Shown: piece after piece, positions 1 through 64,000 of the stretch
Layout of the letters: each line of letters opens with the position of its first letter
How positions within the stretch are numbered: position 1 is the first letter of the stretch
Virus record (IMG/VR): IMGVR_UViG_3300045988_174371
Span: 1 to 64,000 of that record
Length of the DNA stretch: 64,000 bases
Strand: one strand, 5' to 3'
From: a virus
Notes under the pieces: generated by a model
What the model was told of the DNA's origin: nothing
The model's database searches: none
Seen by the model: the letters and a program-made list of their open reading frames with translations, nothing else
Made by a program: the position numbers and the translations under genes

Positions 1-131
1 TGGTGACAGATTTACAGTCTGCTTCCTTCGCCAATAGGAGTGCAACGGCTTATATGCAAATAGTTACACTATTGAGTTTTCAATGAGCTTTGCGTCGGTG
101 GCTTTTTCAAGCCCCCGCGTCTTATATATCA

Positions 132-142
132 AGTGTACCACA
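132..142 (-). promoter_or_regulatory. extended -10 promoter (window consensus TGTGnTACACT)
   Basis: Reverse complement (rc) reads TGTGGTACACT; points toward the left window edge. Confidence 0.5.
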
Positions 143-354
143 TGTTTTTCACGTGCACAACTCGGTATGGTGTTATTCGCGTCACATGAGCTACCCCTCG
201 CATATGAGAGAGATGCTACCGGGGACATCACCGCGTACAGGGAATAGACTCTCGACCATATTCAGCCACACGACGCGCTTGGAGCCACCAACATATGCTA
301 GGGGCGCTTCCTTCCTAGTGTAACCACCCAGGGCGGAAGAGCCTTTGACCTCCC

Positions 355-513
355 TGTAACAGTTAGATGGGTCAGAACTTAGTTCTGGCGGTAACCCTCT
401 AGTCAGCTTAGTGGCTGACCTTCTTGTTCTTGACACTACCGCAACCCGGCTAGGCATCGGCAATGTCCGTTTATTTCAGATACCTCTCCCAGCCTCTCTT
501 AGTCGAGGTGGTG
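355..513 (-). ncRNA. structured RNA element, copy A of a 4-member family
   Basis: Aligns with 2000-2168, 37611-37764 and 60481-60575. Shares the core (rc) GGTGTCAAGAnCAnGAAGG, a UAA-loop hairpin at 371-389 and a long-range stem 388-394/436-442. No promoter of its own; lies just 3' of the recombinase terminator. Confidence 0.5.
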
Positions 514-560
514 GAATGCGGGTATGGTTCCCTCCGCATTCATGGTTCTGTAGGTGCAAG

Positions 561-594
561 GAAGCCCCTTAGAATACATCCTCTAAGGGGCTTC
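561..594 (-). terminator. hairpin terminator of recombinase operon
   Basis: 11-bp arms gaagcccctta / taaggggcttc, 17 nt after the stop at 611. Confidence 0.6.
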
Positions 595-610
595 AGGAAA
601 AGGTTTGCCG

Positions 611-1324
611 CTACTCGTCGGGGGTAACTACGCCTTTCAGGTACCTGATTAGCGTGGAGCGGCTAGTGCCAATCCGTCGGGCAACCTCAGGCTTTGATAA
701 GCCTTCCGCAAGTAAGCGTCGAGCCTCCGCAATATCCTCCGTGGTGAGGCTCTTAGGTTTCTTGTATGCGCCACGCGCTTTAGCTTCTTCAACGCCGCGC
801 CTGCTACGCTTAGGTAGTTTCGCTACCTCCGCCTCATATGCGGCAACTCGCCGCAAAAGGTCAGACACAAGAGTAGAGACAAGCTCATGCGTGGAGTCGT
901 CCTCAGTAGACCTGTCCATCGGGTATGAGCCAGAGGATGTAGCAGGGGTGCTAAGGACACCCGGTTCGTCAATATAGATAACGATAACCTGCTTCTCCTT
1001 CAAGGAATCCATCAGCTCTGCCACATGCCGCATATCGCGTCCCAGCCTCTCCACAGTGGGTGTGACAAGTACGTCGTGCGGTTGGAGGCAGTCAAGAACC
1101 TGCGCCAACCCATCACGCTCCTTATAGGTGGTGATGATGTTTGGGGTGTCCACCGTAACAAACTCTGCCCTATCAAAGGTTACAGTGCGGTAGACCTCAT
1201 CGCCAAAGTTTTCCCTGACCCACTCATGAATCCTCCACACCTGAGGCTCAGGGTTTTGCTCCGCAGAAGAAGTCCGCACATAACCATAGATGGTCTTAGT
1301 GGGCAAAAGCTTCCTGAGTGCCAT
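611..1324 (-). CDS. small serine recombinase (resolvase/invertase type)
   Basis: 237 aa. N-terminal YGYVRTSSAEQ and VERLGRD motifs; C-terminal HTH SKPEVARRIGTSRSTLIRYL. SD GAAAGGA before the ATG. Confidence 0.85.
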   Translation of the reverse strand: MALRKLLPTKTIYGYVRTSSAEQNPEPQVWRIHEWVRENFGDEVYRTVTFDRAEFVTVDTPNIITTYKERDGLAQVLDCLQPHDVLVTPTVERLGRDMRHVAELMDSLKEKQVIVIYIDEPGVLSTPATSSGSYPMDRSTEDDSTHELVSTLVSDLLRRVAAYEAEVAKLPKRSRRGVEEAKARGAYKKPKSLTTEDIAEARRLLAEGLSKPEVARRIGTSRSTLIRYLKGVVTPDE

Positions 1325-1348
1325 ACTGTGTCCTTTCAGAATAATGCG

Positions 1349-1894
1349 CTAAGCGCTCTCTGCTTTGCGGCGTTCTTCCTGCTCACGTGCGAGCTCCGCA
1401 ATGCGCTCGCTAATCATAGCGTCGCCGCGCTTAGTAAGCGCAATCAGGAGGGCGATAATCGCACGACGGAAAACATAATCAGCCAAGCTAGGCTCGGTGT
1501 CAGCTTTCAGGAATTTTGCTTCTAGGACGGTAGCCATTAGCGAGTTCATGGCAAAGAGAGCGCCGGCATCCTCTTCATAGCTCTTGGCGTTGGCGGCGAT
1601 AGCTGACACGCGGGCAAGCTCTTCGTCAGTAAACTCCAGCTCATCATTTCGACCAACATGCCAGCGCTTCTGCAAAAGCTTCTCGCGAAGCCACTTGGAG
1701 TCCTCAAGACCTTCCTCGTGGAGAGCTTCTGCGAGGATTCGAGAGCTACCGCCGCTCGCCCAAGTAGCACTAATAAGGTCTTCTGCCGCCGCTTGCAGGC
1801 GGTATTTGCGGACTGCTCCCGAAGGAGTCTTAGCGTCAATGAAAGCGCGTAGCGCGTTAGATAGATTGGTGACGGTAGTGGTAGAAATAAACAT
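1349..1894 (-). CDS. hypothetical protein, co-transcribed with the recombinase
   Basis: 181 aa; SD AGGAGA 6 nt before the ATG; stop lies 24 nt before the recombinase start. Confidence 0.7.
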   Translation of the reverse strand: MFISTTTVTNLSNALRAFIDAKTPSGAVRKYRLQAAAEDLISATWASGGSSRILAEALHEEGLEDSKWLREKLLQKRWHVGRNDELEFTDEELARVSAIAANAKSYEEDAGALFAMNSLMATVLEAKFLKADTEPSLADYVFRRAIIALLIALTKRGDAMISERIAELAREQEERRKAESA

Positions 1895-1999
1895 GAATAG
1901 TCTCCTATACGTAGTGGATAAAAAGAGATGTAGCCGCCGCCGCGTATATGGGAAGAAACGCTTCCCGTCTACGGTAATTACCTACCCAAGGCAGGATAC

Positions 2000-2168
2000 A
2001 CATCCGGCTCCCAAAGCGGCTGGATGGGGTAGAGATTATCCCTGGCGGCAACCCTCCGGTTGGCAAACGTCAGCCTTCCTGGTCTTGACACCACCGCCGC
2101 CCGGCTAGGCTTTGGTAATGTCCGTTTAGTTTATCCACCTCTCCCGTCTCTCACAGGCGAGGTGTAGC
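2000..2168 (-). ncRNA. structured RNA element, copy B (5' leader of the 1349-1894 operon)
   Basis: Begins about 7 nt downstream of the promoter at 2175-2185. P1 hairpin 2136-2164, core GGTGTCAAGACCAGGAAGG (rc), UAA-loop hairpin 2031-2043. Confidence 0.55.
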
Positions 2169-2174
2169 ATTTTC

Positions 2175-2185
2175 AGTGTAGCACA
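2175..2185 (-). promoter_or_regulatory. extended -10 promoter
   Basis: rc reads TGTGCTACACT, immediately upstream of RNA element B. Confidence 0.6.
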
Positions 2186-2221
2186 TTCCTGGCTATGAGC
2201 CTTTATTTCGCATTCGACACG

Positions 2222-2494
2222 CTACAGGAGCGCTTTACCGAATGTGATAGACCAGCAGGAGTCGCAGGACTTGTAGCCGCATCCTTCGGGGTGTGGGCGG
2301 TGGTGGCGTATGGTTGCCCTGTCTTCATGGTCGTTATCGACTTCGCCGGTGGTGTTGTATGCCTTCACGATAGCGTTAAGGTCTTCACCGTTTCGCCACG
2401 GGTAATAAACCCTGCGCTTATCATTTTCTTCTAGGACGCGGCGCTTGCCGCCTTTCCAATGCCAATGGCTATATTTGCCGTCGCGGTTGGACAT
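2222..2494 (-). CDS. hypothetical protein
   Basis: 90 aa; SD GAGGTAA before the ATG; HWHWKGGKRRV segment of unclear meaning. Confidence 0.5.
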   Translation of the reverse strand: MSNRDGKYSHWHWKGGKRRVLEENDKRRVYYPWRNGEDLNAIVKAYNTTGEVDNDHEDRATIRHHRPHPEGCGYKSCDSCWSITFGKALL

Positions 2495-2550
2495 AATGTT
2501 TACCTCATTCCTGCGTTCTACTTGCGGTGCGTTACGCCTGCGGCGTGCAC

Positions 2551-3003
2551 CTAACCATCTTTGATGGCGTTAGGGAAGCCAGCGGTTACATACCAGCCAT
2601 ACCCCCATCCACCAAACCCGTCCTTGCCTTCGTCGCCTATGCAGAGCACTTTGCGGCGACGATTGCCTGTGAAGGTAATGGTGAAGCAACCATTGTCTTC
2701 ATCGTCCTCATCTTCATGTTCGGCGCGGATACTGCGGATGATGATGCCTTCAAGGTTTTCATCTCGGAAGCGAAGTGAGGAGTTGATACCTCCGCAACAT
2801 TCACAGCCGTTGATGGATTCCAAGGAAAATTCGTACCCGTTATCCAATGTCAAGGTTTCAATGTGTGGGCTATCGTAGCCGCCCGTATGTTTCACCTTAG
2901 TTACGGTTCGCCCGATAAGTACCTTGCTGAGGTATTCTTTGAGGCGGTACATGCCGTAGAGGGGGTGCTCTTTGTAGGCTGGGTATTTGTTGGGTGGGCG
3001 CAT
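2551..3003 (-). CDS. hypothetical protein, GCxCC-motif family (paralogue of 53696-54316)
   Basis: Start moved to the ATG at 3003 because the -10 at 3072-3082 lies inside the longer ORF. SD AAGGGAAG; motif LDNGYEFSLESINGCECCGG. Confidence 0.7.
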   Translation of the reverse strand: MRPPNKYPAYKEHPLYGMYRLKEYLSKVLIGRTVTKVKHTGGYDSPHIETLTLDNGYEFSLESINGCECCGGINSSLRFRDENLEGIIIRSIRAEHEDEDDEDNGCFTITFTGNRRRKVLCIGDEGKDGFGGWGYGWYVTAGFPNAIKDG

Positions 3004-3071
3004 TGTGTCTTCCCTTGCTTTGATTGGTGGATATTTGGGGAGGGCAACTGAGGCACCCCCCTCATCTCCAT

Positions 3072-3082
3072 ATTGTACCACA
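3072..3082 (-). promoter_or_regulatory. extended -10 promoter
   Basis: rc reads TGTGGTACAAT. Confidence 0.6.
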
Positions 3083-3098
3083 TATCATTAGCACTTTG

Positions 3099-3146
3099 GA
3101 AAGACTGTGGCACACTCCTAATGTCGGGGGCGTGTCACAGTCTTTC
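3099..3146 (-). terminator. hairpin terminator
   Basis: 11-bp arms gaaagactgtg / cacagtctttc downstream of the stop at 3185. Confidence 0.5.
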
Positions 3147-3184
3147 AATGCTTATGTCCGATAGGGCGCGGCTATTAGTAGCAC

Positions 3185-3595
3185 TTAGGGATTGGCTACC
3201 TCAATATTATGCGCCTCCCCAAAGTTTACGCCCCTACTGTTGATGTATTCGAGCTCGTCGAACTGTACGTCGCCGGGGCAGTGGTTGCCGCGATGGAGGG
3301 GGTCGTATGGTCCTTCCCAGCAGGTGATGCAGTCGCGGGTGTATTGGGTGACACTAAGGGTTCCATCTGGCTTGCCGGTGTAGTCTTTGAGGGTGAGTTG
3401 GTTGTTGTTGCCTCCTGTTACGAACCTGGTTGAGGTGACGATTGTGCCGTCGTTGCGGATGGTGTCAAATTTGATGGTTGCCCCTACGCGGATTGCGGTG
3501 GGGAGGAAGCGTTCGCCGCTACTGTTGATGAGCTGGTAGCCTAGTTTGTTGGTAAGGGTGATAGGCTTAGGGGTTTCGTTGGTCTGCGTGGTCAT
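3185..3595 (-). CDS. hypothetical protein
   Basis: Start set at the ATG at 3595 (MTTQTNE), downstream of the promoter at 3664-3674; SD GAAAGGAA. Confidence 0.7.
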   Translation of the reverse strand: MTTQTNETPKPITLTNKLGYQLINSSGERFLPTAIRVGATIKFDTIRNDGTIVTSTRFVTGGNNNQLTLKDYTGKPDGTLSVTQYTRDCITCWEGPYDPLHRGNHCPGDVQFDELEYINSRGVNFGEAHNIEVANP

Positions 3596-3663
3596 GGTAC
3601 AGGTTCCTTTCGGAGGGGTCTTAGCGGTTCTTTTACACAGTCTTTCCTCTGCTTGACAAGAAA

Positions 3664-3674
3664 AGTGTATCACA
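3664..3674 (-). promoter_or_regulatory. extended -10 promoter
   Basis: rc reads TGTGATACACT. Confidence 0.65.
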
Positions 3675-3733
3675 TATTTGCGGGCTCCCAAGTAGCGCTT
3701 GGGTGGTGTGTCACACACGACGTATCGAGCACC

Positions 3734-3799
3734 TAAAAAGGCGGCTAAGTGAGAACCTGGCTGGACATATCCAGCCAAAACAGTTCCACTTAGCCGCCT
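3734..3799 (-). terminator. rho-independent terminator
   Basis: 13-bp arms aggcggctaagtg / cacttagccgcct followed by a U-run on the minus strand. Confidence 0.7.
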
Positions 3800-3832
3800 C
3801 ATTTACAAGCATTGCTTTAAGTCTAACGGAAG

Positions 3833-4765
3833 CTAATGCTTGCCTGAGTTCATCCTCTTGAGCTTACGACATGAATCGTAGAGTAGATACGCGGACACGC
3901 CTAGCATTACAATTCCCAAGAGGTACGCCAGTACCTTCACAAACTGGAAGACGATAGCGATAATGACGAGCGCGGCGGCAAGCCACAGGAGCTTTGTTAG
4001 GAGCCCATCAGTGGGGATTTTGTTCTTTAGGTTCATGGGATTAAGTTCCTCATTTTCTTCATGAGTGGGTATTGGTGCTGATGGTGAGACCTCAGGCTTG
4101 GGTGTGTAGTTGCAGGTGAGGGATGGGTATTCCCCGTACCCGTCTAGGGTGAGTAGGAGGTCTTCCAGGGATGGGATTTCTGAGGGGTGTAGTTGGTTCG
4201 TGGCGGCTTGCTTTGCCACTTCAGTTAGCATGTTGTAGGCGTGTATGAATGCGGCTTCAGTGAAGACACTTTCGGGGAGTTCATCAACATTCAGTGCCAG
4301 GAACAGCGAGAACGGAGTTTCTGCTTTCACTGGAATTGTTTTCTGAACGAATAGCCAGCTTGCCCCTCTGCGGGCGACCTCTTCTGGTCGATACACTTCA
4401 AACTCGAATATCGGCGTGAAAGAGGCGGCTCTACGGTCACTGTCATCTAGCCGCTTGACGGCTAGTAGCGGGAAAGGAGCAGAGACGTATTTCAGCTTAA
4501 CATTATCGCTATTGGCTAGTTTGTGCAGTTCGTGCCAGTAGATACCATTATCGTCAATGTTGCGGTTGGTTTCTCGGCGCATGGCTCTAACCTGGGCGGC
4601 TACATCAATCTCGTACACGTCTTCTAGCGGGTAGTAGAAACCTTCTAGTTTCTCTTGGTAGGTTACGAGGCGGCTGTAGGTGATGGAGCCGTGGTATGCC
4701 TTAAGTACTTCGTGCTGGTTGGGGGTGAGCCCATAGTGTTCTGCGGGGGTGTCGGTAGTGCTCAT
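3833..4765 (-). CDS. hypothetical protein with C-terminal transmembrane anchor
   Basis: 310 aa; ATGA start/stop overlap with the upstream gene; hydrophobic C-terminus LLWLAAALVIIAIVF... Confidence 0.75.
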   Translation of the reverse strand: MSTTDTPAEHYGLTPNQHEVLKAYHGSITYSRLVTYQEKLEGFYYPLEDVYEIDVAAQVRAMRRETNRNIDDNGIYWHELHKLANSDNVKLKYVSAPFPLLAVKRLDDSDRRAASFTPIFEFEVYRPEEVARRGASWLFVQKTIPVKAETPFSLFLALNVDELPESVFTEAAFIHAYNMLTEVAKQAATNQLHPSEIPSLEDLLLTLDGYGEYPSLTCNYTPKPEVSPSAPIPTHEENEELNPMNLKNKIPTDGLLTKLLWLAAALVIIAIVFQFVKVLAYLLGIVMLGVSAYLLYDSCRKLKRMNSGKH

Positions 4766-5580
4766 TTGGTGGTGCGGCTTTCTCGGAGCGCTTTAACCTG
4801 GCTGGCGATTACGCAGTCGTCTAGTGTTGCGTAATCCTCTTCTTCCTGGGTGACGGTTCCAGGTACTTGCAGGATGGACTGCACGTCTACAGGTGAGACG
4901 TTGATGCTGTTGCGGGTGGACTCTTTATACAGCTTGAGGGTTTGCTGGTTTTCCTCTTGGGCGGCGGCAATCTGGAGCGCAATGTTGTATGCTTCGAGCT
5001 GACTTCCGATGGTTTCGTTGTTTCGGCGCAGGGTGCGGAAGCTTTCCCCTAGTACTTCAATGGTCGCTTCATTGCTGTCGATGATAGATTGTTTACCTAG
5101 GGCTTCACGCATGAGGGCGATAATTTCGGGGTCGTCGTCGCCCTTGTCGGCATTGCGGAGGATAGCTTCTTTTAGTTCGGCTACTTCACGGCGGTAGGTT
5201 GCGTTTCGTTCGCGGTATTGGGTGAGCTGGGCGGCGATGCCTGCTTCTTTTGCCTGGTTAGCTTTGTGCTTTTCGATGAGCTCTTCACAGTTTGCGTCGC
5301 TGGTGTTGATGGTCATGGTGGTTCCTTTCAGTGCTCTTTGGGCGGCTTCGACCGTGATGGTGTTGCCTAGCGTTTCGATGTACGCTTCGGTGGTGTCTTT
5401 GTCGAACCTGGCAAGTGCGTATTTGCCGAGGGTTCGGGGTGCTTCGAGGATGTCGCGTGCGGCGGCTCTGATGGTAGAGTTTGGGGTGCCGGTGAGCGCC
5501 TTGTTGAGCTGGTAGACATACTCGATGTTAGCTATTGCCTTATCCCATGCTTCATCATTGGGGTTATCGGTGTCGGTCAT
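4762..5580 (-). CDS. hypothetical coiled-coil protein
   Basis: 272 aa; SD GAAAGGGA before the ATG. Confidence 0.75.
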   Translation of the reverse strand: MTDTDNPNDEAWDKAIANIEYVYQLNKALTGTPNSTIRAAARDILEAPRTLGKYALARFDKDTTEAYIETLGNTITVEAAQRALKGTTMTINTSDANCEELIEKHKANQAKEAGIAAQLTQYRERNATYRREVAELKEAILRNADKGDDDPEIIALMREALGKQSIIDSNEATIEVLGESFRTLRRNNETIGSQLEAYNIALQIAAAQEENQQTLKLYKESTRNSINVSPVDVQSILQVPGTVTQEEEDYATLDDCVIASQVKALRESRTTK

Positions 5581-5616
5581 AGTTTCCCTTTCTGCGGGGT
5601 CTATTAGGGCTGGTCG

Positions 5617-6174
5617 CTAGTTTCTGTAAACGACTCCTACTGCCACGTCGTAAACCATGTGGTGAAATGCATAGAATCCCACTATGGAGAAGAGGAAAAG
5701 GCAGATGAGCAGAGGCACCGCTGGTAAGCCGTCCCAGTCATTTGCGCCACAGCTTTCAGCTGGTTCGTGACGGCAGTTCTCATGCTTTGGAGTGCCGGTT
5801 TCTCTTGGTGAACTGTCTGCTACCGCTACTGTTGTTGAGGCGGCGGGGCTGGTGGTGGCATGGTGAGTGTCCGTCTTCACCGTTGCAGTGAGAAGCATGA
5901 TGCCACCTAGCAGTATCCCTGCTACAAGGAATACGGGTATGACGATTTTGAGGAACAGCGAGGCGTTCTTCTTATGTGCTTCACGCTTCGCTCCCCTCAT
6001 CTTCTGAGCTTGGTGCTTCTGCTCGGTTGCCTCTACGTTTAGGTAAGTTTCAAATACTGGGTATGTTCCTGCCGGTGTTTCAGGGTCGCGTAGAGCGCTG
6101 TAGGTTGCCTGCGGGTTGCCGCTGTAGGTCGCCAGCCACCCCTCAATAGCGAAGATGGGGGGGGGTAGGTTCAT
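5617..6174 (-). CDS. membrane protein (paralogue of 6337-7110)
   Basis: 185 aa; shared motif R(D/N)PETPAGTYPVFE(T/A)YL; codons 4-6 are a C9 run (G9 at 6157-6165 on the plus strand). Confidence 0.65.
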   Translation of the reverse strand: MNLPPPIFAIEGWLATYSGNPQATYSALRDPETPAGTYPVFETYLNVEATEQKHQAQKMRGAKREAHKKNASLFLKIVIPVFLVAGILLGGIMLLTATVKTDTHHATTSPAASTTVAVADSSPRETGTPKHENCRHEPAESCGANDWDGLPAVPLLICLFLFSIVGFYAFHHMVYDVAVGVVYRN

Positions 6175-6336
6175 GTGTCATGGTGCGCAATGTCTGCTTA
6201 ACCGCCTTTCTTTAGGGGTGAGGATGGTTACGGCGGGCACCCACACGAATGAGATGCCGTGGAAGGGTACCCGCCGGTCAGGTTATCGGCTATTGGCGGT
6301 GGTTGAGATGAGAGTCACCTGCTTTTAGCCGCCTTA

Positions 6337-7110
6337 TTAGGGGTTGTCTATAAGAATCTTCCCCCAGAGGAGAACCACAAATATTGCGCCCAAACCGATG
6401 ACTAAGGTAAAGACGAGAAGACCGACAGAGTTACTGTCTGCTGTCGCCTCCGCAGAGCCACTACTTCCGTCTTCTGCCGTGTAACGCACACCACAGTCCT
6501 CATTAGCTGGGACATAGTATTCGTCACGCCCCGTCCCCTTGCCGTAGTGCAGTGCGCCGTTACCGTCCAAGAACGGGGACTTGGTTGGGGTGGTCAGGCA
6601 GTGTTTCTGCTCCTGTGCGGCGGCTTCGCCCGTTGCTGTTGCCGTCCCTTCGGCTACTGCAACAGTTGTTGAGGTCGAGGTGGGGGTTGCCGTGGGAGTA
6701 GACGTTTCGGTAGCTGTGGCTCTAGGAGTTGCTGTGGCGGCGATGGATGGAGCGGTAACTTGCTCCCGCTTCATGCTGGATGTGAAATTGATAGCACCAA
6801 TAACGAGCAGTGTTACTACCAGTGATACAGGGACACCGATTGCCACCCATAGGGCTGTTTTCTTCCAGAATGCTTTCCGTTTCTGTTTCCGCTCACGCTT
6901 AAACTGGGTTGCCTTTTCAATTACATCAACACCTAGGTACGCTTCGAATACTGGGTACGTTCCTGCCGGTGTTTCGGGGTTGCGCATGGTGGCGTTTAGC
7001 GCCCGCACCTTAGGGGACTGTTGAGCCTGTGCCTTAGCGCCGTAGTTGTAGCGCGCGTTCCAGTTCCTCATGATGCTTTCAAAGGTGATTTTCGGCTCTT
7101 CGTTCTCCAT
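6337..7110 (-). CDS. membrane protein with Thr/Ala-rich extracellular segment
   Basis: 257 aa; shares the RNPETPAGTYPVFEAYL motif and the upstream aaagaaaggcggt sequence with 5617-6174. Confidence 0.75.
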   Translation of the reverse strand: MENEEPKITFESIMRNWNARYNYGAKAQAQQSPKVRALNATMRNPETPAGTYPVFEAYLGVDVIEKATQFKRERKQKRKAFWKKTALWVAIGVPVSLVVTLLVIGAINFTSSMKREQVTAPSIAATATPRATATETSTPTATPTSTSTTVAVAEGTATATGEAAAQEQKHCLTTPTKSPFLDGNGALHYGKGTGRDEYYVPANEDCGVRYTAEDGSSGSAEATADSNSVGLLVFTLVIGLGAIFVVLLWGKILIDNP

Positions 7111-7221
7111 TGTGCTGTATCACCGCCTTTCTTTCTGATTGTCTTTGTGCGCGCGGGCACCCCCTGTGGCGATTATGCTGTGGGGTGCCCTGCCCGCTAA
7201 TGTGTTGAGGAATGTAGTCGC

Positions 7222-8211
7222 TTAGAGGTTGCGGCGACGTTCTTCGAGGTAGCTTTCTGCTTCCATCATTGCGAACTCTTTAGTGCCTTCACCATTGTTG
7301 CTGTCACGTATCTCATTCCAAGCTTGCAGGCGAGCCCTTGCTTCCTTCACAGCGGAGGATAGACCGTTCGCGCTGTCATCACCCAGGTTTAGGGCGATGC
7401 TGATGCGCTGTAGCTGTTCCTGGTCGCTTTCGTGCTGACGGTAGGTTTGCAGGCTCAGGAGCGCCGCTTCTTCCTCATCGATGAGCGTAGACTTCGTGTC
7501 GATGAGGTCGCGGTAGCCTTCCTGCACTTCCAAGTTGTTCTTGAGGCGGCTCTCCTTGTTGTGGATTTGCATTGCGTCAAGAGTTAGAGCTTTGCGGACT
7601 TCCTCAAGATGACTCTTCTCCTCGTTGCTGAGCGTCGCCTTGCTGGTGAGCTTCTTCTCTTCGCGCAGGTTAGAGTCGATACGGTTGCTGAGGTTCTTAA
7701 TGTCAGCCTCTAGGAGCTTAGCGTCAGTGATGGTCGCCATAATGGGCAGAGCACTATTGCCTAGCGCTCTACGCATATTCAGGACGGTGTTCATGGCTTC
7801 CTGAATAGTGGGGTCGCCACTTACGTTCTTATCGATAGCTGTCATGATTTGTAGAATCCTCTCTCCAGATGCAATGCTTGCCAGCTCTTCTTTCGTCACG
7901 CCACTGTACTGGTAATGGTCATACAGGGCGCTCTCAGTTTCGCGGTGTAGGTCTGCATAAGCTCTCTCCGCTTCCGTGAGCGTCGTAGCGGAAGTGATGG
8001 CGTTGTAGTAGCGGATGATTGCACTCTGCAACGCTAGGGAGCCTACAGGCGGCGTATTGTTCTTAGGAAGACCAATGCCTCCCCACCCTAGTCGGGCGTA
8101 TACCAGCAGGGCGTTGCTCTGAGCGATTTCCTGCCTCAGCTTACGGGCGGGGGTTAGCTCAAAGCTGGTGGTTTCTTCCGGCGGTGGGGCTGTCTTTTTC
8201 TTACGTTTCAT
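7222..8211 (-). CDS. hypothetical coiled-coil protein
   Basis: 329 aa; SD AAGGGA before the ATG. Confidence 0.75.
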   Translation of the reverse strand: MKRKKKTAPPPEETTSFELTPARKLRQEIAQSNALLVYARLGWGGIGLPKNNTPPVGSLALQSAIIRYYNAITSATTLTEAERAYADLHRETESALYDHYQYSGVTKEELASIASGERILQIMTAIDKNVSGDPTIQEAMNTVLNMRRALGNSALPIMATITDAKLLEADIKNLSNRIDSNLREEKKLTSKATLSNEEKSHLEEVRKALTLDAMQIHNKESRLKNNLEVQEGYRDLIDTKSTLIDEEEAALLSLQTYRQHESDQEQLQRISIALNLGDDSANGLSSAVKEARARLQAWNEIRDSNNGEGTKEFAMMEAESYLEERRRNL

Positions 8212-8283
8212 AGGGGTTTTCCCTTTTTCTGGTATGTAAGGCGCGGCAGGATGCGCCGCTGAGAACCTTATGTATCACCCCTT

Positions 8284-8294
8284 ATTGTACCTCA
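8284..8294 (-). promoter_or_regulatory. extended -10 promoter
   Basis: rc reads TGAGGTACAAT. Confidence 0.5.
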
Positions 8295-8395
8295 AAAATG
8301 GGGAGCGTGGGAATATCTCGCGATTGAGCTTCATAACTGCCAGCAGGTAACGGATGCCGTCAGTTGAGCGGGGATAGCCACCGAATAAAAAGGGG

Positions 8396-8442
8396 TGCGA
8401 AAATAGGTCTGTCACCTACGCAAAGATGGTAGATGACAGACC
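8396..8442 (-). terminator. terminator after tRNA-Thr
   Basis: 9-bp arms ggtctgtca / tgacagacc followed by a U-rich tract on the minus strand. Confidence 0.6.
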
Positions 8443-8470
8443 TTAAACGAAGCCGTATTAAGTTTTCAGA

Positions 8471-8545
8471 TGGAGCCTCTTACCAGGTTCGAACTGGTGA
8501 CCCTCCGCTTACAAGGCGGATGCTCTACCGCTGAGCTAAAGAGGC
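8471..8545 (-). tRNA. tRNA-Thr (anticodon TGT), CCA encoded
   Basis: Cloverleaf read by hand: acceptor GCCTCTT/AAGAGGC, D stem GCTC/GAGC, anticodon loop CTTGTAA, T loop TTCGAAC, then T-CCA. Confidence 0.9.
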
Positions 8546-8855
8546 GGAAACGTGCGCGGATGCGTGGGGCTAGGTAGCCCCATAGTGTCATACCGCCCAC
8601 AACACAATGAGTATATAGCAACCGAACCCACAAAACAGCAGGGAACGGCAAAAGAGTGGCGGCTAACCCGCAACCCCAACCCCTCAGAATAAACACAAGG
8701 GAAGTAAGTTGCAGAGTAGCCGCCACCAAAAGCTTACTGTCTGCGAATCAGTATGTCGCAACGTGAACCCGCAACCTCATGCAAAACCCATAAACATGAG
8801 TTGAGCATGAAGAAGTCAGCTCACCCTGAAACGCGCCAGCATAAGTACCGAACAA

Positions 8856-8911
8856 GCGCAGAACCGCTAAGAAGAGCCAATCGTAGGCTTACCCCCCTGG
8901 CGGCTCTGCGC
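8856..8911 (-). terminator. hairpin terminator of surface-protein gene
   Basis: 12-bp arms with one G.U pair that works only on the minus strand. Confidence 0.55.
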
Positions 8912-8938
8912 CACGCCGGAACACTGAGGAAAACCTAA

Positions 8939-10762
8939 CTAAGCGTCAGAATCCTCAGAAGACGCATCCTTACCCTCAGCAGGAGCCTCAACGGTCTTAT
9001 CCTGAGCCTTACGCATCTTCCTCATGAAGAACAGCAGACCACCGATACCAGCCGCCGCAATAGCCGCAAAGACAGCGCCCAGAACGGGGTTACTGCCCTG
9101 CTCATGACCAGTCTTAGCCTCAACAGGCTTAGCAGGCTCGCTCGGCTTCACGCCAGGCTCCGAAGGCTTCTCAACAGCAGGTTCAGACGGCGTTACCGAA
9201 GGAACCGGAGTGGTAGCCTCCTGAGTAGGAGCAGGCGGAACGGACTCGGTGGGAGTGGGCTCCGCCGAAGGAGTTACAACAGGCTCAGACGGAGTGGGCT
9301 CAGGGGTTACGTCGGGCGTAGGGGTGGGCGCGGGAGTCTCTACAGGAGCCGCCACAGGCTTCACATAAACAGAGTAGTCGGTTACGTTTTCCTTAGTGGA
9401 GTGCCAGGAGTAGTAGTTGGCGGAGCCACCACCACCGAAGCCCTGCTTGCCCACATCACCAAAGTTCGCGTCACCGTAGAAGCTCTTGTACGTCTCATCG
9501 CCACAAGTACCACCCTTAGTGTAGGTCTGGATGTAGCTCTCGTATGGCTTAGCGTCATACAGGGTAGCTTCCACACCCTCAGGGAGTACGGGGGCGACAC
9601 GTTCCTGCGCGCCATTAGTGAACAGCTTCAAGAAGTCGGGGGCAATATCCTCAGAAAGCCCAGAGCTCTTGAAGATAATCGGAGAAGCCGCCAGTTGGTC
9701 ACAGGGTGCCACACCAATAACATCCATAGGCTCAATCAGAACCTCAGTGAGCTTGAAGTCAGCGCCAGTAACCTCACCAGGAGTACCGGATGCGGCTACG
9801 TCTTCCACTGAGAAAGTTTTAGTCTCACCAGGAGCAATCTCAACATTGGGGAGGGCAATCTTCTTGCCGTCACGGGTGATACTTAGGTGAATCTTCTGGT
9901 CATCAACACCATTACCCTCGGCGGTGGTGGCGGCAATCTCTGACTTGTTGGTGTAGGTGAAGCTTACCTTACCTGCATCATTTGCAGAAACTTCGGTGGG
10001 GTTCTCGCGAGTGGTGCCCAGCTCACCAATAGTGGTGGAGGCGCTAAAGGTGCCAGCCTGAACGGTCGGCTTGTCAGAGTCGATAGTGATGCGCTGGGTG
10101 ACAGTCTTACCACCCTCAACTTCCACAGAGTAGAGGAAGGTGAGGTTCTGCTTATTGTCATCTGGACGCGAAATGGTGATAGTACCGTCAGCGTTAGCCG
10201 TAATCTTGGAGCCATTGTTGCTACTCAAGCCGGAGCCAAACTGAAGGGTACCACTGCGCGGGGTAGATGCCTCATCGGAAGCGTACAGAGGTAGGTCTAC
10301 GCGAGTAGCATCATTGCCCAGGGTGCCGATACCTACAAGGAGCGTGCCCGGAACTACAGTGTTACCCTTACCAACTAGGTCTGCGACATTGATGGTGTAG
10401 TTCGTGGTGCTGTCACCACTGAACGGCGAAATCTTATCCTTCTTAAGAGTCCAGTTCACATAGTTCTGAACAGTCTCCTTGGGTGCAGATGCGGTAAAGT
10501 CCTTGGCGGTCAGGTTCACGGTGGACTCGGTGCGCGCCTGAGTGGTTGCGGCGGCAGTTGCTTCTGCGGCATGTGCCACGTTGAGCATTGCTACGCCACC
10601 TGCGCCACCACCGAGGGTGAGGGCGGTAACCATGAGTGCGCCTGCTACCTTGCGCTTGGCGTTATGCTTTGCGCTTGCAAAGGTTGCGGGGGTGTTTTCA
10701 GTCTTAGGGGACAAAGTTTTCTCCTGTACTGGTTGCGGGTTGGTTGTTCTGCTGTCCACCAT
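8939..10762 (-). CDS. secreted surface protein with Pro/Thr/Glu-rich stalk and C-terminal membrane anchor
   Basis: 607 aa. Signal-like KRKVAGALMVTALTLGGGAGGVAMLNVAHA; PTPTPDVTPEPTPSEP stalk; EAKTG followed by a hydrophobic helix and RKMRK. Confidence 0.8.
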   Translation of the reverse strand: MVDSRTTNPQPVQEKTLSPKTENTPATFASAKHNAKRKVAGALMVTALTLGGGAGGVAMLNVAHAAEATAAATTQARTESTVNLTAKDFTASAPKETVQNYVNWTLKKDKISPFSGDSTTNYTINVADLVGKGNTVVPGTLLVGIGTLGNDATRVDLPLYASDEASTPRSGTLQFGSGLSSNNGSKITANADGTITISRPDDNKQNLTFLYSVEVEGGKTVTQRITIDSDKPTVQAGTFSASTTIGELGTTRENPTEVSANDAGKVSFTYTNKSEIAATTAEGNGVDDQKIHLSITRDGKKIALPNVEIAPGETKTFSVEDVAASGTPGEVTGADFKLTEVLIEPMDVIGVAPCDQLAASPIIFKSSGLSEDIAPDFLKLFTNGAQERVAPVLPEGVEATLYDAKPYESYIQTYTKGGTCGDETYKSFYGDANFGDVGKQGFGGGGSANYYSWHSTKENVTDYSVYVKPVAAPVETPAPTPTPDVTPEPTPSEPVVTPSAEPTPTESVPPAPTQEATTPVPSVTPSEPAVEKPSEPGVKPSEPAKPVEAKTGHEQGSNPVLGAVFAAIAAAGIGGLLFFMRKMRKAQDKTVEAPAEGKDASSEDSDA

Positions 10763-10882
10763 ATGCTTGGTGGTGGCTTCCAGAGGGGTCAGCGTAGCGC
10801 TCTGCGGTACGTGCCTTTGGCTGGTTGCCGGTCAGCGTGCCCTTTGTGGGAGGCTTTACGTCTCTTGTGTGGGCTTGTGGTT

Positions 10883-10893
10883 ATTGTAGCATG
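10883..10893 (-). promoter_or_regulatory. extended -10 promoter
   Basis: rc reads CATGCTACAAT (TGcTACAAT). Confidence 0.55.
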
Positions 10894-10950
10894 TGGTGCC
10901 GTTGTGGTGCCACATGCTTTTTGTGGGCGCGGCAAAAAGCGTCCTTCAAT

Positions 10951-10959
10951 TGCTAGTAT
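10951..10959 (+). promoter_or_regulatory. candidate plus-strand extended -10 promoter (TGCTAGTAT)
   Basis: Same 9-mer as the tRNA-Leu(TAG) promoter at 54879-54887; faces into the ORF-free region. Confidence 0.4.
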
Positions 10960-10965
10960 ATCGTG

Positions 10966-12027
10966 TTGCTGGTCGTGTGCATCTTGCTTCAGGGGTTGCT
11001 TGAGGGAGATTCCGCTCACATTGAAGGTTCTTTGCAGTGCTGATTGAAGGTTCTAGTTGGCGGTTTTTTGGGCATAAAAAAGAGGGACACCTTCAGCAAT
11101 GGTTCCTACTGGCAGTCCGCGTTGCATGGCAGTCTGCTCAGTATGCACTTGGAACCATCCCGTCACGGTAGCTCATTGCGTAGAGCTGTGTGACGGTGGT
11201 GCTGGTGAGCATACAGGTTCATTCCTAAGGTAGGTAAGATGTGTAATTGTGTACGCCTAGCACTTCAGTGCAATGAAGCCGCTTCATATTTCCCCGCCGA
11301 TATAGCGTTCCTCAAGGGTGCTCTGCCCCTGAGGAGTCAGCGGATGACATTCGAAGACGTAACCATCTTATCTACTTACCGGGTACTCGTTGAAGAACCT
11401 TCATCGTGTTCCCGGCGGTGAACCCAACCAGCTCCTACTGGAAGGTGTTCCCTAACATTCATCGAACCATAATTCCGGGGTGTGAACATGGAAGTGTGTG
11501 TTCCCACGGAGTTACAGTTGTCAATTGATGAATGTCGCTATTCTGCTGTGATGCTCACTGGGTGCTAAGCACCTGATGTGAACATCGTATGTTCAGCTTG
11601 TCCCTTCTACAAAACGGCATAGCAATCATGGAACTAGCCGCCACAGCCTTTATTCCGTACAAAGCGGAGGCTGTGGAGAGTGGAACTTCGGTGAACCAGA
11701 TAAGGTGCGGCAAGGGTTGCCCACTACGGCGCTACTAAAGCAACTCTAACACTTGCCTTAGTATGCCCCTCTCTTATCCGCGTGTACCTACGGGTAGAGG
11801 GGTGCTGTAGCATTGTAACCTTGCGGTGCACCTCAGAGCTTTAAAGAGCCTTACTCCCGGATGCGCCTTTATGCTTTGCTGGGTGCTGACTGCAATCAGT
11901 ACCCAGCTTCACATTCTGGCGAATGAGCGGCAGTGAAACAGGTGAAAGCTGTTTTACTGCCCGGTTTGGGGTTCTAAAGTTCACGTGGGACGGTAGCATC
12001 TCGCCCCGCGCTGACAAAGTATATTCA
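10966..12027. ncRNA. ~1-kb ORF-free, hairpin-dense region (candidate large structured RNA and/or tnpB omega-RNA)
   Basis: Only one ORF of 60 aa or more in six frames. Perfect or near-perfect stems at 11160-11196, 11561-11573, 11579-11595, 11641-11676, 11764-11804, 11879-11906 and 11931-11959. Direct repeat attgaaggttct at 11020 and 11043. Confidence 0.4.
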
Positions 12028-13203
12028 TCAGCGCCAATTCATACGGGACGTTAGCCGCGCAATGCCACGCTTACGGATGTTCATAGCGGCAGTACGGTCA
12101 TCGTTAGACCGGAAGCCACATGCACAACTGTAAAGGTGGAGATGGTGGTTTCTGTTCCGTTTCTCTATCATACCACACTTAGGGCAGGTAGTGCTAGTCG
12201 AAACAGTGGAAACATGGACGAAAATGTGTCCTCGCTTCTGTGATTCCTCTCTCAACGCTCGGCTGAACTTGTCGAAGACGACGGTGGGAAGCTTGCCCAT
12301 GTCGTCGCGGCTGAAGCGTTCGCGGAGGTGAACGGATGCCTGGATGTCCTCCAATGCGAATACAGTGTGAGGCTCTGCGCCGTCAAGGATTGCCTTAACG
12401 GTCTTGTCGATGCCTTCCTGGAGGTGTGCCTGCATTTCGTCTGAGAGTGCCTTGAGGCGCTTGCGGGAGCTTCGAGTGTTCTTAGCCTTGAGGCGTTCAC
12501 GACGTGCGCTGTACTGCTCCATGTAGGTCTGGAGCGGGGTGTTCCATGCGCGGTAGAACTTGCTTTCCTTGCCGTCATAGGAGACTGCGAGGAACCGGGT
12601 TCCCAGGTCGATACCGACTACCTTGTTCGTTACGGTTGCGATGTCGTACTTCAGGAGCCAGCCTACCGCCTTATCGTAGGATAGGGTTGCCTGGTTCATG
12701 TTCTTGGTGTACGGGTAACCTGCGGGGAGGTTCAACCATTCGGCAAGGAACTGTTCGGTGTCATGGGTTCCGTCTGCTAGGTCTGAGCGGTAGAGGCGGA
12801 TTTTGTATGCGCCGTTGCCCAGGCGGTAGAAGTCGTAGTCGCTCCTGTAGCGCACGGGGATTCGGTCGAGGTTATAGGTGCGCGGCTTCTTGATGGACTT
12901 GTTCTGCACGTGGTCTGCTTTGTAGTCCTGGATGACGGTGTAGATGGCACGGTCGCGGATGCCAGGATAGATGCTTTCCAGCTTTGCGGTGTCACCCTTG
13001 ATGCGGGTCATGATTTTCTTCGCGCTGACGGTGTTCAGCTGGAAGGATACCTTGCTCGCAATGTTGCATACGCGCAGGTATGCGTTGTAGTACTCTAGCA
13101 GTCTATCCTGCGCATCCCAGTCGTTCACCTTCAGGTGTACGTATACGGTAAGCCTGTTGGCTTTCACGTTAGGAAGATTAGTCATCTTCGGGAGGTCACT
13201 CAT
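12028..13203 (-). CDS. tnpB: TnpB (RNA-guided RuvC nuclease, IS605 OrfB family)
   Basis: RuvC motifs VGIDLG, FALEDI and NDDRTAAMNI; zinc ribbon CPKCG...CACG. Start at the ATG at 13203 (MSDLPKM) with SD AAGGAAA. Confidence 0.9.
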   Translation of the reverse strand: MSDLPKMTNLPNVKANRLTVYVHLKVNDWDAQDRLLEYYNAYLRVCNIASKVSFQLNTVSAKKIMTRIKGDTAKLESIYPGIRDRAIYTVIQDYKADHVQNKSIKKPRTYNLDRIPVRYRSDYDFYRLGNGAYKIRLYRSDLADGTHDTEQFLAEWLNLPAGYPYTKNMNQATLSYDKAVGWLLKYDIATVTNKVVGIDLGTRFLAVSYDGKESKFYRAWNTPLQTYMEQYSARRERLKAKNTRSSRKRLKALSDEMQAHLQEGIDKTVKAILDGAEPHTVFALEDIQASVHLRERFSRDDMGKLPTVVFDKFSRALREESQKRGHIFVHVSTVSTSTTCPKCGMIEKRNRNHHLHLYSCACGFRSNDDRTAAMNIRKRGIARLTSRMNWR

Positions 13204-13306
13204 GTTGATTTCCTTCTTTAAAGGGGGGTATTGTTGGTTCCCTGCCCTTCCGCTTGGTGGAGGGCTTGGGAGGTGTGCAAGGATTTCCCTGCGACCCAAC
13301 AGTTAT

Positions 13307-13317
13307 ACTGTATCACA
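13307..13317 (-). promoter_or_regulatory. extended -10 promoter upstream of tnpB
   Basis: rc reads TGTGATACAGT. Confidence 0.6.
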
Positions 13318-13437
13318 CATTTCGGTGTATGTGAAACTGGTGTGCTGTGGATGGTGATAACCGCGCCTGACTTGAATACATTCAGTCGATAAGCGGCTAC
13401 CACCACACACGTTATCTACCCTAACACCTTTGCCTTA

Positions 13438-14007
13438 CTAGGCGATGTCTTGGGCTCTCACCCAACGTGCCCGCGCATCTGCAAACATCTCATCCCACTG
13501 TGCACGACTTTTCCTCAACCGCCAAGCAACACTGTTATTGCGCTCCATAAGAAGCTTATCTACAGTGTCAGAGTATGCGGGAATGTACTTCGGCTCGCTA
13601 GAGACCGCCTTCCCATGCTCCCACGTGAAAACAAGCCGCCCAAGAACCCTTCCAGAACTGGAGGTTTCAACCCAGATTACACCTTGCGCATCCTGATAGA
13701 CCTTGCAGTGGCGCTCCTTAAATGGCTCATCATGGTAGTAGGTTGGTGCACCACCCTGCATGATGTATTCACGGAGCCATAGGTTATAAGCGTCCAGAGG
13801 ATTCATGTCGCTCAGCTCAAGCTTCCTAAGCGCCCGCCTAAGGTCTCTATTGTCCATTTCCGACACGGACGTTGCAGAGCGGACAGTTCTAACCATATCT
13901 ATCTTTGTTGTCGGAGTACCGCTGTTGGCAATGGAAGGAATGATAGTGGCGGTTCGCCAGGCGGATACCTGCTTTTCGCGGGGGTTGCGGGTGGGGCTAC
14001 TGGGCAT
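13438..14007 (-). CDS. hypothetical protein, SAWR / AYNLWL family
   Basis: 189 aa; motifs QVSAWRT, AYNLWLREYIMQGG and IPAYSDTVDK; SD GAAAGGAG. Confidence 0.75.
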   Translation of the reverse strand: MPSSPTRNPREKQVSAWRTATIIPSIANSGTPTTKIDMVRTVRSATSVSEMDNRDLRRALRKLELSDMNPLDAYNLWLREYIMQGGAPTYYHDEPFKERHCKVYQDAQGVIWVETSSSGRVLGRLVFTWEHGKAVSSEPKYIPAYSDTVDKLLMERNNSVAWRLRKSRAQWDEMFADARARWVRAQDIA

Positions 14008-14069
14008 ATGCTTAGCTCCTTTCGGCGTAGCATGTTCTTTGGTGGCATGTTAGATGCTTAGTCGTAGTT

Positions 14070-14672
14070 TCAAAATGAGTAGCCGCGCTCATTTAGAAAC
14101 CTTTCCACTGCCCGCCTTTCAAATGGTTCAAGGCTATCTATTCCATAGGTGAGCGCCTGTATTGCGGACTGGTGGGCGTCTAGGTCATTACGAAGCCGCT
14201 CACCATCGGCGCTGTCCTCTTGCATGATGCTCTTGTCGATGGTGTTCGTGTAGGCGGGAATATTGCTCTTGACTGCAAGAGCTCTGGAGCCGTCCCATTT
14301 GAAGATGTAGCCTACCCGCCCGGCACGGTACTCAACGCACACCTCGCCGTCATCCATGACTCTTCTCATGAACTGCTCTTCGGGTAGCTCGCAGTTGTGG
14401 TAGTCGGTCGGGGTTCCGCCTTGCCTGATGTAATCGTGGAGCCACTGGTTGTACAGCTCCTCAGCGCTCATAAGGTGGCGCTTAGCTTTAGGGGAAGCGA
14501 ATACCATGCGAAGGCGCTTCCCCGCATTGGAGACATGCCTCGTGAGTAGTAGCGCTGGCGATTGAGTGGGCGCGGCTGGGTTGCTGGTGGCGGCAAGCCG
14601 ATGCTCAGGCTCGCTATGGTCATGGCTTCGCCAGGCGGACACCTGCCGTGCTACCTTCTTGGGTGAAGTCAT
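14070..14672 (-). CDS. hypothetical protein, SAWR / AYNLWL family
   Basis: 200 aa; motifs QVSAWRS, LYNQWLHDYIRQGG and IPAYTNTIDK; SD AGGAG. Confidence 0.75.
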   Translation of the reverse strand: MTSPKKVARQVSAWRSHDHSEPEHRLAATSNPAAPTQSPALLLTRHVSNAGKRLRMVFASPKAKRHLMSAEELYNQWLHDYIRQGGTPTDYHNCELPEEQFMRRVMDDGEVCVEYRAGRVGYIFKWDGSRALAVKSNIPAYTNTIDKSIMQEDSADGERLRNDLDAHQSAIQALTYGIDSLEPFERRAVERFLNERGYSF

Positions 14673-14728
14673 ATTATTACTCCTGTGGCTCTGTCGGGTG
14701 GTCGGGGGGGGGGTACCCCTACTTCATT

Positions 14729-14739
14729 ACTCTAGCATG
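14729..14739 (-). promoter_or_regulatory. extended -10 promoter (TGCTAGAGT)
   Basis: rc reads CATGCTAGAGT; a G10 run at 14704-14713 lies in the 5' UTR. Confidence 0.5.
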
Positions 14740-14829
14740 TTTTGGTGGGGTATGGGTGTGGCGACTGCGCCAGTTTGTGATGCTGGGTTGCAGTCGCCAC
14801 ATGGGGGTCTTATTGAGGGTATTTCGCAT

Positions 14830-15414
14830 CTAGGCGAGAGTGATAATCACGCGGCGCTTACCCTTCTTAGTCCAGCCGTATAGCTTGTTGTGTGATGTGC
14901 CCTGTAGGAACCTAAAGGCATGTTTTTTAGCGTCGTATTCCTTATTTAGGATGAAGGTCATTGACTGAGCTCCGCACATGCCGTCTGGGAAGTTGAGCTC
15001 GTGAGGACTCTTTACGTAAACGACTGTGGAGGGGAGCCTGCGGTCAGGGAATACGTCTGACCAGTCCCTCATTTCTGCGTGAGTTAAGTAGTTGCGGGTG
15101 CACCCCTTGGATAGCTCACGTTCGATGTCCTCTTGGATACAGTGCATACGCCTAGTATAAGCTTCCCTCTGGGATTCTAAATCCTTCTTCACGCTGTCGG
15201 CGCGTAGTTCTTGAAGGTGTGGGCATGGTTCCACATCGATAGTGGCTTTGCCTATGCCGGGGTATGGCGGCTGGGGCTTCTGTGGGGTTTCCTGGGAAGT
15301 GGAAGTGTTGCGATTGTTGCTGGGTGTGGCGGGCTGGTGGGAGCTGGTGGTATCGATAGGTGGGGTGGTGTAGGCGGTTCGCCAACCGGCTACGTACTTG
15401 TTCTTGCTGGGCAT
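14830..15414 (-). CDS. hypothetical protein, SHNxLYGW family
   Basis: 194 aa; motifs YVAGWRT and SHNKLYGWTKKGKRRV; SD AAGGAGA. Confidence 0.75.
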   Translation of the reverse strand: MPSKNKYVAGWRTAYTTPPIDTTSSHQPATPSNNRNTSTSQETPQKPQPPYPGIGKATIDVEPCPHLQELRADSVKKDLESQREAYTRRMHCIQEDIERELSKGCTRNYLTHAEMRDWSDVFPDRRLPSTVVYVKSPHELNFPDGMCGAQSMTFILNKEYDAKKHAFRFLQGTSHNKLYGWTKKGKRRVIITLA

Positions 15415-15448
15415 GTTTGGTCTCCTTGCTTGGTTGGGTGCGCAAATA

Positions 15449-15509
15449 AGGGGCTTCAGGGGCGGCTCTGTGTGACTGGTACGTCATAGAGACCACCTCT
15501 GAAGCCCCT
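15449..15509 (-). terminator. hairpin terminator
   Basis: 11-bp arms aggggcttcag / ctgaagcccct after the stop at 15550. Confidence 0.55.
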
Positions 15510-15549
15510 AGGAGCCTCGCTAGGAGGATTTTCTGCACACCAGGTCTGA

Positions 15550-16740
15550 TTATCGGTGCTTGATGGTTACGGTGATTCCGCGAGCGGCTAGACGCTTTAG
15601 GATGTCCTCTGAGAGGGAGCGGAGGCGTGCCGGGTACTTCTCGATGAGTTCACTGAACGTCCTGTCCATCAGATGCATGTTCACGAGCGCTTCCTGGACG
15701 TTGGTCATCTTGATTTCCTTCTGGTTGAAGAAGTCAATTCGTACCTTCAGCTTTTCTTCCTCGGTGGTGGCGGCATCTAGGTTACGCTTGAGGTTTGCGT
15801 AGATTGCCTGTCCTTCGGATAGGAGCTCTTCGATGCATTCCACTACGGGGGTGAGCTTATCCTCTGCGCCGTTTTCCGTGAGGATTGCCTGACGCGCCAG
15901 CATATCGTCGATGGTTCCATTGGCGAATGCCTGGATGATTCGGCGGACACCCTTGCGGGATGACTTGCGGATGTACGGGTGGAGGAAGTCGTTGCTGTTC
16001 ATGAACCAGTCTTCGGTCTTGAACTTGATGAGTCGCCCGTACTCATTGACGACGACGAACCCTTCGATACCCTTTGCTTCCTGCTGGATGGTTTCAACCT
16101 CAGGAATGGTCATGTGGTAGATGTTAGGTGCGGGAAGATTGAGTTCCTGTGCTACTTCAAGCATGATGAGCGGCGACAGGTCGCCGGTTGCCTTCTCAGA
16201 TACACCGATGAGGGTAAGCTTCTCTTCGTCGTACATGACGTTGATAAGGTTGTTCGGGGAGGTGTATTCGAAGATGAGGCACTTTTCCGGGTTCTGCTGG
16301 AGCCACTGCTTCACCTGAGGGGTTTCACCCAGGAGGCGGTAGACAGGCTCGGTGTAGTCGGGGTGCTCAATGACGCTGGAGGTCGTGAAGAGGTATTCAC
16401 CGTTGTAGAGTCCGACGATGATGCAGGTTCCGTCTAGCTTCTCGTAGAAGGTCACCTTTTCGTTGCGGGTGAAGGAGCCCATGTGGGTGAACTCTTCCTT
16501 GAACTTTGCGTCCACGGTGGTCTTAGCGTCGTACTGCTTCCAGTTGAAGAACTTGTTGAAGCCTCGGAGGATTACTTCGCCCTGCTCGTTGAGGACAAGT
16601 CCTCGTGCGGCGCGCAGGTAGGGGTCTTCGAAGTCGATAACCTCAGGGCGGTACTTAACGCAGGTGAGGTTGCGCTCCTTGTTCGTGTTGAACTTTACAA
16701 GGTGTGAGTAATTCTCCTTGTAATGCTGGAGTAGGTTCAT
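15550..16740 (-). CDS. ATP-dependent RNA ligase (Rnl1-like)
   Basis: 396 aa; nucleotidyl-transferase motif I EKLDGT; RAARGLVL...FNKFFN upstream segment; SD GAAGGGAA. Confidence 0.7.
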   Translation of the reverse strand: MNLLQHYKENYSHLVKFNTNKERNLTCVKYRPEVIDFEDPYLRAARGLVLNEQGEVILRGFNKFFNWKQYDAKTTVDAKFKEEFTHMGSFTRNEKVTFYEKLDGTCIIVGLYNGEYLFTTSSVIEHPDYTEPVYRLLGETPQVKQWLQQNPEKCLIFEYTSPNNLINVMYDEEKLTLIGVSEKATGDLSPLIMLEVAQELNLPAPNIYHMTIPEVETIQQEAKGIEGFVVVNEYGRLIKFKTEDWFMNSNDFLHPYIRKSSRKGVRRIIQAFANGTIDDMLARQAILTENGAEDKLTPVVECIEELLSEGQAIYANLKRNLDAATTEEEKLKVRIDFFNQKEIKMTNVQEALVNMHLMDRTFSELIEKYPARLRSLSEDILKRLAARGITVTIKHR

Positions 16741-16807
16741 TGGGGTATTCCCTTCGTGATTGGTGGGCTTGTGGCTTCTTGTAGCTACGTTTCAATTCGA
16801 TAACTAG

Positions 16808-16818
16808 AGTGTATCACA
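16808..16818 (-). promoter_or_regulatory. extended -10 promoter
   Basis: rc reads TGTGATACACT followed by ctagttatcg. Confidence 0.65.
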
Positions 16819-16865
16819 TATTTATGATTGTGGGCAAGGTGTTATTGGGGTAGGTGGGCAAATAG

Positions 16866-16916
16866 CATTTAACCCCACCCGTACAGTCCTCTACGCTGTT
16901 GGGGTGGGGCTAAATG
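16866..16916 (-). terminator. hairpin terminator
   Basis: 15-bp arms with one G.U pair that works only on the minus strand. Confidence 0.55.
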
Positions 16917-16923
16917 TCGCCTG

Positions 16924-17988
16924 CTACTTGACTTTGAAAATCTTCGTTGTAGATTGCTGAATACCTGCCAGTAGAGACTCTACGAAGGACAGAGTGCTCT
17001 GCATGTCACTTAGCGACTTACGGGTTTCGGTGAGGGCTTTATGGTTAGCCGCATAAACATCTTCAAAGTTGGTCTTCCCGGCAAGATAGTAAGGGGGCTT
17101 CATGAGCTTCACATAAGCGTCTAGTACGTTGCCGAAAAAGTATTCCTGATAGGCTTGCTTTAGCGCACTCTCAGCCTTGGCAATGGATGCGTTATATTCA
17201 CGCAGGCGGTAGAAGTCCTCGAAGGTGTAGACCTCATGCACCTTAGGGTCGGTGGAGCGAATCTCTACGCCATCAATGGTGGCATAGAAATACCCTGGCT
17301 TCTTGCGGTAGGTTAGGTACCCCTCTAGCCCGTTGGTGGACTTGAAATATGCGCGGGTCTTCGTCAGCTTGAATACCTGCGCAATAATCTTCATACCAGA
17401 TGAGCCGTGCTCATCATACGCCTCAAATTCTGCAATAGCACCCTCAATAAACTTGGCGCTATCCATGTACAGCGTACTGCGCTCACCTGCCGTATCATCA
17501 ACCTGAATATGTGCGGGTAGCATACCGGCAATTTCGTGAACGTCAGCCGCATACTTGGAGGATGCGGCGGCAACATGAGCCTGGCAACCAGAGAGCATGT
17601 CCTGAATGGCGCTAACAGTTTTCCTTGCAGTAGCAATTCCCGTTGGGTTAGCCACATCAATATGATGCCATCCACCAGCATACCCAAGGGAGGTGCCGAT
17701 AGCGCCCAGTGAGCTGGAGCCACCCGCAGAGAGTGTTTGAGTGACGCGCTTAGCATCTTCCTCAAGCTCAATAAGGCTCAACCACGCCTCAATGGATGGG
17801 TTAGGTATACGGGCGACCTGTCGGGTAGAGTCACTGCTCTCAGGGGTTAGAATTTCGGACATTTCGCCTCTCCCTGAGCGTGCCCTAATCCTCTTGCCGA
17901 TTGACTCGATGCGGTGCATGTGGTCGAGGCGGGTAACCTCATCTGGCTTCTTGATGATGAGGATGTCGCCTGGTTTGAGGTTGGGCAC
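16924..17988 (-). CDS. hypothetical protein (tandem paralogue of 18023-19153)
   Basis: GTG start at 17988, 9 nt after SD GAAAGGAA; this removes the overlap with the upstream gene. N-terminus NLKPGDILI resembles ELRAGDVVL. Confidence 0.7.
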   Translation of the reverse strand: MPNLKPGDILIIKKPDEVTRLDHMHRIESIGKRIRARSGRGEMSEILTPESSDSTRQVARIPNPSIEAWLSLIELEEDAKRVTQTLSAGGSSSLGAIGTSLGYAGGWHHIDVANPTGIATARKTVSAIQDMLSGCQAHVAAASSKYAADVHEIAGMLPAHIQVDDTAGERSTLYMDSAKFIEGAIAEFEAYDEHGSSGMKIIAQVFKLTKTRAYFKSTNGLEGYLTYRKKPGYFYATIDGVEIRSTDPKVHEVYTFEDFYRLREYNASIAKAESALKQAYQEYFFGNVLDAYVKLMKPPYYLAGKTNFEDVYAANHKALTETRKSLSDMQSTLSFVESLLAGIQQSTTKIFKVK

Positions 17989-18022
17989 GATGCGTTGTTC
18001 CTTTCTGGTGGTGGATAGAGTG

Positions 18023-19153
18023 CTAGATGTTGCCCAGTTGGTAAACTTCCTGGATGAGCTGGTCTGCCTCATTTGCTTCTACTCTAAGGCGCTTCAATTC
18101 GCCCATCAGGGTATCTACTGCGGTGCGTGATTCAGCTAGAATGTCGGTAATTGCTGTCTCCTTGTAGAGGGTCTGGAGGTCTGCGGATGAGCCTTCTTCG
18201 TTAAGCCAGCTGGAAGCCGTGTACCCTTCGCGGGTGAGGCGGAACTTGAAGTAGCGCGCAATGATGCGCCCCAGCATGGAGTCCTCATTCAGGAAGTACT
18301 CGGTATACAGCGCCTTAGCTTTGTCGATGTCCGCGCGGGTCTTCTCTAACGCCCGCTCGTACTTACGGGCATCAGCTAGAGAGCCTTCGCCTGCAACGTA
18401 TACGCGGGCGTAGCGCATCTTCACGCCGTCGATAGTGAGAACCCAACTGTATCCGATGGAGAGGGATGCTTCAAGCCCATTGGTGAGGGTCATGTTGATG
18501 TTCTTGGAGGTGACGGAGGTTATGCACCCGACGACGGTGGATGATTCGTTTGCGAGGATACTACCTGCCGTCTTGATGTTGAGGATGGTGCCTACAAGGT
18601 TCTTTGCACCTTGCGCCTTAACGTCCTTGGCTAGAAGCTTGCCATCTAGGTTGCTTTCCGTCAGGGTGCTCTTGGTGACCCATTCCCGCAGGGTGCCAAC
18701 ATAGAGGGCGTAGTAGTGCTCCTGGATGTAGTTATAGACCTTCTTGAGTTCAGTCTTGATGAGGCTCAGTTCTCGCTGTAGCTTGACTGCCTGTTCCTTG
18801 TCGGTGAAGTCGATGCAGGTCAGTTCTGACTTGTTTACGTGGCGGTCGCCGTGGTAAGTCTGCTTCCAGAGGGAGAGGTTGGAGAGCTTCTTTGCAAGCT
18901 CAATGCGGCTATTGTAGGTATCGTACACTTCTTCGGTATCACCTACAATTTTCCAGTTCTTAAGGCTGTCGAGTGAGAGGAATTTGTAAACGTTTGTGCT
19001 CTTGCTACAGTTAGCGATTCCGCGCTTAATGCCGACACTGCTCACGACAGAGATGTCGTTGAGGCACATGTTTGAATCTACCCAGTGGCGTTCACGGGTG
19101 GACAGTACAACGTCGCCTGCGCGTAGTTCTTCAATGGTAGTGTTCTTGCTCAT
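18023..19153 (-). CDS. hypothetical protein
   Basis: 376 aa; SD AGGAGA 6 nt before the ATG. Confidence 0.75.
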   Translation of the reverse strand: MSKNTTIEELRAGDVVLSTRERHWVDSNMCLNDISVVSSVGIKRGIANCSKSTNVYKFLSLDSLKNWKIVGDTEEVYDTYNSRIELAKKLSNLSLWKQTYHGDRHVNKSELTCIDFTDKEQAVKLQRELSLIKTELKKVYNYIQEHYYALYVGTLREWVTKSTLTESNLDGKLLAKDVKAQGAKNLVGTILNIKTAGSILANESSTVVGCITSVTSKNINMTLTNGLEASLSIGYSWVLTIDGVKMRYARVYVAGEGSLADARKYERALEKTRADIDKAKALYTEYFLNEDSMLGRIIARYFKFRLTREGYTASSWLNEEGSSADLQTLYKETAITDILAESRTAVDTLMGELKRLRVEANEADQLIQEVYQLGNI

Positions 19154-19185
19154 GATTGGTCTCCTAAAAACGATTAACTAAATAT

Positions 19186-19196
19186 AGTGTATCACA
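19186..19196 (-). promoter_or_regulatory. extended -10 promoter
   Basis: rc reads TGTGATACACT. Confidence 0.65.
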
Positions 19197-19213
19197 TATT
19201 TTAGGGGGTAGAA

Positions 19214-19257
19214 GTAGGGGGAGTTGCGAATGTAACCACACTCGCAACTCCCCCTAC
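19214..19257 (-). terminator. hairpin terminator
   Basis: 16-bp perfect arms gtagggggagttgcga / tcgcaactccccctac. Confidence 0.65.
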
Positions 19258-19276
19258 TCGCTTAGGCGGCTAACTC

Positions 19277-20284
19277 CTACTTAGAGAAGAACTTCAGAAT
19301 ATCTTCAATGCCGCCATCTGCAACGCTCCACTTGGAAGTGTTACCGTCACACTCTGCCATGCAAACCAGAGGCTCATCCGAATCGTGATTGACTGCCTTG
19401 GTGAACATGAAGCTCAGCACGTCATCTAGGTCAAAGTCTTCCGCGCCCTCATCACACTCCGCCTCACAGCCGTCACAGCCGGTACCGCAAGCCATTGCCA
19501 TAGGGCAGTCTCCGCAATCGCCACATGCAGGCTCCTCATCAAGGGAAGCCGCCACAGTGGTTGCGGTAAGCAGGTTCAGCAACATCAGGTTCTCACCAAA
19601 TTCCTGCTCCGCTTCCTCAGCGTCACGCTCGCACTCACGCTCCACAGCACACGCCTTTGCACATTCAGGCTTGCACACCTCCTCAGCGTCCACCTTGCGG
19701 ATAGACACGGAAGTATAGCCAGCGCCGTCTGCATCATTGAGGTATGCGTCGTAGATGGCGCGTGCGTAGCTAATCACATTGCCAGGGGTTACCGGCATAG
19801 GCTCAGTGCGGAGCTTAAAGGTCAGAGCCTCTGCAAGCTCGCTGTGGAGGTGCTGTAGCGGGAGCGGGATGCGGTAAGCGTCCTTGGTGTTCTCTGCACT
19901 GTACACTTCGTGAGGCTGGTAGAAGCCGCTAGGCACCTTCTCCATAACGACCTTAGTGTTACCAGTCAGCAGGTCAGAGATAATGTCTGCAATGTCAGTG
20001 AACCACATGTGGGTTTCACCTGCGCGCCTAACCTGACCACTATGCTTATCGACAACCAGCGCGTCAGCATCATGGAAGAAGCCCAGAGCGACATCATCGG
20101 GCAGTTCCGACACGGGGGCGGTCAGCTCGGGTACGAATCGGCGGGAAGTGCCCTGAACATTCTCATGAATGAGCTTAGCAATCTCCTCCAGGGTGTCCTC
20201 ATAGGTTGCAGTGAAGGACTCCTTCGGGTTCAGGTCGTTACGTTCGTGGGTTACGGTGAGCTCGTAAATCTTAGCAGTTGCCAA
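19277..20284 (-). CDS. acidic protein with Cys-rich C-terminal region
   Basis: 335 aa; TTG start after SD GAAAGGAAA; CKPECAKACAVERECE and CGDCGDCPMAMACGTGCDGCEAECDEG. Confidence 0.75.
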   Translation of the reverse strand: MATAKIYELTVTHERNDLNPKESFTATYEDTLEEIAKLIHENVQGTSRRFVPELTAPVSELPDDVALGFFHDADALVVDKHSGQVRRAGETHMWFTDIADIISDLLTGNTKVVMEKVPSGFYQPHEVYSAENTKDAYRIPLPLQHLHSELAEALTFKLRTEPMPVTPGNVISYARAIYDAYLNDADGAGYTSVSIRKVDAEEVCKPECAKACAVERECERDAEEAEQEFGENLMLLNLLTATTVAASLDEEPACGDCGDCPMAMACGTGCDGCEAECDEGAEDFDLDDVLSFMFTKAVNHDSDEPLVCMAECDGNTSKWSVADGGIEDILKFFSK

Positions 20285-20320
20285 GGTGTTTTCCTTTCGT
20301 AAGGGGGGTTGTCGTAATCA

Positions 20321-20331
20321 AGTGTACCATA
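20321..20331 (-). promoter_or_regulatory. extended -10 promoter
   Basis: rc reads TATGGTACACT. Confidence 0.6.
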
Positions 20332-20359
20332 GGCGCGTTATGCTCCATGTGGTTTCGGT

Positions 20360-20399
20360 GGTTGGGCGGTGAAACCATCAGGTGTTTCACCGCCCAACC
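20360..20399 (-). terminator. hairpin terminator
   Basis: 16-bp perfect arms ggttgggcggtgaaac / gtttcaccgcccaacc. Confidence 0.65.
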
Positions 20400-20414
20400 A
20401 AGCTATTTAGAGGG

Positions 20415-21974
20415 CTACTTCTGGCGCTTCGCACGCTGAGAAGTCGATACCCAGGTGTCCACGGTATCGCTATCGCCCTTATACTGGCGACGCTCATAGC
20501 TCCACTTATGCCTGAAGGTGCGTCCACCAGAGTAGCGCTTAAACGAAACCTTCTCAGCAGTGAAGATGGCGACACTGAGGTGACCGCCCGCGTGCTCAAC
20601 CTTAGACTCTAGCGGAATAAGGTTACGGTACTGTGCGGGGTCGCCGTAGTTGCCTCGATGACCACACACTGCGATAAGCTCGCTATTGGGGTGTCCACCT
20701 TCGTCCTTATGCATCTGCGTTGCCTTTGCGTAGAGCGCGTTGAGCGGTTCAGCCCAACCCTCATAGGTGCCACACCCATTAAGGATGTCTACACTCTCAC
20801 TATAGCCGGTCTCCCAATGCTTGAGCGGGTAACGGTAGATGCTTCCAACCTGCTTCGCGGGTCGCAAATCGGTAACCTGCTTCGCATATGCCGAATCAGC
20901 ATAGAGCTTCGGGTGAACACCTGCATGGCTGAGGTACAGGTACTTGCTGGAGACTCCGCCGCATTCTTCTACGCTGTCGAGGCGTAGCTCTGCGGCAGGC
21001 AGGGCAGTAGATAGCGCGTCCTTGATGACCTTCTCGCTGTAGCCGTGTTCCTTGAGCGCCTTGACAGTGATAAGGCTATCCTTGACGGTGTTCACTCCTG
21101 CTAGGACGTTGAGAATCTGCGACTCGTGGTTGCCGTTGATGAGCTTTACATTGTCACTCCCCTCAATAAGGTGCGGGAAGGTGATGTCTGCCACCTTTGC
21201 AGGCGTGTTACCTCGGTCGAACAGGTCTCCAATGAACACCCAGAGGGTCTTCTTGTCGTTAAGTCCCTTGCCGGGCGCGAGGTCTTCGAGTGCGGCTTCC
21301 AGAGTGTTACCCATGCCCTGAATGTCACCCAGGATGCATACGCGGTCATAGGTGTTAGCCAGGTCGATAGCGATGTGCTGGTGGATGGAGTCTCGGAAGT
21401 TCACGCGGCTCGCCATGTGTTCCATGAGGTCTGCGGGCTTAATGTACCCCTGGACGCGGGGGTATTCTCGGAGCATAGTGCGCCAGTTCTTACGCAGTTC
21501 AATATTCTGCTTGTGCATCTTGGAGACAGTGTGCTCAGGAACCTTCTTGTAGCCGGTTCGTCGCGCATTGCGCTCCTGAATTTCCTCTAGAGTCTGGTCA
21601 CCCTGAATGTCGATAAGCCACACCTTGTAGGAGTACTGCTCTGCCAAATCCAGGAACCCGCGCATATTCTCCAGTAGGGTGTTCGTATTGTCTACGAAGA
21701 TGGTTTCACCAGTTCGCATGAGAACGTCAGTGTCAATATAGGAGGTCTTGATTGCCGCCTTCTCCTGCGCGCCACTGAGAGGCTGGACGTAGGACTCCTC
21801 GAAGCCATCTTCGGTGGGGGTGTAGGTGAGCACTGCCGGGGACTCGTGGCGGTAGCGTGCTCGGTAGGCATCCCAAGAGATGACACGTCCCAGGTGATGC
21901 TTCTCGATAGTTTCCTTGATGTAGGTGCTCTTGCCGGAGCCGGGTGCGCCGGTGAGCAGGTACATGTGTCGCAT
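20415..21974 (-). CDS. polynucleotide kinase / metallophosphatase (Pnkp-like RNA end-healing enzyme)
   Basis: 519 aa; P-loop GAPGSGKST; calcineurin-type motifs GDIQG, GDLFDRG and NGNHE. Confidence 0.75.
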   Translation of the reverse strand: MRHMYLLTGAPGSGKSTYIKETIEKHHLGRVISWDAYRARYRHESPAVLTYTPTEDGFEESYVQPLSGAQEKAAIKTSYIDTDVLMRTGETIFVDNTNTLLENMRGFLDLAEQYSYKVWLIDIQGDQTLEEIQERNARRTGYKKVPEHTVSKMHKQNIELRKNWRTMLREYPRVQGYIKPADLMEHMASRVNFRDSIHQHIAIDLANTYDRVCILGDIQGMGNTLEAALEDLAPGKGLNDKKTLWVFIGDLFDRGNTPAKVADITFPHLIEGSDNVKLINGNHESQILNVLAGVNTVKDSLITVKALKEHGYSEKVIKDALSTALPAAELRLDSVEECGGVSSKYLYLSHAGVHPKLYADSAYAKQVTDLRPAKQVGSIYRYPLKHWETGYSESVDILNGCGTYEGWAEPLNALYAKATQMHKDEGGHPNSELIAVCGHRGNYGDPAQYRNLIPLESKVEHAGGHLSVAIFTAEKVSFKRYSGGRTFRHKWSYERRQYKGDSDTVDTWVSTSQRAKRQK

Positions 21975-22011
21975 GTTTTAGCAACCTTTCATAAACTGAT
22001 TAACTAGAGTT

Positions 22012-22022
22012 AGTGTATCACA
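22012..22022 (-). promoter_or_regulatory. extended -10 promoter
   Basis: rc reads TGTGATACACT. Confidence 0.65.
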
Positions 22023-22069
22023 TATTTATTGGTATATGCAATTTACTGCCGGTTGCCCCAAAGTAGACC

Positions 22070-22111
22070 TATAGGGAGCCCTTGACATCAATCCATCAGG
22101 GGCTCCCTATA
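22070..22111 (-). terminator. hairpin terminator
   Basis: 12-bp arms tatagggagccc / gggctccctata. Confidence 0.6.
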
Positions 22112-22126
22112 AGCTAGGTGAGTGTA

Positions 22127-22975
22127 TTATGCGTCTGCTGGCGGCTCATACTCATCAGTTAAAGCCTTCACGCCTTCACTGAGTACAGATACGACATGCG
22201 GAATTTCCTCCGCAAGCGACGTGAGAGCGCCCGCCAAATGCGTCAAATGGTAAGCTACGATACGAGCCTCAATCTTGCCATCTCGCGGAAGGTCTGCGTG
22301 CTTATGCGCATACTCGAAGTCATCCAAGAGGGCACTGGCAGTGAGGTCTTGCAGGTTGTGGTAAAGGCTCCACAGCTCTCGCCACCCTACTGAATCTTCT
22401 AGCTTACCCATAACGTCACTCACAACCTTAGGCATGGGTACACACAAATCAAGGGTGTTCACCCCGTCAATAAGAGCATCCAGACCCAGGTGCGTATCAA
22501 TAACCCGCCACAGCTCTTTAGACACCCATACGCCCGGCAACTCGTCAAAGATGCACGCCTGACCGTATGCGTTAGCTACCGTAACATTCTTGCCATAGTA
22601 TCGGGCATTAGCGCCTGGCACGTAAAGCATCTCATGCGTCAGGGTTTCCTCAGAAAGAGGCTTGCCTAGATTGATGATGAAGGGCTGTCCCTCAATATCC
22701 TCAAGCGCCAGTTCACTAGAGTGAGGCGTTAGAACACCGTCGGCGCTCACATACTCAACAGTAGGCTCATCACTCCTGAGGGGGATACTTTTAGCGGTAT
22801 ACCCTCCAAGGCGCACATCAGTAACCTCTAGTAGAACCGCCTTATGGGTCATAACTAGCACATCTTCTAGAGGGATGGTCGCATTGTCGGGTAGCTTGTC
22901 AATAGCATCAGCTTTATCCTGAGCATTGGTGAGGTGATAGATTGCCAGTAGCGTATCGTTGGGCTGAATATTCAC
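22127..22975 (-). CDS. hypothetical protein
   Basis: 282 aa; GTG start 7 nt after SD GAAAGGA. Confidence 0.75.
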   Translation of the reverse strand: MNIQPNDTLLAIYHLTNAQDKADAIDKLPDNATIPLEDVLVMTHKAVLLEVTDVRLGGYTAKSIPLRSDEPTVEYVSADGVLTPHSSELALEDIEGQPFIINLGKPLSEETLTHEMLYVPGANARYYGKNVTVANAYGQACIFDELPGVWVSKELWRVIDTHLGLDALIDGVNTLDLCVPMPKVVSDVMGKLEDSVGWRELWSLYHNLQDLTASALLDDFEYAHKHADLPRDGKIEARIVAYHLTHLAGALTSLAEEIPHVVSVLSEGVKALTDEYEPPADA

Positions 22976-23035
22976 AGTGCCGTCCTTTCAATATCGATGA
23001 GGGGGGGCGTGACCACCCTGCCCCTATTTCTTCAT

Positions 23036-23046
23036 ATTGTACCACG
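23036..23046 (-). promoter_or_regulatory. extended -10 promoter
   Basis: rc reads CGTGGTACAAT. Confidence 0.55.
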
Positions 23047-23090
23047 CCATAGAAGCGTACCTGTGGGGCGTGCAGATTGCCTGCGGGCAT

Positions 23091-23131
23091 GACTAAGCGC
23101 CTCAACCCTCATGTGGTCAAGGCGCTTAGTC
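23091..23131 (-). terminator. hairpin terminator
   Basis: 12-bp arms gactaagcgcct / aggcgcttagtc abutting the stop at 23133. Confidence 0.6.
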
Positions 23132-23132
23132 G

Positions 23133-23453
23133 TTAATTTTCGCGGAACTCTAGGGAGTCGATGAAAGACTGAATATCTTCAAACGGCACATGCTCCTCTA
23201 CAAGGCTGATTTGGTCAGCCAGAAGCCAACGTGCGGTTCCCTCCGAATAGTCGCTCAGCAAGGCTTGAATGGGCATCATACGAGAAATTTCGCCCACAAC
23301 AGGCTCACCAGTCTCAGTGTTAATGAGAGCAATGGTGTATGCCTTGCGATGAAAACGATTCCCCTCTCGCTCGCTCAAAGGGGACGACGTAACTTCAATA
23401 CGCACGTTGTCATATTCTTCCGGTTCGAACAGGTCGGTCACTTTGGTAGCCAT
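23133..23453 (-). CDS. hypothetical protein
   Basis: 106 aa; SD AAGGAGG. Confidence 0.75.
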   Translation of the reverse strand: MATKVTDLFEPEEYDNVRIEVTSSPLSEREGNRFHRKAYTIALINTETGEPVVGEISRMMPIQALLSDYSEGTARWLLADQISLVEEHVPFEDIQSFIDSLEFREN

Positions 23454-23497
23454 CTAGGTACCTCCTTCTTTAAGATTATTACTTTACTACATCGCCA

Positions 23498-23508
23498 AGT
23501 ATACCACA
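23498..23508 (-). promoter_or_regulatory. extended -10 promoter
   Basis: rc reads TGTGGTATACT. Confidence 0.6.
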
Positions 23509-23512
23509 GATA

Positions 23513-24076
23513 CTACACGCCTTCCAACGCCGCATTATTTTCAGGCGCACTCTCCCTGCTACGCTTCCAGACCGCTACACCCACACCGACAAGAATAAAC
23601 GCATTCCCAATAAGGTTCCCGTAACTACCAACAAGGATACAGTAAGCAGACCAAAGTAGGGCATTCATTACCGTGAAAGTTTTCAGTGTCCAGAAATTGT
23701 GGGAGATAACCATCATTAGTCCAGTTGCCGCCGCCATTATTGCCAGAGTTGCAGGGCTGAGGAACCCCTGCCCTAACGCAAAGTATTGGGTATACGCGGC
23801 GGCAAACAAAGAGAGCAGAACTGCGCCCACTCGATAACTAGTACTCCTTAGAAGTGCGAAACGCTCATCAAATAGGTTTACCGTATAGTAAAGCAGGTTC
23901 ACAGCAGTCATCACCAAAACCGCCACTTGGTCTAGTAACGCCGCCTGCGCAACCCCTAGAACGCAAGTTGCGACGCTAATCCGCTGTACACCCTGCCTAC
24001 CAACATACCCCATGAAGCACAGGCATATGCTGGTAGCTACACCTAGCACTTGAACGGCAACTGCCGAAAAGTCCAT
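23513..24076 (-). CDS. multi-pass membrane protein (paralogue of 46685-47290)
   Basis: Start at the ATG at 24076 (SD GGAGA; matches the paralogue N-terminus). Shared C-terminal motif GSYxNLIGNAF(I/V)LVGV. Confidence 0.7.
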   Translation of the reverse strand: MDFSAVAVQVLGVATSICLCFMGYVGRQGVQRISVATCVLGVAQAALLDQVAVLVMTAVNLLYYTVNLFDERFALLRSTSYRVGAVLLSLFAAAYTQYFALGQGFLSPATLAIMAAATGLMMVISHNFWTLKTFTVMNALLWSAYCILVGSYGNLIGNAFILVGVGVAVWKRSRESAPENNAALEGV

Positions 24077-24088
24077 TCCACTCTCCAC

Positions 24089-24152
24089 AAAAAAACTGGT
24101 ATCCGTTTGCTCACACTTACGATGTATATCAGCGTGAGCAAACGGATACCAG
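24089..24152 (-). terminator. rho-independent terminator
   Basis: 19-bp perfect arms followed by U7 on the minus strand, ending 12 nt before the next start codon. Confidence 0.7.
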
Positions 24153-24185
24153 CAGGGGTATGGTTTCTATAGTGGAGGAACGTCC

Positions 24186-24752
24186 TTATCCGTTACGTCG
24201 CGCCCAAACTTTCGCCGCTACAAGGGTCAGTAGCTCGATGATGAACAGCGGAGCGGATACCCAAAGAACCGCGTTCGCCATATTCCAAGCAAAGCCAGGG
24301 AGGAAGAGGAGCTGAAGGAGGGTATGCACCACGAAGGACAGGCTTAGAGCGATGAGGTACCCTCCATCAATGGCTTCCTCTTCCTTGGCCTTGCCGCTAA
24401 GGAAGAAGATTGCACTGAGGAACGACTCTGCGTTGATGACATTCAGGACGTATCGACCAAACAGGCTCAGCAGAATTAGCGGAATGAGAGAGAAAGGTGA
24501 TACGAAAGTGAACGCAATTACGATGAAAGCAGTAATGTACTTGATGTTGCCTAGCGCCCGCCCAAGCAGGGTCGTGTACCCGCCCGCTACAGAAGCCTTG
24601 GGGCGGCTCTTAACCTGACCCTCAAGCTCCTTCACCCTAGCTGGGCTAGGGATGAGACCGTAATGGTCTTGCTTACTGGAGTTTGAGGTAATCTCGTCCC
24701 ACAGCATAGCATCAAGCTCATTGATGCGCTGTGCGGTCTTGTCTCGGCGCAT
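24186..24752 (-). CDS. membrane protein
   Basis: 188 aa; several hydrophobic helices; 3-nt gap from the upstream stop. Confidence 0.7.
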   Translation of the reverse strand: MRRDKTAQRINELDAMLWDEITSNSSKQDHYGLIPSPARVKELEGQVKSRPKASVAGGYTTLLGRALGNIKYITAFIVIAFTFVSPFSLIPLILLSLFGRYVLNVINAESFLSAIFFLSGKAKEEEAIDGGYLIALSLSFVVHTLLQLLFLPGFAWNMANAVLWVSAPLFIIELLTLVAAKVWARRNG

Positions 24753-24755
24753 GGT

Positions 24756-25709
24756 CTACTTGCCTCCCTTGACAATCTTCGAGATGTATCCTTCTGCGTC
24801 GATGTCTGCGAAGTCCACTTCGGGGCCAGAGATTTCGTTGTATGCCTTAATCTGCTCAACGACGTTATCTGCTTCACGGGATGCTTCCTTGCCGTCAAGG
24901 TTCACGCCGCTAGGGGTCTTCATGAGCTTCAGGATGTCGTTGCCGGTGTGGGTGAGGGATTCGCTGGTGAGCTGGAACTCGCGCTTCTCAATGAGCTTCG
25001 CGGTGGCTTCCACAATGTTCTTCAACTGCTCCTGTGATGCGGCAAGGTTAGGAATGATTTCCTTCTCTAGGGCTGACGCGGCGATTGCGGCTCGCTTGCT
25101 TGCAGAGGTAGCCTCAGTGCTCGGGTTGGAGGTCTGGGCGATGTTGATGATGCAGTCGTCCAGGGTCTCCTTGTTAGCTTCTGCAACCGACTTGCGCAGA
25201 CCGGCTTCCCAGAGGGTGATGATGTTTGCGGCGTTGGTTTCGCGCAGGGTGTTGAGTGCTTTGTCTGCGTTGTTTGCGTTGCGGCGTGCCATGTATTCCT
25301 CCGTGTAGTATGCGTTGGGGGTGGTTCGTTGGGGGGTAGAGTGGTTGATGGTGCTGTGCCAGATGTTGTTGAGAGCGGATGCCCGCTGTGCGAGGGCTCG
25401 GTAGTATTCGCCTCGTTCTGCGGCGCTTCGGGAGTGGGTCTTGTGACCTTCGTCAATGATGACGATGAGGATTTCTCGAATGATGTTCATGGCGCGTTCG
25501 TAGTTGTGACGCGCATTATCCTTCGAGGTATGGGAAGCAATTTCGATAATTTCCCACTGCTGGTACATGATGTTCAGCAGGTAACCCAGTTCGGCGGTGG
25601 CGATGGTGTCTAGCTTGCTGGAAGTGAGCTCCGTACCGTACTGGGTAGGGCTCTTCATCTGCTCTAGGATATTGTCGATTCTGCTAATTGCAGTGCTGTT
25701 CTTCTCCAT
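24756..25709 (-). CDS. hypothetical helical protein
   Basis: 317 aa; SD AAGGAGAA. Confidence 0.75.
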   Translation of the reverse strand: MEKNSTAISRIDNILEQMKSPTQYGTELTSSKLDTIATAELGYLLNIMYQQWEIIEIASHTSKDNARHNYERAMNIIREILIVIIDEGHKTHSRSAAERGEYYRALAQRASALNNIWHSTINHSTPQRTTPNAYYTEEYMARRNANNADKALNTLRETNAANIITLWEAGLRKSVAEANKETLDDCIINIAQTSNPSTEATSASKRAAIAASALEKEIIPNLAASQEQLKNIVEATAKLIEKREFQLTSESLTHTGNDILKLMKTPSGVNLDGKEASREADNVVEQIKAYNEISGPEVDFADIDAEGYISKIVKGGK

Positions 25710-25733
25710 GTTGCGGTTCTCCTTAGTGGGTGG

Positions 25734-26087
25734 TTAGTGCGCCCAGAGGTTGAGGAATTTGCGGGCGGTCTGGATGTTGTGCGGGTCGGCTTTGGTTGCC
25801 TTCACAAAGGTTGGGAACCCGGCGATAATTACCGTCCATGCGCCGCCCGCTGTACCTTCCGCTTCTCGAACCTTCTTGTGGTCAAGGGTTTCGATGAGCG
25901 TCTGGTGGGCGGCTTCCATCTGCGCTTCTTCCTTGGAGTGGGTCTCCTTAGGGAAGGTTACCTTCTTAGTTGCCCAGAAGGTGCCTTCAATGTGGTTCTC
26001 ACAGATGGTTCGCTGTGACACTACCCAGGTGTCTTCTGACTCGGTGGCGACAGGCGCTACAGCGTCGAACAATTCTCGGATGTCCAT
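25734..26087 (-). CDS. hypothetical protein
   Basis: 117 aa; SD AAGGAGAA. Confidence 0.75.
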   Translation of the reverse strand: MDIRELFDAVAPVATESEDTWVVSQRTICENHIEGTFWATKKVTFPKETHSKEEAQMEAAHQTLIETLDHKKVREAEGTAGGAWTVIIAGFPTFVKATKADPHNIQTARKFLNLWAH

Positions 26088-26144
26088 GTTGTTTCTCCTT
26101 AGCGTTTATGATGGGGAGTTTCCCCACCAATCTGTAATAACTAA

Positions 26145-26155
26145 ATTGTATCACA
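26145..26155 (-). promoter_or_regulatory. extended -10 promoter
   Basis: rc reads TGTGATACAAT. Confidence 0.65.
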
Positions 26156-26168
26156 GATTTCTAGGGAT

Positions 26169-26227
26169 GTACAGATGCCCGGCGAAATACTCTCCAAAAA
26201 GCATACCACTTCGCCAGGCATCTGTAC
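26169..26227 (-). terminator. hairpin terminator
   Basis: 18-bp arms with one U.G pair that works only on the minus strand. Confidence 0.6.
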
Positions 26228-26237
26228 TGCGTCCCAG

Positions 26238-26978
26238 CTATTGAACGTCGCTCGCCCGAACAAGAAAGTCCACATAGACAATATTGCTCTTATCATACGT
26301 GAGGCGGTATCGAGCACTCGAAAAGTCGAGCGCCACTTCACGATGCTCACGGTCAGCGCTCGCAAGCGGAGCCGTACCACTCTTCCACTGAGCCACCACC
26401 GCAAACCCAACCTCCACATTGGGCGTTGCAGTCAATAGCACGCCAGGTCGAGCAGGTGGAACTTTCACACTGCACTGCGCCTCAGCTAACCACTTCCAAA
26501 AGTCCAGAGGGAGGAACTTACCCTCCTTTGCGTCCTCTGGGGTCTGCCCCCACACCCGAAGCTTCACGAAAGGCTCCTCATAAGGTGCAAGCTCATAGGC
26601 GTTACCTATCTGGTTCACACCGTCCTGAGGCGTGAGCACAGAGCGGTGCTTCAACCCCTGCCACTGACTGCCTGACTTATAGAAGTAGTCAATCAACTCT
26701 AAGGCGTTATCTGGTTCTTCGCGCGCTGTCTCCACTAGTGAGGTGAGGCGGGCGCGGTCTTCCGGGATGGTGTTACGAATGAGGTTCCCTACAGTCCAAA
26801 CGTTCTCACGTCCTAGTTGGTCAGTCGCAATGATGCAAGGCTCGTACCTGCCATTTTGCGTCCCTATGTAGGAGCGGGCTTCAGCTACTCTGTAAGTGAC
26901 ATTCTGAATGGTGTCTTTCAAGATGTTAGCTTCAATCCATCTGCGGGCTTCAGACGTGTTAGGGATGGCTTGGAACAT
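26238..26978 (-). CDS. hypothetical protein
   Basis: Start chosen at the ATG at 26978 (MFQAIPN) after SD GAGGAAG. The longer ORF reaching 27158 has no SD and crosses the terminator at 27103-27147. Confidence 0.6.
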   Translation of the reverse strand: MFQAIPNTSEARRWIEANILKDTIQNVTYRVAEARSYIGTQNGRYEPCIIATDQLGRENVWTVGNLIRNTIPEDRARLTSLVETAREEPDNALELIDYFYKSGSQWQGLKHRSVLTPQDGVNQIGNAYELAPYEEPFVKLRVWGQTPEDAKEGKFLPLDFWKWLAEAQCSVKVPPARPGVLLTATPNVEVGFAVVAQWKSGTAPLASADREHREVALDFSSARYRLTYDKSNIVYVDFLVRASDVQ

Positions 26979-27102
26979 AAGATGTGGCTTCCTCTGTGGT
27001 GGATGCCCACTATTTTCTTTGGCTATTTCAACCGCCGGATGGTCGGTGTTGATTGGTTGCCAGTCGTGGGCTTGTCGGTTTCCTATTGTTGGCAAATGTA
27101 TG

Positions 27103-27147
27103 CCGCAGGTCAGTGGGAAAGTGTGTTTCTCGCCAGCTGACCTGCGG
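27103..27147 (-). terminator. hairpin terminator
   Basis: 11-bp perfect arms ccgcaggtcag / ctgacctgcgg. Confidence 0.55.
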
Positions 27148-27167
27148 CATACATTCATGGGGCGGCT

Positions 27168-27458
27168 TTACTTCGTGGAGTAGTGAAGGTTGATGCCGCG
27201 CTTCTTATCTGGCTCACGCCCAATGTGGGCTGTAATCTTGCCGTTATCGCGGATGACGTATGGAGTCTCGCCGTCCTTCAGGTCGGCAATAATTGTGATG
27301 TCGCGAACCGGGTAGGCGTAGATAAGGATTTCCTGGGTTTCCGGGTCGTATAGCGTCATCTCTGCTGTCAGTACATAGTACTCCTTGGAGTATGCGCCGT
27401 TACGTTCCCGGTGTCGGAGGTTCCTGATGCGGGCGTGAATAATTTCTAGAGTTTTCAA
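27168..27458 (-). CDS. hypothetical protein
   Basis: 96 aa; TTG start 8 nt after the upstream stop. Confidence 0.6.
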   Translation of the reverse strand: MKTLEIIHARIRNLRHRERNGAYSKEYYVLTAEMTLYDPETQEILIYAYPVRDITIIADLKDGETPYVIRDNGKITAHIGREPDKKRGINLHYSTK

Positions 27459-27466
27459 GGGAAGGG

Positions 27467-27889
27467 CTACCTTCTTCTGCTTGGTGGTCTGATGGGGGCG
27501 GCGTTGATGGTTACGATAAGCGTCTGAATTTGCGTTGAGGTAGCCTTTGGAACCTCAATGCTTTTGATGCGGTAAGGTATGCCTTTATTTACCTGCCGGT
27601 TGAGCCATCTTTCGCTTCGCTCATTTTCTCGGTATGAGAAATATACGGGCTGTGGCGCTACACCGTAGAGTTCGCTTTCCGGGTGCATGATGGTCTCGCC
27701 TGTGACGCTGTTACTGAATGTTGCGATGCCTAGGAGTGATTCATCTCCAGGCGTGTAGTTCGCTCGGTTCGGCTTGAGTGTGATTGTGTCTGCCTTCTTA
27801 CGGATTTCTACCACAAGGTTATCCAGATAGGTAGGCACTTCACATACACCGTCGAGGTATACGCGGATTTTCTCTTGTCGTCGTCTCAT
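27467..27889 (-). CDS. hypothetical protein
   Basis: 140 aa; SD AAGGGAA. Confidence 0.7.
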   Translation of the reverse strand: MRRRQEKIRVYLDGVCEVPTYLDNLVVEIRKKADTITLKPNRANYTPGDESLLGIATFSNSVTGETIMHPESELYGVAPQPVYFSYRENERSERWLNRQVNKGIPYRIKSIEVPKATSTQIQTLIVTINAAPIRPPSRRR

Positions 27890-27901
27890 AGGGGCATTCC
27901 C

Positions 27902-28306
27902 TTACAGGAAGAAGATGCCGAAGTCCTGCTCAATGCCCTTAAATGCGAATGTCACATAGCCGGTGTCGTAATTGATGCTACGGGAGTCAGGGAAGACGGG
28001 TGCATACTGCCCGGAGTTCTGGATGTACTCTAGGATTTCCGTGTCGGTTGCGTTGCCTTCGGTGGTAACGTCGGTGATGTGCCCTTCGATAGCGCCAGTC
28101 TTCATGGGGGTGGGGAGGGGGATGCCTTCGTGGGTGATGAAGCGCATGTTCCAGCCGTTACCTTCCTCATTCTTGCGGACGGTGTACCCGTCTGCGCTTG
28201 CCGCGATGCGGGCAAGGTCGATGGGGGAAAGGTTAGAGTCCTTATATGCGGGCTTGAACGTAATGTAAGTGGACTTAGTGAGTTCATTGGGTGTGGTGGT
28301 AGCCAT
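27902..28306 (-). CDS. hypothetical protein
   Basis: Start at the ATG at 28306 (MATTTPNE) after SD AAAGGAGAA. Confidence 0.7.
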   Translation of the reverse strand: MATTTPNELTKSTYITFKPAYKDSNLSPIDLARIAASADGYTVRKNEEGNGWNMRFITHEGIPLPTPMKTGAIEGHITDVTTEGNATDTEILEYIQNSGQYAPVFPDSRSINYDTGYVTFAFKGIEQDFGIFFL

Positions 28307-28392
28307 AGGGCGTTCTCCTTTGTTGGAGGGGATGTTCTCACGCCGGGGTGTGCTTATGAGCATACCCCGGCGTGTTTCCCCTTGCTGGTGGG

Positions 28393-29208
28393 TTACTTTT
28401 CGATGCGGAAGACCTGCATGTCCTCGCCGCCGCTGGGCAGGAGGTCGCCGTAGTCGGCGTAGGCTTCCGTCATCTTTTCAAGGACATGCTCACGGATGGA
28501 GCTTTCGAGCTCTTCCTGACTGTTTGAGGTGCCTAGGTTGAGCGGCTTATCAAACATTACCTGAAGAGTGTCGGTAGGGTCGAGCTCTCGCCACTGTCGC
28601 GCCTCACGAAGGGGAAGGGGGTTTGCCTGGTCTTCGCGGGTTACGGGGACGAGTTTCTGCTGGATTTCCAGCTCTACCAAGTTGTCCTTATTGATAGTAT
28701 ACCCGATTCGGGTGTTGCGCAGAACATCGTCACCCATGACCGCAATGTATTCAAGGGCTGACATGGTGGGGTTGATGCTGGATGCTTCACCAATTTCCAG
28801 TGCGTACTCAATTCGGCTATCGCCCAGTGATACGCGGTCGGTCAGCTCGGTAAGGAGGTCGCGGTCTACTTCCCATTCGGGGAGCAGGTTGAAGTAGGAG
28901 GTGAGCTGTTCACGCTTGAGGTCTTCCTCTACGAAGTCGTAATAATTCTTGGAGACATCCTCGGGGTAGCGGTCAGTGCTGAAGCTTTTGCGGACTTCTT
29001 CGATGAGCTCGGAGTCGCTGAGGTTTGCGGAGGTGAAGCCGCCAATTTCCTCATTGAAGTTCAGGGTTTTTGCGATGAGGGGTGCCATCTCGACTCGGCG
29101 GCGGTTGAAGCTGTCGATGAGTTCTGCTTCGAGAGCCTTGTCGATGTTGTTTAGTCGGGCAAGAATTTCGCTCTTCACTGCCTTGTCGAGAGAGAAGTAT
29201 GCTCGCAT
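28393..29208 (-). CDS. hypothetical protein
   Basis: 271 aa; SD AAGGAG. Confidence 0.75.
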   Translation of the reverse strand: MRAYFSLDKAVKSEILARLNNIDKALEAELIDSFNRRRVEMAPLIAKTLNFNEEIGGFTSANLSDSELIEEVRKSFSTDRYPEDVSKNYYDFVEEDLKREQLTSYFNLLPEWEVDRDLLTELTDRVSLGDSRIEYALEIGEASSINPTMSALEYIAVMGDDVLRNTRIGYTINKDNLVELEIQQKLVPVTREDQANPLPLREARQWRELDPTDTLQVMFDKPLNLGTSNSQEELESSIREHVLEKMTEAYADYGDLLPSGGEDMQVFRIEK

Positions 29209-29269
29209 TGTGGTTACTCCTTATGTGAGTGGGGATTGATGCTTCGTTCGGAAGCTTAAATATATTAAA

Positions 29270-29280
29270 AGTGCACCACA
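29270..29280 (-). promoter_or_regulatory. extended -10 promoter (weaker, TGCACT)
   Basis: rc reads TGTGGTGCACT. Confidence 0.5.
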
Positions 29281-29305
29281 GATTTGCAGATACGCAAGTC
29301 AATAT

Positions 29306-29354
29306 ATAAGAAAAGCCCCTAATGATTCCCGGAAACAGGGAAACATTAGGGGCT
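29306..29354 (-). terminator. rho-independent terminator
   Basis: 11-bp arms agcccctaatg / cattaggggct followed by UUUUCUU on the minus strand. Confidence 0.65.
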
Positions 29355-29382
29355 TACACACAGGTGATTACCGCGCCACTAC

Positions 29383-30165
29383 TTAGATGCGCTCAAGGTG
29401 CAGACGAGCAACCTCGCTCACCTCAATACCATTCAAGAAATCCTCATCGGACTTCGAAACGATAATAGCACGCTTATTCTTCTCGCTCACCTGAATATCA
29501 TCAAGCGACAGGACACTAGATAGCTTCACATGGCACAGCACGGCAGGCTGGGACTTGGTGACACCAAATGCGACACCCTGGACAGCAACATCATTCGCAT
29601 CAATATCCAGCCCCAAGCTCTGACGTGCTTCACGAGCCACCGCGCCAGTAATAGGAGCACCATCTAGAACATCATCAATACTGACACCACTAGTGGCGGA
29701 AACGCCGTAGATGCCGCCACCAACCGGCAGACCCTCAGCACGCTCAGTCAGCACAATATTACCGTCAGCATCTTCAACAATTAGGCTGGTTGCCAGCGCG
29801 TTAGCGAGGCGGACATCATGGGTGGTCACAACGCCAACAGGGAACATGCTGTCCTTAAATGCGGCGACACGCTCACGAAGCTCCTCATCCTCAATACCCT
29901 CCAGTACGGATGCCGGAATACGAGGCAGAACATTGGTTGCCAGGAAACTGAAGAAGTCCGTCTCAGAAAGCGCAAACTCTGCAACCTTATCAGCACTGTT
30001 CAGACGTAGCTCTTCCAGTCGAGCGGCAGGGCTGTTGATAACGTTCTCACCACCGATAAGCTTTGCAATCTGAGCAATCTCCTCGGTGGTGAAGCCGGGG
30101 TTGAACTTTGAGGGTGCGGTGGTTGCGGTTACGGAGTAGCCGTCAAGGGGCACGAACTGAGTCAT
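29383..30165 (-). CDS. hypothetical protein, operon partner of the PP2C phosphatase
   Basis: 260 aa; starts 6 nt after the stop of 30172-30933. Confidence 0.75.
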   Translation of the reverse strand: MTQFVPLDGYSVTATTAPSKFNPGFTTEEIAQIAKLIGGENVINSPAARLEELRLNSADKVAEFALSETDFFSFLATNVLPRIPASVLEGIEDEELRERVAAFKDSMFPVGVVTTHDVRLANALATSLIVEDADGNIVLTERAEGLPVGGGIYGVSATSGVSIDDVLDGAPITGAVAREARQSLGLDIDANDVAVQGVAFGVTKSQPAVLCHVKLSSVLSLDDIQVSEKNKRAIIVSKSDEDFLNGIEVSEVARLHLERI

Positions 30166-30171
30166 AAAGCT

Positions 30172-30933
30172 TTACGCCTTTACTACTAGGACGGTAGCGT
30201 CATCACGCTTACCGTAGGTTTCATTGATAGTTTTCGAGCGAGTGAGGTTCCTCAGGGAGTTCTCAATTGGCTCTCCTGGTATATAGCAGTCTTTGAACCC
30301 GTCAGAGTACAGTATCGCGGTGATGCTTTCACCATGTAGGCTGATAGCCCCTGTCTTCGCCGCATATGCACTCAGAGGGTCTAGGCTACCAATAGGGTAC
30401 CCGTCCGCCGCATTAGCTTTCAAGCGTGTTTCCTGAAATATGGCTTTCCTCTCATCTGAGGTGATGCCGCCCTGCTCTTGGATGATGTTCTGGATGCGCT
30501 CGCGGTTCTTCTGCGCAAATGGGGCGATACGGTTATCGGTATAGGTCTTGTCCTTAACTTCTAGGTAGCAGTCGCCCAGTGAGAGATATTCAATGCTACT
30601 GTTAGTAGCTCTGATAAGCATTATGGCGAAGGTGGGAAGTTGCGCATACTGCTCTTGTGTGGTGGTATTTTGCGCCGTGTAGAGCCGGTATTTGGCTACG
30701 GTGTCGATGGTGTCATGCAGGATGTCTGCCAGAGATTTGTTGTCGTTGCAGTGTTCAGGGAGGGTGTCGCTGATGTCGCTAACGATGTCTGCGATGGTGA
30801 AGTGCGGGTGGATGGGGTTATCGAACAACTCGGTTGCCCCGTCGATAACCCAGCCGTAGTTGTCGTGGTAACCTACGGCATCTTCATTCTCGGAGGCGGT
30901 GCCTTTGACGCTTTGGGCGCATTGGACGAGCAT
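30172..30933 (-). CDS. PP2C-family Ser/Thr protein phosphatase
   Basis: 253 aa; motifs GTASENEDAVG, VIDGATE and C-terminal DDATVLVV. Confidence 0.65.
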   Translation of the reverse strand: MLVQCAQSVKGTASENEDAVGYHDNYGWVIDGATELFDNPIHPHFTIADIVSDISDTLPEHCNDNKSLADILHDTIDTVAKYRLYTAQNTTTQEQYAQLPTFAIMLIRATNSSIEYLSLGDCYLEVKDKTYTDNRIAPFAQKNRERIQNIIQEQGGITSDERKAIFQETRLKANAADGYPIGSLDPLSAYAAKTGAISLHGESITAILYSDGFKDCYIPGEPIENSLRNLTRSKTINETYGKRDDATVLVVKA

Positions 30934-31073
30934 TTAGGAAGTGTCCCTTCTAAGGGTGGGGTGATTTAAGTACTCTCCCAGTATAGCTACTGACGAGGGG
31001 ATTTGCTGTGTACGTGTCTTTGCTAACTCTTTCCCCTTGGTGCATCAATGTGTCTATTTTGGGGTTTTCCGTA

Positions 31074-31082
31074 TGCTAGAAT
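31074..31082 (+). promoter_or_regulatory. extended -10 promoter (TGCTAGAAT)
   Basis: 75 nt upstream of the ATG at 31157. Confidence 0.55.
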
Positions 31083-31156
31083 AGTGACTATCAATTACTT
31101 AGTACTCACTCATAAGTGGGTGGCCCACAGACACGCATATTCGATAAGGAAACACC

Positions 31157-31531
31157 ATGTCCCAGAAAGTTTACACTTCCTCTAATCCGCTAACCATCTA
31201 TGCTTCCATTGGTCCTTTGGAGCTACGTCGCCCTGTCATGGAGTACATTCGTGACAATGCGCGGGGGTATGAGGTTGAGCGCGGTGATGATGGCGAGTAT
31301 GTCCTCTACTTCCATGATGCGGACGGTAGCAGGATGACGCATGGGGCGTTCAAGTTCGCTGAACTATGCGCAACTGTCCTCAACCCCACTCCTGGCGTGC
31401 GTGAGGTGCTTGAGGTGATGGCGATGAACAATATTCATGTGACGAATGCGTACTGTCAGCCGTATAAGCATCTGACTCGCCTGCGTATTGATGCTGATGG
31501 ATTCAACCAGGCTCATACGCCGCATTCTTAA
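31157..31531 (+). CDS. hypothetical protein
   Basis: 124 aa; SD AAGGAAA. Confidence 0.75.
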   Translation: MSQKVYTSSNPLTIYASIGPLELRRPVMEYIRDNARGYEVERGDDGEYVLYFHDADGSRMTHGAFKFAELCATVLNPTPGVREVLEVMAMNNIHVTNAYCQPYKHLTRLRIDADGFNQAHTPHS

Positions 31532-31543
31532 CCTTGGAGGGAG

Positions 31544-32008
31544 GTGCCCTCTAGGGTGTCTAATAATTCTAAATTGGCTTACGAGTTGTCGAAGTATGCC
31601 ACCGCCAATAGAGGGTACGCGGCTACTGCCTACTTGAGAGCCGCCCGCAATGGTGTGCTACTGCCGCCTGTTGGCGACCTGCGGCTTTCCATTCTCAGCA
31701 ATGAGGAGGATGCGCTCGCATACACTGATGCTAGGATACATGCCGCATGTATGGGGTCTCCAAAGTATGCGAGGTTCCATAAGGATGATTCGGTGATGCG
31801 GTCAAGCGTTGCCCGTGTCCGCCTGCTGGCTTCGGGTAATATCGCCGCTGAAGCGAAGTACTATGAGCTTGGGTTGCTACCTAGTGTTTCTGAGGGTGAG
31901 TATTACGGTACGGTGGAGCAACCCGTTTTGGGTAGCTTGCTGTCGGGGTCTGCTTTGAAGCGCCGTAGTGCCGCTGAGGATGCTGAGCCGCTAGATACCT
32001 TGTGGTAG
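31544..32008 (+). CDS. hypothetical protein
   Basis: GTG at 31544 abuts SD GGAGGGAG, so the in-frame GTG at 31556 is an alternative start. Confidence 0.6.
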   Translation: MPSRVSNNSKLAYELSKYATANRGYAATAYLRAARNGVLLPPVGDLRLSILSNEEDALAYTDARIHAACMGSPKYARFHKDDSVMRSSVARVRLLASGNIAAEAKYYELGLLPSVSEGEYYGTVEQPVLGSLLSGSALKRRSAAEDAEPLDTLW

Positions 32009-32026
32009 TAATTGCGTGAAGTCAAA

Positions 32027-32065
32027 CCCCCTGCTGGTAAGGAGTATTTCCTTACTGGCAGGGGG
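32027..32065. terminator. bidirectional hairpin terminator between convergent genes
   Basis: 16-nt arms (2 mismatches) followed by a T-run on the plus strand. Confidence 0.55.
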
Positions 32066-32079
32066 TATAACTATTTTTT

Positions 32080-32472
32080 CTATTCGCCAAAGTAGTCAAT
32101 GGATTCGATGGAGAGGTTGGCATCTGCACCCGCCGTTTCACTACCGGCAGTCACCTTGAAATGGCGGAGTCTGATTTCACCGAAAAGCTCGGAGGTCTGC
32201 TTCATCTGCTCATAGTTCGGCGGGTTGGGGATGCTGTACACCGTTTCGCCAAGCTTAGTGTCGCCCTGATAGAACTCTACGGCATATCGCTTATTAGCGG
32301 TGTCCACGGTAAGCATCGCATCATGGAAGGTTCCATTGAGGAAGCTCACCGCGTCCTCTGCGTTTACACCGGGGAACAGCTTTAGGGATAGGGGGATGTT
32401 GAAGTCGTGGAAGAACCTACCTGGGGTGAACCCTGCGGGGACGTTGTTCCAATACATTGAGTCCATAAACAT
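32080..32472 (-). CDS. hypothetical protein
   Basis: ATG at 32472 lies 8 nt after SD AAAGGAAC. Confidence 0.7.
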   Translation of the reverse strand: MFMDSMYWNNVPAGFTPGRFFHDFNIPLSLKLFPGVNAEDAVSFLNGTFHDAMLTVDTANKRYAVEFYQGDTKLGETVYSIPNPPNYEQMKQTSELFGEIRLRHFKVTAGSETAGADANLSIESIDYFGE

Positions 32473-32492
32473 TGTCACTGGTTCCTTTGGGG

Positions 32493-32822
32493 CTAGATGT
32501 TTACGCGATAGCTATCAATGTGGAGGTAGAGGCGTTCATTATCAATGGTGATACGTGCCTTGTTCTCGAAAGGGCTGTCAAGGATGAACATGCCGAACTC
32601 ATGTACGGGGTCGATGGTTACGGCGTATTCCTTACCTTCGGCAGTAATGGTGCTTTCGAGGTATTCAACGGTAAGCTCATCACCACTGAAGCTGTCCGGG
32701 TTAATGCTGAAGCGCGCTTCGTCCAGGTTAGCATTAGCGAGCGCTTCGAAGGTTTCCGCATCTGCGCTAATGGGGAAGTCGATGTCGGTGAAATGTGCGG
32801 TGAGAAAATGGTTCTTTGCCAT
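32493..32822 (-). CDS. hypothetical protein
   Basis: ATG at 32822 (MAKNHF) lies 9 nt after SD GAAAGG. Confidence 0.7.
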   Translation of the reverse strand: MAKNHFLTAHFTDIDFPISADAETFEALANANLDEARFSINPDSFSGDELTVEYLESTITAEGKEYAVTIDPVHEFGMFILDSPFENKARITIDNERLYLHIDSYRVNI

Positions 32823-32869
32823 GATTATCATCCTTTCAGATAGCGGTAGTTGTCGTGGTGTGGCTTGCG

Positions 32870-33184
32870 TTATGCAAGGGTGCCCATGAGGGCAACGATG
32901 AGCTGGTATGCTTCGGTGTTTTCGGAGCCGTCTGCCTTGTCCTCCATGTCAGTTACGGGGCTGATGCGGATGACAGGGGTAGTTGCCAGGCTATCGGTGG
33001 TGATGGTAACCAAGTAGGTGCCTTCGCGGGTTTCTACCAGGTAGGAGGTGCCGCCTTCGATGGAGACAGTATCAATATCGTCGATGATACCCAGGTGCTC
33101 GCGGTTGCTTTCTAGGATATTGAGTGCATCCTGGGTTGCGGTAGCGGTCTTTGCTTCGATGATGTGGGTGGAGGTGATGTACAT
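32870..33184 (-). CDS. hypothetical protein
   Basis: 104 aa; SD GAAAGG; first gene of a 3-gene operon. Confidence 0.75.
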   Translation of the reverse strand: MYITSTHIIEAKTATATQDALNILESNREHLGIIDDIDTVSIEGGTSYLVETREGTYLVTITTDSLATTPVIRISPVTDMEDKADGSENTEAYQLIVALMGTLA

Positions 33185-33223
33185 GATTGTTGCCTTTCAA
33201 GCTAAAGCTAACTTACAGAAAAT

Positions 33224-33234
33224 AGTGTATCACA
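33224..33234 (-). promoter_or_regulatory. extended -10 promoter
   Basis: rc reads TGTGATACACT; divergent from 33273-33283. Confidence 0.65.
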
Positions 33235-33272
33235 TGTTTCAGCCCCTGCGCAAGTCGCTATACGGTCTTTTC

Positions 33273-33283
33273 TGTGGTACTAT
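33273..33283 (+). promoter_or_regulatory. extended -10 promoter
   Basis: TGTGGTACTAT, 38 nt upstream of the ATG at 33321. Confidence 0.6.
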
Positions 33284-33320
33284 CGATAATAACACATAAG
33301 CCCCATAAGAAAGGAATAGA

Positions 33321-34748
33321 ATGCGAGTTAATGCCGCAGGGGAAGATAATGTCATGTTTGCTGGGTGGCGCAATATTATCGCTCACATGCAGAGGAATCA
33401 CTCTGTCCCCGCTACTGCGCCGTCATGGGCAGGAGCTAAGCATATCCAGAAAGCCCCCGGCTGGAAGCTTGAAAAATTCTGTAGCAATAAGGGTCCCTAC
33501 TACGGTTGGTCAGACATGGACGGTGTTAATAGCGTTCACACCGACCAGGACTGCGTTATTCCAGAGGAGAAGTTCGTTGCAGGCGACATCTATAGCACAG
33601 CCTCAGTGACGCTACGACCTAAGAACCTCGTGACTGGCTCCATCCTCACCCATGACGCTGTTATCGAGCGCCACTGCCTTGTTGCAGGTGGAGTTAGCGT
33701 CCGCAACAGTGTCCATATTGAGCATGGCGCACTCATCGGCGCACCTTACCGCGTCGCACCCCACAAAGCACCCCTGCCTCTATGGTGTACTGTTGCAGTG
33801 CTTGCTGACGGTGACATCACTATTGATAGCGGCGCGGTAATCTTCGGCAGTGTCATCTCCCTATCGGGTGAAGTACACGTAAAGGATGGCGCACACATCT
33901 TCGGGCGCGTCTATGACAGCAAGCGGGGGCTTCCACATGACGGATTGGACATTGAGGAAGCAAGAAAAATGCCTGGCGTTGTAGCCGCCTACTCTCCTAT
34001 TGGCGTATCCCCCGCAGGGAAAGAGCCAATGTTTGCGAATACCTGGCTTGGTCAAGGTTATCCCATCCCTAAGGCGCGCCACAAGGAATGGCGCAAGGAC
34101 AGGGCGCTTTGGTATGGCGCATGGGATGACAACCTTCGCCGTATCCCCCTCGGCAACTACCAGCGTGAGCACGTCTCCCCTCTTGGTTGCTCATGCGTAG
34201 ACGGCAGTCGCGACAAGATGGAACCCAAATCTAAAGTCTACCCCTACTTCGCATCCGATGTGGAGACCTGGCTCAAAAGCTGGCTTATGGGTGGCGCGCC
34301 CGGTCTATGGGAAAACAGCTTCATCCTCGGTGATGTAGTGGTACCCAGGCGTAAGACGCTCATCATCCCTAAGGATTCATTTGTTGATGGAACCATCACT
34401 CTTAAACCAGGTGCCCACCTCTATCTGAGGGATGGGGCGCAGGTGTCCGGCGGCATCATCACCACCTCAAGGAACCACATTACTATCGGCAGGGAGTGCG
34501 TGGTGTACAACGGTATCATGGGGGACGGAAAGACCATGACGCTGGACTCTGTTGGAGATTTGAAGACCCCCACACTGCATACCCTTGAGGCTGGCATCAC
34601 CAAAGATTTTGCAGATAGCGTGTGGGGGTGGGGTGCTCGACATGCAGAGCGGATGAAGCGAACCTGTAGGTTTAGCGATGAGTTCATGGTTCTGCATGGC
34701 AGGTACCATATAGATATGTATGCTCTCTTTGTGGGGCAGTACGTCTAG
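33321..34748 (+). CDS. hypothetical protein with beta-helix-like repeat segments
   Basis: 475 aa; repetitive G/V/I-rich stretches (VAGGVSVRNSVHIEHGALIG, GDITIDSGAVIFGSVISLSGEVHV); SD GAAAGGAA. Confidence 0.7.
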   Translation: MRVNAAGEDNVMFAGWRNIIAHMQRNHSVPATAPSWAGAKHIQKAPGWKLEKFCSNKGPYYGWSDMDGVNSVHTDQDCVIPEEKFVAGDIYSTASVTLRPKNLVTGSILTHDAVIERHCLVAGGVSVRNSVHIEHGALIGAPYRVAPHKAPLPLWCTVAVLADGDITIDSGAVIFGSVISLSGEVHVKDGAHIFGRVYDSKRGLPHDGLDIEEARKMPGVVAAYSPIGVSPAGKEPMFANTWLGQGYPIPKARHKEWRKDRALWYGAWDDNLRRIPLGNYQREHVSPLGCSCVDGSRDKMEPKSKVYPYFASDVETWLKSWLMGGAPGLWENSFILGDVVVPRRKTLIIPKDSFVDGTITLKPGAHLYLRDGAQVSGGIITTSRNHITIGRECVVYNGIMGDGKTMTLDSVGDLKTPTLHTLEAGITKDFADSVWGWGARHAERMKRTCRFSDEFMVLHGRYHIDMYALFVGQYV

Positions 34749-34771
34749 ACGCTTACTATCACTACCAAAGT

Positions 34772-34815
34772 AAAACCCCCTCAGGAAGCCGCATGCGGCT
34801 TCCTGAGGGGGTTTT
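34772..34815. terminator. bidirectional terminator
   Basis: Near-perfect 44-nt palindrome aaaaccccctcaggaagccgc..gcggcttcctgagggggtttt. Confidence 0.7.
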
Positions 34816-34834
34816 ACTTACTTATGCAGGGGCT

Positions 34835-35374
34835 TTATGCTCCCGCGTAGAAGAAGTGCTTGAGGGTGGCGTGGCGAACCTTGCCGTAAGCCTTACTGGT
34901 CTGGATGGTAGCAACCATACCCTTGATGTTCTGGATGGACTCATTGCGCTTCGCAACAGGCTTCTTCTGCTCCTGCTGAACGACAGGGACAGCGCTCTCT
35001 ACGCGAGCCTCCAGCTTCACCGCCATGTCTTCAAGGTCAGATACCTTAATGGCGTAGAACTTACCTTGAATAGCGGCAGGGAGCTTGCCGCTTCGAATGA
35101 GTGCCATGACTTCCGGGCGGGTGATGCCTAGAATCTGTGCCGCCTCTACAGGGGACACCTCGGAGCGGCGAATTTCAATGTGGGTTGCGTTGCCCTCTGC
35201 AAGGGTTGCGATAAGGGCTTCCAGGACACTGCTCAGGTTTGCAGGCATTACGCGCTGACCCATGCGGGTAGTAAATGCCGCCTTGTTCTTGTTGCCGGTG
35301 AGCTTGGTCAGTTGGCGGGCTTCCTTGCAAGCCTGCATAAGAACTTCGGGGTTGATGGTGATGCGGTTCTGCAT
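34835..35374 (-). CDS. DNA-binding protein with excisionase/MerR-type HTH
   Basis: 179 aa; VSPVEAAQILGITRPEVMALIRSGKLPA; SD AAGGAG. Confidence 0.65.
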   Translation of the reverse strand: MQNRITINPEVLMQACKEARQLTKLTGNKNKAAFTTRMGQRVMPANLSSVLEALIATLAEGNATHIEIRRSEVSPVEAAQILGITRPEVMALIRSGKLPAAIQGKFYAIKVSDLEDMAVKLEARVESAVPVVQQEQKKPVAKRNESIQNIKGMVATIQTSKAYGKVRHATLKHFFYAGA

Positions 35375-35466
35375 TGGCTAAACTCCTTAGCGTTGATGGC
35401 AGTTTAAATTAGTGAGCGGTAGAAGTCTTACCCCTTGTGGAAGGATAACCCCTCGCTACATATCTA

Positions 35467-35477
35467 AGTGTATCACA
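35467..35477 (-). promoter_or_regulatory. extended -10 promoter
   Basis: rc reads TGTGATACACT. Confidence 0.65.
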
Positions 35478-35540
35478 TATTTTAATGGGGCAACAAGTTG
35501 AATGTTGGTGAGGTGCATCACTCTCGAATGTGGGCATAAA

Positions 35541-35580
35541 TGTGGCGGGTACCAAGCTCTAAGTCTCAGTACCCGCCACA
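35541..35580 (-). terminator. hairpin terminator
   Basis: 12-bp arms tgtggcgggtac / gtacccgccaca. Confidence 0.6.
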
Positions 35581-35594
35581 CATGCATATGAACG

Positions 35595-36035
35595 CTATGC
35601 GCCCTTCTCATTCTCGGGAGAGTTCACCACAGTATTATCCGCGTCGTGAGTTACTTCGCTAGAGGTCTTAGCTACAGGCTTCTCACCCTCCTCAGCTTCC
35701 ACCGGCGCACCTTCCGACTCTTCCTTGATACCCTTCCGTACTTCTCGGAAAGGACCAACGAGCGCAAAGGTAGCTAGAACCACACAAATGACCGCAATAA
35801 CCAACTGAACAACCTTCAGGGCAATATTGTCGCCCCTAAAGACCTCAAGAAGGTTACCCACACCCATCAAGGCGAGCATCAGCATAAAGAGAACCGGCTG
35901 GCTACAGCTCATGAGTGACTTCATGAAGGTCTGACCATTTGGTCGGAAATTAAAATAGACAATAGCGATACCAGCGGCAAGGAAAATGTCACCGATAAAG
36001 CCAAGCAAATAGTGAATAGAATGCATGTCAAGCAT
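35595..36035 (-). CDS. membrane protein
   Basis: 146 aa; four hydrophobic segments; SD GAAAGG. Confidence 0.7.
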   Translation of the reverse strand: MLDMHSIHYLLGFIGDIFLAAGIAIVYFNFRPNGQTFMKSLMSCSQPVLFMLMLALMGVGNLLEVFRGDNIALKVVQLVIAVICVVLATFALVGPFREVRKGIKEESEGAPVEAEEGEKPVAKTSSEVTHDADNTVVNSPENEKGA

Positions 36036-36147
36036 CTTGAAAACCTTTCGTATGTGCAGGCATGACAGGGAGCCTGCAAGGACTATGTGCTCTCGCCCCC
36101 GCCGTGGTTAGTGTAGAACCGTGGCAGGGGCGAGAACCTAAATACTT

Positions 36148-37446
36148 CTAGTCTACCTCGGTGGCGGTAGAGGGCTTGAAGCGTTCCGGGAAGTATAGGC
36201 AGAAGTCGGTAATCTTACCGTCAATCCCCTCATCCTCATCCTCATCACCTTCATTGCCTTCAATGAGGCATAGAGGTGACTCAGAATCATCAAGCGTATA
36301 CTTCACACTCGCATTAACTGGGAGCTTATACGTACCCATCAGCTTATAATCATCTTCTTCAAGAAGTACATACTTCTTACCCTCGTGAGACTTAATGTAG
36401 TCATCAAGAACAGCATCCTCGCTATCGAGACCATTGAAAGGCAAGACAGCGAACTCCAACGAAGAGTAATCCCACACCTTATCGTAAGGAGCGCACTCCT
36501 CATCAGCCGGAATACTAGGGTTGAAGAAAATCATTGCGAGAACCAAAGCACCGGAAGCGTACATGAGCCACACCGGAGCTGACTGCGTGAAGAAGAACAG
36601 AGAGTACAATGCAACTAGTGCAATAGCCAGAAGAGCGGCGGAAGCAGTCATCACCAGCGAAGAGAAGGGGCGATGCAGAAGGCTCCAGCCGGGGAACTCC
36701 AAATCCCCCATCATCTTATCGTGATTGATACGCAGAATAGGCTCATCAATCAGACGGCTAACCTCATTCTCTCCAAAGTTCTCAACAGCCGCCGCATAAC
36801 GCTCAGCACGAGACTTCTCATAGACCGAACGAATCAAACCCTTAACAGGCTTCTTCTCAGACATCGGAACATGAATCTCATAATGCAGATAACGCCTAGC
36901 AGACTCCCACTCACCAAAGACAACCTTCAGCCTCGGAGCAGAACCCTCAATCGCATCATAAACAGTGCGGACGCTATCGACCCTATCCAGGGAACCCTTC
37001 GAGAAAACCGGAGCCACCGGCAAGACCTTAGCCTCACCATCATCCGAAACAGTGACCCAAAGCTTACCGTCAGCAACCTTGAAGAACCGCTCCACATACG
37101 GAGCACCCTCAGCGACACCCTCAACAGGTAGCACTTCATACTCGACAGCCTCATCATCACTGTAATCCTTCACAGCAAGAGGCTCACCGCTGGTACGCTT
37201 CCACAATGAAAAGCCAATGAGTGAACAAGTGAACGTAATCACCGAAGCGGGCAAAAGAAAAATTCCACTAACGAAAATGAAAAAGCCCGTAACCGGCGAA
37301 TAGCCGCCCGCAGTCGTAAGGTTAAACCCAGACAATGCGACACCGCCCAAGGACAGAAGTAGCATAGCCGCCGCGAAAGCGAACAGGTTACGCCGCGAAA
37401 GCTTAGTCAAAGCCCTAGGCTTAATCAATTTCTCGTAAAGAGACAA
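36148..37446 (-). CDS. membrane protein (two hydrophobic clusters)
   Basis: 432 aa; TTG start; preceded by a ~320-nt leader that contains RNA element C. Confidence 0.7.
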   Translation of the reverse strand: MSLYEKLIKPRALTKLSRRNLFAFAAAMLLLSLGGVALSGFNLTTAGGYSPVTGFFIFVSGIFLLPASVITFTCSLIGFSLWKRTSGEPLAVKDYSDDEAVEYEVLPVEGVAEGAPYVERFFKVADGKLWVTVSDDGEAKVLPVAPVFSKGSLDRVDSVRTVYDAIEGSAPRLKVVFGEWESARRYLHYEIHVPMSEKKPVKGLIRSVYEKSRAERYAAAVENFGENEVSRLIDEPILRINHDKMMGDLEFPGWSLLHRPFSSLVMTASAALLAIALVALYSLFFFTQSAPVWLMYASGALVLAMIFFNPSIPADEECAPYDKVWDYSSLEFAVLPFNGLDSEDAVLDDYIKSHEGKKYVLLEEDDYKLMGTYKLPVNASVKYTLDDSESPLCLIEGNEGDEDEDEGIDGKITDFCLYFPERFKPSTATEVD

Positions 37447-37610
37447 ACCGATACACTACCTTCCAGTAATAAGAACGAATAAGAATGAGGAACAGCAAGA
37501 AGAAGCCACTCCCTTGTGTATGGGAAAGCTGAGCAGGCATCTAGAGAAGGATGCACCCAAATTAGGGAGAATGCTCACCTAATACATGAAGCGCATCCAG
37601 TTTCCCAACT

Positions 37611-37764
37611 CAGTTAGATGAGTCAAGGCTTAGCCCTGACGGTAACCCTTAGTCGGTAGATGCCAGCCTTTCCTGGTCTTGACACCGCCGCCACCTAATT
37701 ACTATCAGGCTCGGCAATGCCCATTTATTTCACGCACCTCGCCCGTCTCTCACAGGCAAGGTGC
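37611..37764 (-). ncRNA. structured RNA element, copy C
   Basis: Begins about 7-10 nt downstream of the promoter at 37774-37784. 10-bp P1 stem 37734-37743/37755-37764 with a U.G pair valid only on the minus strand; UAA-loop hairpin 37622-37640. Confidence 0.55.
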
Positions 37765-37773
37765 GTTAGCTCA

Positions 37774-37784
37774 AGTGTAACACA
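37774..37784 (-). promoter_or_regulatory. extended -10 promoter
   Basis: rc reads TGTGTTACACT. Confidence 0.6.
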
Positions 37785-37866
37785 GACGAGCCCTGTGTGT
37801 GAAAAACGCGGACTCCCTGCACTGTATATTCCCTGCCCGCCTCTTCTTGAGGTGGATGCCGTGGGG

Positions 37867-38136
37867 TTACTCTGGGGTTATAACGCATTCTGTGGTACTG
37901 CGTATGGTGGCTTCGTAGTCCTTTGTCCAGTAGTTGTCTGGGGCGTACCCGAATAGAACGTCAAATACGGCTCGTATTTCGCCGTTGGGTTTGCGCTCTG
38001 CGCCTAGCAGGAATACGCCTATGGGCTCTTCTAGCCCTTCGGCTTTACACTTCTTGAGGTATTCATTTTCGGCAAGTTCTGTGATACGCTGTTTCACTGC
38101 CGGGGTGATAGTCTGCGCTTGTTGTGACGAAGGCAT
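37867..38136 (-). CDS. hypothetical protein
   Basis: ATG at 38136 lies 1 nt after the upstream stop; the longer ORF would start at 38163. Confidence 0.55.
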   Translation of the reverse strand: MPSSQQAQTITPAVKQRITELAENEYLKKCKAEGLEEPIGVFLLGAERKPNGEIRAVFDVLFGYAPDNYWTKDYEATIRSTTECVITPE

Positions 38137-38137
38137 C

Positions 38138-38413
38138 TTAGAAGCTTTCATAGTATTCGACATCTTCTTCGATTGTGTAGGTGTTGGTTGCGCTGATGGT
38201 TACTCGGTAGCCCCTTTGCCACTGGTGGTATCGAGAGTCTTCGTAGTGGGCGAACGCTAGGGCTTTGATGGAGCCGTCGTTGGTGCGTTCAAGTTCTTCT
38301 AGGTAGACCTCGTGAGGGTCGCTTTCGGACGGGTCCATAACGCTTACTGCCTTGGTCTTAACCAGGTTCGCAATGTATTCCTGGGTGGTTTCGCTAATGC
38401 TGGTGGCGGTCAT
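38138..38413 (-). CDS. hypothetical protein
   Basis: 91 aa; SD GGAAAGG. Confidence 0.7.
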   Translation of the reverse strand: MTATSISETTQEYIANLVKTKAVSVMDPSESDPHEVYLEELERTNDGSIKALAFAHYEDSRYHQWQRGYRVTISATNTYTIEEDVEYYESF

Positions 38414-38476
38414 GAGGTTTGCCTTTCCTGATTGGGTAGTGGGTGGGGAGCTTTGAGTCCACCCCTCATATGTAAT

Positions 38477-38487
38477 AGTTTACCACA
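38477..38487 (-). promoter_or_regulatory. extended -10 promoter
   Basis: rc reads TGTGGTAAACT. Confidence 0.6.
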
Positions 38488-38579
38488 GATTTTATGCCTT
38501 AAAAACATTGAGAGCCTGTCATTTTAAAGATGAGCCAGTAGTGTTTGCGAGGTGCGCATGTTAATTATTAAGAAATTGC

Positions 38580-38642
38580 GAAAAACAGTACCAATATGAG
38601 GCTAGACCCTTAGGGATGAACTTCATATTGGTACTGTTTTTC
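38580..38642. repeat. 20-bp perfect inverted repeat in an AT-rich island
   Basis: gaaaaacagtaccaatatga / tcatattggtactgtttttc, located between divergent promoters. Confidence 0.8.
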
Positions 38643-38800
38643 ACTTCTTATAGAGTGCCCGACACGTAACATACTGCAAAGATTGAGTGTGATAGATATG
38701 CGGCTACCACACTGCCAATCCTAGAAGATTCTTCGTCCGTTGGGGACTGAGGTTAATGTGGCGCAAACCACCCTGACGAATTTTTGTCGTGTCTCAAAAC

Positions 38801-38811
38801 TGTGGTACAGT
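38801..38811 (+). promoter_or_regulatory. extended -10 promoter
   Basis: TGTGGTACAGT, 60 nt upstream of the ATG at 38871. Confidence 0.6.
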
Positions 38812-38870
38812 GTATTTCGTGAAGCTTCGCGCTTCCACACCCATAGTACGGTAACTACCAAAGGAGGACA

Positions 38871-39293
38871 ATGACTACCAACACCATTACTCTTGCCAAC
38901 TTCTCCATGCTCGGCTTCTTTGAGGGCGACTTTAGCGCCCAGTACATTGAAGCACTCAAGGGTGAGACCTCGACGGTAATCAAGAACCCGTCCATCAAGC
39001 TTGATAAGACTTCGGGTGCTCACGGTCGTCAGGAGCATCTTTTCCTGGATGTTGAATTTGAAGCACCCGCTGAGTTGGAGCCTGCGCGCACTGAGGAATC
39101 TAACGACGAGCAGGATACCATCATTTTGAAGGCGGTTTTTGGTATCACCTCGGGTGCTATTCGAGACATTGCCGAAAATATTGTGGCGATGGATGATATT
39201 CCCGTGGAAGTTGAAGTTACCAACATCTCCACCTCTGGAGGCGGTTTGAAGATGTCACTTGGCGGCTCTGGATTGCTGGAGCTGACCGCCTAG
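38871..39293 (+). CDS. hypothetical acidic protein
   Basis: 140 aa; SD AAGGAGG. Confidence 0.75.
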   Translation: MTTNTITLANFSMLGFFEGDFSAQYIEALKGETSTVIKNPSIKLDKTSGAHGRQEHLFLDVEFEAPAELEPARTEESNDEQDTIILKAVFGITSGAIRDIAENIVAMDDIPVEVEVTNISTSGGGLKMSLGGSGLLELTA

Positions 39294-39331
39294 CATCTTC
39301 CCTGCCTGATTGAGCTGACTACCGTATAGAG

Positions 39332-39370
39332 CAAAGTGCCCCTCGCATTGAATTTGCGAGGGGCACTTTG
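39332..39370. terminator. bidirectional hairpin terminator
   Basis: 16-bp perfect arms caaagtgcccctcgca / tgcgaggggcactttg. Confidence 0.65.
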
Positions 39371-39401
39371 TTGCGCCATTTGCTATTGGTGTGCGTTGGG
39401 G

Positions 39402-40508
39402 TTAGCCGCCAGAGGTGCCACCGCCGGACTTCGAACCGCCACCAAAGCCGCCCTTTGAACCGCCCGAGGAGGAGCCGCCAGACTTTGAGCCGCCACTTGA
39501 TGGGGAGCCACTGTTAGACGATGAGTTACCGGACTTCTGAGAGCTGTTCGAGCTGTTACTGGATGAGTCGCTGGACTTCGAGCTACTGGAGCCGTTCTGG
39601 GAGCCATTGGAGCCACTGTTGGGCTTCGAGTTAGTGTCTGCCGCCTTGTCGGACTTGGAAGCGCCCTGGGAGCCGCTGGAGCCGTTCGGGGAGGTGTTAT
39701 TGTTCTTGTTGCCAGTATTGCCAGAGTCAGGCTTGTTTCCTGCCTTGTTTGCGGCAACAGCACCTGCCGCCGCTCCAGCCGCCGCGCCTGCACCTGCCGC
39801 CGCCGCTCCATTATTGGAGGAGCTTGAGTTGGATGAGGAGTTGGAAGACGAGGAATTGCCAGCAGGCTTGCCTGCCGCGCTCTTCATGTTGTTGCGCTCA
39901 ATGGTGGCAACCTTGCCGTCCTTCATGCCTGCCTTTGCGCGAGCGGAGCGGTAAGAGTCTGCGAAGGAGCCGCCGGTTGAGGGGAGCCCTTGGTATACGG
40001 TGCCTTTCTGCGGTGCAGTATTGGAGCCGCCATGCAGGGAAGCGCCAACGCTGGGTACGTTGCCGTTGTTGTAGCCGCCCGTGTATGCGTAACTGCCGCC
40101 GCCATTGGAGTTCTGCGACATCATGTAGCCGATGTAGTACCAGATGAAGGGGTTTCCGCCGCCGCCGCCGTTATGCGAGTCACCGCCCGAGCCTGCACTG
40201 CGTGCATGTTCTGCCGCCGCCTCGCCGGTCGGTGAAGCGCCTGCGGTGGTAGGCTCTTCGCAGTTATTGTCTTCCGCGCGGGTATTGTCGGCAGTGTTCT
40301 GGCATACGCGCACATATTCCATCCCCAACGTGCTGAAAGGGGTTTCCGTAGGCTGGGGTGAGGTATTTGAGTTAGGGGCTGAACAGCCGGATAGCGCGAG
40401 TAGGCTTACGCCAGCCGCCGCCGCAAGGCGAATAGCGGTCTTGTCCCCATGCTTAGGGGGCTTGGAAAAAGAATTGCCGTTCTGCGCGGGGTTGAAGTTA
40501 GTGGACAT
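39402..40508 (-). CDS. lipoprotein with low-complexity Gly/Ser/Asn-rich C-terminal half
   Basis: 368 aa; lipobox LLALSGC; SD AAGGAGG. Confidence 0.75.
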   Translation of the reverse strand: MSTNFNPAQNGNSFSKPPKHGDKTAIRLAAAAGVSLLALSGCSAPNSNTSPQPTETPFSTLGMEYVRVCQNTADNTRAEDNNCEEPTTAGASPTGEAAAEHARSAGSGGDSHNGGGGGNPFIWYYIGYMMSQNSNGGGSYAYTGGYNNGNVPSVGASLHGGSNTAPQKGTVYQGLPSTGGSFADSYRSARAKAGMKDGKVATIERNNMKSAAGKPAGNSSSSNSSSNSSSSNNGAAAAGAGAAAGAAAGAVAANKAGNKPDSGNTGNKNNNTSPNGSSGSQGASKSDKAADTNSKPNSGSNGSQNGSSSSKSSDSSSNSSNSSQKSGNSSSNSGSPSSGGSKSGGSSSGGSKGGFGGGSKSGGGTSGG

Positions 40509-40608
40509 GTGCCTCCTTTGGTGGCTACCACCGTATGTTTAGGTGGGGCAGTTGATGTGGGTAACGTATGTGCGGCGTGTAATGATTGATGCCGTATTTA
40601 TTAAAAAT

Positions 40609-40619
40609 AGTTTATCACA
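40609..40619 (-). promoter_or_regulatory. extended -10 promoter
   Basis: rc reads TGTGATAAACT. Confidence 0.6.
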
Positions 40620-40775
40620 TATCTCAGGTTAAGGTGCATAGATAAAAGTTGGTTCTCTTTCTCGCATATCACTACCACCCATTCTTAAATGTGATACGAA
40701 TAGGTGGGGTGAAGTCACCGCCCAGCTGTCCGCTGAGTGGCAACCTCGCCCCACCTATTATCTCAAGGGCGCTTT

Positions 40776-41846
40776 CTAGCGCTTACGCTTCTTCTTCTTA
40801 GTGAGGAAGGCATTGGAAACTACCTTGAAGTGGGCGCGGTTTCCCAGCTCCCTGCGGGGCTTGCCGTCCTTGAAGTACCAGACGATACCCTCTACGGTTT
40901 CACCCGGCGCAACGGCAGAGGTGATGGTGTCAGGCTGAGCAACGGCATTGCCTGCGTCCCAGGTAACGTTGTCGAGGATGGGAACCCAGAGCCCTGCGTC
41001 CTTGAATCGACGTTCAACATCTGCGTTAGATGCGTGGAAAGCGCGGAAGTCTGCAACGTCGCCGGTGGCGAACTTAAACTTCGAGCTAATCTTGTTGCAG
41101 AAGAGTTCACCCTGTACCCATTCACCAGGCTTGAGGCTGTCGAACAGTTCTGCGTAGCGGGAGTAGCCGTCGCGGTAGTACTTCCAAGCGGAGCTGTTGA
41201 GTGCGTCCTGCTTGATGGCGTAGTTGCGGTTAGCGATGCGGATAGCGCCAGTTTCAACATCTCGCCAGACGGTCATGGAGGTTCCGTCAATCTTCTCGGT
41301 AGCGTACACATCATCAGCAGAGATGTTTTCGAAGAAGGAGGCGGGAATGTTCTGGACGCGCTCAGCATCAGTAGTGCCAATGAACCCTGGGAAGCTTTCC
41401 AGACCCTCTTCGCCAACCGCGAGGATAGCATCTTCAATGTGCTTGGTGACAATGCCGTCAAAGTAAGCATCAACCTCATCCTGGGAAGCCTCCGCAGATA
41501 GACCTTCAAAGCTTTCCAGGGGAAGCAGGAGACCTTGGGAGAGGCTTTCACGGAAGTGCTGGCTACGGAGCACAACACCTGAGATTGCCTTGCCGTTAAT
41601 GATGCGGGTTGCCTTCTTGCCCTTAATGGGGGCAAATGCAGGGAAGTCGCTACTCAGCAGGGAGTCAATCTCAAAGTAGACCGCCTTGTCGCCTTCCTGC
41701 ATGGTCTTGGGTGCTACCACCCACCATAGGGTGTTCTTAGGGTTTGCCATGTGGATGAAGTTTGCGGGGTCGTTGCATTCCTTGGTCTTGTCGATGGTGA
41801 CAATGCGGGCGAGGTGGCGGATGCCGTCTACAGCAGTCGATGCCAT
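40776..41846 (-). CDS. ATP-dependent RNA ligase (DRB0094/Rnl5-like, N-terminal OB-like module)
   Basis: 356 aa; motif I YATEKIDGTSMTVW; N-terminus ...EGDKAVYFEIDSLL; SD GAAAGGAAA. Confidence 0.75.
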   Translation of the reverse strand: MASTAVDGIRHLARIVTIDKTKECNDPANFIHMANPKNTLWWVVAPKTMQEGDKAVYFEIDSLLSSDFPAFAPIKGKKATRIINGKAISGVVLRSQHFRESLSQGLLLPLESFEGLSAEASQDEVDAYFDGIVTKHIEDAILAVGEEGLESFPGFIGTTDAERVQNIPASFFENISADDVYATEKIDGTSMTVWRDVETGAIRIANRNYAIKQDALNSSAWKYYRDGYSRYAELFDSLKPGEWVQGELFCNKISSKFKFATGDVADFRAFHASNADVERRFKDAGLWVPILDNVTWDAGNAVAQPDTITSAVAPGETVEGIVWYFKDGKPRRELGNRAHFKVVSNAFLTKKKKRKR

Positions 41847-41933
41847 AAGAGTATTTTCCTTTCAGGAAGTGATGTGTAAGCAATGGTTTTGTTGAGTATG
41901 TATAAGGTTCTCACTCAATCACCATATACATAA

Positions 41934-41944
41934 AGTCTACCACA
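41934..41944 (-). promoter_or_regulatory. extended -10 promoter
   Basis: rc reads TGTGGTAGACT. Confidence 0.6.
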
Positions 41945-42098
41945 GATTTGGGACTATGGCAAAGTGTCTGGCGTATGGGTGTGGTGTATACTGGTTACAT
42001 GATTACCCACCTATTGAAAGGATAACGCCTACTGTGAATAACAGTGTGATGCGAGTTTTGAAGATGCACGCCAAGAAGTATGGCGGGGAGGTTTCTTA

Positions 42099-42515
42099 AT
42101 GAGTGAGTTCGTCCGGGCGTTTGAGACATTGCTACTGTCGCAGTTCTGGTTGTTCGGCATGTATACCTTGTATCTGCTAGTAACTGGCTCCAGACTATAC
42201 AGAGCGGTCTTCATGCAACGCGAGCTACCCGAACGTATTGCGTTGCCTGCGCTACTGCTCTTCACGGGGGTGTTTCGCCTAAGTATGGATAGGCAGGTTC
42301 CTGGTTATGCTGTGATTGCTGTTCCTGTGGTGTTGCTTGTTGCTGTCGTGGTTGCGGTGAAGCTTGTTCAGCTTATTGTGCCGCCGACGTTGTTCTTTTT
42401 CTTCGGCTGGGTTTTTCTGCTTATGGTCTCTATTCTGAAGGTTGCCCCGGAGGAGGTTCGCGATAAGGTGTTTAGCATACTGAGGGGGCTTCTAGAGCGC
42501 GGTGAGGCAAGCTAA
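42099..42515 (+). CDS. membrane protein
   Basis: 138 aa; SD GGGGAGG 8 nt before the ATG; four hydrophobic segments. Confidence 0.65.
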   Translation: MSEFVRAFETLLLSQFWLFGMYTLYLLVTGSRLYRAVFMQRELPERIALPALLLFTGVFRLSMDRQVPGYAVIAVPVVLLVAVVVAVKLVQLIVPPTLFFFFGWVFLLMVSILKVAPEEVRDKVFSILRGLLERGEAS

Positions 42516-42556
42516 TCATTCGCATAAGCTTAGCGCCTGTTGAGGGAAGTAGAAGC

Positions 42557-42615
42557 GCCCGACCACTCTGCATCCGTTTAGTACGGAGTATTGCAGAGGG
42601 TCGGGCACTTTTATT
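42557..42615 (+). terminator. rho-independent terminator
   Basis: Arms gcccgaccactctgca / tgcagagggtcgggc followed by a T-run. Confidence 0.6.
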
Positions 42616-42628
42616 GTGCTAGATACTG

Positions 42629-43051
42629 TTAGAAGTTGTCCATCTTGAGAGTGATGTCTTCGCGCGTGATGTTCAGCTGTTCGAGCAGTGCGTCTTCAGT
42701 GGCTACATAGGACCCAGGTGCTTCACCATCAACGGTGCTGTCGAGAATTAGGAGTTCAGAGGTTGCCTCCAGTACGGAGTCTTCATCCTTGAAGTCGTAT
42801 TTATTCTTACCAGGCTGTACATCGAACGCAAGGAGCTTCAGATGGCAACAGGGGGCATAGGTGTCGTCTTCGTAAGACCACATGTGCGTGTCGGTGGCAC
42901 GCCATTCTAGCGCAAGCTTACCGCCTCGCTTGAGGTATTCGTGAACGTCTTCAGCGGTGGACAGGTAAGAGCGTTCGATTACTTCGTGGAGCTGTTCTTC
43001 TTCCTTGCGGGCAAGGTGGAAGATGTGGGTTGATTCGAGCTGGTTAGTCAT
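42629..43051 (-). CDS. hypothetical protein (paralogue of 61445-61867)
   Basis: Start at the ATG at 43051 (MTNQLES), which matches the paralogue N-terminus; shared GGKL.L.WR motif. Confidence 0.7.
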   Translation of the reverse strand: MTNQLESTHIFHLARKEEEQLHEVIERSYLSTAEDVHEYLKRGGKLALEWRATDTHMWSYEDDTYAPCCHLKLLAFDVQPGKNKYDFKDEDSVLEATSELLILDSTVDGEAPGSYVATEDALLEQLNITREDITLKMDNF

Positions 43052-43132
43052 GGGGCAGAGAGCCTTTCTGTAAGGTTTCGATTTGGTGTCTTTCAAGGGG
43101 GCGGATTATGCCTACCCCAACCATATGCGGGT

Positions 43133-43143
43133 AGTCTACCACA
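43133..43143 (-). promoter_or_regulatory. extended -10 promoter
   Basis: rc reads TGTGGTAGACT. Confidence 0.6.
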
Positions 43144-43236
43144 TATTCTGTGTATCGAGCAAGAAGTGGGTGTACACCACGGGGATATGCCTGTGGAAAA
43201 ATATTTGACACTACATATTGCATACCGAGGATTTTA

Positions 43237-43247
43237 TGTGGTACAGT
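43237..43247 (+). promoter_or_regulatory. extended -10 promoter
   Basis: TGTGGTACAGT, 63 nt upstream of the ATG at 43310. Confidence 0.6.
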
Positions 43248-43309
43248 ATTCATGTCGGCAGGAATTGCAGACATCAACAACTTTACCCAATCAATCTAAG
43301 GAGAGCATT

Positions 43310-43750
43310 ATGGCTCAGGCAACCCAGGCACTCACTATCGAAGGTCAGCTCCACATGGACGAAGCTCAGAAGAAGATTGTGAAGCTTCCCAAGTATGGCG
43401 AACCAACCGGCAATCACTACCAGCACCTCATCAACTTCCTGCAAGGTGAACACACCAAGAAGACCAACACCCCCTACCAGATGTACGGAAAGTTCAACAT
43501 CTGGAGCAACAGTGAAGAAGGCGAAGAACCCTACGAGATTGGCTACGAAGTAGAGTTCACCTCTGACGCAGAATGCGAGAAGCCGACCGGCATCCGAATC
43601 TTCGAATACCGCGAAGACGACGAAGAAGGTTGCGAGAGCAACAAGGAACTTCTCGCCCTGAATGGTCGAAAGTTCAAGGTTACCAGTGCAATGCCCTTCA
43701 GCTCCGCAGGTGACTACCTGGCAGAAACGACTATCGCCCTCATCGACTAA
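43310..43750 (+). CDS. hypothetical acidic protein
   Basis: Start at the ATG at 43310 after SD AAGGAGAG, downstream of the promoter. Confidence 0.75.
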   Translation: MAQATQALTIEGQLHMDEAQKKIVKLPKYGEPTGNHYQHLINFLQGEHTKKTNTPYQMYGKFNIWSNSEEGEEPYEIGYEVEFTSDAECEKPTGIRIFEYREDDEEGCESNKELLALNGRKFKVTSAMPFSSAGDYLAETTIALID

Positions 43751-44055
43751 GCACAGTAAGGTAAGGCGGGGCATCTCCAACTAAGGAGGTGTCCCGCCTT
43801 ACCATGCCCTGCAACCCCTGAGCCTGCCATGAGCGCCACTTTTGGCGGATGTGAGGTAAATATTCCACCGTCTCGCTTACCGTTATGGTAGGGGCGTTCC
43901 GCTTCTCGCGCAGTATTCTTCGCGGTGTTAAGGTCATGGTCAAGCTTGTACCCACAATGCCCGCAGTGGAACATGCGGTCACTCAACCCCTGCTTCTCAG
44001 TTGCGCGCTCCTCACAGTTACTACAGGTCTGAGATGACGAATTGAAATGCGTCAA
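43747..44055 (-). pseudogene. TnpB C-terminal remnant (5'-truncated and frameshifted)
   Basis: Retains SSQTCSNCE...FHCGHCGYKLDHDLNTAKN (zinc ribbon plus RuvC-III). The expected NILRE continuation is in another frame, and the N-terminal ~300 aa are absent. Confidence 0.7.
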
Positions 44056-44139
44056 TACTAAATAGGTGGGAAGATAGTTCTGTCAAGCCGCTACAAACTG
44101 GCGGCACACATTCATGCTATCAACATCAAGGAGACCCCT

Positions 44140-44574
44140 ATGCAGAACGACTACCAGCCGGGCGAAGACCTCACCATCACCATTGCGCACATCGAGCACA
44201 ACATCAAGGTTCTTACCGTCATTCATAAGAAGGCGCAGGCATTGCTCGACAAGCCCATTGAGGCGCTATATGCCATGACCGATGCCTTTGAGGAAGGGGA
44301 GCCGGTAAACATGCCGATGAACCTCAAGGCTGTTACCCGCATTCAGAAAGTAGATGCTATCTTGAGGGATGCGCGGGCGGTTATTGAGGATGCGCGGCTA
44401 TCCCTTGCTATTATGGCGTGCGGCGGCATTAACCTAGAGTCTTTCAACTCTGACAGTATGGTGATGCGAGATGCTGTGGCGCTTGAGGTTACTACAGGGA
44501 AGGCAGTGGAGGAGCTTTCTGTTCGCTGGTTGGAGCACTCCACTCACCTAGATACCGTAGGTGAGGAGTTCTAA
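44140..44574 (+). CDS. hypothetical protein
   Basis: 144 aa; SD AAGGAGA. Confidence 0.7.
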   Translation: MQNDYQPGEDLTITIAHIEHNIKVLTVIHKKAQALLDKPIEALYAMTDAFEEGEPVNMPMNLKAVTRIQKVDAILRDARAVIEDARLSLAIMACGGINLESFNSDSMVMRDAVALEVTTGKAVEELSVRWLEHSTHLDTVGEEF

Positions 44575-44585
44575 GGCGTAGCACT

Positions 44586-44625
44586 AGGCAGAAGGGGTAA
44601 GCATAGTTGCCGCCCCCTTCTGCCT
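44586..44625 (+). terminator. hairpin terminator
   Basis: 12-bp arms aggcagaagggg / ccccttctgcct. Confidence 0.6.
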
Positions 44626-44675
44626 AATATTATTTCTGGAGCTACATCTAATCGGCTTGCAAAAATAGTTCCTAG

Positions 44676-44686
44676 TGTGGTACTAT
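44676..44686 (+). promoter_or_regulatory. extended -10 promoter
   Basis: TGTGGTACTAT; the leader gagctacagtaaa...accgaaaggtt is shared with 55627. Confidence 0.6.
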
Positions 44687-44737
44687 TTAAGTGTAGTAAG
44701 GAGCTACAGTAAAGCAACTACCGAAAGGTTCTCAATC

Positions 44738-45046
44738 ATGTACAAGTTCAACTTCTCCATCCCCGAAGCCATGTACGAAAAGTACGGCTGGGATTTTGAC
44801 ACTGAATGGGACCTCAACATCACCGGCTTCCGCGTCTACAATAAGACCCAGCGCATTACCATGCAGGTTATCGTTGAAGCAACTGATGAGGTTTTCAATG
44901 TTGAACTGGAAGGTATGGATTACGTAAAGTTCCCTCTGACTAAGGAGCTTATCGAACACGCACGCAAGAGCAAGAAGCCTCTGTCTTGTGTGGAGGTCGT
45001 ATGCTTCAATAAGCACTACGTCAAGTTCACTGCAAAGAACCTTTAA
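44738..45046 (+). CDS. hypothetical protein
   Basis: Start at the ATG at 44738 (MYKFNF) after SD GAAAGG, downstream of the promoter. Confidence 0.75.
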   Translation: MYKFNFSIPEAMYEKYGWDFDTEWDLNITGFRVYNKTQRITMQVIVEATDEVFNVELEGMDYVKFPLTKELIEHARKSKKPLSCVEVVCFNKHYVKFTAKNL

Positions 45047-45047
45047 T

Positions 45048-45099
45048 ATACGCATAGTTAGCCCCTAGCATAGCCACCCTAGGGGCTAACTATGCGTAT
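45048..45099 (+). terminator. hairpin terminator
   Basis: 21-bp perfect arms atacgcatagttagcccctag / ctaggggctaactatgcgtat. Confidence 0.65.
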
Positions 45100-45178
45100 G
45101 GGCAGACATGCTCATCCTTCTCAGAGATGGCGTGGGTAGCCACTTACATAGTCCACCACTTGCACACCGCAATAAATA

Positions 45179-45189
45179 TGTGCTATACT
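45179..45189 (+). promoter_or_regulatory. extended -10 promoter
   Basis: TGTGCTATACT. Confidence 0.6.
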
Positions 45190-45227
45190 TGAATCATCAA
45201 GTCAAAATCTACCGAAAGGTTCCTAAA

Positions 45228-45488
45228 ATGCCTCTCTACATCCCCCTCATGCTGGCGGGCGGCTTCACCGCATACGTCGCGCTCATGAACGAACCCAAGT
45301 TCCGTAGCCTCCTGCGCATCTGGCACACCGCTGAAAAGTTTAAGCCGCTCGCCGCAAACGCTAAGCCCAGCGAGGAAAGCGCTAAGTCCGACAATGAGGA
45401 CGTAAAGCCCAAGGTTCCCGAACACCACATGTGCGTTGCAGACGACAAGTGTATCTATAAGCATATAGACCACGCCAAGAGTAAGTAG
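45228..45488 (+). CDS. small protein with N-terminal transmembrane helix
   Basis: 86 aa; starts MPLYIPLMLAGGFTAYVALM; SD GAAAGG. Confidence 0.7.
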   Translation: MPLYIPLMLAGGFTAYVALMNEPKFRSLLRIWHTAEKFKPLAANAKPSEESAKSDNEDVKPKVPEHHMCVADDKCIYKHIDHAKSK

Positions 45489-45490
45489 TG

Positions 45491-45547
45491 ACATACACAT
45501 AAAAAGACCTCAGAGGGCGTACCTCTGAGGTCTTTTTATGTGTATGT
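45491..45547. terminator. 26-bp perfect inverted repeat / bidirectional terminator
   Basis: acatacacataaaaagacctcagagg gcgta cctctgaggtctttttatgtgtatgt. Confidence 0.7.
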
Positions 45548-45686
45548 GAGCAAGTGTACCCAGTGAGCCTTTAAATGTCTCAGGCAGGCGCACGGAAGCT
45601 CCTAAAGGCACCTGTGTGGCACTTAGTCCATCCGCCCTACCCGCACATTCCAGTCAGCGTTTCCGTAAAGGCGGGCGTTCGAAGTG

Positions 45687-46514
45687 CTACGTAACCGGCG
45701 GAAACTCCTGCTCCCATGAGTCACCATAAGTACTCATGGTGTTACCCCACGGGTCGTAGCGCACCTGCGCCTGTGCCTTCATTTCAGAAACCTCACGGCT
45801 ATGCGCCTGGAAGATTTCCAGCAGGTATGCAATGTGCGCGTATCGTGCGGGGGGAAGGGTACTGGTTCCTGTGAAGCCCTCGGTGGTCGGATAGAGACCG
45901 TTTGTGTCACGCTCATCCTGCATAATGTCGCCTGACTCAGCTTCTACGCAGGTAATCCAGTCGGTATCAGAGGTGTCCACCATGATACCGCTATAGTAAG
46001 CACATTCTTCATAGGTGAGGTCGCTTTCTGCGGGGACGATACGCATCTGGTAGCGGAGCGTATTCTGCTGGTCACGCTTCTTCTCGCTATCGTATGCAAG
46101 CTCCATGCCTGCCGCAGAGATAACTTCCGTAGCAGTGCTTGGCGGGACTATAACCTCACCATCAGGGAGGGAGATGTAGAAGTAGCTACTTTCCTCCTCT
46201 ATGATGTCAATTGCCGGGTCAGCGGGGCGGGTAGCAATGTCTTCTGGGGTGCTCAGCTGGCGGTCGATAACCATCCGCTGTAGAGCATGGTCGTTCCAGT
46301 ATGCAAGAAGTTCTAGGGCGTTATATGTTTCGCCGGTGGTGGTGGTCACTTCCGGGTACTTGCGGTAGCGGTTTTTGCTGTAGGTTCCGTGGATTGCGCC
46401 GCCACCAAACTCGGCGGGGATGAGTAGCTTCACAGCATCATGACGCTTAATATGCCACTTTTTACGAGGGGTGGGCGTATCCCCCTGCGCATAGGTTACC
46501 ATGATGCGGCTCAT
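45687..46514 (-). CDS. hypothetical protein
   Basis: 275 aa. Confidence 0.75.
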   Translation of the reverse strand: MSRIMVTYAQGDTPTPRKKWHIKRHDAVKLLIPAEFGGGAIHGTYSKNRYRKYPEVTTTTGETYNALELLAYWNDHALQRMVIDRQLSTPEDIATRPADPAIDIIEEESSYFYISLPDGEVIVPPSTATEVISAAGMELAYDSEKKRDQQNTLRYQMRIVPAESDLTYEECAYYSGIMVDTSDTDWITCVEAESGDIMQDERDTNGLYPTTEGFTGTSTLPPARYAHIAYLLEIFQAHSREVSEMKAQAQVRYDPWGNTMSTYGDSWEQEFPPVT

Positions 46515-46581
46515 TGCCTTCTTACTCCCTCAGATTGATTACTGGAATGTCTGAGCTATACGCCCAGCAACTATGCAACCA

Positions 46582-46592
46582 ATTATACCACA
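46582..46592 (-). promoter_or_regulatory. extended -10 promoter
   Basis: rc reads TGTGGTATAAT. Confidence 0.65.
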
Positions 46593-46613
46593 TATTTAAA
46601 CGCTGGAAAGAAA

Positions 46614-46663
46614 GGGCTTGAGGTATGGCGCGGGAAATGAAACCCGCGCCGCACCTCAAGCCC
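46614..46663 (-). terminator. hairpin terminator
   Basis: 21-nt arms gggcttgaggtatggcgcggg / cccgcgccgcacctcaagccc. Confidence 0.6.
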
Positions 46664-46684
46664 TGAGTGACCTACAAGTCCCTA

Positions 46685-47290
46685 CTATTCGTTATGCAAC
46701 ACGCGGCGCAAAGAACCCGTATCCACAGGCACAGTAAGACCAGATGCCGTAATAGTAGGCGGCTCAGCAGTACGTCGAGCCCTCTGCCAAATACTCACAA
46801 TAACACCAACAAGCACAAAAGCATTACCAATGAGATTCGTGTAACTGCCCACCGCAATGTAGTAGCTAACCCACGCGGCAACATTCAGCAATGTAACAGT
46901 TTTAAGCAACGCGAAACTCTCCATGAGCGCCATAGCAAGCCCAGTAGCACCACCCAAAAGAGCAAGAGTGCCCGGAGACCAAACCCCACGCCCAAGAACC
47001 GCATACTGAGTAACCGCCGCCGCCACAACCGCAACACCCATAGACGTTACCCTATAGACGGTCGTCTGCACGAACTTCAGCCTATCCTCCAGCATGAGCA
47101 TACTGTAATAAGTGAGGTTCACCAGGTTCATCACCAGCACACTCGACTGCCCAAGCAGAAACGACTGTATGCCTGTCATGAGGCACATGCCAAAGCTTAG
47201 GTTCCTCACCCATCGCCGGTCAGCATAGCCAATAAAGAATAGCGAAGCGCTAATACACAGCCCCAATACCTGAACGATAATCATAGACAT
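46685..47290 (-). CDS. multi-pass membrane protein (paralogue of 23513-24076)
   Basis: 201 aa; GSYTNLIGNAFVLVGV motif. Confidence 0.75.
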   Translation of the reverse strand: MSMIIVQVLGLCISASLFFIGYADRRWVRNLSFGMCLMTGIQSFLLGQSSVLVMNLVNLTYYSMLMLEDRLKFVQTTVYRVTSMGVAVVAAAVTQYAVLGRGVWSPGTLALLGGATGLAMALMESFALLKTVTLLNVAAWVSYYIAVGSYTNLIGNAFVLVGVIVSIWQRARRTAEPPTITASGLTVPVDTGSLRRVLHNE

Positions 47291-47453
47291 AGGTTACAAT
47301 ACTGCCTTTCTGAGTGACCCAGCACCTCGCGCCCAGCGAAGCACCCCCCCCCACGCATAACCTGCATGAGAGGGGGTGCTTTAATTCCGCACTACTTCCA
47401 GCAATGCGCTTACATCACTTAGCTTAGCACAGCTTCCATATGCCGTAAAGCGG

Positions 47454-47561
47454 CTAGAATGGGAGCATGGTGGAGATTACGCCAAGAACGACGAAGAACG
47501 CCATAGCGCACAAGCCAACAGTAATATTTCGGTCGGGGTTATCGTTACGGTTGCTACTCAT
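47454..47561 (-). CDS. possible 35-aa hydrophobic peptide (below the ORF-track cutoff)
   Basis: Hand translation gives MSSNRNDNPDRNITVGLCAMAFFVVLGVISTMLPF; SD AGGAG 5 nt before the ATG. Confidence 0.35.
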   Translation of the reverse strand: MSSNRNDNPDRNITVGLCAMAFFVVLGVISTMLPF

Positions 47562-47606
47562 TATTGCTCCTATCGGGGGGTACTTACTAATTGCGCCCTT
47601 GGGGGA

Positions 47607-48185
47607 CTACAGCTTTTCCGCCCATTCCTGGTACTCTGTCAGCATCTTACGGGCGGGGATGATGTCGATATGGTTGATGTGGCTGTAGCCAAATACAGCG
47701 GACTTAGCGTATTCCAGTAGGTTAGGGATGCTCACCTCTAGCGGTGCTTCATGAACCGCGATTTTGGGAAAGTAATCCCATTCGTCGTCATCTTCCTTGT
47801 CAGGGACAGTTGCAGAGTCCACAAGGTAGACGTATTTAGCGGTTTCGGGTTCTATGTCTTCACTCCAGTATTCGTACATGGGCTTACTGACGGGGATTTC
47901 ATTGCGCGCTTCGTCGTACAGACCGCCGTATTCGTTGGCATTGCGGCAGAACTCTGAACTGTGAGCGAGTGCGTTTCGGCTCAGGTGCTCCGCAATATCA
48001 TCAAGAGTGTTTACGGGTTCCCCGTAGACGGTGATTTCAGTGCCGCCCATGAGGGACTGGCGGGGCGCATGAATGATGACGCTGTAGGCTTTACCTCCAG
48101 CGCGTTCAATCTCTTCAATGCTGGACTGGATGCCTTCGATGTCGTTACGGTAGATACCTGAATACTCCACAGGTTCGTGAATCAT
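47607..48185 (-). CDS. hypothetical protein
   Basis: 192 aa. Confidence 0.75.
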   Translation of the reverse strand: MIHEPVEYSGIYRNDIEGIQSSIEEIERAGGKAYSVIIHAPRQSLMGGTEITVYGEPVNTLDDIAEHLSRNALAHSSEFCRNANEYGGLYDEARNEIPVSKPMYEYWSEDIEPETAKYVYLVDSATVPDKEDDDEWDYFPKIAVHEAPLEVSIPNLLEYAKSAVFGYSHINHIDIIPARKMLTEYQEWAEKL

Positions 48186-48341
48186 TGGGGTTATACTTTC
48201 TGTTAGGTGCCTGCTGTGGCTAATGGTCTATTTGCACCCACATGATGTAGGGGTGCTTAAATCTGTAAATATGGCGAGTGTTCCTCGCGCCTGCAAGACG
48301 TAGGGATATAGGGGCACTCATCGCTTAGCCCGTATATGACT

Positions 48342-48833
48342 CTACTGGGGCTTGACCCAGGTGCGGCGACGAGGAACCTTCTCCCACGTAAGAAGCTCTT
48401 CAGCCTCCCCATGATACTCATTGTAGTCATTGACGGCATCAACGATGTAGTCATCCACCTCTCCTAATGCGCGTTCAGTGGCATCAAAGTGCTCCTGGGG
48501 CGTAACTGAATATCGCTTGCTACCGTAAAGTTCAGTACCGTAGTTGGAGCTAGGCATGAAGAACAGGTTGATGGGGCCTCTAGAGAGCTTGATGATAGCG
48601 CCTTCGATTGCTTCCAGATATTCGCGGCTTGCCTTGGTATTCCAGCCCTTGTGCTGGATATGGTAGCGAACATCCTGCCTACGCTCAATTAGTCCCGCTT
48701 CCAGTTCGCCTAGCATGTTGCATACATGCCAGTATTCTAGGTGCATGAGTCGGGACAGTTCCCAAATTTCATCATTATTATCGTGAGGCATCCATTCGTA
48801 GCTACCGGGGGTGTAGTACTTACGCTCATACAT
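48342..48833 (-). CDS. hypothetical protein
   Basis: 163 aa; SD GAAAGGA. Confidence 0.75.
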   Translation of the reverse strand: MYERKYYTPGSYEWMPHDNNDEIWELSRLMHLEYWHVCNMLGELEAGLIERRQDVRYHIQHKGWNTKASREYLEAIEGAIIKLSRGPINLFFMPSSNYGTELYGSKRYSVTPQEHFDATERALGEVDDYIVDAVNDYNEYHGEAEELLTWEKVPRRRTWVKPQ

Positions 48834-48877
48834 TGGGTATGCATCCTTTCGGGCTGAAATTTCGATTAACTACTAAT

Positions 48878-48888
48878 AGTGTACCACA
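48878..48888 (-). promoter_or_regulatory. extended -10 promoter
   Basis: rc reads TGTGGTACACT. Confidence 0.65.
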
Positions 48889-48916
48889 TATTAGTTGGTA
48901 TTTGTACACCTATATG

Positions 48917-48963
48917 TATAGGTTTGCCAGGCATCTCAGTTACGAATGCCCGGCAAACCTATA
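48917..48963 (-). terminator. hairpin terminator
   Basis: 18-nt arms tataggtttgccaggcat / atgcccggcaaacctata. Confidence 0.6.
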
Positions 48964-48965
48964 TG

Positions 48966-49997
48966 CTAGTCAGTCCAGATGCTTGCCATAGTGTCGCGCC
49001 AGATGCGTTCCACGGCGGCAACATCCATGCCCTCCATGACGGCGGGGTCTACAGTGTTGCCGATTTGTGCGTTACGCCACACCCAAACCTGACGCGCGTC
49101 AGCACTGCCAGCATCACGGAAGAACAGCCAGGTAGCACAGTCGCAGTCAGCCGCGTCGTTTGCAGGGTTCACGCAGAAGGTGTTGAACTGAGGTGCTTCA
49201 CCTTCTTCAATCTCTGCACGAAGAACACCTGCCATATCCAGTGACCACCCATCCATGTTGCTTTCGCCGGTAGCCTTCTCCGCAATGTCTACCCATTCAG
49301 TACCCTCGGAGGTAATGAAACCGTTACGAGCGTCCACGAAGCAGGTAGCTTCACTCTCGGTGGCATCCAGGGCTACCTCGCCAACGATGCCAATAGTTTC
49401 CAGGGAGAAGGAGCCGCTAGTGCGAATAGTGCCTGAGATGAGCGTGGCAAACATGCTGGTTACGCCACTAAAGTCAGAGCCGGTACCGTCAATAAAGCTG
49501 TCGCGGAACTCACCGCTAGTCAGCGGGGTATCCGTCTTGACAACCATGCTATCAAACGAACCAGAGAATAGAATGGGTGCTTCACTAGTTGTCTGGAGGA
49601 AGTTGAAGCCAGTCAGCAGAGTACCTACACGCTTGCGAGGACGGCGCACCTGCATATCCAGCTGGGCGTTACCCAGAATGAAGGTGGTGGAGCTGGTGGC
49701 GAAGACCTTGTTTGCGCCAGCAGGGAGGCGGACAGCTTCGAGCTTACTTGCGTTGATGCCAGGAATGGTGTCCAGCGAGTCGGTAATGATAGTGATTTCC
49801 TCGTCGCCATTGGAAGTGAGGAAGGAGAGCTTAATGTCCGCTTGAGCCAGTGCGTCCATTTCGTCACAGAAGAACTCTACAGAGGAGATGTCGCCCTCAT
49901 TCCAGCGGGTGTCCAGCGCGCGGCGCTGTTCCTTGAATCGTTCCGCATCTTCGGTAGTGAAGGGGCGGGTTTCGATGGTGAATGTATTGCGTGACAT
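48966..49997 (-). CDS. hypothetical protein
   Basis: 343 aa; SD AAGGGAG. Confidence 0.75.
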   Translation of the reverse strand: MSRNTFTIETRPFTTEDAERFKEQRRALDTRWNEGDISSVEFFCDEMDALAQADIKLSFLTSNGDEEITIITDSLDTIPGINASKLEAVRLPAGANKVFATSSTTFILGNAQLDMQVRRPRKRVGTLLTGFNFLQTTSEAPILFSGSFDSMVVKTDTPLTSGEFRDSFIDGTGSDFSGVTSMFATLISGTIRTSGSFSLETIGIVGEVALDATESEATCFVDARNGFITSEGTEWVDIAEKATGESNMDGWSLDMAGVLRAEIEEGEAPQFNTFCVNPANDAADCDCATWLFFRDAGSADARQVWVWRNAQIGNTVDPAVMEGMDVAAVERIWRDTMASIWTD

Positions 49998-50046
49998 GAT
50001 TACTCCCTTTAGGGTGATGACTTAATGATTGACTGTAACTACTATT

Positions 50047-50057
50047 AGTGTATCACA
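50047..50057 (-). promoter_or_regulatory. extended -10 promoter
   Basis: rc reads TGTGATACACT. Confidence 0.65.
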
Positions 50058-50097
50058 TATTTTAGGGTATGTGCAATATATTGGATGTGATTACGAC

Positions 50098-50131
50098 AAC
50101 ACCCCCTAGTGGACATACACTAAGGGGTGTT
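50098..50131 (-). terminator. hairpin terminator
   Basis: 14-nt arms with one mismatch. Confidence 0.5.
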
Positions 50132-50144
50132 ATCGCAGTACATG

Positions 50145-50480
50145 TTAGGCGATTCGGAAGATGCCGCGCTCCTCTAGAGCCGCCTCAATAATGGGGCGAA
50201 CCTCATGCTCCGGCATCACCGACTTGCAATGCACATGGTCAATATGAAGGGTATGCGCCTCATCAAGCCACAGCTTCATGCCAATAAGCCGATTTGCGGC
50301 AGTATTAGAGATAGCTTCACCGTTAAGCGTCGCCCAGCGAACGAAGCCAGATTTAAAGGTCTTATAGTGAAGACCGATTAGCTTTTCCCATCCGTTGAGG
50401 TATAGGCGCGGGCACTCGATAGCTGTAGGCTTCCACCGTGACACAATAATGGACTCCTCGGCTGTTGATTCGCGGTACAT
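50145..50480 (-). CDS. hypothetical protein
   Basis: 111 aa; SD GGGGGAGG. Confidence 0.7.
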   Translation of the reverse strand: MYRESTAEESIIVSRWKPTAIECPRLYLNGWEKLIGLHYKTFKSGFVRWATLNGEAISNTAANRLIGMKLWLDEAHTLHIDHVHCKSVMPEHEVRPIIEAALEERGIFRIA

Positions 50481-50531
50481 AAAGACCTCCCCCTTTTTTA
50501 GGTGTGGCTATAGGAATTACTTCTATAGGTA

Positions 50532-50542
50532 ACCATACCACA
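50532..50542 (-). promoter_or_regulatory. extended -10 promoter
   Basis: rc reads TGTGGTATGGT. Confidence 0.5.
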
Positions 50543-50546
50543 TATT

Positions 50547-50870
50547 TTAAGGGTCGCGAAAGTCCTCCTCGTACTGTCGCTTGCCCCAAGTGTTCCAGTA
50601 CGCCACCGCCAGGGGTGTAGGCGGCGCGGGTGTAGATAGCTCTTCCCAGTCAATATAAACAATGCTCACACTCGCATCGCCACTATCATCAGGCATAACA
50701 CACAACTTACTGGCACAGCCGCAACAGCATGTTTCAGCATCCTGCAAATCCCCCGCAGGTACCCAAACGCATATGGGCGTAAACGTTGCTGGAGCTTTTC
50801 GGGAAGCAGTCGAGCTGTTGCCGGTATGCCTTCTACCTATCAGCCTTTTCATGAAGTTGAGAACCTTCAC
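50547..50870 (-). CDS. hypothetical Cys-containing protein
   Basis: 107 aa; GTG start; SD AAGGAAG. Confidence 0.6.
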   Translation of the reverse strand: MKVLNFMKRLIGRRHTGNSSTASRKAPATFTPICVWVPAGDLQDAETCCCGCASKLCVMPDDSGDASVSIVYIDWEELSTPAPPTPLAVAYWNTWGKRQYEEDFRDP

Positions 50871-50966
50871 CTTTTCATCACTTCCTTGCTATGCCGTGTC
50901 ATTATGGGGTGGTCGCTAGTCACTAAGAGTTCACGCCCTCCCCATAATGATGTATGCATGTTAGAG

Positions 50967-52055
50967 CTACTGTCCTGAACTGCCTGCATTGTAGTCCCAG
51001 GGGCGGTCATTCAGCTCTGGGTAGGGGAAGTTAGGGTTGTTCTTGAAAGCGCCTCGGGCAATGAGATGGCGGAGCTGGTACCAGTAGATGTCTCGTGCCA
51101 CCTCATAGCTATACTCGTCAGTTGCCTTCACCGCGTCATGGTATGCCTGCAAGCTTTCGCGAATGTCTCCAATTGCCGCCTCTAGCTTATCCAAAGAAAG
51201 GACTGCGTGGTCGATACGGTTTGCGAGGTCATTCATTTCCCAGGTGAGCTTAGAGCCGCCAACTACCTGCCGCTCTTCCTTAGTCGTATCCTCCCAGCCA
51301 CGCTCATGACGCTTGAAGCACCGCAAGGAAGCAGAGTTGAAACCCCTCAAGGCAGAGTCCATAACGTTCGCGTAAGCCGCATAGAAGTCCGTATCAGCGT
51401 CCACGATAGCCGCGCCATACTCATTGCACCAGCTGGCGTAATGCAAGCCGCTGAGTGCATAGTTAGTGCTAGGGTGATTGACCTTCTCATAAATCTTGGC
51501 GGCAAGGCTGTCCACTAGTGCGAACGCGATACCAGCAGGCGGCTCACCGGAGCTATCTTCAGGTACACCGCTAAACCCCGCCTCATACACCTTGTACGGT
51601 ACTGGCGGGAACGACTCACCCACGGTTGAGATAGGTGACCCTGGAATCACCTTGTGCTGACGTGCATCCTCGCCAGAGGTCACGGGGGCACCCAAGTAGA
51701 AGGCGCACACCGGCGGCTCAGTGAGAACGGATACTTGACCATCAATTTCCTCGCGGTACGTCACCAGGACTGAGGTCAGCTTCGAGCCTGCTTCAAGCTG
51801 ACTGCCCTCGCTAGGATGGATGAAACCAGCAACCTGGAGCACTCGCTCGCTGGTGAGAAGGTGACCCTCAAAACTACCCGTCTCCGGGTCGTACTTTTCA
51901 ATCTCACCCATTGCTGGCTTGACGAACGCTAGGCTTTCCTCCAGTTCTTCGTTGTCTCCTGTAGAGAGAGTTGCCATCACATGCCTAGCAAGAATGGGGC
52001 TGTCTTTGACGACGGCGAAAATGCCGTGCCCTACGATGGTTTCGGATGTGTTCAT
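50967..52055 (-). CDS. hypothetical protein
   Basis: 362 aa; SD GAAAGG. Confidence 0.75.
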   Translation of the reverse strand: MNTSETIVGHGIFAVVKDSPILARHVMATLSTGDNEELEESLAFVKPAMGEIEKYDPETGSFEGHLLTSERVLQVAGFIHPSEGSQLEAGSKLTSVLVTYREEIDGQVSVLTEPPVCAFYLGAPVTSGEDARQHKVIPGSPISTVGESFPPVPYKVYEAGFSGVPEDSSGEPPAGIAFALVDSLAAKIYEKVNHPSTNYALSGLHYASWCNEYGAAIVDADTDFYAAYANVMDSALRGFNSASLRCFKRHERGWEDTTKEERQVVGGSKLTWEMNDLANRIDHAVLSLDKLEAAIGDIRESLQAYHDAVKATDEYSYEVARDIYWYQLRHLIARGAFKNNPNFPYPELNDRPWDYNAGSSGQ

Positions 52056-52102
52056 TTGGTTTCACCTTTCTTGTGGGGTGTAATATATGCTGGTATGTGC
52101 CC

Positions 52103-52111
52103 ATTCTAGCA
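52103..52111 (-). promoter_or_regulatory. extended -10 promoter (TGCTAGAAT)
   Basis: rc reads TGCTAGAAT. Confidence 0.55.
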
Positions 52112-52130
52112 GGGTGGGTACCCTGCCAGC

Positions 52131-53213
52131 TCAGCTGGTGTAGGTTGCGGGGGTATTACATGTCACTTTGGCGGCTCCGTCCTCTGCAACTTCGATAGAT
52201 TCGATGCCGACGATATGCCCTGCCGGGTAGCCTCTTAGTGGTTCTTTCAGATGGAAGAAAGGGACGGTTGTGGTGGGTATACCAGATGAGGTGTTGGTGA
52301 TGATAGCTAGGGAGGGCGTGAGGAATAGCGCTTCGAAGTTGTTTCTTGTGGTTGATATGTCCATGCGGTGTATGTTGTTGAGTCGTAGTTCGCCAACGTT
52401 CAGGAACTCGTAAGAGCCCATACTGCGACTGAGGCGATGTGCCCTGTAATCTTCATGTATGTAGAGAACTGCTTCCGCGTCACGCTTTTCAAAAACTCCT
52501 GACACAGTACCTGTGTTGGCTTCCTTGAGTGTTTCAGTGAACCAGTAGATAGCATCTGCTCTGGCGTTATCTTCGTCCATGTCAGTCCAGTATCTCATGG
52601 AATCTGAAGCGTCACGCTTAACCGGCTTGCCTTTGTCGTTCCACCCGTAGAGGTGGTTGTGTGAACGAGGGTGTATTAGCTTCATGTAGTCATCAGTGGA
52701 ATGCTCTTTGTCGAGCAGTATTACCTCAGGTGAGCCGCCCCTAAGTGCTGGGAGCCTAACGCCCGTGGGGTCAGTGACATACAATCCAGGCTGTCCCCAG
52801 TACTGATGATTCTTCCTTAGCTTTGGGTGAGTCTCAGCTATCTTCGGGGTAAGAAAGCTGACTTTCTTGTCGGCTACAAGTAGCTGTATCTGCCAGTTAT
52901 GGTAAGAATGTTCGATGTCTCGCAGGCAACCGTCAATGACATGGTTCCAGCCCTTCGCTTTCCCCCAGGCGCTTTCGCTTGTGGTGTCGCCGCAGAAAAT
53001 CGACACATACTCCTGCATGTCACGCATACCTTCTAGGGCGCAGGTGAGGGGATGGATGGTGAAGATGTCTTTGAGTGGTTTGCCGATAGCGATAGGCGGG
53101 AAGTCATACTTGGGCTCAAACACCATGTCGCGCCATGCGCCACGCATAAAAGGAGTTCCCCCTGCCTGTGCAGAGGACACTCCTTGGTTATGGCGACTAC
53201 CTGGACGAAGCAT
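52131..53213 (-). CDS. hypothetical protein, SHNxLYGW family
   Basis: 360 aa; SHNHLYGWNDKGKPV; SD GGAGA 6 nt before the ATG; lies directly downstream of tRNA-Leu. Confidence 0.7.
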   Translation of the reverse strand: MLRPGSRHNQGVSSAQAGGTPFMRGAWRDMVFEPKYDFPPIAIGKPLKDIFTIHPLTCALEGMRDMQEYVSIFCGDTTSESAWGKAKGWNHVIDGCLRDIEHSYHNWQIQLLVADKKVSFLTPKIAETHPKLRKNHQYWGQPGLYVTDPTGVRLPALRGGSPEVILLDKEHSTDDYMKLIHPRSHNHLYGWNDKGKPVKRDASDSMRYWTDMDEDNARADAIYWFTETLKEANTGTVSGVFEKRDAEAVLYIHEDYRAHRLSRSMGSYEFLNVGELRLNNIHRMDISTTRNNFEALFLTPSLAIITNTSSGIPTTTVPFFHLKEPLRGYPAGHIVGIESIEVAEDGAAKVTCNTPATYTS

Positions 53214-53257
53214 TAGATGTCTCCAATCTGCAAAATAGTTAAGCGGTTGTGCTTACG

Positions 53258-53342
53258 TGTGCCTGGCGGGATTCGAACCCGCACGTCCTATTGCGGACAC
53301 CAGCCCCTCAAGCTGGCGTGTCTACCATTCCACCACAGGCGC
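53258..53342 (-). tRNA. tRNA-Leu (anticodon GAG), long variable arm, no encoded CCA
   Basis: Hand fold: anticodon stem CCAGC/GCTGG, loop TTGAGGG, T arm GCGGG-TTCGAAT-CCCGC. The acceptor stem has a C2.A71 mismatch. Confidence 0.8.
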
Positions 53343-53503
53343 TAAAGTCAAAGCCAGGCAGGGCTTCCACCCCCTCCGCCTCATTGTATCCCCGTCCAGG
53401 GTGAGGCGGTGAGAACGGATGCCTTCCGGGTGCTATCCAACACCCCTTGCCTGGCTCCTGGGGTCTCAATCCGAAACCCTTTAGGCGGTTTCTCAACCGT
53501 TGA
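53343..53503 (-). ncRNA. structured ~160-nt leader upstream of tRNA-Leu(GAG)
   Basis: Lies between the promoter at 53511-53521 and the tRNA 5' end. A 12-bp closing stem agccaggca(a)ggg / ccctgcctggct encloses three hairpins. Confidence 0.4.
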
Positions 53504-53510
53504 TAACTCC

Positions 53511-53521
53511 ACTGTACCACA
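53511..53521 (-). promoter_or_regulatory. extended -10 promoter
   Basis: rc reads TGTGGTACAGT. Confidence 0.6.
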
Positions 53522-53630
53522 ATGATTTTGAGGTATGCAAGTCGAATTGATGTGAGGTGAGACATGTGGCATTGCGGATTACCTCGCCGTTACCTGGGTC
53601 GCTTCACGGAGATTCCCGTCAGCACTTTTG

Positions 53631-53641
53631 TGTGGTACACT
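53631..53641 (+). promoter_or_regulatory. extended -10 promoter
   Basis: TGTGGTACACT, 55 nt upstream of the ATG at 53696. Confidence 0.65.
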
Positions 53642-53695
53642 GTAAGTATGTCCCCGCATGGGGGTACATCTACTACTACGACAGGAGCTACTAAG

Positions 53696-54316
53696 ATGGC
53701 ATATTTCCCCCGCTGGGATTATGGCGACGACTACACTGAATGGAATTACCCCACTGGCGTTGAGCTTGCCGAATACCTCAAGGAGGAGCTGGTCGGTAAG
53801 AAAATTACCTACATGGACGACACTCTGATTGAGCTCGATAACGGTCGAGTCCTGGAAATTGCCCCTAATGAGGGGTGTGATTGTTGCCCTAACGGTAACG
53901 CTAGTATTGTGGGTGATTCTGTGCGCGCCGCATCTGAATCCGCCATTCTAGACGTGAAGTACTCTGAGTGGGAAACTCATGGTGAATCTTCAAGCTTCGG
54001 CATCTTCATCCTTACCGCCAATAAGCATGAGAGCAACCTGTATGATACGGTCTCAATTAGCGGCTATGACGCTTTCGATGTACCGTCTTACTATGGGACT
54101 GGCTTCTGGGTCAGGGCGGCTTTCAAGGAGGGGATGAAGCCCACTGAAGCTGATGTAGCTGAGTCCTCCAATGTGGGCGGCAACAATGCGGCAGGTAAGC
54201 GTGAGCTTCCTGGTGCAATGGGCTACATGTCGAACCCGCCAATTATTCGCCCTAAGAAGCGTAAGGGCAAGCCATCCGGTACGTTGAAGCTTCGAGGTGA
54301 CATCTTCAAGCAGTAA
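53696..54316 (+). CDS. hypothetical protein, GCxCC-motif family (paralogue of 2551-3003)
   Basis: Start at the ATG at 53696 (MAYFPRW) after SD AGGAG; motif LDNGRVLEIAPNEGCDCCPNG. Confidence 0.75.
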   Translation: MAYFPRWDYGDDYTEWNYPTGVELAEYLKEELVGKKITYMDDTLIELDNGRVLEIAPNEGCDCCPNGNASIVGDSVRAASESAILDVKYSEWETHGESSSFGIFILTANKHESNLYDTVSISGYDAFDVPSYYGTGFWVRAAFKEGMKPTEADVAESSNVGGNNAAGKRELPGAMGYMSNPPIIRPKKRKGKPSGTLKLRGDIFKQ

Positions 54317-54376
54317 TGCGCACATCAAGGTCATCCGAAGCGCGCCGAAACCAATATTCATCTAAGCAATACAGGA

Positions 54377-54427
54377 ATACACCCCATATGCACACCGTCA
54401 GCAATGAAGTGTGCATATGGGGTGTAT
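54377..54427. terminator. bidirectional hairpin terminator
   Basis: 19-bp perfect arms atacaccccatatgcacac / gtgtgcatatggggtgtat. Confidence 0.65.
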
Positions 54428-54458
54428 GTTAGCCCTAGGTATCTACTCGCAGATAGGG

Positions 54459-54722
54459 CTAAGCGTCGTCCGATTGCGACTTCTCGCCCGTCTTCGAAAC
54501 AGCCTGCATGAAAGATTTACGAACCTCACTAGAGATGTAATCTCCAGGCATTAGCTTCCGCTCCGTCACCTCTGCGGCAGGTGTTACTGCATCACTGCCT
54601 GTTGCTTCCGCGAAGGGGTCGCCTGGCGCTGGGGCGCAGAACAAAGGCAGGTCGTATTCCTTGCCATTAAGGTATGCCTTACCTTCGCCAAGTACAGTGG
54701 GAATAGGGTCACAGTTGGGCAT
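54459..54722 (-). CDS. hypothetical protein
   Basis: Start at the ATG at 54722 (MPNCDPI) after SD AAAGGAG. Confidence 0.65.
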   Translation of the reverse strand: MPNCDPIPTVLGEGKAYLNGKEYDLPLFCAPAPGDPFAEATGSDAVTPAAEVTERKLMPGDYISSEVRKSFMQAVSKTGEKSQSDDA

Positions 54723-54759
54723 AGTGGGTGTACTCCTTTTCAAACGATGGGCTACCCCT

Positions 54760-54768
54760 AGTATAACA
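54760..54768 (-). promoter_or_regulatory. extended -10 promoter (TGTTATACT)
   Basis: rc reads TGTTATACT. Confidence 0.5.
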
Positions 54769-54878
54769 GTACACATGCGCTCATTACTAGGAGTATTTTC
54801 TTAGCGATAAGGAATGGCGTGAGCGCCCTCACAGGAAAATGTTGCGGTAGCGCTTGCATCCTGCTTGGGAGGCTGTTA

Positions 54879-54887
54879 TGCTAGTAT
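54879..54887 (+). promoter_or_regulatory. extended -10 promoter (TGCTAGTAT) of the tRNA-Leu(TAG) unit
   Basis: About 128 nt upstream of the tRNA 5' end. Confidence 0.55.
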
Positions 54888-55014
54888 TATCCATAAGGGA
54901 AATGAGGCTAACTCCCTTCGTTCCCGCCTTTACAGTAAAATGCTGTCAAAGGTTCCATCTTGGATGACTCTGTGTTCAGAGGGGGACTTTGGAAGTCTCT
55001 AAAGTCCCCCGTTA

Positions 55015-55097
55015 GCGCCCGTGGTGAAATTGGTAGACACGCAGGATTTAGGTTCCTGTGCCTTTACGGTGTGTGGGTTCGAGTCCCACCGGGCGTA
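55015..55097 (+). tRNA. tRNA-Leu (anticodon TAG), long variable arm, no encoded CCA
   Basis: Hand fold: anticodon stem CAGGA/TCCTG, loop TTTAGGT, T arm GTGGG-TTCGAGT-CCCAC. Acceptor GCGCCCG/CGGGCGT has a G1.U72 pair. Confidence 0.85.
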
Positions 55098-55137
55098 CTT
55101 GCTTTTCGAAGAAGTGATGCTAGATATTGGTCTAGAT

Positions 55138-55197
55138 AAAGGGCTGTCCCCCGTTCATATCCCCTGTATAGGGAATGTGGGCGGGGGACAGTCCTTT
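55138..55197. terminator. hairpin terminator after the tRNA
   Basis: 16-bp arms with one G.U pair valid on the plus strand. Confidence 0.55.
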
Positions 55198-55206
55198 ATG
55201 GCGCTA

Positions 55207-55413
55207 CTATTGTTCGCGCATCATATCCCGTCTTGCGACTTCCAGAGACCCCGCAGGCACACGCTTCATGAAGTCCTTATTGCGGGGCTCTCCAACCGAG
55301 TAATAAAGCGGCTCTACTGAGGTGGTGTTTTCGTTGGGTGGCAAACACGGCTCAGTGTGTGACTCCTTGTTGCTGACGCGCGGTTCGCTTCCCTCGCTCC
55401 TTGAGGTGGTCAT
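55207..55413 (-). CDS. hypothetical small protein
   Basis: 68 aa; SD AAAGGAG 8 nt before the ATG. Confidence 0.55.
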   Translation of the reverse strand: MTTSRSEGSEPRVSNKESHTEPCLPPNENTTSVEPLYYSVGEPRNKDFMKRVPAGSLEVARRDMMREQ

Positions 55414-55549
55414 ATGTTTAGCTCCTTTTCAATACGGTAGTGGGACTTACTATTGTATATCCGTGATGATGGCTATAGCAACGAGAAGGCATCATTCTTA
55501 TGGCATGTGACTCGGCTCATGCAAAACGAGTTGCACAACCTCCGAAATA

Positions 55550-55560
55550 TGTGTTAGACT
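55550..55560 (+). promoter_or_regulatory. extended -10 promoter
   Basis: TGTGTTAGACT. Confidence 0.6.
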
Positions 55561-55626
55561 ATAGATGTAGCGAGGGAAACCTAGTGAGCTACAGTAAATC
55601 ATCCATCCACCGAAAGGTTAGCAATC

Positions 55627-56007
55627 ATGCAGGCAGTCCCGTTCATTAACTTCATGGAGAACTTCACCTTCCACGCTGAGGCTATCAGCTCCGGCATCTT
55701 CACCGCCGAGCAGGTTGCCCAGGAAATTAAGGCGAAGGCAACCTACCTGAGCACCGCCGTCACTGACGAAGGCGTTAAGACTTTCTACTTCACCGAGCGC
55801 AACGGCACCCCGGTAATGCTGGAAGAAGGTCTTGAGCTTCGCGAGGCTGTGGCAAACTTCTTCCGTGACGATGACCGCAAGGAAAACGCCTTCAACTTCA
55901 TGGAAAGTGAGGACTTGGTAGGTCGCATTGAGTCGATTGAAATTCACGGTGGCAACAACCTCCGCATCAACATTCAGCACTGCTTCCTGAACGACGGTTC
56001 CCTCTAA
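55627..56007 (+). CDS. hypothetical protein
   Basis: 126 aa; SD GAAAGG. Confidence 0.75.
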   Translation: MQAVPFINFMENFTFHAEAISSGIFTAEQVAQEIKAKATYLSTAVTDEGVKTFYFTERNGTPVMLEEGLELREAVANFFRDDDRKENAFNFMESEDLVGRIESIEIHGGNNLRINIQHCFLNDGSL

Positions 56008-56015
56008 ACCGTGCA

Positions 56016-56055
56016 AGAGCCCCTAGCCAGACAAACGGCTAGGGGCTCTTTGGTT
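56016..56055 (+). terminator. rho-independent terminator
   Basis: 13-bp arms agagcccctagcc / ggctaggggctct followed by TTTGGTT. Confidence 0.65.
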
Positions 56056-56263
56056 GCCCCATAGAATGCAAGACAGCCCTTCCCACGCCATTCCTAAATA
56101 AACCCCCTCAAGATGCCCGCATGGAGCTTCTGAGGGGGTTTGCCCCATCGCTCTCACCCAAAAGGCGCATACGTGAAGACCATGCAGGCGTTAGGGGTAG
56201 TACCCAATGAGGAAACCTTGCCGCCTACCTTCCGGTGAACAGCAACACCCTATTCACTATTTG

Positions 56264-57115
56264 CTATCGCCTAAAGGTTACCATCGCTGGTTCCCATTCG
56301 CCGCCTGGCTTCACTGACTCGATAATGTAGCTGTACCCGGTGAGGTCTTGACTCATCGGTTTAGCCGCGCTTAGGACAATGAACGGGGCGGGCACCCTGC
56401 GGTTGATGCCGGTGACGCTGGTTACGACGGCAACATCCTTTGCAATGAAAGTTACCTGAGCCCTCCCCCTCCCAGACAAGTATTCTGCTGGGTTTCTATC
56501 CCTCAGATGATAGTATTGCGATTCGCGGTAAAGGAACGAATCGAATGCCCAACCGTCGCCCTTGCTGAAGTCTACATACATGGGGATGGTGGACTCGTTG
56601 AGGGTGGGTGCATTAGTGTTGTCGAGGGAATTGACATGCCATGTTAGGGCGTGTGACATTTCCTCAATGTCCCCATCAGACCCATCTGGGTTGTGGGGGC
56701 GGTTTGAGCCAGAAAATGATGCGGTTTTAAAACCTGACTTACCGAGAATGGTGCTGTGGTCCCACCAGCGAACAAGTTTTCCACCCCATTCCGCTACGTC
56801 GTATTTGGTGTTTAGTAGAATAGTGAGGGAGTTCGCCCCGAAGGTTTCAGGGAACACTACACCGCGAGGGTCGTGAACATAGATGCACCTGTCCCTATCA
56901 TAAAACTCTCTGGGGGTGTCGCCACCGAAATACTTCGCGGCATCTCGGTCGGTCGCATATCGCGCCTTACCCGTGTCGATGATGGACTGAATCTGGTGCT
57001 TCCTGTATCCGCGTTTAATCTCGTAGAAACCGTCACGGGCGGCACTTGCGCGTAACTGCTGATTCTCTTCACCCACACCTACAAGGGATAGGGCGGCGCA
57101 CCTCCTCTTGAACAC
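56264..57115 (-). CDS. hypothetical protein, degenerate SHNxLYGW family member
   Basis: 283 aa; GTG start that overlaps the upstream gene by 47 nt; IYVHDPRGVVFPE...WWDHSTILG. Confidence 0.65.
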   Translation of the reverse strand: MFKRRCAALSLVGVGEENQQLRASAARDGFYEIKRGYRKHQIQSIIDTGKARYATDRDAAKYFGGDTPREFYDRDRCIYVHDPRGVVFPETFGANSLTILLNTKYDVAEWGGKLVRWWDHSTILGKSGFKTASFSGSNRPHNPDGSDGDIEEMSHALTWHVNSLDNTNAPTLNESTIPMYVDFSKGDGWAFDSFLYRESQYYHLRDRNPAEYLSGRGRAQVTFIAKDVAVVTSVTGINRRVPAPFIVLSAAKPMSQDLTGYSYIIESVKPGGEWEPAMVTFRR

Positions 57116-57752
57116 TCTTATCCACCATTATGTCCTTGTCAATGGTGTTTGCGTAAGCTGGAACCCACCCACCGTATGCTACAGCTTTCTCGCCACCATT
57201 CGTCCAGCCGAACATATTGTTGTGGGAGCTTCTGCTAACGAACTTGTGGGAGTGCTCCTTCGCGTCAATCTTTGGCGACAGAATGTATTCACGCGACTTA
57301 GCGCCACACATATCGCTCAAGCTCCCCTTCGGGCGCTGTTTATGCGGGTCTGAAACCACCGCAAAATGCGGGTAGTCGTAATCATAGAAGTGTGTGATGT
57401 GATTGCCTTGCAGTAGATAATCCTTGAGCCACAGGTTGTATGCGGCAAGGTCATCCATCTTGTCCCAGTCACGCTTCTTAGGGTTCCGGCGCATACGCTC
57501 CATCTGCTTCTCGCTGAGAGGGTTGATACGCTGAGATTCAATCAGATGCTCAGTAATGAATCTGCTAGTAGTGACGTTAGCTTCCTTGCGGCGCACTTCC
57601 TTCTTCATGTCAGACGCATGGGCAACAGAGCTATCATCCAGGGCGACGTTTCCACAGAAGCTAGTGGACGCTTGGCGTGCTTCGGCTTCTACAGCAAGAG
57701 TCTCGCCAAAACTGAAGTTCCGCCACGCGGATTTGAAAGCATATCGCGGCAC
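57069..57752 (-). CDS. hypothetical protein carrying both the AYNLWL and SHNxLYGW modules
   Basis: 227 aa; GTG start after SD AAAGGAGAA; motifs FKSAWRN, AYNLWLKDYLLQG, SHNNMFGWTNGGEKAV and VPAYANTIDK. Confidence 0.7.
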   Translation of the reverse strand: MPRYAFKSAWRNFSFGETLAVEAEARQASTSFCGNVALDDSSVAHASDMKKEVRRKEANVTTSRFITEHLIESQRINPLSEKQMERMRRNPKKRDWDKMDDLAAYNLWLKDYLLQGNHITHFYDYDYPHFAVVSDPHKQRPKGSLSDMCGAKSREYILSPKIDAKEHSHKFVSRSSHNNMFGWTNGGEKAVAYGGWVPAYANTIDKDIMVDKSVQEEVRRPIPCRCG

Positions 57753-57792
57753 GTTAATTCTCCTTTATAGTCAATAAGTGATGGGCTTTGCA

Positions 57793-57829
57793 CAGGTTAG
57801 GCGATAGTCGCCTACTACCACCTAACCTG
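57793..57829 (-). terminator. hairpin terminator
   Basis: 9-bp arms caggttagg / cctaacctg with an inner 5-bp hairpin. Confidence 0.5.
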
Positions 57830-57847
57830 ATGTCTAGCGTCAGCGTG

Positions 57848-58321
57848 CTACCATTGCTCTACTTGGCGCGCCAACAAAACCCTCAGTCTGTTACTGACAC
57901 CCCAAGGGATGTTATGGTCAGTCAGCATGTCTTTATCGGCGGTATTCGTGTATACACATACGCCGTCAGGACTATGGTGAACTGGTTTCTGCCCGTTATG
58001 AGTCCACCCGTAGAGGGAGGCGTGAGAATAGCGCGACACAAACCTATGGTCGTAGCCATTAACGTCAAATTCGGGGCTAAGGATGTAGATGGGAGCGTTG
58101 CCACCCCATAGACTGTCAGGGTCACTGGGTGCCTGTGTGTCAGGGTTATCTACAGGGATGACTTTGCTGGCAGGGAGGTTAGTGTCGTAGTACTGGTGAA
58201 TTTCTCCGCCTTTGAGCAGGTAATCTTTAAGCCAGATGTTGTAGGCGGTGAGTCCATCCAGTTTTCCCCATTCACCCCATAGGTAGCTATTCGAAGCTGT
58301 GGTGAGCTCTTGCTTGGTCAA
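57848..58321 (-). CDS. hypothetical protein carrying both the AYNLWL and SHNxLYGW modules
   Basis: 157 aa; TTG start after SD AAGGAGGAG; AYNIWLKDYLLKGG and SHASLYGWTHNGQKPV. Confidence 0.7.
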   Translation of the reverse strand: MTKQELTTASNSYLWGEWGKLDGLTAYNIWLKDYLLKGGEIHQYYDTNLPASKVIPVDNPDTQAPSDPDSLWGGNAPIYILSPEFDVNGYDHRFVSRYSHASLYGWTHNGQKPVHHSPDGVCVYTNTADKDMLTDHNIPWGVSNRLRVLLARQVEQW

Positions 58322-58344
58322 TGTTCACTCCTCCTTTTGGGGAT

Positions 58345-59295
58345 TTATGCCTGGAAGGTGAAGGTCGCGGGCTTGCCGCTACCGGCTTCTTCGGCATGTG
58401 CAATGGTGAAGGTCTTGCCTGCCATAGTGAATGCGGGCGGGTTTGCGAGGGTGAGGCAGGTAAGCGGAACCTTCGGGGTTTTGCCTGCGATGGTGGTTAC
58501 TACGGCGAAGGTGTCGCTAATGAAGGTTGCTTTAACCTTCTGGTACTTTGAGCCCTGAGCCTGTTTCACTGCATTTGAAAGGTAATGCGTCGGGTTCTTC
58601 TGGTGCTCTTCAATGATGCGGGCTGATACCGGGTCGAGTTCCTTAGTGAAGGTGCTGATGGTGTAAATGTCGCCAAGGCTGAAATCCACGAACGCCTGGA
58701 TGGTGAATGGTTCTGCGTTAGGGGTGGTCTTTCCAGCGTTGGTGTGCGCATACCAGCGGCAGGCAGTCATGTATTCCTCGGATTTATGCTGGTCGCTGGA
58801 GTGAGGGCGGTCGGAACCATCAATCACAACAGGTGAGCCGTTATTCCAGCCATAGAGTGTATTGTGGCTCCAGTAGCGCAGAACTTCGCCGTAGTGTTCC
58901 TCGGTGTCATACTCGGGGTCGAGGATGATGTTGATGGAGTGTGCGCCGTACAGTTCAGGGATGCGAATATCTGCGGGGTTATCAACGTAGATTACTCGGT
59001 CGTAGCTGGAGCGTCGCTTATCCTTATAGAGAGGGTGAGTATGCTCTGCTTCATCGTTGGAGATGAAACGTACCTTGTCGGTGTTCATCGCAATGTTAAG
59101 AAGGTTCTTTCGGTAGTCAGAAAGGATTTCTCCCAGTAGGCGACCAATCTCGCGGATGCGGTCTTCCTCGGTGGAGCCCTGTAGCTCCTGATATGCCTCA
59201 CGGATGATGGAAGCTACAGTGTAGGGGTCTTTGCAGGACTCAAGGGCGCGTTCAAGGTGGTAGATATCCAAGGTATTAGCCTTTCTATTGCTCAT
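58345..59295 (-). CDS. hypothetical protein, SHNxLYGW family
   Basis: Start moved to the ATG at 59295 because the -10 at 59344-59354 lies upstream of the longer ORF start; SHNTLYGWNNGSPVV. Confidence 0.65.
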   Translation of the reverse strand: MSNRKANTLDIYHLERALESCKDPYTVASIIREAYQELQGSTEEDRIREIGRLLGEILSDYRKNLLNIAMNTDKVRFISNDEAEHTHPLYKDKRRSSYDRVIYVDNPADIRIPELYGAHSINIILDPEYDTEEHYGEVLRYWSHNTLYGWNNGSPVVIDGSDRPHSSDQHKSEEYMTACRWYAHTNAGKTTPNAEPFTIQAFVDFSLGDIYTISTFTKELDPVSARIIEEHQKNPTHYLSNAVKQAQGSKYQKVKATFISDTFAVVTTIAGKTPKVPLTCLTLANPPAFTMAGKTFTIAHAEEAGSGKPATFTFQA

Positions 59296-59343
59296 TGCTA
59301 GTGGTTGCGGGGCGTTTATACCCCTTTTTTCGCTTATATGCAT

Positions 59344-59354
59344 AGTTTACCACA
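59344..59354 (-). promoter_or_regulatory. extended -10 promoter
   Basis: rc reads TGTGGTAAACT. Confidence 0.6.
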
Positions 59355-59567
59355 GATTTTAGAATATGTGCAGTTGCGTGTTGCGGCTTAGGAACATGCC
59401 CTGTTACAAAATAAGGTTATCACTAAGCGCCCAGCCACCCTTTTGTTTTCAAAGAAGAAGACCTCACCAAGCTTCCCAAGGGCTTAGTAAGGTCTTCTAG
59501 GTCTTGCTAGTTAGTCGCTCCTCCTGCGTTGCGGGCAAAGCGGGGTTTCAGGAGCACTCCTGAAACC

Positions 59568-60432
59568 CTATTCTGTCACCACCGGAACCGCCTTCTCTGC
59601 GCTACCTACGGGTACATGGATAATCGTTTCCGCCTTCACAAACTTCACGGTAACGTTCCTGGTACAAGAGCCATACAGGGTAACATCTGCTTTTTCGTAC
59701 CTTAGTGGGTCGATGCATTCTTTGTGTCCGGCAGCGATTTCCTCAGGATTGAGCGCGTACTCGTACTTACGTTCGACGCGAGCCTCCGTATCAGTAGCGG
59801 GCAAGTCGTCCTTCACAACCACTTCCATTGGCGCATCTAGCGACCCTTTATACACCTTTCGAGCGGCAAGAGTGCCATCAGAGCGCTTCTCAACCCACCT
59901 ATAAGTGGTGCCTTCAGGATTGACTCTCAGATTTGAGATGGGGTAGGTGTGTTTCGCCTTCCATTTTACGGTTGTCGGCATCAACGTAGTGCGTCACAGG
60001 CTGAGTGAACTTCGCATCCTCAGCCTTTGCGCCATTGACCATTGAGGTAGCCATCCCTACAAGAAGTAGGGAGAGTAGGTAGATAAGCCCGGTCAGGTAC
60101 ACATCTTCAGCCTTTATACCCTCCTTGTACTCTTCCACTGCTCCCCCTTGGTTGAAGGAGCTGATGGCGGCGACAAGGGTTATGATAGCCGCAATGATGA
60201 CGTGAGCTATAAGCCAGCGTGCGTCAAAGAATAAGACGAGCACACATGACACTGCTACGTGGGCGGCAACGAATAGGCGCGCCCACCGCCGCATAAACGA
60301 GTTCACGGCATAAGTTGTCCTGCTTACCTGCCGGTCTTTAGTGATGATGGCAGTGACCACTATAAGCGGGATGAGGATATAGGCGGCAATGCTCACAACG
60401 GTGGCTATAAGCCATGCTGTATTGGTGTCCAT
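59568..60432 (-). pseudogene. frameshifted paralogue of membrane protein 62028-62903
   Basis: ORFs 59914-60453 and 59568-59984 together align with the single 291-aa ORF. Relative to 62028-62903 there is a 2-nt deficit at gtgtgt (59947-59952). Confidence 0.6.
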
Positions 60433-60480
60433 AAAGGGTTGTTGTCCTCTCATGTATAGTCAGGTGGGTCAAGGTTTAGC

Positions 60481-60575
60481 TCCTGGCGATAGTCCTCCAG
60501 GTAACTAACGCCAGCCTTCTCGGTCTTGACACCGCCGCCACCCCATAGAGCTTTGGCAGTGCCCCCTCGCTGGCG
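60481..60575 (-). ncRNA. structured RNA element, partial copy D
   Basis: Retains the core (rc) GGTGGCGGCGGTGTCAAGACCGAGAAGGCTGGC and the GGGCACTGCCAAAGC segment. Lacks the P1 hairpin and a promoter; intergenic within an operon. Confidence 0.4.
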
Positions 60576-60576
60576 G

Positions 60577-61341
60577 TTAGCGATTGAGCTTGTTGTCTAT
60601 TTCAGTGGCAATTACGTCCCTGATGATTTCGTCTATAGTGTGTCGCTCCTGGTGGTCTGCCCAGGTGGTTGCCTCAATGGTGGCGTGGGTGGGGAGTCTG
60701 TCGATGAGGTGCGCGAGCTTCGCTGAGGTTTCCTTAATCTCGTTGTAGAGTTCTTCGAGTGCTTCGCCGGTCAGCCATTCCTTTTGGGTTACAGGCGGCG
60801 TAGCGCTAGTGGGCGGGGTAGTGAGAAGGTTTAACACTTCTCGTACTGCTTCCACTGCGGGCTCGGTGGTTGCCAGGGCGTTCTCCAGGTGTGAGGTGAA
60901 GGTGCGGAGGTTGATGTTTGCCACTGCTTCACGGTAGGACTCATGCTTGTACTGCTCGGCTTCGGCGTATTCCATAATTGGCGCAATGTAGGGGCTGTTT
61001 CGCAAGGTAGCCGGAAGGCTGTGGCGACTGTAGCTTGTGTCATGGTCGTGCAGTAGCGTGTAGTATGCCAGGGCATGTAGCTTCTGGGTAAGTACAGTGT
61101 CTTGAGTGGGGATGTTCGTTTCGGGCATGAACGTGTAACCTGCGTGTTCGTAGCCGCCTACGTAGTCGTCGCTCCTATGCCAACCGGCAAGGTTTTCGGT
61201 GGGTACGTAGTATCCGTGCCCGTTGCGGTCAAGGTGTAGGGTGGCACCTAGCACGTTGAACCAGGTTGCGCCGGTTTCCTTGTCGTGGTGTTGGGCTACG
61301 AGGGTGTTTACGTATTCTTCTAGGGTGATTTCTGTGGACAT
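60577..61341 (-). CDS. hypothetical protein
   Basis: Start at the ATG at 61341 (MSTEITLEEY) after SD GAGGAAA; the longer ORF would start inside the terminator loop. Confidence 0.7.
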   Translation of the reverse strand: MSTEITLEEYVNTLVAQHHDKETGATWFNVLGATLHLDRNGHGYYVPTENLAGWHRSDDYVGGYEHAGYTFMPETNIPTQDTVLTQKLHALAYYTLLHDHDTSYSRHSLPATLRNSPYIAPIMEYAEAEQYKHESYREAVANINLRTFTSHLENALATTEPAVEAVREVLNLLTTPPTSATPPVTQKEWLTGEALEELYNEIKETSAKLAHLIDRLPTHATIEATTWADHQERHTIDEIIRDVIATEIDNKLNR

Positions 61342-61370
61342 TATTTCCTCTAGTTCTTTCGTTGGCTTGT

Positions 61371-61412
61371 GATACCCCTGCATAATCATGGTTCGGTTAA
61401 TGCAGGGGTATC
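61371..61412 (-). terminator. hairpin terminator
   Basis: 13-bp perfect arms gatacccctgcat / atgcaggggtatc. Confidence 0.6.
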
Positions 61413-61444
61413 CAGTGTGGCACTGCTGGAGTGCCTTGTGATGG

Positions 61445-61867
61445 CTATGCGGGGTGGGTGAGGGGTACGTAGAAGGTAATATCCTCCTTGGTTAGCCTAT
61501 ACCGCCCCAGTAGCTTATTTTCCATCTCTACTGCTTCGCGTTCGTACAGGTGGCGAGAGTTGGGTGTCCATGAGCGTTCGGTGTCCTTGATGTAGATGTC
61601 TCCGCCGAAAGACATGTCTAGCTTCACTACGTCGCTTTCTGGGTGTAGAGGGGTGTCTGCGATGCCTAGCGAAAGTTCGTAACCTTCACTGGGGAGTAGC
61701 GCTGACATGTTGCAACGTGTGCGCCAACCCAGGAAGAGTTTGCCTCCGGCGGCGTGGTATTCCTGTACTGCTTCGTAGATGTTGTCTGCCTTGGTTCCAG
61801 CCCACCAGAGCTTTGTAGATTCTTCGGCGGTTAGGGTGTAGGTGTAATCTTGAGTGTTGGTCGTCAT
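61445..61867 (-). CDS. hypothetical protein (paralogue of 42629-43051)
   Basis: 140 aa; SD GAAAGG. Confidence 0.75.
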   Translation of the reverse strand: MTTNTQDYTYTLTAEESTKLWWAGTKADNIYEAVQEYHAAGGKLFLGWRTRCNMSALLPSEGYELSLGIADTPLHPESDVVKLDMSFGGDIYIKDTERSWTPNSRHLYEREAVEMENKLLGRYRLTKEDITFYVPLTHPA

Positions 61868-61935
61868 TTGTAGGGGAACCTTTCAGTAGGTAGCGTTGTT
61901 GATGGTGGGCGGGTAGCCCGTTCAGTAATACCCAT

Positions 61936-61946
61936 AGTGTATCACA
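61936..61946 (-). promoter_or_regulatory. extended -10 promoter
   Basis: rc reads TGTGATACACT. Confidence 0.65.
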
Positions 61947-61964
61947 TAATTTAGCTTGGGTACA

Positions 61965-62016
61965 GCAACAAGCACGCTGGGGTAGAGAAGTTCCCCTCCC
62001 CCAGCGTGCTTGTTGC
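61965..62016 (-). terminator. hairpin terminator
   Basis: 18-bp perfect arms gcaacaagcacgctgggg / ccccagcgtgcttgttgc. Confidence 0.65.
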
Positions 62017-62027
62017 ATACTTGATAA

Positions 62028-62903
62028 CTAATCCACTACGGACAGCATCCTACCGGCGCTACCCTGCGGAATATGAATAACCGCCTCAGCTTTCACGAAC
62101 TTTACGGTACTCGCGCCATCCTTGCATACGGGGTAGATGCCTGCGTCTTCGTCCACAATGCGCGAGGCAACACACGCCTCCTTACCCTCAGCAATTTCTT
62201 CAGGGATAGGCACATACTCATACCTGCGTTCGACGCGCGCCTCCGTATCAGTAGCGGGCAAGTCGTCCTTCACAACTACCTCCCAGTGCCCATCAGTAAC
62301 GTGCCTGAAAGCTTTGCGGGTAGTTAGCGTACCGTCCTCACGCTTCTCAATCCAGGTGTAAGTGTCGCCCTCATCATTAACTGCAATATTTGAGATGGGG
62401 TAGGTATGCGAATCGCCCTCTAGCTTATGATTGTCAGCGTCCAAGTAGTAGCTGACCGACTGGGTGAATTTCGTATCCCTTGCGGCTTCCTTCGCCTTCT
62501 CCTGACCATACAAGACAGAAGCTTCCGCGAAGAACATTAGCGCTCCGAAGAAGATAAGCCCAACAAACAGAGTATCAAAGAAAGTTCCTGACGTGCCCTC
62601 CGACTCTGTGCGCCTAGCCCAAACGAGAAAAGCGGCAAAGAGTGCAATTAAAGTCGCCCCCAGAACATGCAATCCAAGCCACATAGTGCCAGTCGCGATT
62701 GCTAGAACAAAGAATCCCAACATAGATAGGCAAGGAATTAGCACGCTCCACAGTTCGCGGAATGTAGACATGCGACGATGGGCGCGTTCTGAAATCTTCG
62801 CGCGGAAGACCTTGCCTGCCAAGAATACTGCCAGTAGGGGCAATAGGTATATACCAAGGAAAATGAGTGTAAGAATCGGTTCCCAGGTTTCTCTAATCTG
62901 CAT
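62028..62903 (-). CDS. membrane protein (N-terminal TM region plus soluble C-terminal domain)
   Basis: 291 aa; the intact version of the 59568-60432 locus; ~50 nt nearly identical DNA at 62228-62276 and 59771-59819. Confidence 0.75.
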   Translation of the reverse strand: MQIRETWEPILTLIFLGIYLLPLLAVFLAGKVFRAKISERAHRRMSTFRELWSVLIPCLSMLGFFVLAIATGTMWLGLHVLGATLIALFAAFLVWARRTESEGTSGTFFDTLFVGLIFFGALMFFAEASVLYGQEKAKEAARDTKFTQSVSYYLDADNHKLEGDSHTYPISNIAVNDEGDTYTWIEKREDGTLTTRKAFRHVTDGHWEVVVKDDLPATDTEARVERRYEYVPIPEEIAEGKEACVASRIVDEDAGIYPVCKDGASTVKFVKAEAVIHIPQGSAGRMLSVVD

Positions 62904-62924
62904 GGTGGGTAAACTCCTGAGGGG

Positions 62925-63326
62925 TTAGTTGATGGGGGTGAAGCTGAGCCAAGCGGCATAGAGCGCAAGAAAAGCTAACATGAACATAATTTGATTCAGG
63001 TTGCGCAGAACGGTTTGGTGCGCACCTTGAGCAGTCAGGGAAAGCTCATTCATGCTCGTGGTCGAACCTGAAATTACCATGAGCACAAAGCATGAGCCGC
63101 GAAGGTTGTCGGCGGCAACACCTTCCCACAGTAGAGTACTGAGTAAGAGTATGAACAGGACGAACGCTGTCACTGCCCATTGCAGGTAGAGGTTGCGGGT
63201 AGCTCGCCGGTCAATCTCGCTATCGGTAGCGCTCTTAAGCTCTTTGTTTGCCTTGAGTCGGAAGAAGTACCAGTATGCGAGTGTGTATGCGGCTAGTGAT
63301 GCCGCTGAGAAGAGTTCAGGTTTCAA
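62925..63326 (-). CDS. membrane protein
   Basis: TTG start at 63326, 5 nt after SD GAAAGGGA; this removes the overlap with 63400-63747. Confidence 0.55.
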   Translation of the reverse strand: MKPELFSAASLAAYTLAYWYFFRLKANKELKSATDSEIDRRATRNLYLQWAVTAFVLFILLLSTLLWEGVAADNLRGSCFVLMVISGSTTSMNELSLTAQGAHQTVLRNLNQIMFMLAFLALYAAWLSFTPIN

Positions 63327-63399
63327 GAGTATCCCTTTCGTTGATGTGGGCGCACCCAGCTTACCTTCTTGGGTTTGCTGGGTGCATACTACGGTTGCT

Positions 63400-63747
63400 C
63401 TATGCGGAATAGTTGTTGAGGGCGGTCTGGTGCTTGTTTGCAATGGAGATGTAGAGGCTAGTAAGCTCATTGATTCGGTTCTTGCGAACCTCTTCCATTG
63501 CTTCCATGCCTTCGCGCCTAGCAATGTAGAGGTCTGCGTCACGCATCATCTCGTAGTCGCCTACGGTCAGGTACAGCTCATGTGCCTTAGGGGTTAGTTC
63601 CTTTAGTGCTTCATGCAGGTACCCGTGCTTGTTGGGCATGTTTTCGACGGCTTCGGTCAGTTCCTCGTGAAGTGCCTTTGCGTACTTGCGAACCTTGCGG
63701 AGGGAGCCAAGGTAGGTCTTGGTGTGGAAGTTTACAGATGCGCTCAT
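63400..63747 (-). CDS. hypothetical helical protein
   Basis: Start at the ATG at 63747 (MSASVNF) after SD GAAAGG, downstream of the promoter. Confidence 0.7.
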   Translation of the reverse strand: MSASVNFHTKTYLGSLRKVRKYAKALHEELTEAVENMPNKHGYLHEALKELTPKAHELYLTVGDYEMMRDADLYIARREGMEAMEEVRKNRINELTSLYISIANKHQTALNNYSA

Positions 63748-63813
63748 GACTTGAAGCCTTTCGGTTGAGATGTGCGGTTCGGTATTCCGAGGGGTTCCCC
63801 TCACTACATAAAT

Positions 63814-63824
63814 AGTGTATCACA
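63814..63824 (-). promoter_or_regulatory. extended -10 promoter
   Basis: rc reads TGTGATACACT. Confidence 0.65.
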
Positions 63825-64000
63825 TAAATAACCTTGTGTGCAACGCGGGTATGTTGCATTGCCGCTCAGAACGCTTTCGAGTCCCGAGCTGTATCATGGT
63901 CGGGATGGTCTGCTTACCTGTATTGAACAGTACTACATCCAAGCTCCCCGGTAGTGGCAAGCTTCAGTGAACACCCGTCACCGTAACGCTACTGACACTA

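What the first reader, a model, noticed from the sequence alone, without database searches (positions are those of the whole stretch)
10951..12027. ~1-kb ORF-free, hairpin-dense region between tnpB and the surface-protein promoter: candidate large structured RNA
In a window where intergenic gaps are typically 20-150 nt, this stretch of about 1,060 nt has only one ORF of 60 aa in any frame. It is packed with perfect or near-perfect stems: 11160-11196, 11561-11573, 11579-11595, 11641-11676 (9 bp), 11764-11804, 11879-11906 (11 bp) and 11931-11959 (11 bp). A TnpB omega-RNA normally needs only ~150-250 nt at the 3' end of the gene, so most of the region is unexplained. The strand is ambiguous. Three stems (11764-11804, 11879-11906, 11931-11959) contain G.U pairs valid only on the plus strand, which is antisense to tnpB. 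A TGCTAGTAT -10, identical to the tRNA-Leu promoter, faces inward at 10951. Against that, the stem at 11310-11333 and a weak U-run terminator near 11075 favour the minus strand. A tandem 12-nt repeat, attgaaggttct, sits at 11020 and 11043. Large ornate RNAs are known to occur near tRNAs in phages, and tRNA-Thr lies 2.4 kb away.
Basis: seen in the sequence. Interest (0 to 1): 0.75.

Follow-up and report, generated by a model that had tools for sequence, protein, structure and literature searches.

The report
Kilobase RNA partner of phage TnpB
The ORF-free kilobase next to tnpB encodes, on the tnpB strand, a conserved and highly folded RNA of about 950 nt that is inherited with one jumbo-phage clade of TnpB nucleases, several times longer than any described TnpB guide RNA.

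Summary
Window 11076-12034 has no ORF above 60 aa, shows no codon periodicity, and folds far better than shuffles (z = -11 and -8.6 on the two strands).

It is not an independent RNA. It lies downstream of tnpB on the minus strand. Every RNA-bearing relative of this small TnpB clade found in about 30 metagenomic jumbo-phage loci carries the same ordered motifs and helices directly after the tnpB stop codon. In each, these end in a stem plus a U-run.

Relatives carry a 415-525 nt form. This lineage reaches about 950 nt through three expansions. One is a 340-nt domain inserted in the loop of the terminal stem. Another holds a 121-nt cassette with two alleles.

Covariation supports the fold within two subgroups and across groups.

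The TnpB keeps its RuvC D-E-D triad and a Cas12f/TnpB fold. It has its own phage promoter and no TnpA, and the locus is single-copy and syntenic.

No Rfam family matches, including the omega-RNA, GOLLD, ROOL and intron models. No 3' guide could be found.

Best reading: a giant, terminator-capped, omega-RNA-like partner of a domesticated phage TnpB. Expression and guide function are untested.

The parts
13307..13322 (-). Promoter-like box upstream of tnpB (AAATGTGTGATACAGT, extended -10 type). It is one copy of a motif repeated at least 10 times in front of minus-strand genes in the window.
   Evidence: Repeat family D1; upstream sequences compared. Function as a promoter is inferred.
12028..13203 (-). 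tnpB, 391 aa from M33 of the 423-aa TTG ORF. It is a TnpB/Cas12f-like nuclease with an intact RuvC D-E-D triad and a zinc ribbon.
   Evidence: Pfam PF07282 and a weak PF01385 hit; homologues start at this Met; D231, E317 and D400/D401 are invariant; AF2 model pLDDT 77, with full-length Foldseek hits to Cas12f, Fanzor2 and TnpB at E 1e-14 to 1e-10.
11076..12034 (-). The whole structured RNA module, about 959 nt, from hairpin H1 (which contains the tnpB stop codon) to the U-run. The true 5' end may lie further inside tnpB.
   Evidence: Collinear conserved motifs and helices in all RNA-bearing relatives; fold z-scores; RNAalifold of 11 close relatives.
11987..12034 (-). Hairpins H1 (12008-12034) and H2 (11987-12007) at the stop codon. 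This is the best-conserved 5' part across all groups.
   Evidence: 79-87% identity across groups that are otherwise about 40% identical. H2 changes U-A to C-G between groups and has a G.U on this strand.
11691..11984 (-). Long-range helix P3 (11979-11984 GUGAAC with 11691-11696 GUUCAC) enclosing variable domain II. Domain II is about 280 nt here and about 95 nt in group B.
   Evidence: 5 of 6 P3 positions show two or more Watson-Crick pair types across groups: GUGAAC/GUUCAC, CAGGCU/AGCCUG, CAGGY/RCCUG.
11708..11828 (-). 121-nt cassette inside domain II, closed by the conserved stem GAGGUG/CACCUU. It has two unrelated alleles (121 and 112 nt) among phages that are otherwise 93-98% identical.
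   Evidence: Allele 1 is in the window, L018, L022, L023 and L025. Allele 2 is in L001, L019, L020, L021, L024 and L032. The alleles are shuffled relative to flanking polymorphisms.
11596..11686 (-). Helix P4, formed by invariant motifs M1 GUUCCAC (11680-11686) and M2 GGGACAAGC (11596-11604), enclosing two hairpins (including 11641-11676).
   Evidence: Helix 9. The extension is CUC/GAG in group B and CCC/GGG in L014, and a U.G is invariant. A covariance model of this module built from group B alone finds L014 (E = 1.5e-10) and the A2 loci (about 1e-5). It finds the window at 11591-11699(-) only weakly (14.8 bits, E = 0.32).
11533..11548 (-). Motif M3 (CAGCAGAAUAGCGACA), near-invariant across the family and predicted unpaired.
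   Evidence: No second copy or complement elsewhere in the window.
11082..11455 (-). Terminal stem: 5' arm UUAGGGAACACCUUCCAG (11438-11455) with 3' arm CUGAAGGUGUCCCUC (11082-11096). It encloses a 340-nt 3' domain (11097-11437).
   Evidence: The same stem is present, with compensatory differences, in A2 (AGAGACACCCCAACG/CGUUGYGGGUGUCUCU, about 370-nt insert) and in L014 (AGAGGCACUCC/GGGGUGCCUCU, 17-nt loop).
11076..11081 (-). U-run directly after the terminal stem; the presumed 3' end and intrinsic terminator.
   Evidence: A T-run sits at the same place in all groups. In group B it follows a 21-bp hairpin with 9 compensatory pairs. The next gene's promoter follows.
10883..11054 (-). Not part of the RNA: the intergenic control region of the 607-aa gene. 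It holds two AGAACCUUCAAU repeats (11020-11031, 11043-11054), the palindromic GATATACT/TGCTAGTAT box (about 10951-10962), a hairpin (10888-10918) and the TGCTACAAT extended -10 (10883-10891).

Best explanation
The region encodes, on the minus strand, the cognate non-coding RNA of a jumbo-phage-specific TnpB/Cas12f-like nuclease. It is an omega-RNA-like scaffold grown to about 950 nt.

Shown:
- tnpB and the RNA are adjacent and co-inherited across lineages whose RNAs are only about 40% identical.
- The RNA has a conserved core: H1, H2, P3, P4 (M1:M2), M3 and a terminal stem plus U-run. Covariation supports this core.
- The long form here differs from the 415-525 nt forms in relatives by expansions inside existing helices: domain II with a swappable 121-nt cassette, the hairpin between M3 and M4, and a 340-nt domain in the loop of the terminal stem.

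Inferred:
- A phage promoter at about 13310 drives a single tnpB-RNA transcript that ends at the U-run at 11076-11081.
- TnpB, whose catalytic triad is intact, binds the RNA and perhaps trims it out of its own mRNA, as canonical TnpBs do.
- The resulting RNP is a nuclease serving the phage, not an active transposon.

The guide segment is not identified. The RNA is capped by a terminator rather than running into flanking DNA, so targeting, if it exists, must use a fixed internal or pre-terminator segment.
For: Family and linkage. Only 12 protein clusters match at E <= 1e-10, several on contigs of 260-356 kb. The 30 metagenomic loci include contigs of up to about 372 kb. Motifs M1, M2 and M3 occur in the same order after the stop codon in every member except L008/L009, with a T-run at about 413 nt or about 940-953 nt. 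Short collinear BLAST matches run across the whole kilobase.

Non-coding. There is no 3-periodicity.

Structure.
- Fold z-scores are -11 and -8.6 here, -6.9 in L006 and -5.7 in L003.
- In group B, 97% of cells are paired and 23 pairs change on both sides; 0 of 500 shuffles reach this, and slid controls give 0-5.
- In group A2, 98.1% are paired, with 18 double-change pairs against 9.2 +/- 1.8 in shuffles (0 of 500) and 0-2 in slid controls.
- Compensatory changes occur across groups in P3, H2, P4 and the terminal stem.

Strand.
- RNAalifold energies, tnpB strand versus opposite: -338.5 vs -325.3, -306.3 vs -288.4, -142.5 vs -120.3.
- L006 MFE is -168.6 vs -142.7.
- G.U versus A.C columns in shared helices: 46 vs 28.
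- Terminators, followed by the next promoter, are on this strand.
- A promoter copy sits before tnpB, and terminators lie upstream of tnpB in groups A2 and B.

Protein. D-E-D and the zinc-ribbon cysteines are invariant. The fold is TnpB/Cas12f over the full length.
Against: - There are no expression data, so transcript ends and strand are inferred.
- In the window itself the plus strand folds slightly better (-383 vs -374.5), and within the closest subgroup G.U evidence is balanced.
- No Rfam omega-RNA model matches, although Rfam's IS605-orfB-I detects another element in L008.
- No candidate guide was found. There is no variable 16-20-nt 3' tail, and neither M3 nor the cassettes match elsewhere in the window or in related loci.
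- The module model built from group B scores the window only 14.8 bits.
- In group A the 'terminator' stem closes a 340-nt loop, which is atypical for an efficient intrinsic terminator.
- One ortholog (L008/L009) keeps tnpB, with an altered C-terminus, but has a tRNA array in place of the RNA. The pairing is therefore not absolute.
Confidence: 0.72

Rival explanations
1. An independent large structured RNA transcribed from the plus strand, antisense to tnpB, from the TGCTAGTAT box at 10951. This would be analogous to large ornate phage RNAs such as GOLLD or ROOL, or would act as an antisense regulator of tnpB.
For: - The plus strand of the window folds slightly better: -383.4, z = -11.
- TGCTAGTAT resembles the box before tRNA-Leu at 54879 and is invariant in the 11 closest relatives.
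- Two stems have A.C mismatches on the minus strand in this sequence that are G.U on the plus strand.
Against: - The box lies beyond the conserved U-run and is absent as a plus-strand box in A2 and B relatives. In L010 the conserved reading is TGATATACT on the tnpB strand.
- All three subgroups have lower consensus energy on the tnpB strand.
- Group B has unmistakable tnpB-strand terminators at the end of the conserved region.
- The U.G in P4 is invariant.
- There is no Rfam match to GOLLD or ROOL.
- The RNA never occurs apart from this tnpB clade in the loci recovered.
Confidence: 0.08
2. Two or more separate elements lie side by side. A conventional omega-RNA-like core occupies 11438-12034, and an unrelated RNA or mobile insert (the 340-nt 3' domain, 11097-11437, and perhaps the cassette) landed in the terminator loop and has its own function or none.
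For: - The 3' domains of subgroups A1 and A2 share no detectable sequence similarity, although both are about 340-370 nt and sit at the same site.
- L014 has only a 17-nt loop at that site.
- The cassette exists as two unrelated alleles exchanged as a unit.
Against: - The 3' domain is as conserved as the core within each subgroup and has compensatory changes of its own: helices 29, 30, 32, 35, 40, 42 and 44.
- It is enclosed by the conserved terminal stem, so it is transcribed as part of the same RNA.
- No copy of it occurs elsewhere in the window, and it gives no Rfam hit.
Confidence: 0.12
3. The region is non-functional or acts at the DNA level. It could be a decayed pseudogene, or transposon-end DNA whose hairpins serve a TnpA-type transposase as single-stranded DNA rather than an RNA.
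For: - IS200/IS605 ends carry subterminal DNA hairpins (general knowledge).
- The region is adjacent to tnpB.
- Stems as such are strand-symmetric.
Against: - No reading frame is conserved and there is no codon periodicity.
- Conservation with compensatory changes holds across lineages that are about 40% identical.
- There is no TnpA: the neighbours have no Pfam or PHROG transposase hit.
- The locus is single-copy and sits in a syntenic position with its own promoter and terminator.
- About 950 nt is far more than any IS end.
- The G.U versus A.C asymmetry and the strand difference in energy are properties of RNA, not of duplex or ssDNA ends.
Confidence: 0.03

Closest known systems
TnpB omega-RNA / reRNA of IS200/IS605 elements (e.g. 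ISDra2; Rfam IS605-orfB-I)
   Same: It is encoded directly at the 3' end of tnpB on the same strand. It is a clade-specific structured scaffold. The partner protein has an intact RuvC triad and a TnpB fold.
   Different: - It is about 950 nt here and 415-525 nt in relatives. Described mature guide RNAs are about 113 nt, a 97-nt scaffold plus a 16-nt guide (PMC10705468).
- It gives no Rfam match.
- It ends in a stem plus U-run instead of running into flanking DNA that supplies the guide.
- The locus has no TnpA, no recognisable transposon ends and a single syntenic copy.
Guide RNAs of domesticated TnpB relatives in prophages (TldR; PMC10705468)
   Same: A TnpB-family gene and its downstream RNA are fixed components of a phage genome rather than an active insertion sequence, and the gene sits next to a surface-structure gene.
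   Different: TldR proteins have lost the catalytic triad, and their RNA is about 113 nt with a 16-nt guide that has an identifiable target. Here the triad is invariant, the RNA is about 8 times longer and no guide or target was found.
Cas12f sgRNA (tracrRNA plus crRNA)
   Same: Cas12f structures are the best structural matches of the protein (E 6.6e-15 to 1e-11). Cas12f is a miniature nuclease that relies on a comparatively large RNA.
   Different: There is no CRISPR array or repeat in the window. The RNA is several-fold larger than a Cas12f guide. Sequence identity of the structural matches is only 11-17%.
Large ornate phage and bacterial RNAs (GOLLD, ROOL, OLE)
   Same: The size class is similar (0.5-1 kb), the RNA has a many-helix structure, and it is encoded in a phage genome that also carries tRNAs.
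   Different: No covariance-model match, even at E <= 10. This RNA is strictly linked to one protein gene, which is not a feature of those families as I recall it (not tested here).
IStrons (group I intron plus TnpB plus omega-RNA; PMC13521648, PMC10690162)
   Same: A long structured RNA is physically joined to tnpB.
   Different: As recalled from those papers (not read in full), the ribozyme in IStrons lies 5' of the genes and the element interrupts a host gene. Here the structure is 3' of tnpB, no gene is interrupted, and no group I or II intron model matches.

Membership tests
TnpB omega-RNA (OMEGA guide RNA) | Encoded at or overlapping the 3' end of tnpB, on the same strand | tested here: met
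   The conserved structure starts at the stop codon in all RNA-bearing loci. The strand is inferred from terminators, energies and G.U asymmetry. No expression data.
TnpB omega-RNA (OMEGA guide RNA) | Scaffold conserved and co-varying with its TnpB clade | tested here: met
TnpB omega-RNA (OMEGA guide RNA) | A 3'-terminal guide of about 16-20 nt taken from DNA flanking the transposon right end | tested here: not met
   The RNA ends with a conserved stem plus U-run, followed by the next gene's promoter. There is no variable tail, and no match of candidate segments elsewhere.
TnpB omega-RNA (OMEGA guide RNA) | Match to described omega-RNA covariance models | tested here: not met
   No Rfam hit on this RNA at E <= 10 in the window, nor at E <= 1 in L003, L006 and L014. 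IS605-orfB-I does score 197 bits on a different element in L008.
TnpB omega-RNA (OMEGA guide RNA) | Bound by TnpB and directs DNA cleavage next to a TAM | not testable with these tools
   Needs RIP-seq and cleavage assays.
IS200/IS605 or IS607 insertion sequence | TnpA (Y1 or serine recombinase), defined left and right ends, multiple or mobile copies | tested here: not met
   Neighbouring proteins give no transposase hit. The locus is single-copy. It keeps the same genomic neighbourhood across phages, with its own promoter and flanking terminators.
TnpB / Cas12f-like RNA-guided nuclease (the protein) | RuvC D-E-D triad, zinc-ribbon TNB domain, and a WED-REC-RuvC fold | tested here: met
   D231, E317, D400/401 and the CxxC...CxC cysteines are invariant. 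PF07282 matches. Full-length Foldseek matches to Cas12f, TnpB and Fanzor2.
TldR (nuclease-dead TnpB repressor) | Loss of the RuvC catalytic residues | tested here: not met
   The triad is invariant in all 11 aligned family members.
GOLLD / ROOL / other Rfam large RNAs; group I and II introns | Match to the family covariance model | tested here: not met
   At gathering thresholds the window gives only three tRNA hits. At E <= 10, 10600-12400 gives only noise.

The most novel reading that the evidence does not exclude
This could be a new class of RNA-dominated TnpB ribonucleoprotein in jumbo phages. The kilobase RNA would not be a flank-reading guide but a self-contained, terminator-capped RNA, with its specificity or effector function in internal, exchangeable modules. 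Candidates are the two-allele 121-nt cassette at 11708-11828 and the lineage-specific 340-nt 3' domain. That would be a way of programming or using a TnpB that has not been described.
Probability: 0.12. Interest if true: 0.9.

Novelty: new variant of a known kind. Interest (0 to 1): 0.62.

Why it matters
TnpB is the compact ancestor of Cas12 and is valued as a genome editor. Its RNAs are thought of as scaffolds of roughly 100-250 nt that read their guide from the transposon flank.

Here a phage lineage has kept an apparently active TnpB as a fixed gene with its own promoter, and its RNA has grown to about 1 kb by insertions into conserved helices. That would be the largest RNA partner known for this protein family. 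By nucleotide and residue counts, the RNA would weigh several times as much as the 391-aa protein.

The family offers a natural series (415, 525 and 950 nt) for asking what extra RNA domains do in RNA-guided nucleases. It would also show how guide RNAs change when a TnpB is domesticated by a virus. The missing guide is a concrete, testable puzzle.

Tried and rejected
- **Rfam.** Searched at gathering thresholds and at permissive E-values on the window and on relatives. Only tRNAs and noise were found. GOLLD, ROOL, HEARO, intron, ribozyme and omega-RNA families are rejected.
- **GenBank phages.** A DNA search with the region found nothing. A protein search found only about 30%-identical transposases.
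- **Second copy in the window.** None. The other 432-aa TTG ORF at 36148-37446 is unrelated to TnpB.
- **Exact-pattern scans.** IMG/VR gave only the known relative. GTDB genomes gave 3 hits, and the module model finds nothing in them, so they are taken as chance.
- **Pseudogene idea.** Rejected by the periodicity test.
- **Pairing of M2 with the tnpB coding end.** RNAalifold predicted it in the closest subgroup, but the partner sequence is absent in the other groups. M2 pairs with M1 instead.
- **Guide search.** M3, both cassette alleles and the post-stem sequences have no meaningful matches in the window or in loci carrying the other allele. There is no CRISPR-like array.
- **P0007 contig look-up.** The look-up failed. 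The contig came in later as L037.
- **mafft-qinsi.** It is not installed.
- **Own shuffle script.** It timed out, so z-scores come from strand folding.
- **Fixed-window extraction of H1.** It mis-registered subgroup A2, so no H1 covariation is claimed across groups.
Full report
**1. The observation**

Two minus-strand genes flank the region. One is a 607-aa ORF starting at 10762. The other is a 423-aa ORF ending at 12028 that carries the Cas12f1-like TNB domain and a weak OrfB_IS605 match.

No ORF longer than 60 aa lies between them. The stretch 11080-12030 folds at -383.4 kcal/mol on the plus strand (shuffles -313 +/- 6, z = -11.0) and at -374.5 on the minus strand (z = -8.6).

**2. Where the window comes from**

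The window is from a jumbo phage.
- An IMG/VR contig of 307 kb is 87-98% identical over this area.
- A 267.6-kb metagenomic contig encodes an identical TnpB.
- The window carries three tRNAs, an Rnl1-type RNA ligase, a kinase-phosphatase (Pnkp-like) protein and a second RNA ligase.

Rfam finds only the tRNAs at gathering thresholds, and only noise at E <= 10 across 10600-12400. GenBank phages hold no similar DNA. The region is single-copy in the window.

**3. The region travels with a small TnpB clade**

Among 5.8 billion proteins, only 12 clusters match this TnpB at E <= 1e-10. Several sit on contigs of 260-356 kb. I recovered their loci and 30 more from metagenomes.

The loci fall into four groups:
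- A1 is the window type (95-100% TnpB identity).
- A2 has 55-59% TnpB identity.
- B has 44-46%, with a few partly matching loci at 38-53%.
- L014/L015 is a separate lineage (TnpB P0011, 45% identical).

Every member except L008/L009 has three motifs downstream of the stop codon, in the same order. They are M1 GTTCC[AT]C, M2 GGGACAAGC and M3 AGAATAG. They are followed by a T-run at about 413 nt in group B and at 937-953 nt in groups A1 and A2. In L014 the T-run is at 522 nt.

Between A1 and A2 the RNA regions are only about 40% identical. Even so, short collinear BLAST matches run from the first 50 nt to the T-run. More distant TnpBs (33-37% identity) lack the motifs. An exact-pattern scan of one genome per prokaryotic species gave three hits, which the module model does not recognise.

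**4. It is non-coding**

Variable sites in tnpB pile up at codon position 3. The counts are 5/7/83, 28/22/165 and 88/73/252 in the three groups (p from 8e-28 to 2e-40). In the downstream region the counts are flat: 26/26/31, 62/63/77 and 59/56/51 (p = 0.35-0.74). No reading frame is shared between groups.

**5. Architecture, read on the tnpB strand**

- **H1 and H2.** H1 (12008-12034, containing the stop codon) and H2 (11987-12007) are the best-conserved 5' part.
- **P3.** This long-range helix pairs 11979-11984 with 11691-11696 and encloses a variable domain II.
- **P4.** M1 (11680-11686) pairs with M2 (11596-11604) and encloses two hairpins.
- **M3.** It lies at 11533-11548 and is predicted unpaired.
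- **Hairpin.** It spans 11456-11532.
- **Terminal stem.** Motif M4, UUAGGGAACACC (from 11455), is the 5' arm. The 3' arm (11082-11096) is followed directly by UUUUUU (11076-11081).

Group B has the same core in about 415 nt, with a separate, textbook terminator. L014 has the terminal stem with a 17-nt loop. A1 and A2 have 340-370 nt inside that loop.

The kilobase is therefore one RNA module whose extra length comes from insertions into existing helices. These are domain II (about 95 nt in B, about 280 nt here), the hairpin between M3 and M4, and the terminal-stem loop. The core is already about 415 nt in this clade, and the rest is expansion.

**6. Covariation**

| Group | Cells paired | Pairs changed on both sides | Shuffle control | Slid controls |
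|---|---|---|---|---|
| B (10 sequences, 64-95% identical) | 97.0% | 23 | 0 of 500 reach this | 0-5 |
| A2 (9 sequences) | 98.1% | 18 | 9.2 +/- 1.8; 0 of 500 reach this | 0-2 |

In A2, several of the changed pairs lie inside the 3' domain. Both structures were derived from the same alignments, which flatters the percentage paired. The double-change counts and the slid controls are the more meaningful figures.

Across groups:
- P3 is GUGAAC/GUUCAC in A1, CAGGCU/AGCCUG in A2 and CAGGY/RCCUG in B and L014. Five of six positions have two or more Watson-Crick pair types.
- H2 changes U-A to C-G.
- The P4 extension is CUC/GAG in B and CCC/GGG in L014.
- The base of the terminal stem differs by compensatory changes among A1, A2 and L014.

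A covariance model of the M1-M2 module built from group B alone finds L014 (E = 1.5e-10) and all A2 loci (1e-5 to 2e-6). It finds A1, including the window at 11591-11699 on the minus strand, only weakly (13-16 bits, E = 0.1-0.8). On that test alone the window would not be called. The motif order and the helices carry the argument.

**7. Strand**

The closest subgroup cannot decide the strand by itself (A1 rows), and the window's own MFE slightly favours the plus strand. The family as a whole favours the tnpB strand:
- Consensus energies are lower on the tnpB strand in A1, A2 and B: -338.5 vs -325.3, -306.3 vs -288.4 and -142.5 vs -120.3.
- L006 folds at -168.6 (z = -6.9) against -142.7 (z = -3.8).
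- In helices predicted on both strands, columns with a Watson-Crick-to-G.U change outnumber Watson-Crick-to-A.C by 46 to 28.
- P4 has an invariant U.G.
- Group B terminators, and the stem plus U-run of group A, are on this strand and are followed by the next gene's extended -10 box.
- tnpB is preceded by a copy of a promoter-like motif repeated at least 10 times before minus-strand genes (13307-13322). In A2 and B an upstream terminator precedes it.

Promoter, tnpB, RNA and terminator thus look like one transcription unit.

The TGCTAGTAT box at 10951 lies outside the RNA and is palindromic with GATATACT. In L010 the conserved reading is on the tnpB strand. I cannot exclude an antisense promoter in A1.

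**8. The protein**

The true start is probably M33 (13203), as in the homologues. D231, E317, D400/D401 and the zinc-ribbon cysteines are invariant. An AlphaFold model (pLDDT 77) matches Cas12f, Fanzor2 and TnpB structures over its full length, at E from 7e-15 to 1e-8. By sequence only the RuvC half resembles solved structures.

No TnpA is nearby. The locus stays in the same general neighbourhood of these phage genomes while adjacent genes vary. It behaves as a fixed phage gene, not as an active insertion sequence.

**9. The cassette**

Among A1 phages that are 93-98% identical in the flanks, 11708-11828 exists as two unalignable alleles of 121 and 112 nt. Both are closed by the same GAGGUG/CACCUU stem. 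The alleles are shuffled relative to nearby polymorphisms. For example, L019 has window-like flanks with allele 2. So the cassette is exchanged as a unit. Neither allele matches anything in genomes carrying the other allele.

**10. What is missing**

A canonical omega-RNA reads its guide from the DNA beyond the transposon end. Here the RNA is capped by a stem and a U-run, and I found no variable 16-20-nt tail. I also found no target for M3, M4 or the cassettes, and no repeat array.

One ortholog (L008/L009) keeps tnpB with a changed C-terminus but has an array of about 25 tRNA genes where the RNA should be.

Membership in the omega-RNA family is therefore only partial. Position, linkage and scaffold character are met. 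The guide arrangement, the size, the known covariance models and the transposon context are not.

**11. Verdict**

But the RNA belongs to TnpB, lies on the minus strand and spans about 11076-12034. The most likely mechanism is an omega-RNA-like partner that forms an RNP with a catalytically competent, domesticated phage TnpB. This is inferred, not shown.

I found no description of such an RNA in the searched literature. Described mature TnpB-family guide RNAs are about 113 nt (PMC10705468). I rate it a new variant of a known kind, with moderately high interest.

Noticed in passing
window 9185-10584 (inside the 607-aa gene 8939-10762, minus strand): The gene next to the RNA is hypervariable. 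It is 51-78% identical to the 307-kb relative, while the flanks are 93-99% identical. The protein has an N-terminal signal/anchor and a Pro/Thr-rich stalk. Its C-terminus (..AKTG.., a hydrophobic stretch, then RKMRK) resembles a sortase sorting signal, which hints at a Gram-positive host.
   Followed up: partly
window, 10 or more sites, e.g. 13288-13322, 16789-16823, 19167-19201, 21993-22027, 50028-50062: A repeated motif of about 20-35 nt reads AAATATGTGATACACTAT on the minus strand and lies in front of minus-strand genes. It is probably a phage promoter class of the extended -10 type. One copy precedes tnpB.
   Followed up: partly
L008 6150-11149 (= L009): An ortholog of this TnpB (44% identical, with a divergent C-terminus) is followed by an array of about 25 tRNA genes instead of the RNA. 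The tRNA genes are separated by repeated promoter-like boxes. A classical IS605-orfB-I RNA (197 bits) sits at 10465-10688, so a second, ordinary TnpB-type element is present there.
   Followed up: partly
window 15550-16740, 20415-21974, 40776-41846: An RNA-repair gene set: a T4 Rnl1-like RNA ligase three genes upstream of tnpB (also next to tnpB in the A2 loci), a kinase-phosphatase (Pnkp-like) protein and a second RNA ligase. Whether RNA ligation bears on the large RNA (for example circularisation, as reported for archaeal omega-RNAs, PMC12558985) was not examined.
   Followed up: no
window 11020-11039 and 45028-45047: A 20-nt sequence that includes the second AGAACCTTCAAT repeat recurs with one mismatch on the opposite strand at 45028-45047, next to a terminator-like hairpin. 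GAACCTTCAA also occurs upstream of the homologous gene in L010. It may be a regulator binding site.
   Followed up: no
window 10888-10918: A perfect 14-bp hairpin followed by TTTTT on the plus strand overlaps the spacer and -35 region of the minus-strand TGCTACAAT promoter of the 607-aa gene. It is invariant in 11 relatives. Its role is unknown (plus-strand terminator, or promoter-occluding structure).
   Followed up: no
window 13438-15414: The three genes upstream of tnpB (189, 200 and 194 aa) share a repeated 27-nt segment (13948, 14622, 15373). They look like tandem paralogues and have no Pfam or PHROG match.
   Followed up: no
L006 10712-11155 and L014 10055-11155; L014 3333-4118: Group-B phages carry further TnpB-family genes within 5 kb of this locus. 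One is a 521-aa protein with HTH_OrfB_IS605, OrfB_IS605 and TNB domains. In L014 there is also a 261-aa TNB-domain ORF on the opposite strand.
   Followed up: no

Follow-up and report, generated by a model that had tools for sequence, protein, structure and literature searches.

A resident TnpB gene and a predicted long structured RNA at a fixed site in a family of large phage-like elements

A tnpB gene that lies in a large viral contig raises the question of whether it is a passenger insertion sequence (IS), a decaying relic, or a gene that the element keeps for a use of its own. The original prediction for this locus favoured the last answer, a TnpB maintained as a regular gene of the element. 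The gene was analysed within a window of 64 kb (the whole stretch of DNA considered here), of which positions 2028-23203 are 100% identical to L005, a stretch of a 360,588-bp JGI metagenome contig. Related contigs of 200-375 kb originate from human metagenomes (mouth and gut), one record being labelled human oral, and IMG/VR lists two relatives. The window has a GC content of ~52.5%, three tRNAs, and genes resembling RNA ligase and polynucleotide kinase. Because its remaining genes have almost no matches in Pfam and other family searches, the members of this family (~300-375 kb) are referred to as phage-like elements, with phage and plasmid both possible identities. A DNA search of the INPHARED phages gave zero matches, and a protein search of the same collection returned only distant C-terminal matches (27-32% identity). 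Hodor megaplasmids are similar to the element in size and habitat (PMC12934698), but an identity with them was not adopted, their GC content being 44.6-47.1% against the 52.5% observed here.

The open reading frame occupies positions 12028-13299 of the minus strand, and the ATG at 13203 was taken as the working start, giving a protein of 391 aa. A longer, TTG-initiated reading was ruled out by comparison of sister genomes: the 32 codons 5′ of the ATG carry frame-breaking indels (1 nt and 9 nt), while the Shine-Dalgarno sequence (SD) AAGAAGGA that precedes the ATG, and the ATG itself, are invariant. All of the motifs named in the original prediction were recovered in the protein (VGIDLG, FALEDI, SNDDRTAAMNI and CPKC...CAC). 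In an alignment of 12 sequences, comprising this TnpB and 11 relatives, residues D199, E285, D368/D369, C340, C343, C360 and C362 were invariant; D199, E285 and D369 make up the D...E...D catalytic triad of the split RuvC domain, all of which is kept. The Pfam TNB domain (PF07282), a C-terminal zinc ribbon inserted in RuvC, was detected above its cut-off (5e-12). Scores for Pfam OrfB_IS605 (26.4 bits, cut-off 30.5) and NCBIfam guided_TnpB (73 bits, cut-off 100) fell under their thresholds, indicating that the protein is a divergent member of its family.

The RuvC-I and RuvC-III segments could be aligned to a solved Cas12f chain (CnCas12f1), and an AF2 model of the protein (pLDDT 80.6) was compared with known structures using Foldseek. 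Over its full length, and with a probability of 1.0, the model matched Cas12f, TnpB and Fanzor structures at E-values from 1e-16 to ~1e-10 (Cas12f, 7.5e-16; TnpB 8h1j, 1.9e-13; ISDra2 8exa, 7e-10), with TM-scores of only ~0.38. The modelled fold is of the Cas12f/TnpB type (WED-REC-RuvC). Taken together, the invariant residues, the TNB score and the fold confirm an intact TnpB with RuvC motifs and zinc ribbon, and the ribonucleoprotein that it would form with its RNA most probably acts as a RuvC nuclease making double-strand breaks in DNA.

The promoter assigned to tnpB (Table 1) has TACAGT as its -10 hexamer, contained in the motif TGTGATACAGT at 13307-13317 on the minus strand. Allowing at most one mismatch, this motif occurs at 14 sites in the window where 0.8 would be expected. 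The related consensus TGTGRTACANT is found at 18 sites, nearly all of them on the coding strand, where they precede an SD and ATG by 40-110 nt and are frequently accompanied by a TTGc -35 element. The proposal that tnpB uses the promoter system of its neighbours was therefore correct. The 607-aa gene on the 3′ side of the tnpB region is served by a separate promoter at 10963-10952, which belongs to a second type.

Table 1. Features of the tnpB locus, listed in the direction of transcription (window coordinates)
Feature	Position	Strand	Basis or remark
Promoter: TTCACA, 17-nt spacer, TG-extended -10 (TGTGATACAGT)	13307..13335	-	Element-wide motif
5′ leader, 103 nt, with SD AAGAAGGA	13204..13306	-	Non-coding: frame-breaking indels in sister genomes
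tnpB ORF, 391 aa	12028..13203	-	Intact RuvC triad and zinc ribbon; dN/dS
Predicted helix P1, 11-bp hairpin across the stop codon	12008..12034	-	Compensatory changes between lineages
Predicted helix P2, GGGGCG-loop-CGTCCC; GGGGTG/CACCCC in other lineages	11987..12007	-	Covariation
Predicted domain closed by P3: GTGAACT (11978-11984) with GGTTCAC (11691-11697)	11691..11984	-	Covariation
Internal variable cassette, closed by AGGTG/CACCT, inside the P3 domain	11708..11828	-	Allele comparison
Conserved block a (GAAGTTCCACTC)	11678..11689	-	Common to all three lineages
Predicted hairpin H1, between blocks a and b	11641..11676	-	Stem kept in every lineage, sequence different
Conserved block b (AGAAGGGACAAGC)	11596..11608	-	Three-lineage comparison
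Conserved block c (GCAGAATAGCGAC), putative scaffold 3′ end (old right end)	11534..11546	-	Last block common with relatives at the other site
Candidate guide position (ATTCATCAATTGACAACTGT...)	11506..11533	-	After block c; polymorphic
Further conserved nested-helix RNA, ending in a T-run (CCCTCTTTTTTAT, 11074-11086)	11074..11505	-	Common to the 59% lineage only

No Y1 transposase was found in the window, and the genes adjoining tnpB had no Pfam match. A serine resolvase (611-1324), 10.7 kb from tnpB, is the sole recombinase that the window contains; in sister genomes it lies directly before a different, 520-aa TnpB bearing an HTH, forming an IS607-like pair. Recognisable left or right transposon ends were not seen at tnpB, and tblastn with members of the clade detected a single locus in the window, without a second copy. 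The absence of a nearby TnpA and of IS ends noted at the outset thus holds. At 43747-44055, where a decayed second copy had been suggested, there is a TNB-domain fragment (2.5e-10) with a 44% match to the C-terminus of the 520-aa IS607-type TnpB family and not to the 391-aa clade. Since its match is to that other family, the fragment represents a separate acquisition; the claim that this is a copy of tnpB needs to be corrected.

Clear ends can be seen in mobile relatives that are ~29% identical to the window TnpB. One canonical example, P0111, occurs in L028 and L030 with different flanks; its left end lies ~150 nt upstream with TTCATC just before it, and its right end lies 163 nt past the stop codon with the terminus GGTGAGTAATTGAC. 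The same terminal motif is present in P0028. In these canonical mobile relatives the right end finishes in GAGTAATTGAC, after which the flanks differ with each insertion. By contrast, tnpB showed no discrete ends and no copies at different sites: the window has a single copy, and the related contigs examined all carry the gene at an identical site.

The location of the gene was then compared across related genomes. The exact TnpB protein is encoded on 19 contigs, and in 6/6 contexts examined the gene is flanked by the same cluster of small genes on one side and by a gene for a ~600-aa surface protein on the other. Ten further contexts, reached via the neighbouring 329-aa protein, carry tnpB at the same place in every case (10/10, or 16/16 overall). 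This site is occupied in a sister lineage by a TnpB of 59% identity; the RNA ligase and 329-aa protein of that lineage are 68% and 78% identical, respectively. In a third lineage, TnpB relatives of 43-45% identity lie at a distance of ~6 kb, beyond the homologs of the 607-aa and 329-aa genes, and this copy is frameshift-split in many contigs. At the site corresponding to tnpB in the window the third lineage has just a 260-nt intergenic region, and at the site used by the third lineage the window has no TnpB. The tnpB family has thus changed its site at least once in these elements, and because the two sites exist only across the wider group, with one fixed site in the related contigs, this mobility belongs to the past.

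Substitution patterns were examined for signs of selection. The tnpB genes of L007 and L020 differ by 72 synonymous and 15 non-synonymous changes (dN/dS ~0.05), and those of the window and L001 by 16 synonymous and 0 non-synonymous changes, so that selection on the gene is strongly purifying. Values of dS for tnpB (0.01-0.12) resemble those of core genes; in the upstream paralogous small genes and in the downstream 607-aa gene dS reaches 0.7-0.8, placing tnpB between two mosaic hot spots.

The original prediction had also proposed that the protein be placed by HMM searches. An exhaustive HMMER scan of 1.84 billion representatives yielded 5 matches at E<=1e-30, with one full-length relative of >40% identity and the next full-length relatives at ~30%. 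A word-indexed search found eight full-length clusters of at least 43% identity and one shortened, frameshifted relative, beyond which identities were <=38%; all of the clade members found in this way lie on large contigs of the element's kind. No close copy of tnpB was found beyond these elements among 5.8 billion clusters, and the clade stands isolated. The fixed site, the syntenic ortholog of 59% identity, the low dN/dS, the use of an element promoter and the lack of a transposase, of recognisable ends and of a second copy bear out the view of TnpB as a regular gene of the element and not a passenger IS, and we consider it very probable that the locus holds a vertically inherited, selected and nuclease-competent TnpB with a cognate RNA, as opposed to a recent IS.

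The region between tnpB and the next gene (1.27 kb) contains no convincing ORF, and its folding was compared with that of shuffled sequences, giving z-scores of -4.1 (11820-12110) and -7.1 (10763-11700). Comparison of three lineages pointed to a series of helices (Table 1). P3 is a long-range helix that encloses a domain of 106-300 nt, depending on the lineage, and its strands read CAGGCT/AGCCTG, CAGGT/ACCTG and CAGGC/GCCTG in other lineages. Across the three lineages, two-sided changes that preserve pairing were counted at 5/11 positions in P1, 1/6 in P2, 6/6 in P3 and 7/8 in H1; these counts were made on strands set by hand (MAFFT aligned P3 of the window lineage out of register by a column) and therefore lean towards structure. 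G-U pairs were confined to the tnpB-sense strand. No Rfam family matched the RNA even at E<=1, including group I/II introns and IS605-orfB motifs, and no CRISPR repeat array was detected within 10700-13450. The covarying helices P1-P3 and H1 in three lineages support the presence of an omega-RNA, and the predicted structured cognate RNA overlaps the 3′ end of tnpB and continues downstream.

The extent of this RNA is unusual. It reaches ~490 nt past the stop codon to block c, compared with 163 nt in the canonical mobile relatives, and a scaffold of ~500-600 nt is, to our knowledge, far above any described omega-RNA. Between L007 and L020 the ~960-nt RNA is 98-100% identical, above the identity of the 5′ two-thirds of the ORF; this pair is also near-identical at the ORF 3′ end, so that recent exchange provides an alternative explanation for the conservation of the RNA. 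Within the P3 domain the cassette exists as two unrelated alleles, A (121 nt, present in the window) and B (112 nt, starting with a 16-nt palindrome), and among the loci compared 10 carry A and 12 carry B. At the structural place of the cassette, L007 and L020 differ at 12/50 nt inside a segment that is otherwise ~99% identical.

An omega-RNA would be expected to end in a guide, and its likely position was approached by comparison. Collinear blocks common to lineages that carry the gene at different sites stop at block c (GAATAGCGAC), which weakly resembles the terminus GGTGAGTAATTGAC of the canonical mobile relatives. On these two grounds we infer that the scaffold ends at 11534 and that the guide would run from 11533 downward. 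The stretch of 28 nt that separates block c from the following conserved block (GGGAACAC) has at least 6 alleles among ~19 genomes in which TnpB is >=98% identical. This segment is wholly different in the 59% lineage and is the least constrained stretch of the RNA, which fits a guide that consists of the local flank and speaks against a fixed target in trans. A difficulty for this placement comes from the third lineage, where the segment after block c forms one arm of a covarying, GAAA-capped hairpin. Beyond the candidate guide position there are ~450 nt of further RNA that are absent in the 45% lineage.

Two other candidate positions were considered and rejected. The start of the cassette (11828 downward) was set aside because a conserved AGGTG/CACCT stem closes the cassette inside the P3 domain and because allele B opens with the palindrome. 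The sequence right after block a (CCACAGCC...) is that of the covarying hairpin H1, and the consensus fold of the third lineage shows block a itself paired to block b.

A search for the guide target, as the original prediction had suggested, was performed in the 64-kb window (<=3 mismatches) of the 360-kb element, ~50 related loci, IMG/VR, JGI metagenomes and GTDB genomes, and it returned only self loci or matches at chance level. The candidate after block c had zero matches in the window and 4 in GTDB, equal to the chance expectation and in unrelated organisms. The cassette-start candidate had zero other matches in the window or IMG/VR, and for the candidate after block a the matches in JGI metagenomes were confined to self loci, while GTDB contained no match. 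For the allele-B guide, IMG/VR gave 5 matches in unrelated low-GC contigs, with no extension. When the whole RNA was compared with loci of lineages lacking the module at the tnpB site, nothing of at least 15 nt was shared except promoter motifs. An empty site that keeps the flank was not found among related genomes; L013-type relatives lack the whole module and also the shared flank, and a reconstruction of the empty site from them was abandoned, as the flanks share just a promoter type.

The reading that we favour, and to which we give about an even chance, is that of an immobilised TnpB-omega-RNA module, a core gene of the element family, whose nuclease serves in RNA-guided homing or exclusion. 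Transcription from one of the extended -10 promoters of the element (13335-13307) would yield the tnpB ORF followed by the long structured RNA. The stretch running from the 3′ end of the ORF through block c would be bound and processed by TnpB as the omega-RNA scaffold, and the 16-24 nt after block c would serve as the guide. The resulting ribonucleoprotein would cut DNA that carries the flank sequence beside a TAM but has no scaffold in front of it, namely related co-infecting genomes that lack the module or have another allele at the locus. When the break is repaired from the TnpB-bearing genome, the module would be copied together with its neighbours, amounting to homing or to localised marker exclusion.

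Homing or exclusion is favoured because of the mosaic hot spots on both sides of tnpB, the unconstrained, flank-type candidate guide, the past movement of the gene and the degenerate copies elsewhere; the two sites and the frameshifted copies are features of a selfish-element life cycle in the tnpB family. However, a fixed module that served pure homing should be expected to decay, yet selection on tnpB is strong. Since strong selection persists where the module looks fixed, homing or exclusion counts only as the leading candidate among several.

Another candidate is that the module has been domesticated as a weapon against a fixed target in trans, such as the host, a rival phage or plasmid, or a host defence locus, and works like a one-spacer proto-CRISPR. 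A resident, strongly selected gene with its own promoter and terminator would be in keeping with such a role, as would the presence of several other TnpB-type genes in the element and the failure to find an empty site among related genomes. A guide acting in trans should be conserved, whereas the putative guide is polymorphic (6 alleles), and GTDB, IMG/VR and the JGI contigs gave no match beyond self loci and chance level. On balance we regard this role as unlikely.

A slightly lower probability is assigned to an RNA-centred or regulatory function, with TnpB as the binding, processing or repressor partner of the RNA, in the manner of TldR or of an RNA chaperone. The near-identity of the ~960-nt RNA in L007 and L020 (with the caveat of recent exchange given above), the folding score of z = -7, the amount of RNA beyond any plausible scaffold and the hairpins at the expected guide position all point in this direction. 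Against it, the known exapted regulators (TldR) are without catalytic residues (PMC10705468), whereas the clade keeps its RuvC triad and zinc ribbon without any change. The additional 450 nt of RNA are moreover missing from the 45% lineage.

The persistence of tnpB at one site also bears on whether it is an ordinary passenger, that is, a non-autonomous, TnpB-only IS200/IS605 element. Most TnpB genes have no neighbouring TnpA, and its absence here is accordingly compatible with a passenger; the relatives of ~29% identity are mobile elements with clear ends, and two sites are used by the family across these elements. This explanation is nevertheless largely refuted and very improbable, because the gene is found at the same site in every genome and in the lineage with the 59%-identical TnpB, is present in single copy, uses a promoter that matches the element's consensus, and has no close copy outside the element group among 5.8 billion clusters. 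A decaying relic that persists by linkage only, as the frameshifted relatives in another lineage and the fragment of a different TnpB family in the window might suggest, is equally improbable given a dN/dS of ~0.05 and the retention of all catalytic residues.

TnpB is usually studied either as cargo of a mobile IS or as a dead regulator (TldR), and the locus described here, carried by a widespread group of human-associated elements, lends itself to asking which role an apparently active TnpB nuclease plays once it is not retaining a transposon, be it homing, exclusion of relatives or an RNA-centred role. A more specific proposal, that a nuclease-competent core-gene TnpB with a 0.5-1 kb RNA, a balanced two-allele cassette and a fast-changing guide mediates RNA-programmed competition or gene conversion between co-infecting elements, is put forward tentatively and is more doubtful than the favoured reading as a whole. 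If this is true, phage homing endonucleases would have a counterpart guided by RNA, and the module could mark a step from transposon TnpB to stand-alone type V effectors. The large RNA could also show how an omega-RNA grows and exchanges its guide on the route to CRISPR-type systems, and a compact TnpB of 391 aa might be of practical interest, if active.

Among known systems, TnpB of the ISDra2-type IS200/IS605 elements (PMC8612924, PMC10097598) shares with the window protein its fold, RuvC triad and zinc ribbon, as well as an RNA that runs from the 3′ end of the ORF downstream and is expected to carry the guide at its 3′ end. Unlike ISDra2-type TnpB, the window gene has no TnpA or ends, is present in single copy and has stayed at one site over a long divergence; it also has the promoter of its host element, a two-allele cassette in the RNA and NCBIfam scores below the cut-off. 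The predicted scaffold, extending ~490 nt past the stop, likewise differs from that of the canonical relatives (163 nt). A second resemblance is to the free-standing homing endonucleases of T4-like phages, SegF, SegB and Mob, which are associated with intronless homing and marker exclusion (PMC13565253). As in those systems, a free-standing nuclease gene with its own promoter has conserved genes on both sides, and its position in the large phage-like genome is one where mosaic exchange has a boundary; unlike them, tnpB would owe its specificity to an RNA guide and not to the protein, and homing is something that we infer only.

TldR proteins, some of them encoded by phages (PMC10705468, PMC13418256), provide a third comparison, in that they too are TnpBs exapted as resident genes with a conserved guide RNA. 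However, TldR is without RuvC activity and has a guide whose match to a promoter is conserved, whereas here the catalytic residues are invariant and the candidate guide segment is polymorphic. The best structural matches of the TnpB model are Cas12f and the type V-U and phage miniature type V effectors, and compact RNA-guided type V nucleases are common in huge phages (PMC12607003, PMC11748809). In contrast to Cas12f and other type V systems, the tnpB region has no CRISPR array or repeats, and a single long RNA would be fused to the mRNA. TnpB genes in phages and exapted TnpBs were already known (PMC12607003, PMC10705468, PMC13565253); what is new here is that a TnpB with its nuclease intact shows long-term synteny, that the predicted RNA has this size and architecture, and that it contains an allelic cassette.

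Past the inferred guide of the large structured RNA downstream of tnpB, a conserved segment was found in which nested long-range helices are followed by a terminal T-run. The segment is common to the window and the sister lineage whose orthologous TnpB is 59% identical, but is absent from the third lineage, which carries TnpB relatives (43-45% identical) at another genomic site, and it had no match in Rfam. The RNA also contains an internal cassette with two alleles, A (121 nt, in the window) and B (112 nt), which are unrelated in sequence and are each common. When L007 and L020, two loci on contigs related to the window's element, were compared, a hypervariable patch was observed at the structurally equivalent position. 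Comparison of the same loci placed a recombination breakpoint within the tnpB ORF (about L007 8748), with ~90% identity across the 5′ two-thirds of the gene and 98-100% across the 3′ third and the RNA. Within the third lineage, TnpB is split into overlapping ORFs of 170 and 228 aa on many contigs (L021-L024, 7535-8687), and an identical frameshifted allele is present on at least 24 contigs.

Features of the tnpB neighbourhood and of other TnpB-related loci (window coordinates)
Feature	Position	Strand	Remarks
Serine resolvase with HTH_7	611-1324	-	near window start
607-aa protein gene	8939-10762	-	
Second promoter-like motif, CGMTATACTRGC	10952-10963	-	also L013, about 640
Structured RNA past inferred guide	11074-11505	-	~430 nt, conserved, highly structured
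Two-allele cassette within RNA	11708-11828	-	conserved AGGTG/CACCT closing stem
Hairpin between upstream gene and tnpB promoter	13347-13406	-	
Three paralogous genes, ~190-200 aa each	13438-15414	-	N-terminal VSAWRT-type motif in common
TNB + RuvC-III C-terminal fragment	43747-44145	-	44% to 520-aa IS607-type TnpB family

Genomes with allele B carry A-to-G and C-to-U changes in the hairpin that precedes tnpB, and these preserve pairing, with the resulting G-U pairs confined to the sense strand. The hairpin could be an RNA structure or the remnant of an old left end. The upstream paralogs, for which no family match was found, form a mosaic hot spot (dS up to 0.8) with three to four copies, varying among genomes. 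L038, a related locus, has a smaller version of this cluster and encodes a TNB-domain protein of 524 aa immediately upstream of tnpB.

The 607-aa protein also varies strongly from genome to genome (dS 0.8). Its sequence includes a signal peptide, a Pro/Thr-rich linker and a region with a weak Ig-like match. It also contains an EAKTG motif, after which come a hydrophobic segment and the tail RKMRK, an arrangement resembling a cell-wall anchor of the sortase type. The second promoter-like motif lies upstream of this gene and its homologs and is distinct from the TGTGRTACANT class.

The TNB and RuvC-III fragment is the leftover of a separate insertion. In sister genomes the serine resolvase is followed by an HTH-bearing TnpB of 520 aa, with which it makes up an IS607-like pair; the corresponding partner of the window's resolvase would be positioned just beyond the window edge.

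What the first reader, a model, noticed from the sequence alone, without database searches (positions are those of the whole stretch)
37560..37790. Four-copy family of ~160-nt structured RNA elements with compensatory base changes and their own promoters
Four intergenic segments align with each other and share no conserved reading frame: 355-513, 2000-2168, 37611-37764 and a partial copy at 60481-60575. Read on the minus strand they share four parts. First, a 5' hairpin with the conserved loop UGUGAGAGACG. Second, GGNCAUUGCCRA. Third, an invariant core GGCGGUGUCAAGACCAGGAARGCUG. Fourth, a 3' hairpin with a UAA loop whose stem sequence differs between copies but always pairs: cagaac/guucug, aggga/ucucu and gucagggc/gccuugac. 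The long-range stem (gcgguag/uuaccgc versus gcggugg/uugccgc) and the P1 stem of copy C contain G.U pairs that would be A.C mismatches on the plus strand, so the minus strand is the likely RNA strand. Copies B and C begin 7-10 nt downstream of a consensus TGTGnTACACT promoter and precede the next start codon by ~100 nt, so they are either 5' leaders (riboswitch-like) or stand-alone small RNAs. I do not recognise the motif as any RNA family I know.
Basis: seen in the sequence. Interest (0 to 1): 0.8.

Follow-up and report, generated by a model that had tools for sequence, protein, structure and literature searches.

The report
Phage copies of Cas12n tracrRNA
The four repeated structured RNAs are real and are copies of the scaffold RNA (tracrRNA) of the miniature CRISPR nuclease Cas12n; the RNA class is already described, but having many promoter-driven copies scattered through a giant phage from the human mouth, most without a working array, is unusual.

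Summary
Four homologous elements of about 135-163 nt lie on the minus strand: A 352-512, B 2009-2166, C 37603-37765, D 60449-60582. Across 30 distinct homologues, 34 of 44 base pairs show changes on both sides. Rfam has no match, but the family is known. In a 91-95% identical relative phage, one copy lies 23 nt downstream of a 520-aa gene that matches RdCas12n (PDB 9J09) at E=1.8e-171. A covariance model built only from the window copies hits the tracrRNA position of Rothia Cas12n loci, including the locus that encodes the RdCas12n protein. The published stems, pseudoknot loop and triplex strand map onto the element. The pseudoknot triplet covaries with the 3' end of the local CRISPR repeat. 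In relatives, each copy is followed by a mini-CRISPR array of 1-4 repeats. In this genome at least 11 copies exist, 7 of them just outside the window among tRNA genes. Here the arrays have decayed to single degenerate repeats, and cas12n is missing from its syntenic site. B and C do have their own promoters. The riboswitch reading is not supported. Verdict: a known RNA kind in an unusual multi-copy, partly orphaned phage layout. Whether these copies still work here is unresolved.

The parts
37603..37765 (-). Copy C, a full-length tracrRNA-like RNA. Stem 1 with the pseudoknot loop is at 37733-37765, the triplex strand AAUAAAUGG at 37721-37729, stem 2 at about 37678-37720, the core GUGUCAAGACCAGGAAAGG at 37667-37685, and stem 4 (UAA loop) at 37622-37640.
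   Evidence: R1 scores 155.5 bits, E=1.1e-40. The fold has z=-8.0. An orthologue is present in the relative at L007:10423-10585. A copy also sits at the same position in a phage whose downstream protein is only 56% identical (L215:2254-2414, nhmmer E=1.3e-40).
37774..37803 (-). Promoter of copy C: -35 TTCACA, an 18-nt spacer, then the extended -10 TGTGTTACACT. It ends 8 nt before stem 1.
37502..37528 (-). Degenerate CRISPR repeat downstream of C (CUUUCCCAUACACAAGGGAGUGGCUUC). A weaker second one may lie at 37549-37572.
   Evidence: The nhmmer repeat profile hits 37503-37527 at 6.1 bits, E=1.9, which is weak on its own. However, 3 of the 6 best window hits lie 50-130 nt downstream of an element on the same strand. 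At the same position in L215 there are three good repeats, E=2e-6 to 5e-6.
2009..2166 (-). Copy B, a full-length tracrRNA-like RNA.
   Evidence: R1 scores 171.4 bits, E=5.6e-45. The orthologue in the relative is L102:387-544.
2175..2185 (-). Promoter motif TGTGCTACACT, 8 nt upstream of copy B.
1930..1957 (-). Degenerate repeat downstream of B (UUCUUCCCAUAUACGCGGCGGCGGCUAC). It is followed by the ribosome-binding site and the ATG (1894) of the next gene.
   Evidence: nhmmer gives a weak hit at 1938-1955, E=4.8. The orthologous repeat in the cas12n-bearing relative keeps the canonical GGCUCC tail, while the window copy has GGCUAC.
352..512 (-). Copy A, tracrRNA-like, with a degenerate stem 1 and no promoter motif. 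It lies downstream of a serine recombinase gene (611-1324).
   Evidence: R1 scores 153.4 bits. In the relative, the positions correspond to L102:2182-2325 and L014:1893-2024, on either side of cas12n.
221..245 (-). Degenerate repeat downstream of A (AUUCCCUGUACGCGGUGAUGUCCCC).
   Evidence: This is the best nhmmer repeat hit in the window, 226-247, 8.3 bits, E=0.4.
60449..60582 (-). Copy D, truncated. Stems 2-4 are present, but stem 1 and the pseudoknot loop are missing. It begins at the stop codon of ORF 60577-61389 and ends a few nt before the next ORF. It probably cannot work as a tracrRNA.
   Evidence: R1 scores 94.8 bits. The alignment shows the 5' hairpin columns empty.
47526..47556 (-). 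An 'empty' site. At the orthologous place, the relative phage carries an extra copy (L007:621-771) fused to a repeat tail (GGCGGCUCC) and to the start of a small ORF.
43747..44055 (-). C-terminal fragment of a cas12n/TnpB-like gene (zinc ribbon plus the last RuvC motif). It may be a remnant of an effector gene. No tracrRNA-like hit lies next to it.
   Evidence: tblastn gives 43% identity to phage Cas12n residues 432-515, E=2e-13. Pfam Cas12f1-like_TNB matches at 2.5e-10.

Best explanation
The elements are members of the tracrRNA family of type V-N CRISPR-Cas12n systems (formerly V-U4; 'Cas12n' in the sense of Fu et al. 2025). The window belongs to a roughly 360-kb jumbo phage from the human mouth whose host is probably Rothia. 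In this phage group the basic unit is a module: promoter or upstream tRNA, then tracrRNA, then a leader of about 60 nt, then a mini-CRISPR array of 1-4 repeats. The module is repeated many times.

Mechanism, by homology to the RdCas12n structure: stems 1-4 form the scaffold that Cas12n binds. The CCCAYC tail after stem 4 pairs with the repeat part of a crRNA. A triplet in the stem-1 loop (GAG) forms a pseudoknot with the last bases of the repeat (CUC). The complex then cuts DNA that matches the spacer next to an A-rich PAM.

What is shown: the homology, the structure, the link to cas12n and to repeats in relatives, and the promoters.

What is inferred: that the RNAs are made, that they bind Cas12n, and what they target.

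In this particular genome the system looks partly decayed. cas12n is absent from its syntenic site and the arrays are reduced to single degenerate repeats. D lacks stem 1 and A has a degenerate stem 1. B and C are intact, promoter-driven, and double as the 5' leaders of the mRNAs that follow.
For: 1. Protein link. In the 91-95% identical relative, a copy lies 23 nt after a 520-aa ORF. That ORF matches RdCas12n (PDB 9J09/9UDI) at E=1.8e-171 over residues 16-519.

2. RNA homology to the characterised system. Model R1, built only from the four window copies, hits the 3' end of cas12n on the same strand, just before the CRISPR array, in three settings:
- the locus encoding the RdCas12n protein, which is 100% identical to the PDB chain over the 201-residue stretch compared (L207:1852-2007, 29 bits, E=3e-7);
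- a 92%-identical Rothia locus (38 bits, E=1.6e-9);
- R. mucilaginosa (25 bits, E=7.7e-6).
Fu et al. place the 170-nt tracrRNA overlapping the 3' end of the ORF. Model R2 also hits the 3' ends of distant cas12n/TnpB-like genes in Mycobacterium, Nonomuraea and Actinomadura.

3. Architecture. The published five stems, the pseudoknot at -170..-168 and the triplex strand -152..-148 (AACGG) map onto stem 1 and its loop, the invariant UAAACGG, a stem 2 of variable length whose top is dispensable, stem 3 and stem 4.

4. Pseudoknot covariation at the same loop positions:
- R. dentocariosa: GAA with repeat end UUC-C;
- R. mucilaginosa and two other phage clades: GGC with GCC-N;
- this phage clade: GAG with CUC-N.

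5. Arrays. There are 13 copies of a 27-nt repeat at a 59-63 nt period, in groups of 4, 4, 2, 1 and 2 after the five copies in L014. The repeat is homologous to the Rothia repeats, which have a 61-nt period.

6. Covariation. 34 of 44 pairs change on both sides.

7. Module C is kept at the same position, with repeats, in a phage whose neighbouring protein is only 56% identical.
Against: - No cas12n gene lies in the 64-kb window or in the 9.4 kb beyond its left edge, and it is missing from the syntenic site. Whether the rest of the 360-kb genome has one is unknown.
- The window's repeats are only weak profile hits, E=0.4-4.8. B's repeat tail is mutated from CUC to CUA.
- Unlike the Rothia chromosomal loci, the phage tracrRNAs do not overlap the cas12n ORF.
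- No target was found for any spacer in the window, INPHARED or IMG/VR.
- Between diverged phages, the tracrRNA is no better conserved than the neighbouring genes: 77% nt identity, against 84% for the upstream ORF and 69% for the downstream ORF.
- There are no expression or binding data.
Confidence: 0.8

Rival explanations
1. Decaying relics. The copies descend from tracrRNAs but have no CRISPR role in this genome any more. What persists is the promoter plus a structured leader that drives or stabilises the downstream mRNAs (B, C), or simply fills an intergenic gap (A, D).
For: cas12n is missing at the syntenic site. Arrays are reduced to single degenerate repeats. D lacks stem 1, and three further copies just outside the window are truncated or mutated at invariant positions (L205:15701, 16215, 17334). 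Truncated cas12n genes of 124-393 aa are common in this phage clade. The promoter upstream of B is the nearest promoter-motif match upstream of genes 1349-1894 and 611-1324.
Against: B and C keep every stem and all the invariant junction motifs. Module C is retained at the same site across phages whose neighbouring protein has diverged to 56% identity, with structure-preserving changes. The rest of the genome was not seen and may encode Cas12n.
Confidence: 0.3
2. RNA-guided selfish spread (homing). The copies behave like TnpB right-end RNAs. The scaffold is fused to a repeat tail, and the adjacent flank serves as the guide. A phage carrying a copy would then cut the empty allele of a co-infecting relative, and the copy would be pasted in during repair.
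For: There is a presence/absence polymorphism at window 47526-47556 versus L007:605-790. The inserted copy is fused to GGCGGCUCC followed by the flank. The empty allele has AAT (fitting an AAN PAM) just 5' of the homologous 25-nt stretch, which carries 3 mismatches. Fused forms also occur at L102:5374 and at L210:1287 and 3319. The family is viewed as descending from TnpB guide RNAs.
Against: This rests on one polymorphic site. The match between guide and empty allele follows trivially from homology of the flanks. The change is a replacement (38 nt for about 190 nt), not a clean insertion. Two of the mismatches are PAM-proximal. The PAM of the phage enzyme is unknown.
Confidence: 0.1
3. tracrRNA decoys (an RNA anti-CRISPR). 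Promoter-driven orphan tracrRNAs soak up or misdirect the host's own Cas12n.
For: Rothia chromosomes encode Cas12n at 54-58% identity, with homologous tracrRNAs and arrays. The window's genome keeps intact, promoter-driven copies while lacking cas12n at the usual site.
Against: Close relatives carry their own cas12n and cognate arrays, which explains the copies without any decoy role. The phage pseudoknot triplet (GAG) does not match the host repeat ends (GCC, UUC), so these RNAs could not pair properly with host crRNAs. No host spacer matches the window.
Confidence: 0.05
4. Riboswitch or other cis-acting leader that senses a ligand.
For: B and C lie between a promoter and the next start codon, 115 and about 157 nt upstream of it. 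The junctions are highly conserved.
Against: The downstream genes are unrelated and have no Pfam family. Most copies follow tRNA genes or cas12n. The conserved junctions correspond to protein and RNA contacts in the RdCas12n structure. No conserved expression platform was found, and the region between the element and the start codon is the fastest-evolving part, at 52% identity.
Confidence: 0.02

Closest known systems
RdCas12n tracrRNA/sgRNA scaffold (type V-N CRISPR-Cas12n, Rothia dentocariosa; Fu et al., Nat Commun 2025, PMC12216341; PDB 9J09/9UDI)
   Same: The sequence and structure are homologous: CM hits fall at the tracrRNA position. Stems 1-4 match, as do the loop that forms the pseudoknot with the repeat's 3' end, the AACGG triplex strand, and a stem-2 top that can be removed. 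In relatives the RNA lies next to cas12n and to repeats of the same family.
   Different: There are many copies per genome: at least 11 in this phage, and at least 11 in the fetched parts of the relative. They are dispersed over at least 60 kb, have their own promoters or follow tRNA genes, and do not overlap the cas12n ORF. Each has its own tiny array. In the window there is no cas12n and only degenerate repeats.
TnpB guide RNA (omega/right-end RNA) of IS200/IS605 elements, e.g. ISDra2
   Same: According to Fu et al., the L-shaped core (stems 1 and 2 plus the pseudoknot) is shared between the two. Some phage copies are fused directly to a repeat tail and a flank-derived guide, like a single-RNA guide. 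There is a presence/absence polymorphism.
   Different: No TnpA was seen beside any copy; transposon-end hairpins were not searched for. Most copies are followed by true repeat-spacer units. The TnpB-like gene inside the window (12028-13299) belongs to a different family and has no such RNA next to it.
Virus-borne mini-CRISPR arrays and phage-encoded CRISPR-Cas systems (archaeal virus mini-arrays; huge-phage Cas12j; Cas-lambda), recalled from memory
   Same: Short arrays of 1-4 repeats carried by a virus, presumably used against competitors or the host.
   Different: As far as I recall, those arrays rely on crRNA-only effectors or on the host's Cas proteins. Here every mini-array comes with its own tracrRNA gene.
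RNA anti-CRISPRs (phage-encoded repeat mimics), recalled from memory
   Same: Phage-encoded CRISPR-derived non-coding RNAs with their own promoters, sometimes without a cas gene.
   Different: As far as I recall, those mimic the crRNA repeat. These are tracrRNA homologues, and their pseudoknot triplet matches the phage's own repeats, not the host's.

Membership tests
Type V-N (Cas12n) tracrRNA | Sequence and structure homology to an experimentally defined Cas12n tracrRNA | tested here: met
   R1, built from the window copies only, hits L207:1852-2007 (29 bits, E=3e-7). The protein encoded there is 100% identical to the PDB 9J09 chain over the 201-residue stretch compared. It also hits L208 (38 bits, E=1.6e-9) and L201 (25 bits, E=7.7e-6). 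All hits overlap the 3' end of cas12n on the same strand. The paper places the tracrRNA there. E-values from the shortened calibration are rough.
Type V-N (Cas12n) tracrRNA | Multi-stem scaffold (stems 1-4), supported across homologues | tested here: met
   Over 30 distinct sequences, 89% of cells are paired against 38-51% in the slid controls. 34 of 44 pairs change on both sides, and 0 of 500 shuffles reach this. The alignment was fitted to the model, which favours the structure somewhat.
Type V-N (Cas12n) tracrRNA | Pseudoknot between the stem-1 loop and the last bases of the CRISPR repeat | tested here: met
   The same loop positions carry GAA, GGC or GAG, and the local repeat ends in UUC, GCC or CUC respectively, across five lineages. 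Within the window, A, B and C have GAG. C's repeat tail CUU still pairs through a wobble, B's CUA does not, and D has no loop.
Type V-N (Cas12n) tracrRNA | Encoded next to (overlapping) a cas12n gene | tested here: not met
   There is no cas12n in the window or in 9.4 kb beyond it. In the relative, one of at least 11 copies lies 23 nt after cas12n, and another about 160 nt before it. The feature is met for the family in relatives, but not for the four window copies.
Type V-N (Cas12n) tracrRNA | Cognate CRISPR array with a repeat complementary to the tracrRNA tail | tested here: inconclusive
   In relatives, clear arrays of 4, 4, 2, 1 and 2 repeats follow the copies, and 3 repeats follow the copy in L215. 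In the window there are only single degenerate repeats, E=0.4-4.8, though they are correctly placed. Tail-to-repeat complementarity is only about 5 bp (CCAUC/GAUGG or CCCAC/GUGGG), read by eye.
Type V-N (Cas12n) tracrRNA | Binds Cas12n and supports RNA-guided DNA cleavage | not testable with these tools
   This needs biochemistry or small-RNA sequencing.
TnpB omega/right-end RNA (IS200/IS605) | Lies at the 3' end of tnpB inside a transposon with defined ends, with the scaffold followed directly by a flank-derived guide | tested here: not met
   The window's TnpB-like gene (12028-13299) has no hit next to it. No TnpA was seen; transposon ends were not searched for. A few copies in relatives are fused to a repeat tail plus flank, which points to ancestry rather than current membership.
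Riboswitch / cis-regulatory leader | Recurrent association with functionally related downstream genes, plus an expression platform | tested here: not met
   The downstream proteins have no Pfam match and are unrelated to each other. Most copies precede arrays or tRNA genes. The region between the element and the start codon is only 52% identical between phages.
Any Rfam 15 family | Score at or above the gathering threshold | tested here: not met
   Only three tRNAs reach threshold in the window. Around copy C the best permissive hits are chance-level snoRNA models, E=0.24 and 7.7.

The most novel reading that the evidence does not exclude
These jumbo phages carry a state between a TnpB transposon and a CRISPR system. 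Dozens of self-contained, promoter- or tRNA-punctuated 'tracrRNA + mini-array' units would serve one small Cas12n. Some units are still fused into single natural guide RNAs whose guide is the neighbouring DNA. The units could spread between co-infecting phages by RNA-guided cutting of empty alleles. In genomes that have lost cas12n, like this one, the orphan RNAs could borrow or block the host's Cas12n.
Probability: 0.15. Interest if true: 0.85.

Novelty: new variant of a known kind. Interest (0 to 1): 0.55.

Why it matters
The RNA itself is not new: it is the Cas12n tracrRNA, a family missing from Rfam but solved in complex with its protein. Three things are worth attention.

1. **Layout.** As far as I know, a CRISPR locus normally has one tracrRNA. 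Here a phage genome holds at least 11, each with its own promoter (or a tRNA in front) and its own mini-array. Three phage clades share this pattern. I found no paper describing it, though only the open-access library was searched.

2. **Fused and split forms in close relatives.** This bears on how TnpB guide RNAs split into tracrRNA and crRNA.

3. **A natural series** of cas12n-plus and cas12n-minus phages with intact versus decayed arrays. It could show what these systems do for a phage.

On the practical side, the natural variation in stem 2 (from 5 bp with a tetraloop to about 35 nt) matches the published engineering result that the top of stem 2 can be removed. It also supplies many ready-made compact scaffolds.

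Tried and rejected
- **Rfam.** Searched at gathering and at permissive thresholds; nothing relevant.
- **Close DNA matches.** Megablast of 36000-40000 against the phage and plasmid collections gave no match.
- **First viral pattern scan.** It returned 101 stretches, and all but one contig were chance matches.
- **Link to the window's own TnpB.** I tested whether the element is the guide RNA of the TnpB-like gene at 12028-13299. There is no CM hit there, and that protein is unrelated to the cas12n of the relative beyond the zinc-ribbon motif.
- **R1 on distant relatives.** R1 found nothing beside 19 viral TnpB relatives (apart from L102, the relative's own cas12n locus) or 80 actinobacterial relatives at 28-38% identity. 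The broader R2 later picked up three of the seven actinobacterial loci re-searched.
- **Reaching Rothia.** The genome-contig scan missed Rothia because its peptide patterns were too specific to the phage protein. I reached Rothia through the protein search instead.
- **Spacer targets.** I compared 15 phage spacers and 22 Rothia/other-phage spacers against the window and its extension (the phage spacers against every locus fetched by then). I searched 9 spacers against INPHARED and 2 against IMG/VR. No target was found.
- **Is there a cas12n elsewhere in this genome?** Cluster listings show no member on a 360,715-bp contig, but the listings are incomplete, so this stays open.
- **Supplementary sgRNA sequence** of Fu et al. 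is not held.
- **Ideas dropped.** I considered a put-like antiterminator and a self-cleaving ribozyme early on, and dropped both once the Cas12n link appeared.
Full report

Yes. Read on the minus strand, the four segments align with 69% mean column identity and share no reading frame. I built a covariance model (R1) from them. It recovers exactly four places in the 64-kb window: B 2009-2166 (171 bits), C 37603-37765 (155), A 352-512 (153) and D 60449-60582 (95). With all filters off, the next best hit scores 10.8 bits at E=0.17.

Copy C folds far better than shuffled sequence on the minus strand (z=-8.0) than on the plus strand (z=-2.9). The other copies are less striking alone: z=-3.4, -1.8 and -1.3. 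Thermodynamics is therefore not the main argument. Covariation is (section 3).

The TGTGnTACACT motif is a genuine feature of this genome. It has 33 matches against 3.9 expected, nearly all on the minus strand and between genes. It sits 8 nt upstream of B and of C. For C there is also a -35 TTCACA at an 18-nt spacing.

- D has no 5' hairpin at all.
- A has no promoter and a degenerate hairpin.
- The 'invariant core' varies in A and D.
- The proposed long-range stem does not hold up once more copies are aligned.

**2. Where does the window come from?**

The window is phage-like. It encodes an RNA ligase, a kinase-phosphatase, a serine recombinase, a TnpB-like gene and three tRNAs, and most of its proteins have no family. 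It has no close match among deposited phages or plasmids.

Looking up its recombinase protein by exact sequence found a 360,715-bp contig from a human oral metagenome. That contig is 99.99% identical to the window over 11.3 kb (locus L205).

A pattern scan of IMG/VR found one true relative, a 306,861-bp contig that is 91-95% identical and lies in the opposite orientation.

The nearest cellular homologues of its Cas12n are named Rothia. The host is therefore probably Rothia; this is an inference.

**3. More copies and a firm structure**

The relative holds 8 copies in the first three loci fetched, and more in L102. The window's own genome holds 7 further copies in the 6.5 kb just beyond the window's left edge, interleaved with 19 tRNA genes.

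With 12 copies aligned, 89.6% of cells pair, against 37-47% when partners are slid, and 19 pairs change on both sides.

With 30 distinct sequences from three phage clades and Rothia chromosomes, 89.0% pair (controls 38-51%). 34 of 44 pairs change on both sides, and no shuffle out of 500 reaches any measure.

Stem 2 ranges from a 5-bp hairpin capped by a tetraloop to a branched stem of about 35 nt. The junctions UAAACGG, CAAGACC and GGUYACCGU are nearly invariant. That pattern is typical of an RNA held by a protein.

**4. What it is**

In the relative, five copies lie within 3.5 kb among 13 tRNA genes. One of them starts 23 nt after the stop codon of an ORF with OrfB_IS605 and Cas12f1-like_TNB domains. 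The full ORF is 520 aa. It matches the solved structure 9J09/9UDI at E=1.8e-171 over almost its whole length. That entry is Cas12n of Rothia dentocariosa, a type V-N (formerly V-U4) CRISPR nuclease. It uses a 170-nt tracrRNA overlapping the 3' end of its gene plus a 40-nt crRNA, and recognises an AAC PAM (Fu et al. 2025, PMC12216341).

I then fetched Rothia loci through the protein search.

- In R. mucilaginosa, R1 hits L201:4544-4715, which overlaps the end of the gene (3001-4680). This is followed by a seven-repeat array with a 61-nt period.
- In the locus that encodes the RdCas12n protein (P0119, 100% identical to the PDB chain over the 201-residue stretch compared), R1 hits L207:1852-2007. 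This again overlaps the gene end (1973) and precedes the array.
- A broader model (R2) also hits the 3' ends of distant cas12n/TnpB-like genes in Mycobacterium, Nonomuraea and Actinomadura.

The element is therefore a homologue of the Cas12n tracrRNA.

**5. Mapping onto the solved RNA**

The paper's numbering can be laid on the L207 sequence. Two positions come out one base off (paper -173C against -174C here; paper -172A against C here).

| Published feature | Element feature |
|---|---|
| Pseudoknot bases -170..-168 | GAA in the stem-1 loop |
| Triplex strand -152..-148 | AACGG, inside my invariant UAAACGG |
| Stem 2, disordered top can be deleted | My variable stem 2 |
| Stem 4 | The UAA-loop hairpin |
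| Stem 5 | Tail-to-repeat duplex beginning CCCAU:AUGGG |

At the same three loop positions, the lineages carry different triplets, and each matches the last bases of its own repeat:

| Lineage | Loop triplet | Repeat end |
|---|---|---|
| R. dentocariosa | GAA | UUC-C |
| R. mucilaginosa and two other phage clades | GGC | GCC-N |
| This phage clade | GAG | CUC-N |

This covariation between two separate RNAs is the best evidence that the phage elements pair with the phage repeats as tracrRNA and crRNA.

**6. The repeats**

Each of the five copies in L014 is followed, after a leader of about 60 nt, by a mini-array: 4, 4, 2, 1 and 2 repeats respectively. The repeat is 27 nt (TCCCCGTACACGTGGGGATGGCTC...), with a 59-63 nt period. 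It is clearly related to the Rothia repeats.

Other phage clades show the same modular design: four copies in 5 kb around cas12n in L212, and four copies in L210.

In the window, a profile of the repeat gives only weak hits. However, three of the six best lie 50-130 nt downstream of A, B and C on the right strand (221-245, 1930-1957, 37502-37528). Only about 0.35% of positions qualify, so this is very unlikely by chance.

B's repeat ends GGCUAC here but GGCUCC in the cas12n-bearing relative. At the position of module C, a phage whose neighbouring protein is only 56% identical has the same promoter, an intact tracrRNA (nhmmer E=1.3e-40) and three good repeats with irregular spacers.

Between these two phages:

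| Region | nt identity |
|---|---|
| tracrRNA | 77% |
| Upstream ORF | 84% |
| Downstream ORF (first 900 nt) | 69% |
| Leader/array stretch | 52% |

The scaffold persists while the arrays turn over.

**7. State of the system in this genome**

In the relative the gene order is: element (=B), ORF, recombinase, element, cas12n, element, array, tRNA-Lys, element, array, tRNA-Tyr, and so on.

In the window's genome, the stretch from cas12n to the second array is missing. Copy A sits where the two flanking elements would have recombined; that is an inference.

The only cas12n-like sequence in the window is a 102-aa C-terminal fragment at 43747-44055. Truncated cas12n genes are frequent in this phage clade.

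Several copies just outside the window are truncated or mutated at invariant positions. Whether the other roughly 290 kb of the genome encodes Cas12n could not be checked.

**8. How it most likely works**

*Shown:* the homology, the structure, the promoters, and the association with cas12n and repeats in relatives.

*Inferred:*
- The RNA is transcribed from its own extended -10 promoter, or released from a tRNA-containing precursor.
- It binds Cas12n through stems 1-4.
- It pairs with a crRNA through the tail and the pseudoknot.
- It directs cutting of matching DNA next to an A-rich PAM.

The targets are unknown. No spacer matched the window, INPHARED or IMG/VR.

Because B and C lie between the nearest upstream promoter motif and the next genes, they are also the 5' leaders of those mRNAs.

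**9. Rivals**

- *Relics.* In this genome the copies may be relics whose promoters and leaders are all that matters. The missing cas12n and the decayed arrays favour this. The intact B and C, and the long-term retention of module C, argue against it.
- *Homing.* A more adventurous reading is RNA-guided homing. The relative has an extra copy at window 47526-47556, fused to a repeat tail and to the flank, and the empty window allele has AAT just 5' of the homologous stretch. This is a single case, and the match follows from homology of the flanks.
- *Decoy.* A decoy role against host Cas12n is possible, but the pseudoknot triplet fits the phage's repeats, not the host's.
- *Riboswitch.* This is not supported.

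**10. Novelty**

The RNA class is known and structurally solved, so the finding is not a new family, although Rfam lacks it.

The layout appears to be new. Many tracrRNA genes occur in one genome, each with its own promoter or preceding tRNA and its own mini-array, and three clades of oral jumbo phages share the pattern. Fused single-guide forms and orphaned copies occur alongside. I found no description of this in the searchable literature. That search covers only open-access papers and preprints.

I rate it a new variant of a known kind, of moderate interest.

Noticed in passing
window, 33 sites, e.g. 132-142, 2175-2185, 16808-16818, 37774-37784, 63814-63824: TGTGnTACACT (an extended -10 box) occurs 33 times with up to 1 mismatch, against 3.9 expected. 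27 of these are on the minus strand, upstream of genes, so it is probably the main promoter type of this phage. A similar TGATACACT precedes tracrRNA copies in another phage clade (L210).
   Followed up: partly
window 12028-13299 (-): A 423-aa TnpB-like gene (OrfB_IS605 plus the Cas12f1-like TNB domain). It is unrelated to the relative's cas12n beyond the zinc-ribbon motif and has no tracrRNA-like hit beside it. Its own guide RNA, if any, would lie at about 11800-12030.
   Followed up: partly
window 43747-44055 (-): A 102-aa ORF that is a C-terminal fragment of a cas12n/TnpB-like protein (43% identical to phage Cas12n residues 432-515; Pfam TNB domain 2.5e-10). It is probably a gene remnant and is also present in the relative.
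   Followed up: partly
window 47526-47556 versus L007:605-790: Presence/absence polymorphism. The relative has a tracrRNA copy fused to a repeat tail (GGCGGCUCC). It replaces the first 38 nt or so of a small membrane-peptide ORF and supplies a new ATG. The window allele has AAT just 5' of the homologous stretch.
   Followed up: partly
L102:5374-5516; L210:1287-1423 and 3319-3443: Some copies in relatives are natural single-guide forms. Stem 4 is followed by a short closed hairpin and then a repeat tail (GGGGAUGACUCC or UGGGG(C/U)UGAGCC), which runs straight into flanking sequence.
   Followed up: partly
L205:11324-17500 (the same genome, just beyond window position 1): A dense cluster of 19 tRNA genes interleaved with 7 further tracrRNA-like copies. 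The four copies in L014 that follow a tRNA gene start 24-31 nt after its 3' end, usually after a small hairpin. This suggests co-transcription and release by tRNA processing enzymes.
   Followed up: partly
window 15550-16740 (-) and 20415-21974 (-): An RNA ligase (T4 Rnl1-like) and a kinase/phosphoesterase (Pnkp-like). Together with the large tRNA set, this looks like a tRNA repair kit against host anticodon nucleases.
   Followed up: no
window 59568-60453 (-) versus 62028-62903 (-): ORFs 59914-60453 and 59568-59984 overlap, and together they match the single 291-aa ORF 62028-62903. This looks like a paralogue split by a frameshift, or one expressed by frameshifting. It is the gene directly downstream of copy D.
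   Followed up: no
window 611-1324 (-): A serine recombinase/invertase (Resolvase plus HTH_7) lies between copies A and B, next to the variable cas12n/tRNA region. It could contribute to rearrangements there.
   Followed up: no
window 39402-40508 (-): A 368-aa protein with a lipoprotein-like N-terminus and a long Ser/Gly/Asn-rich low-complexity tail.
   Followed up: no
protein clusters P0178 and P0186 (contig of 235,983 bp); P0149-P0172: At least one related phage contig carries two different Cas12n genes. Many relatives carry truncated versions of 124-393 aa, so the effector gene is often duplicated or lost in this clade.
   Followed up: no
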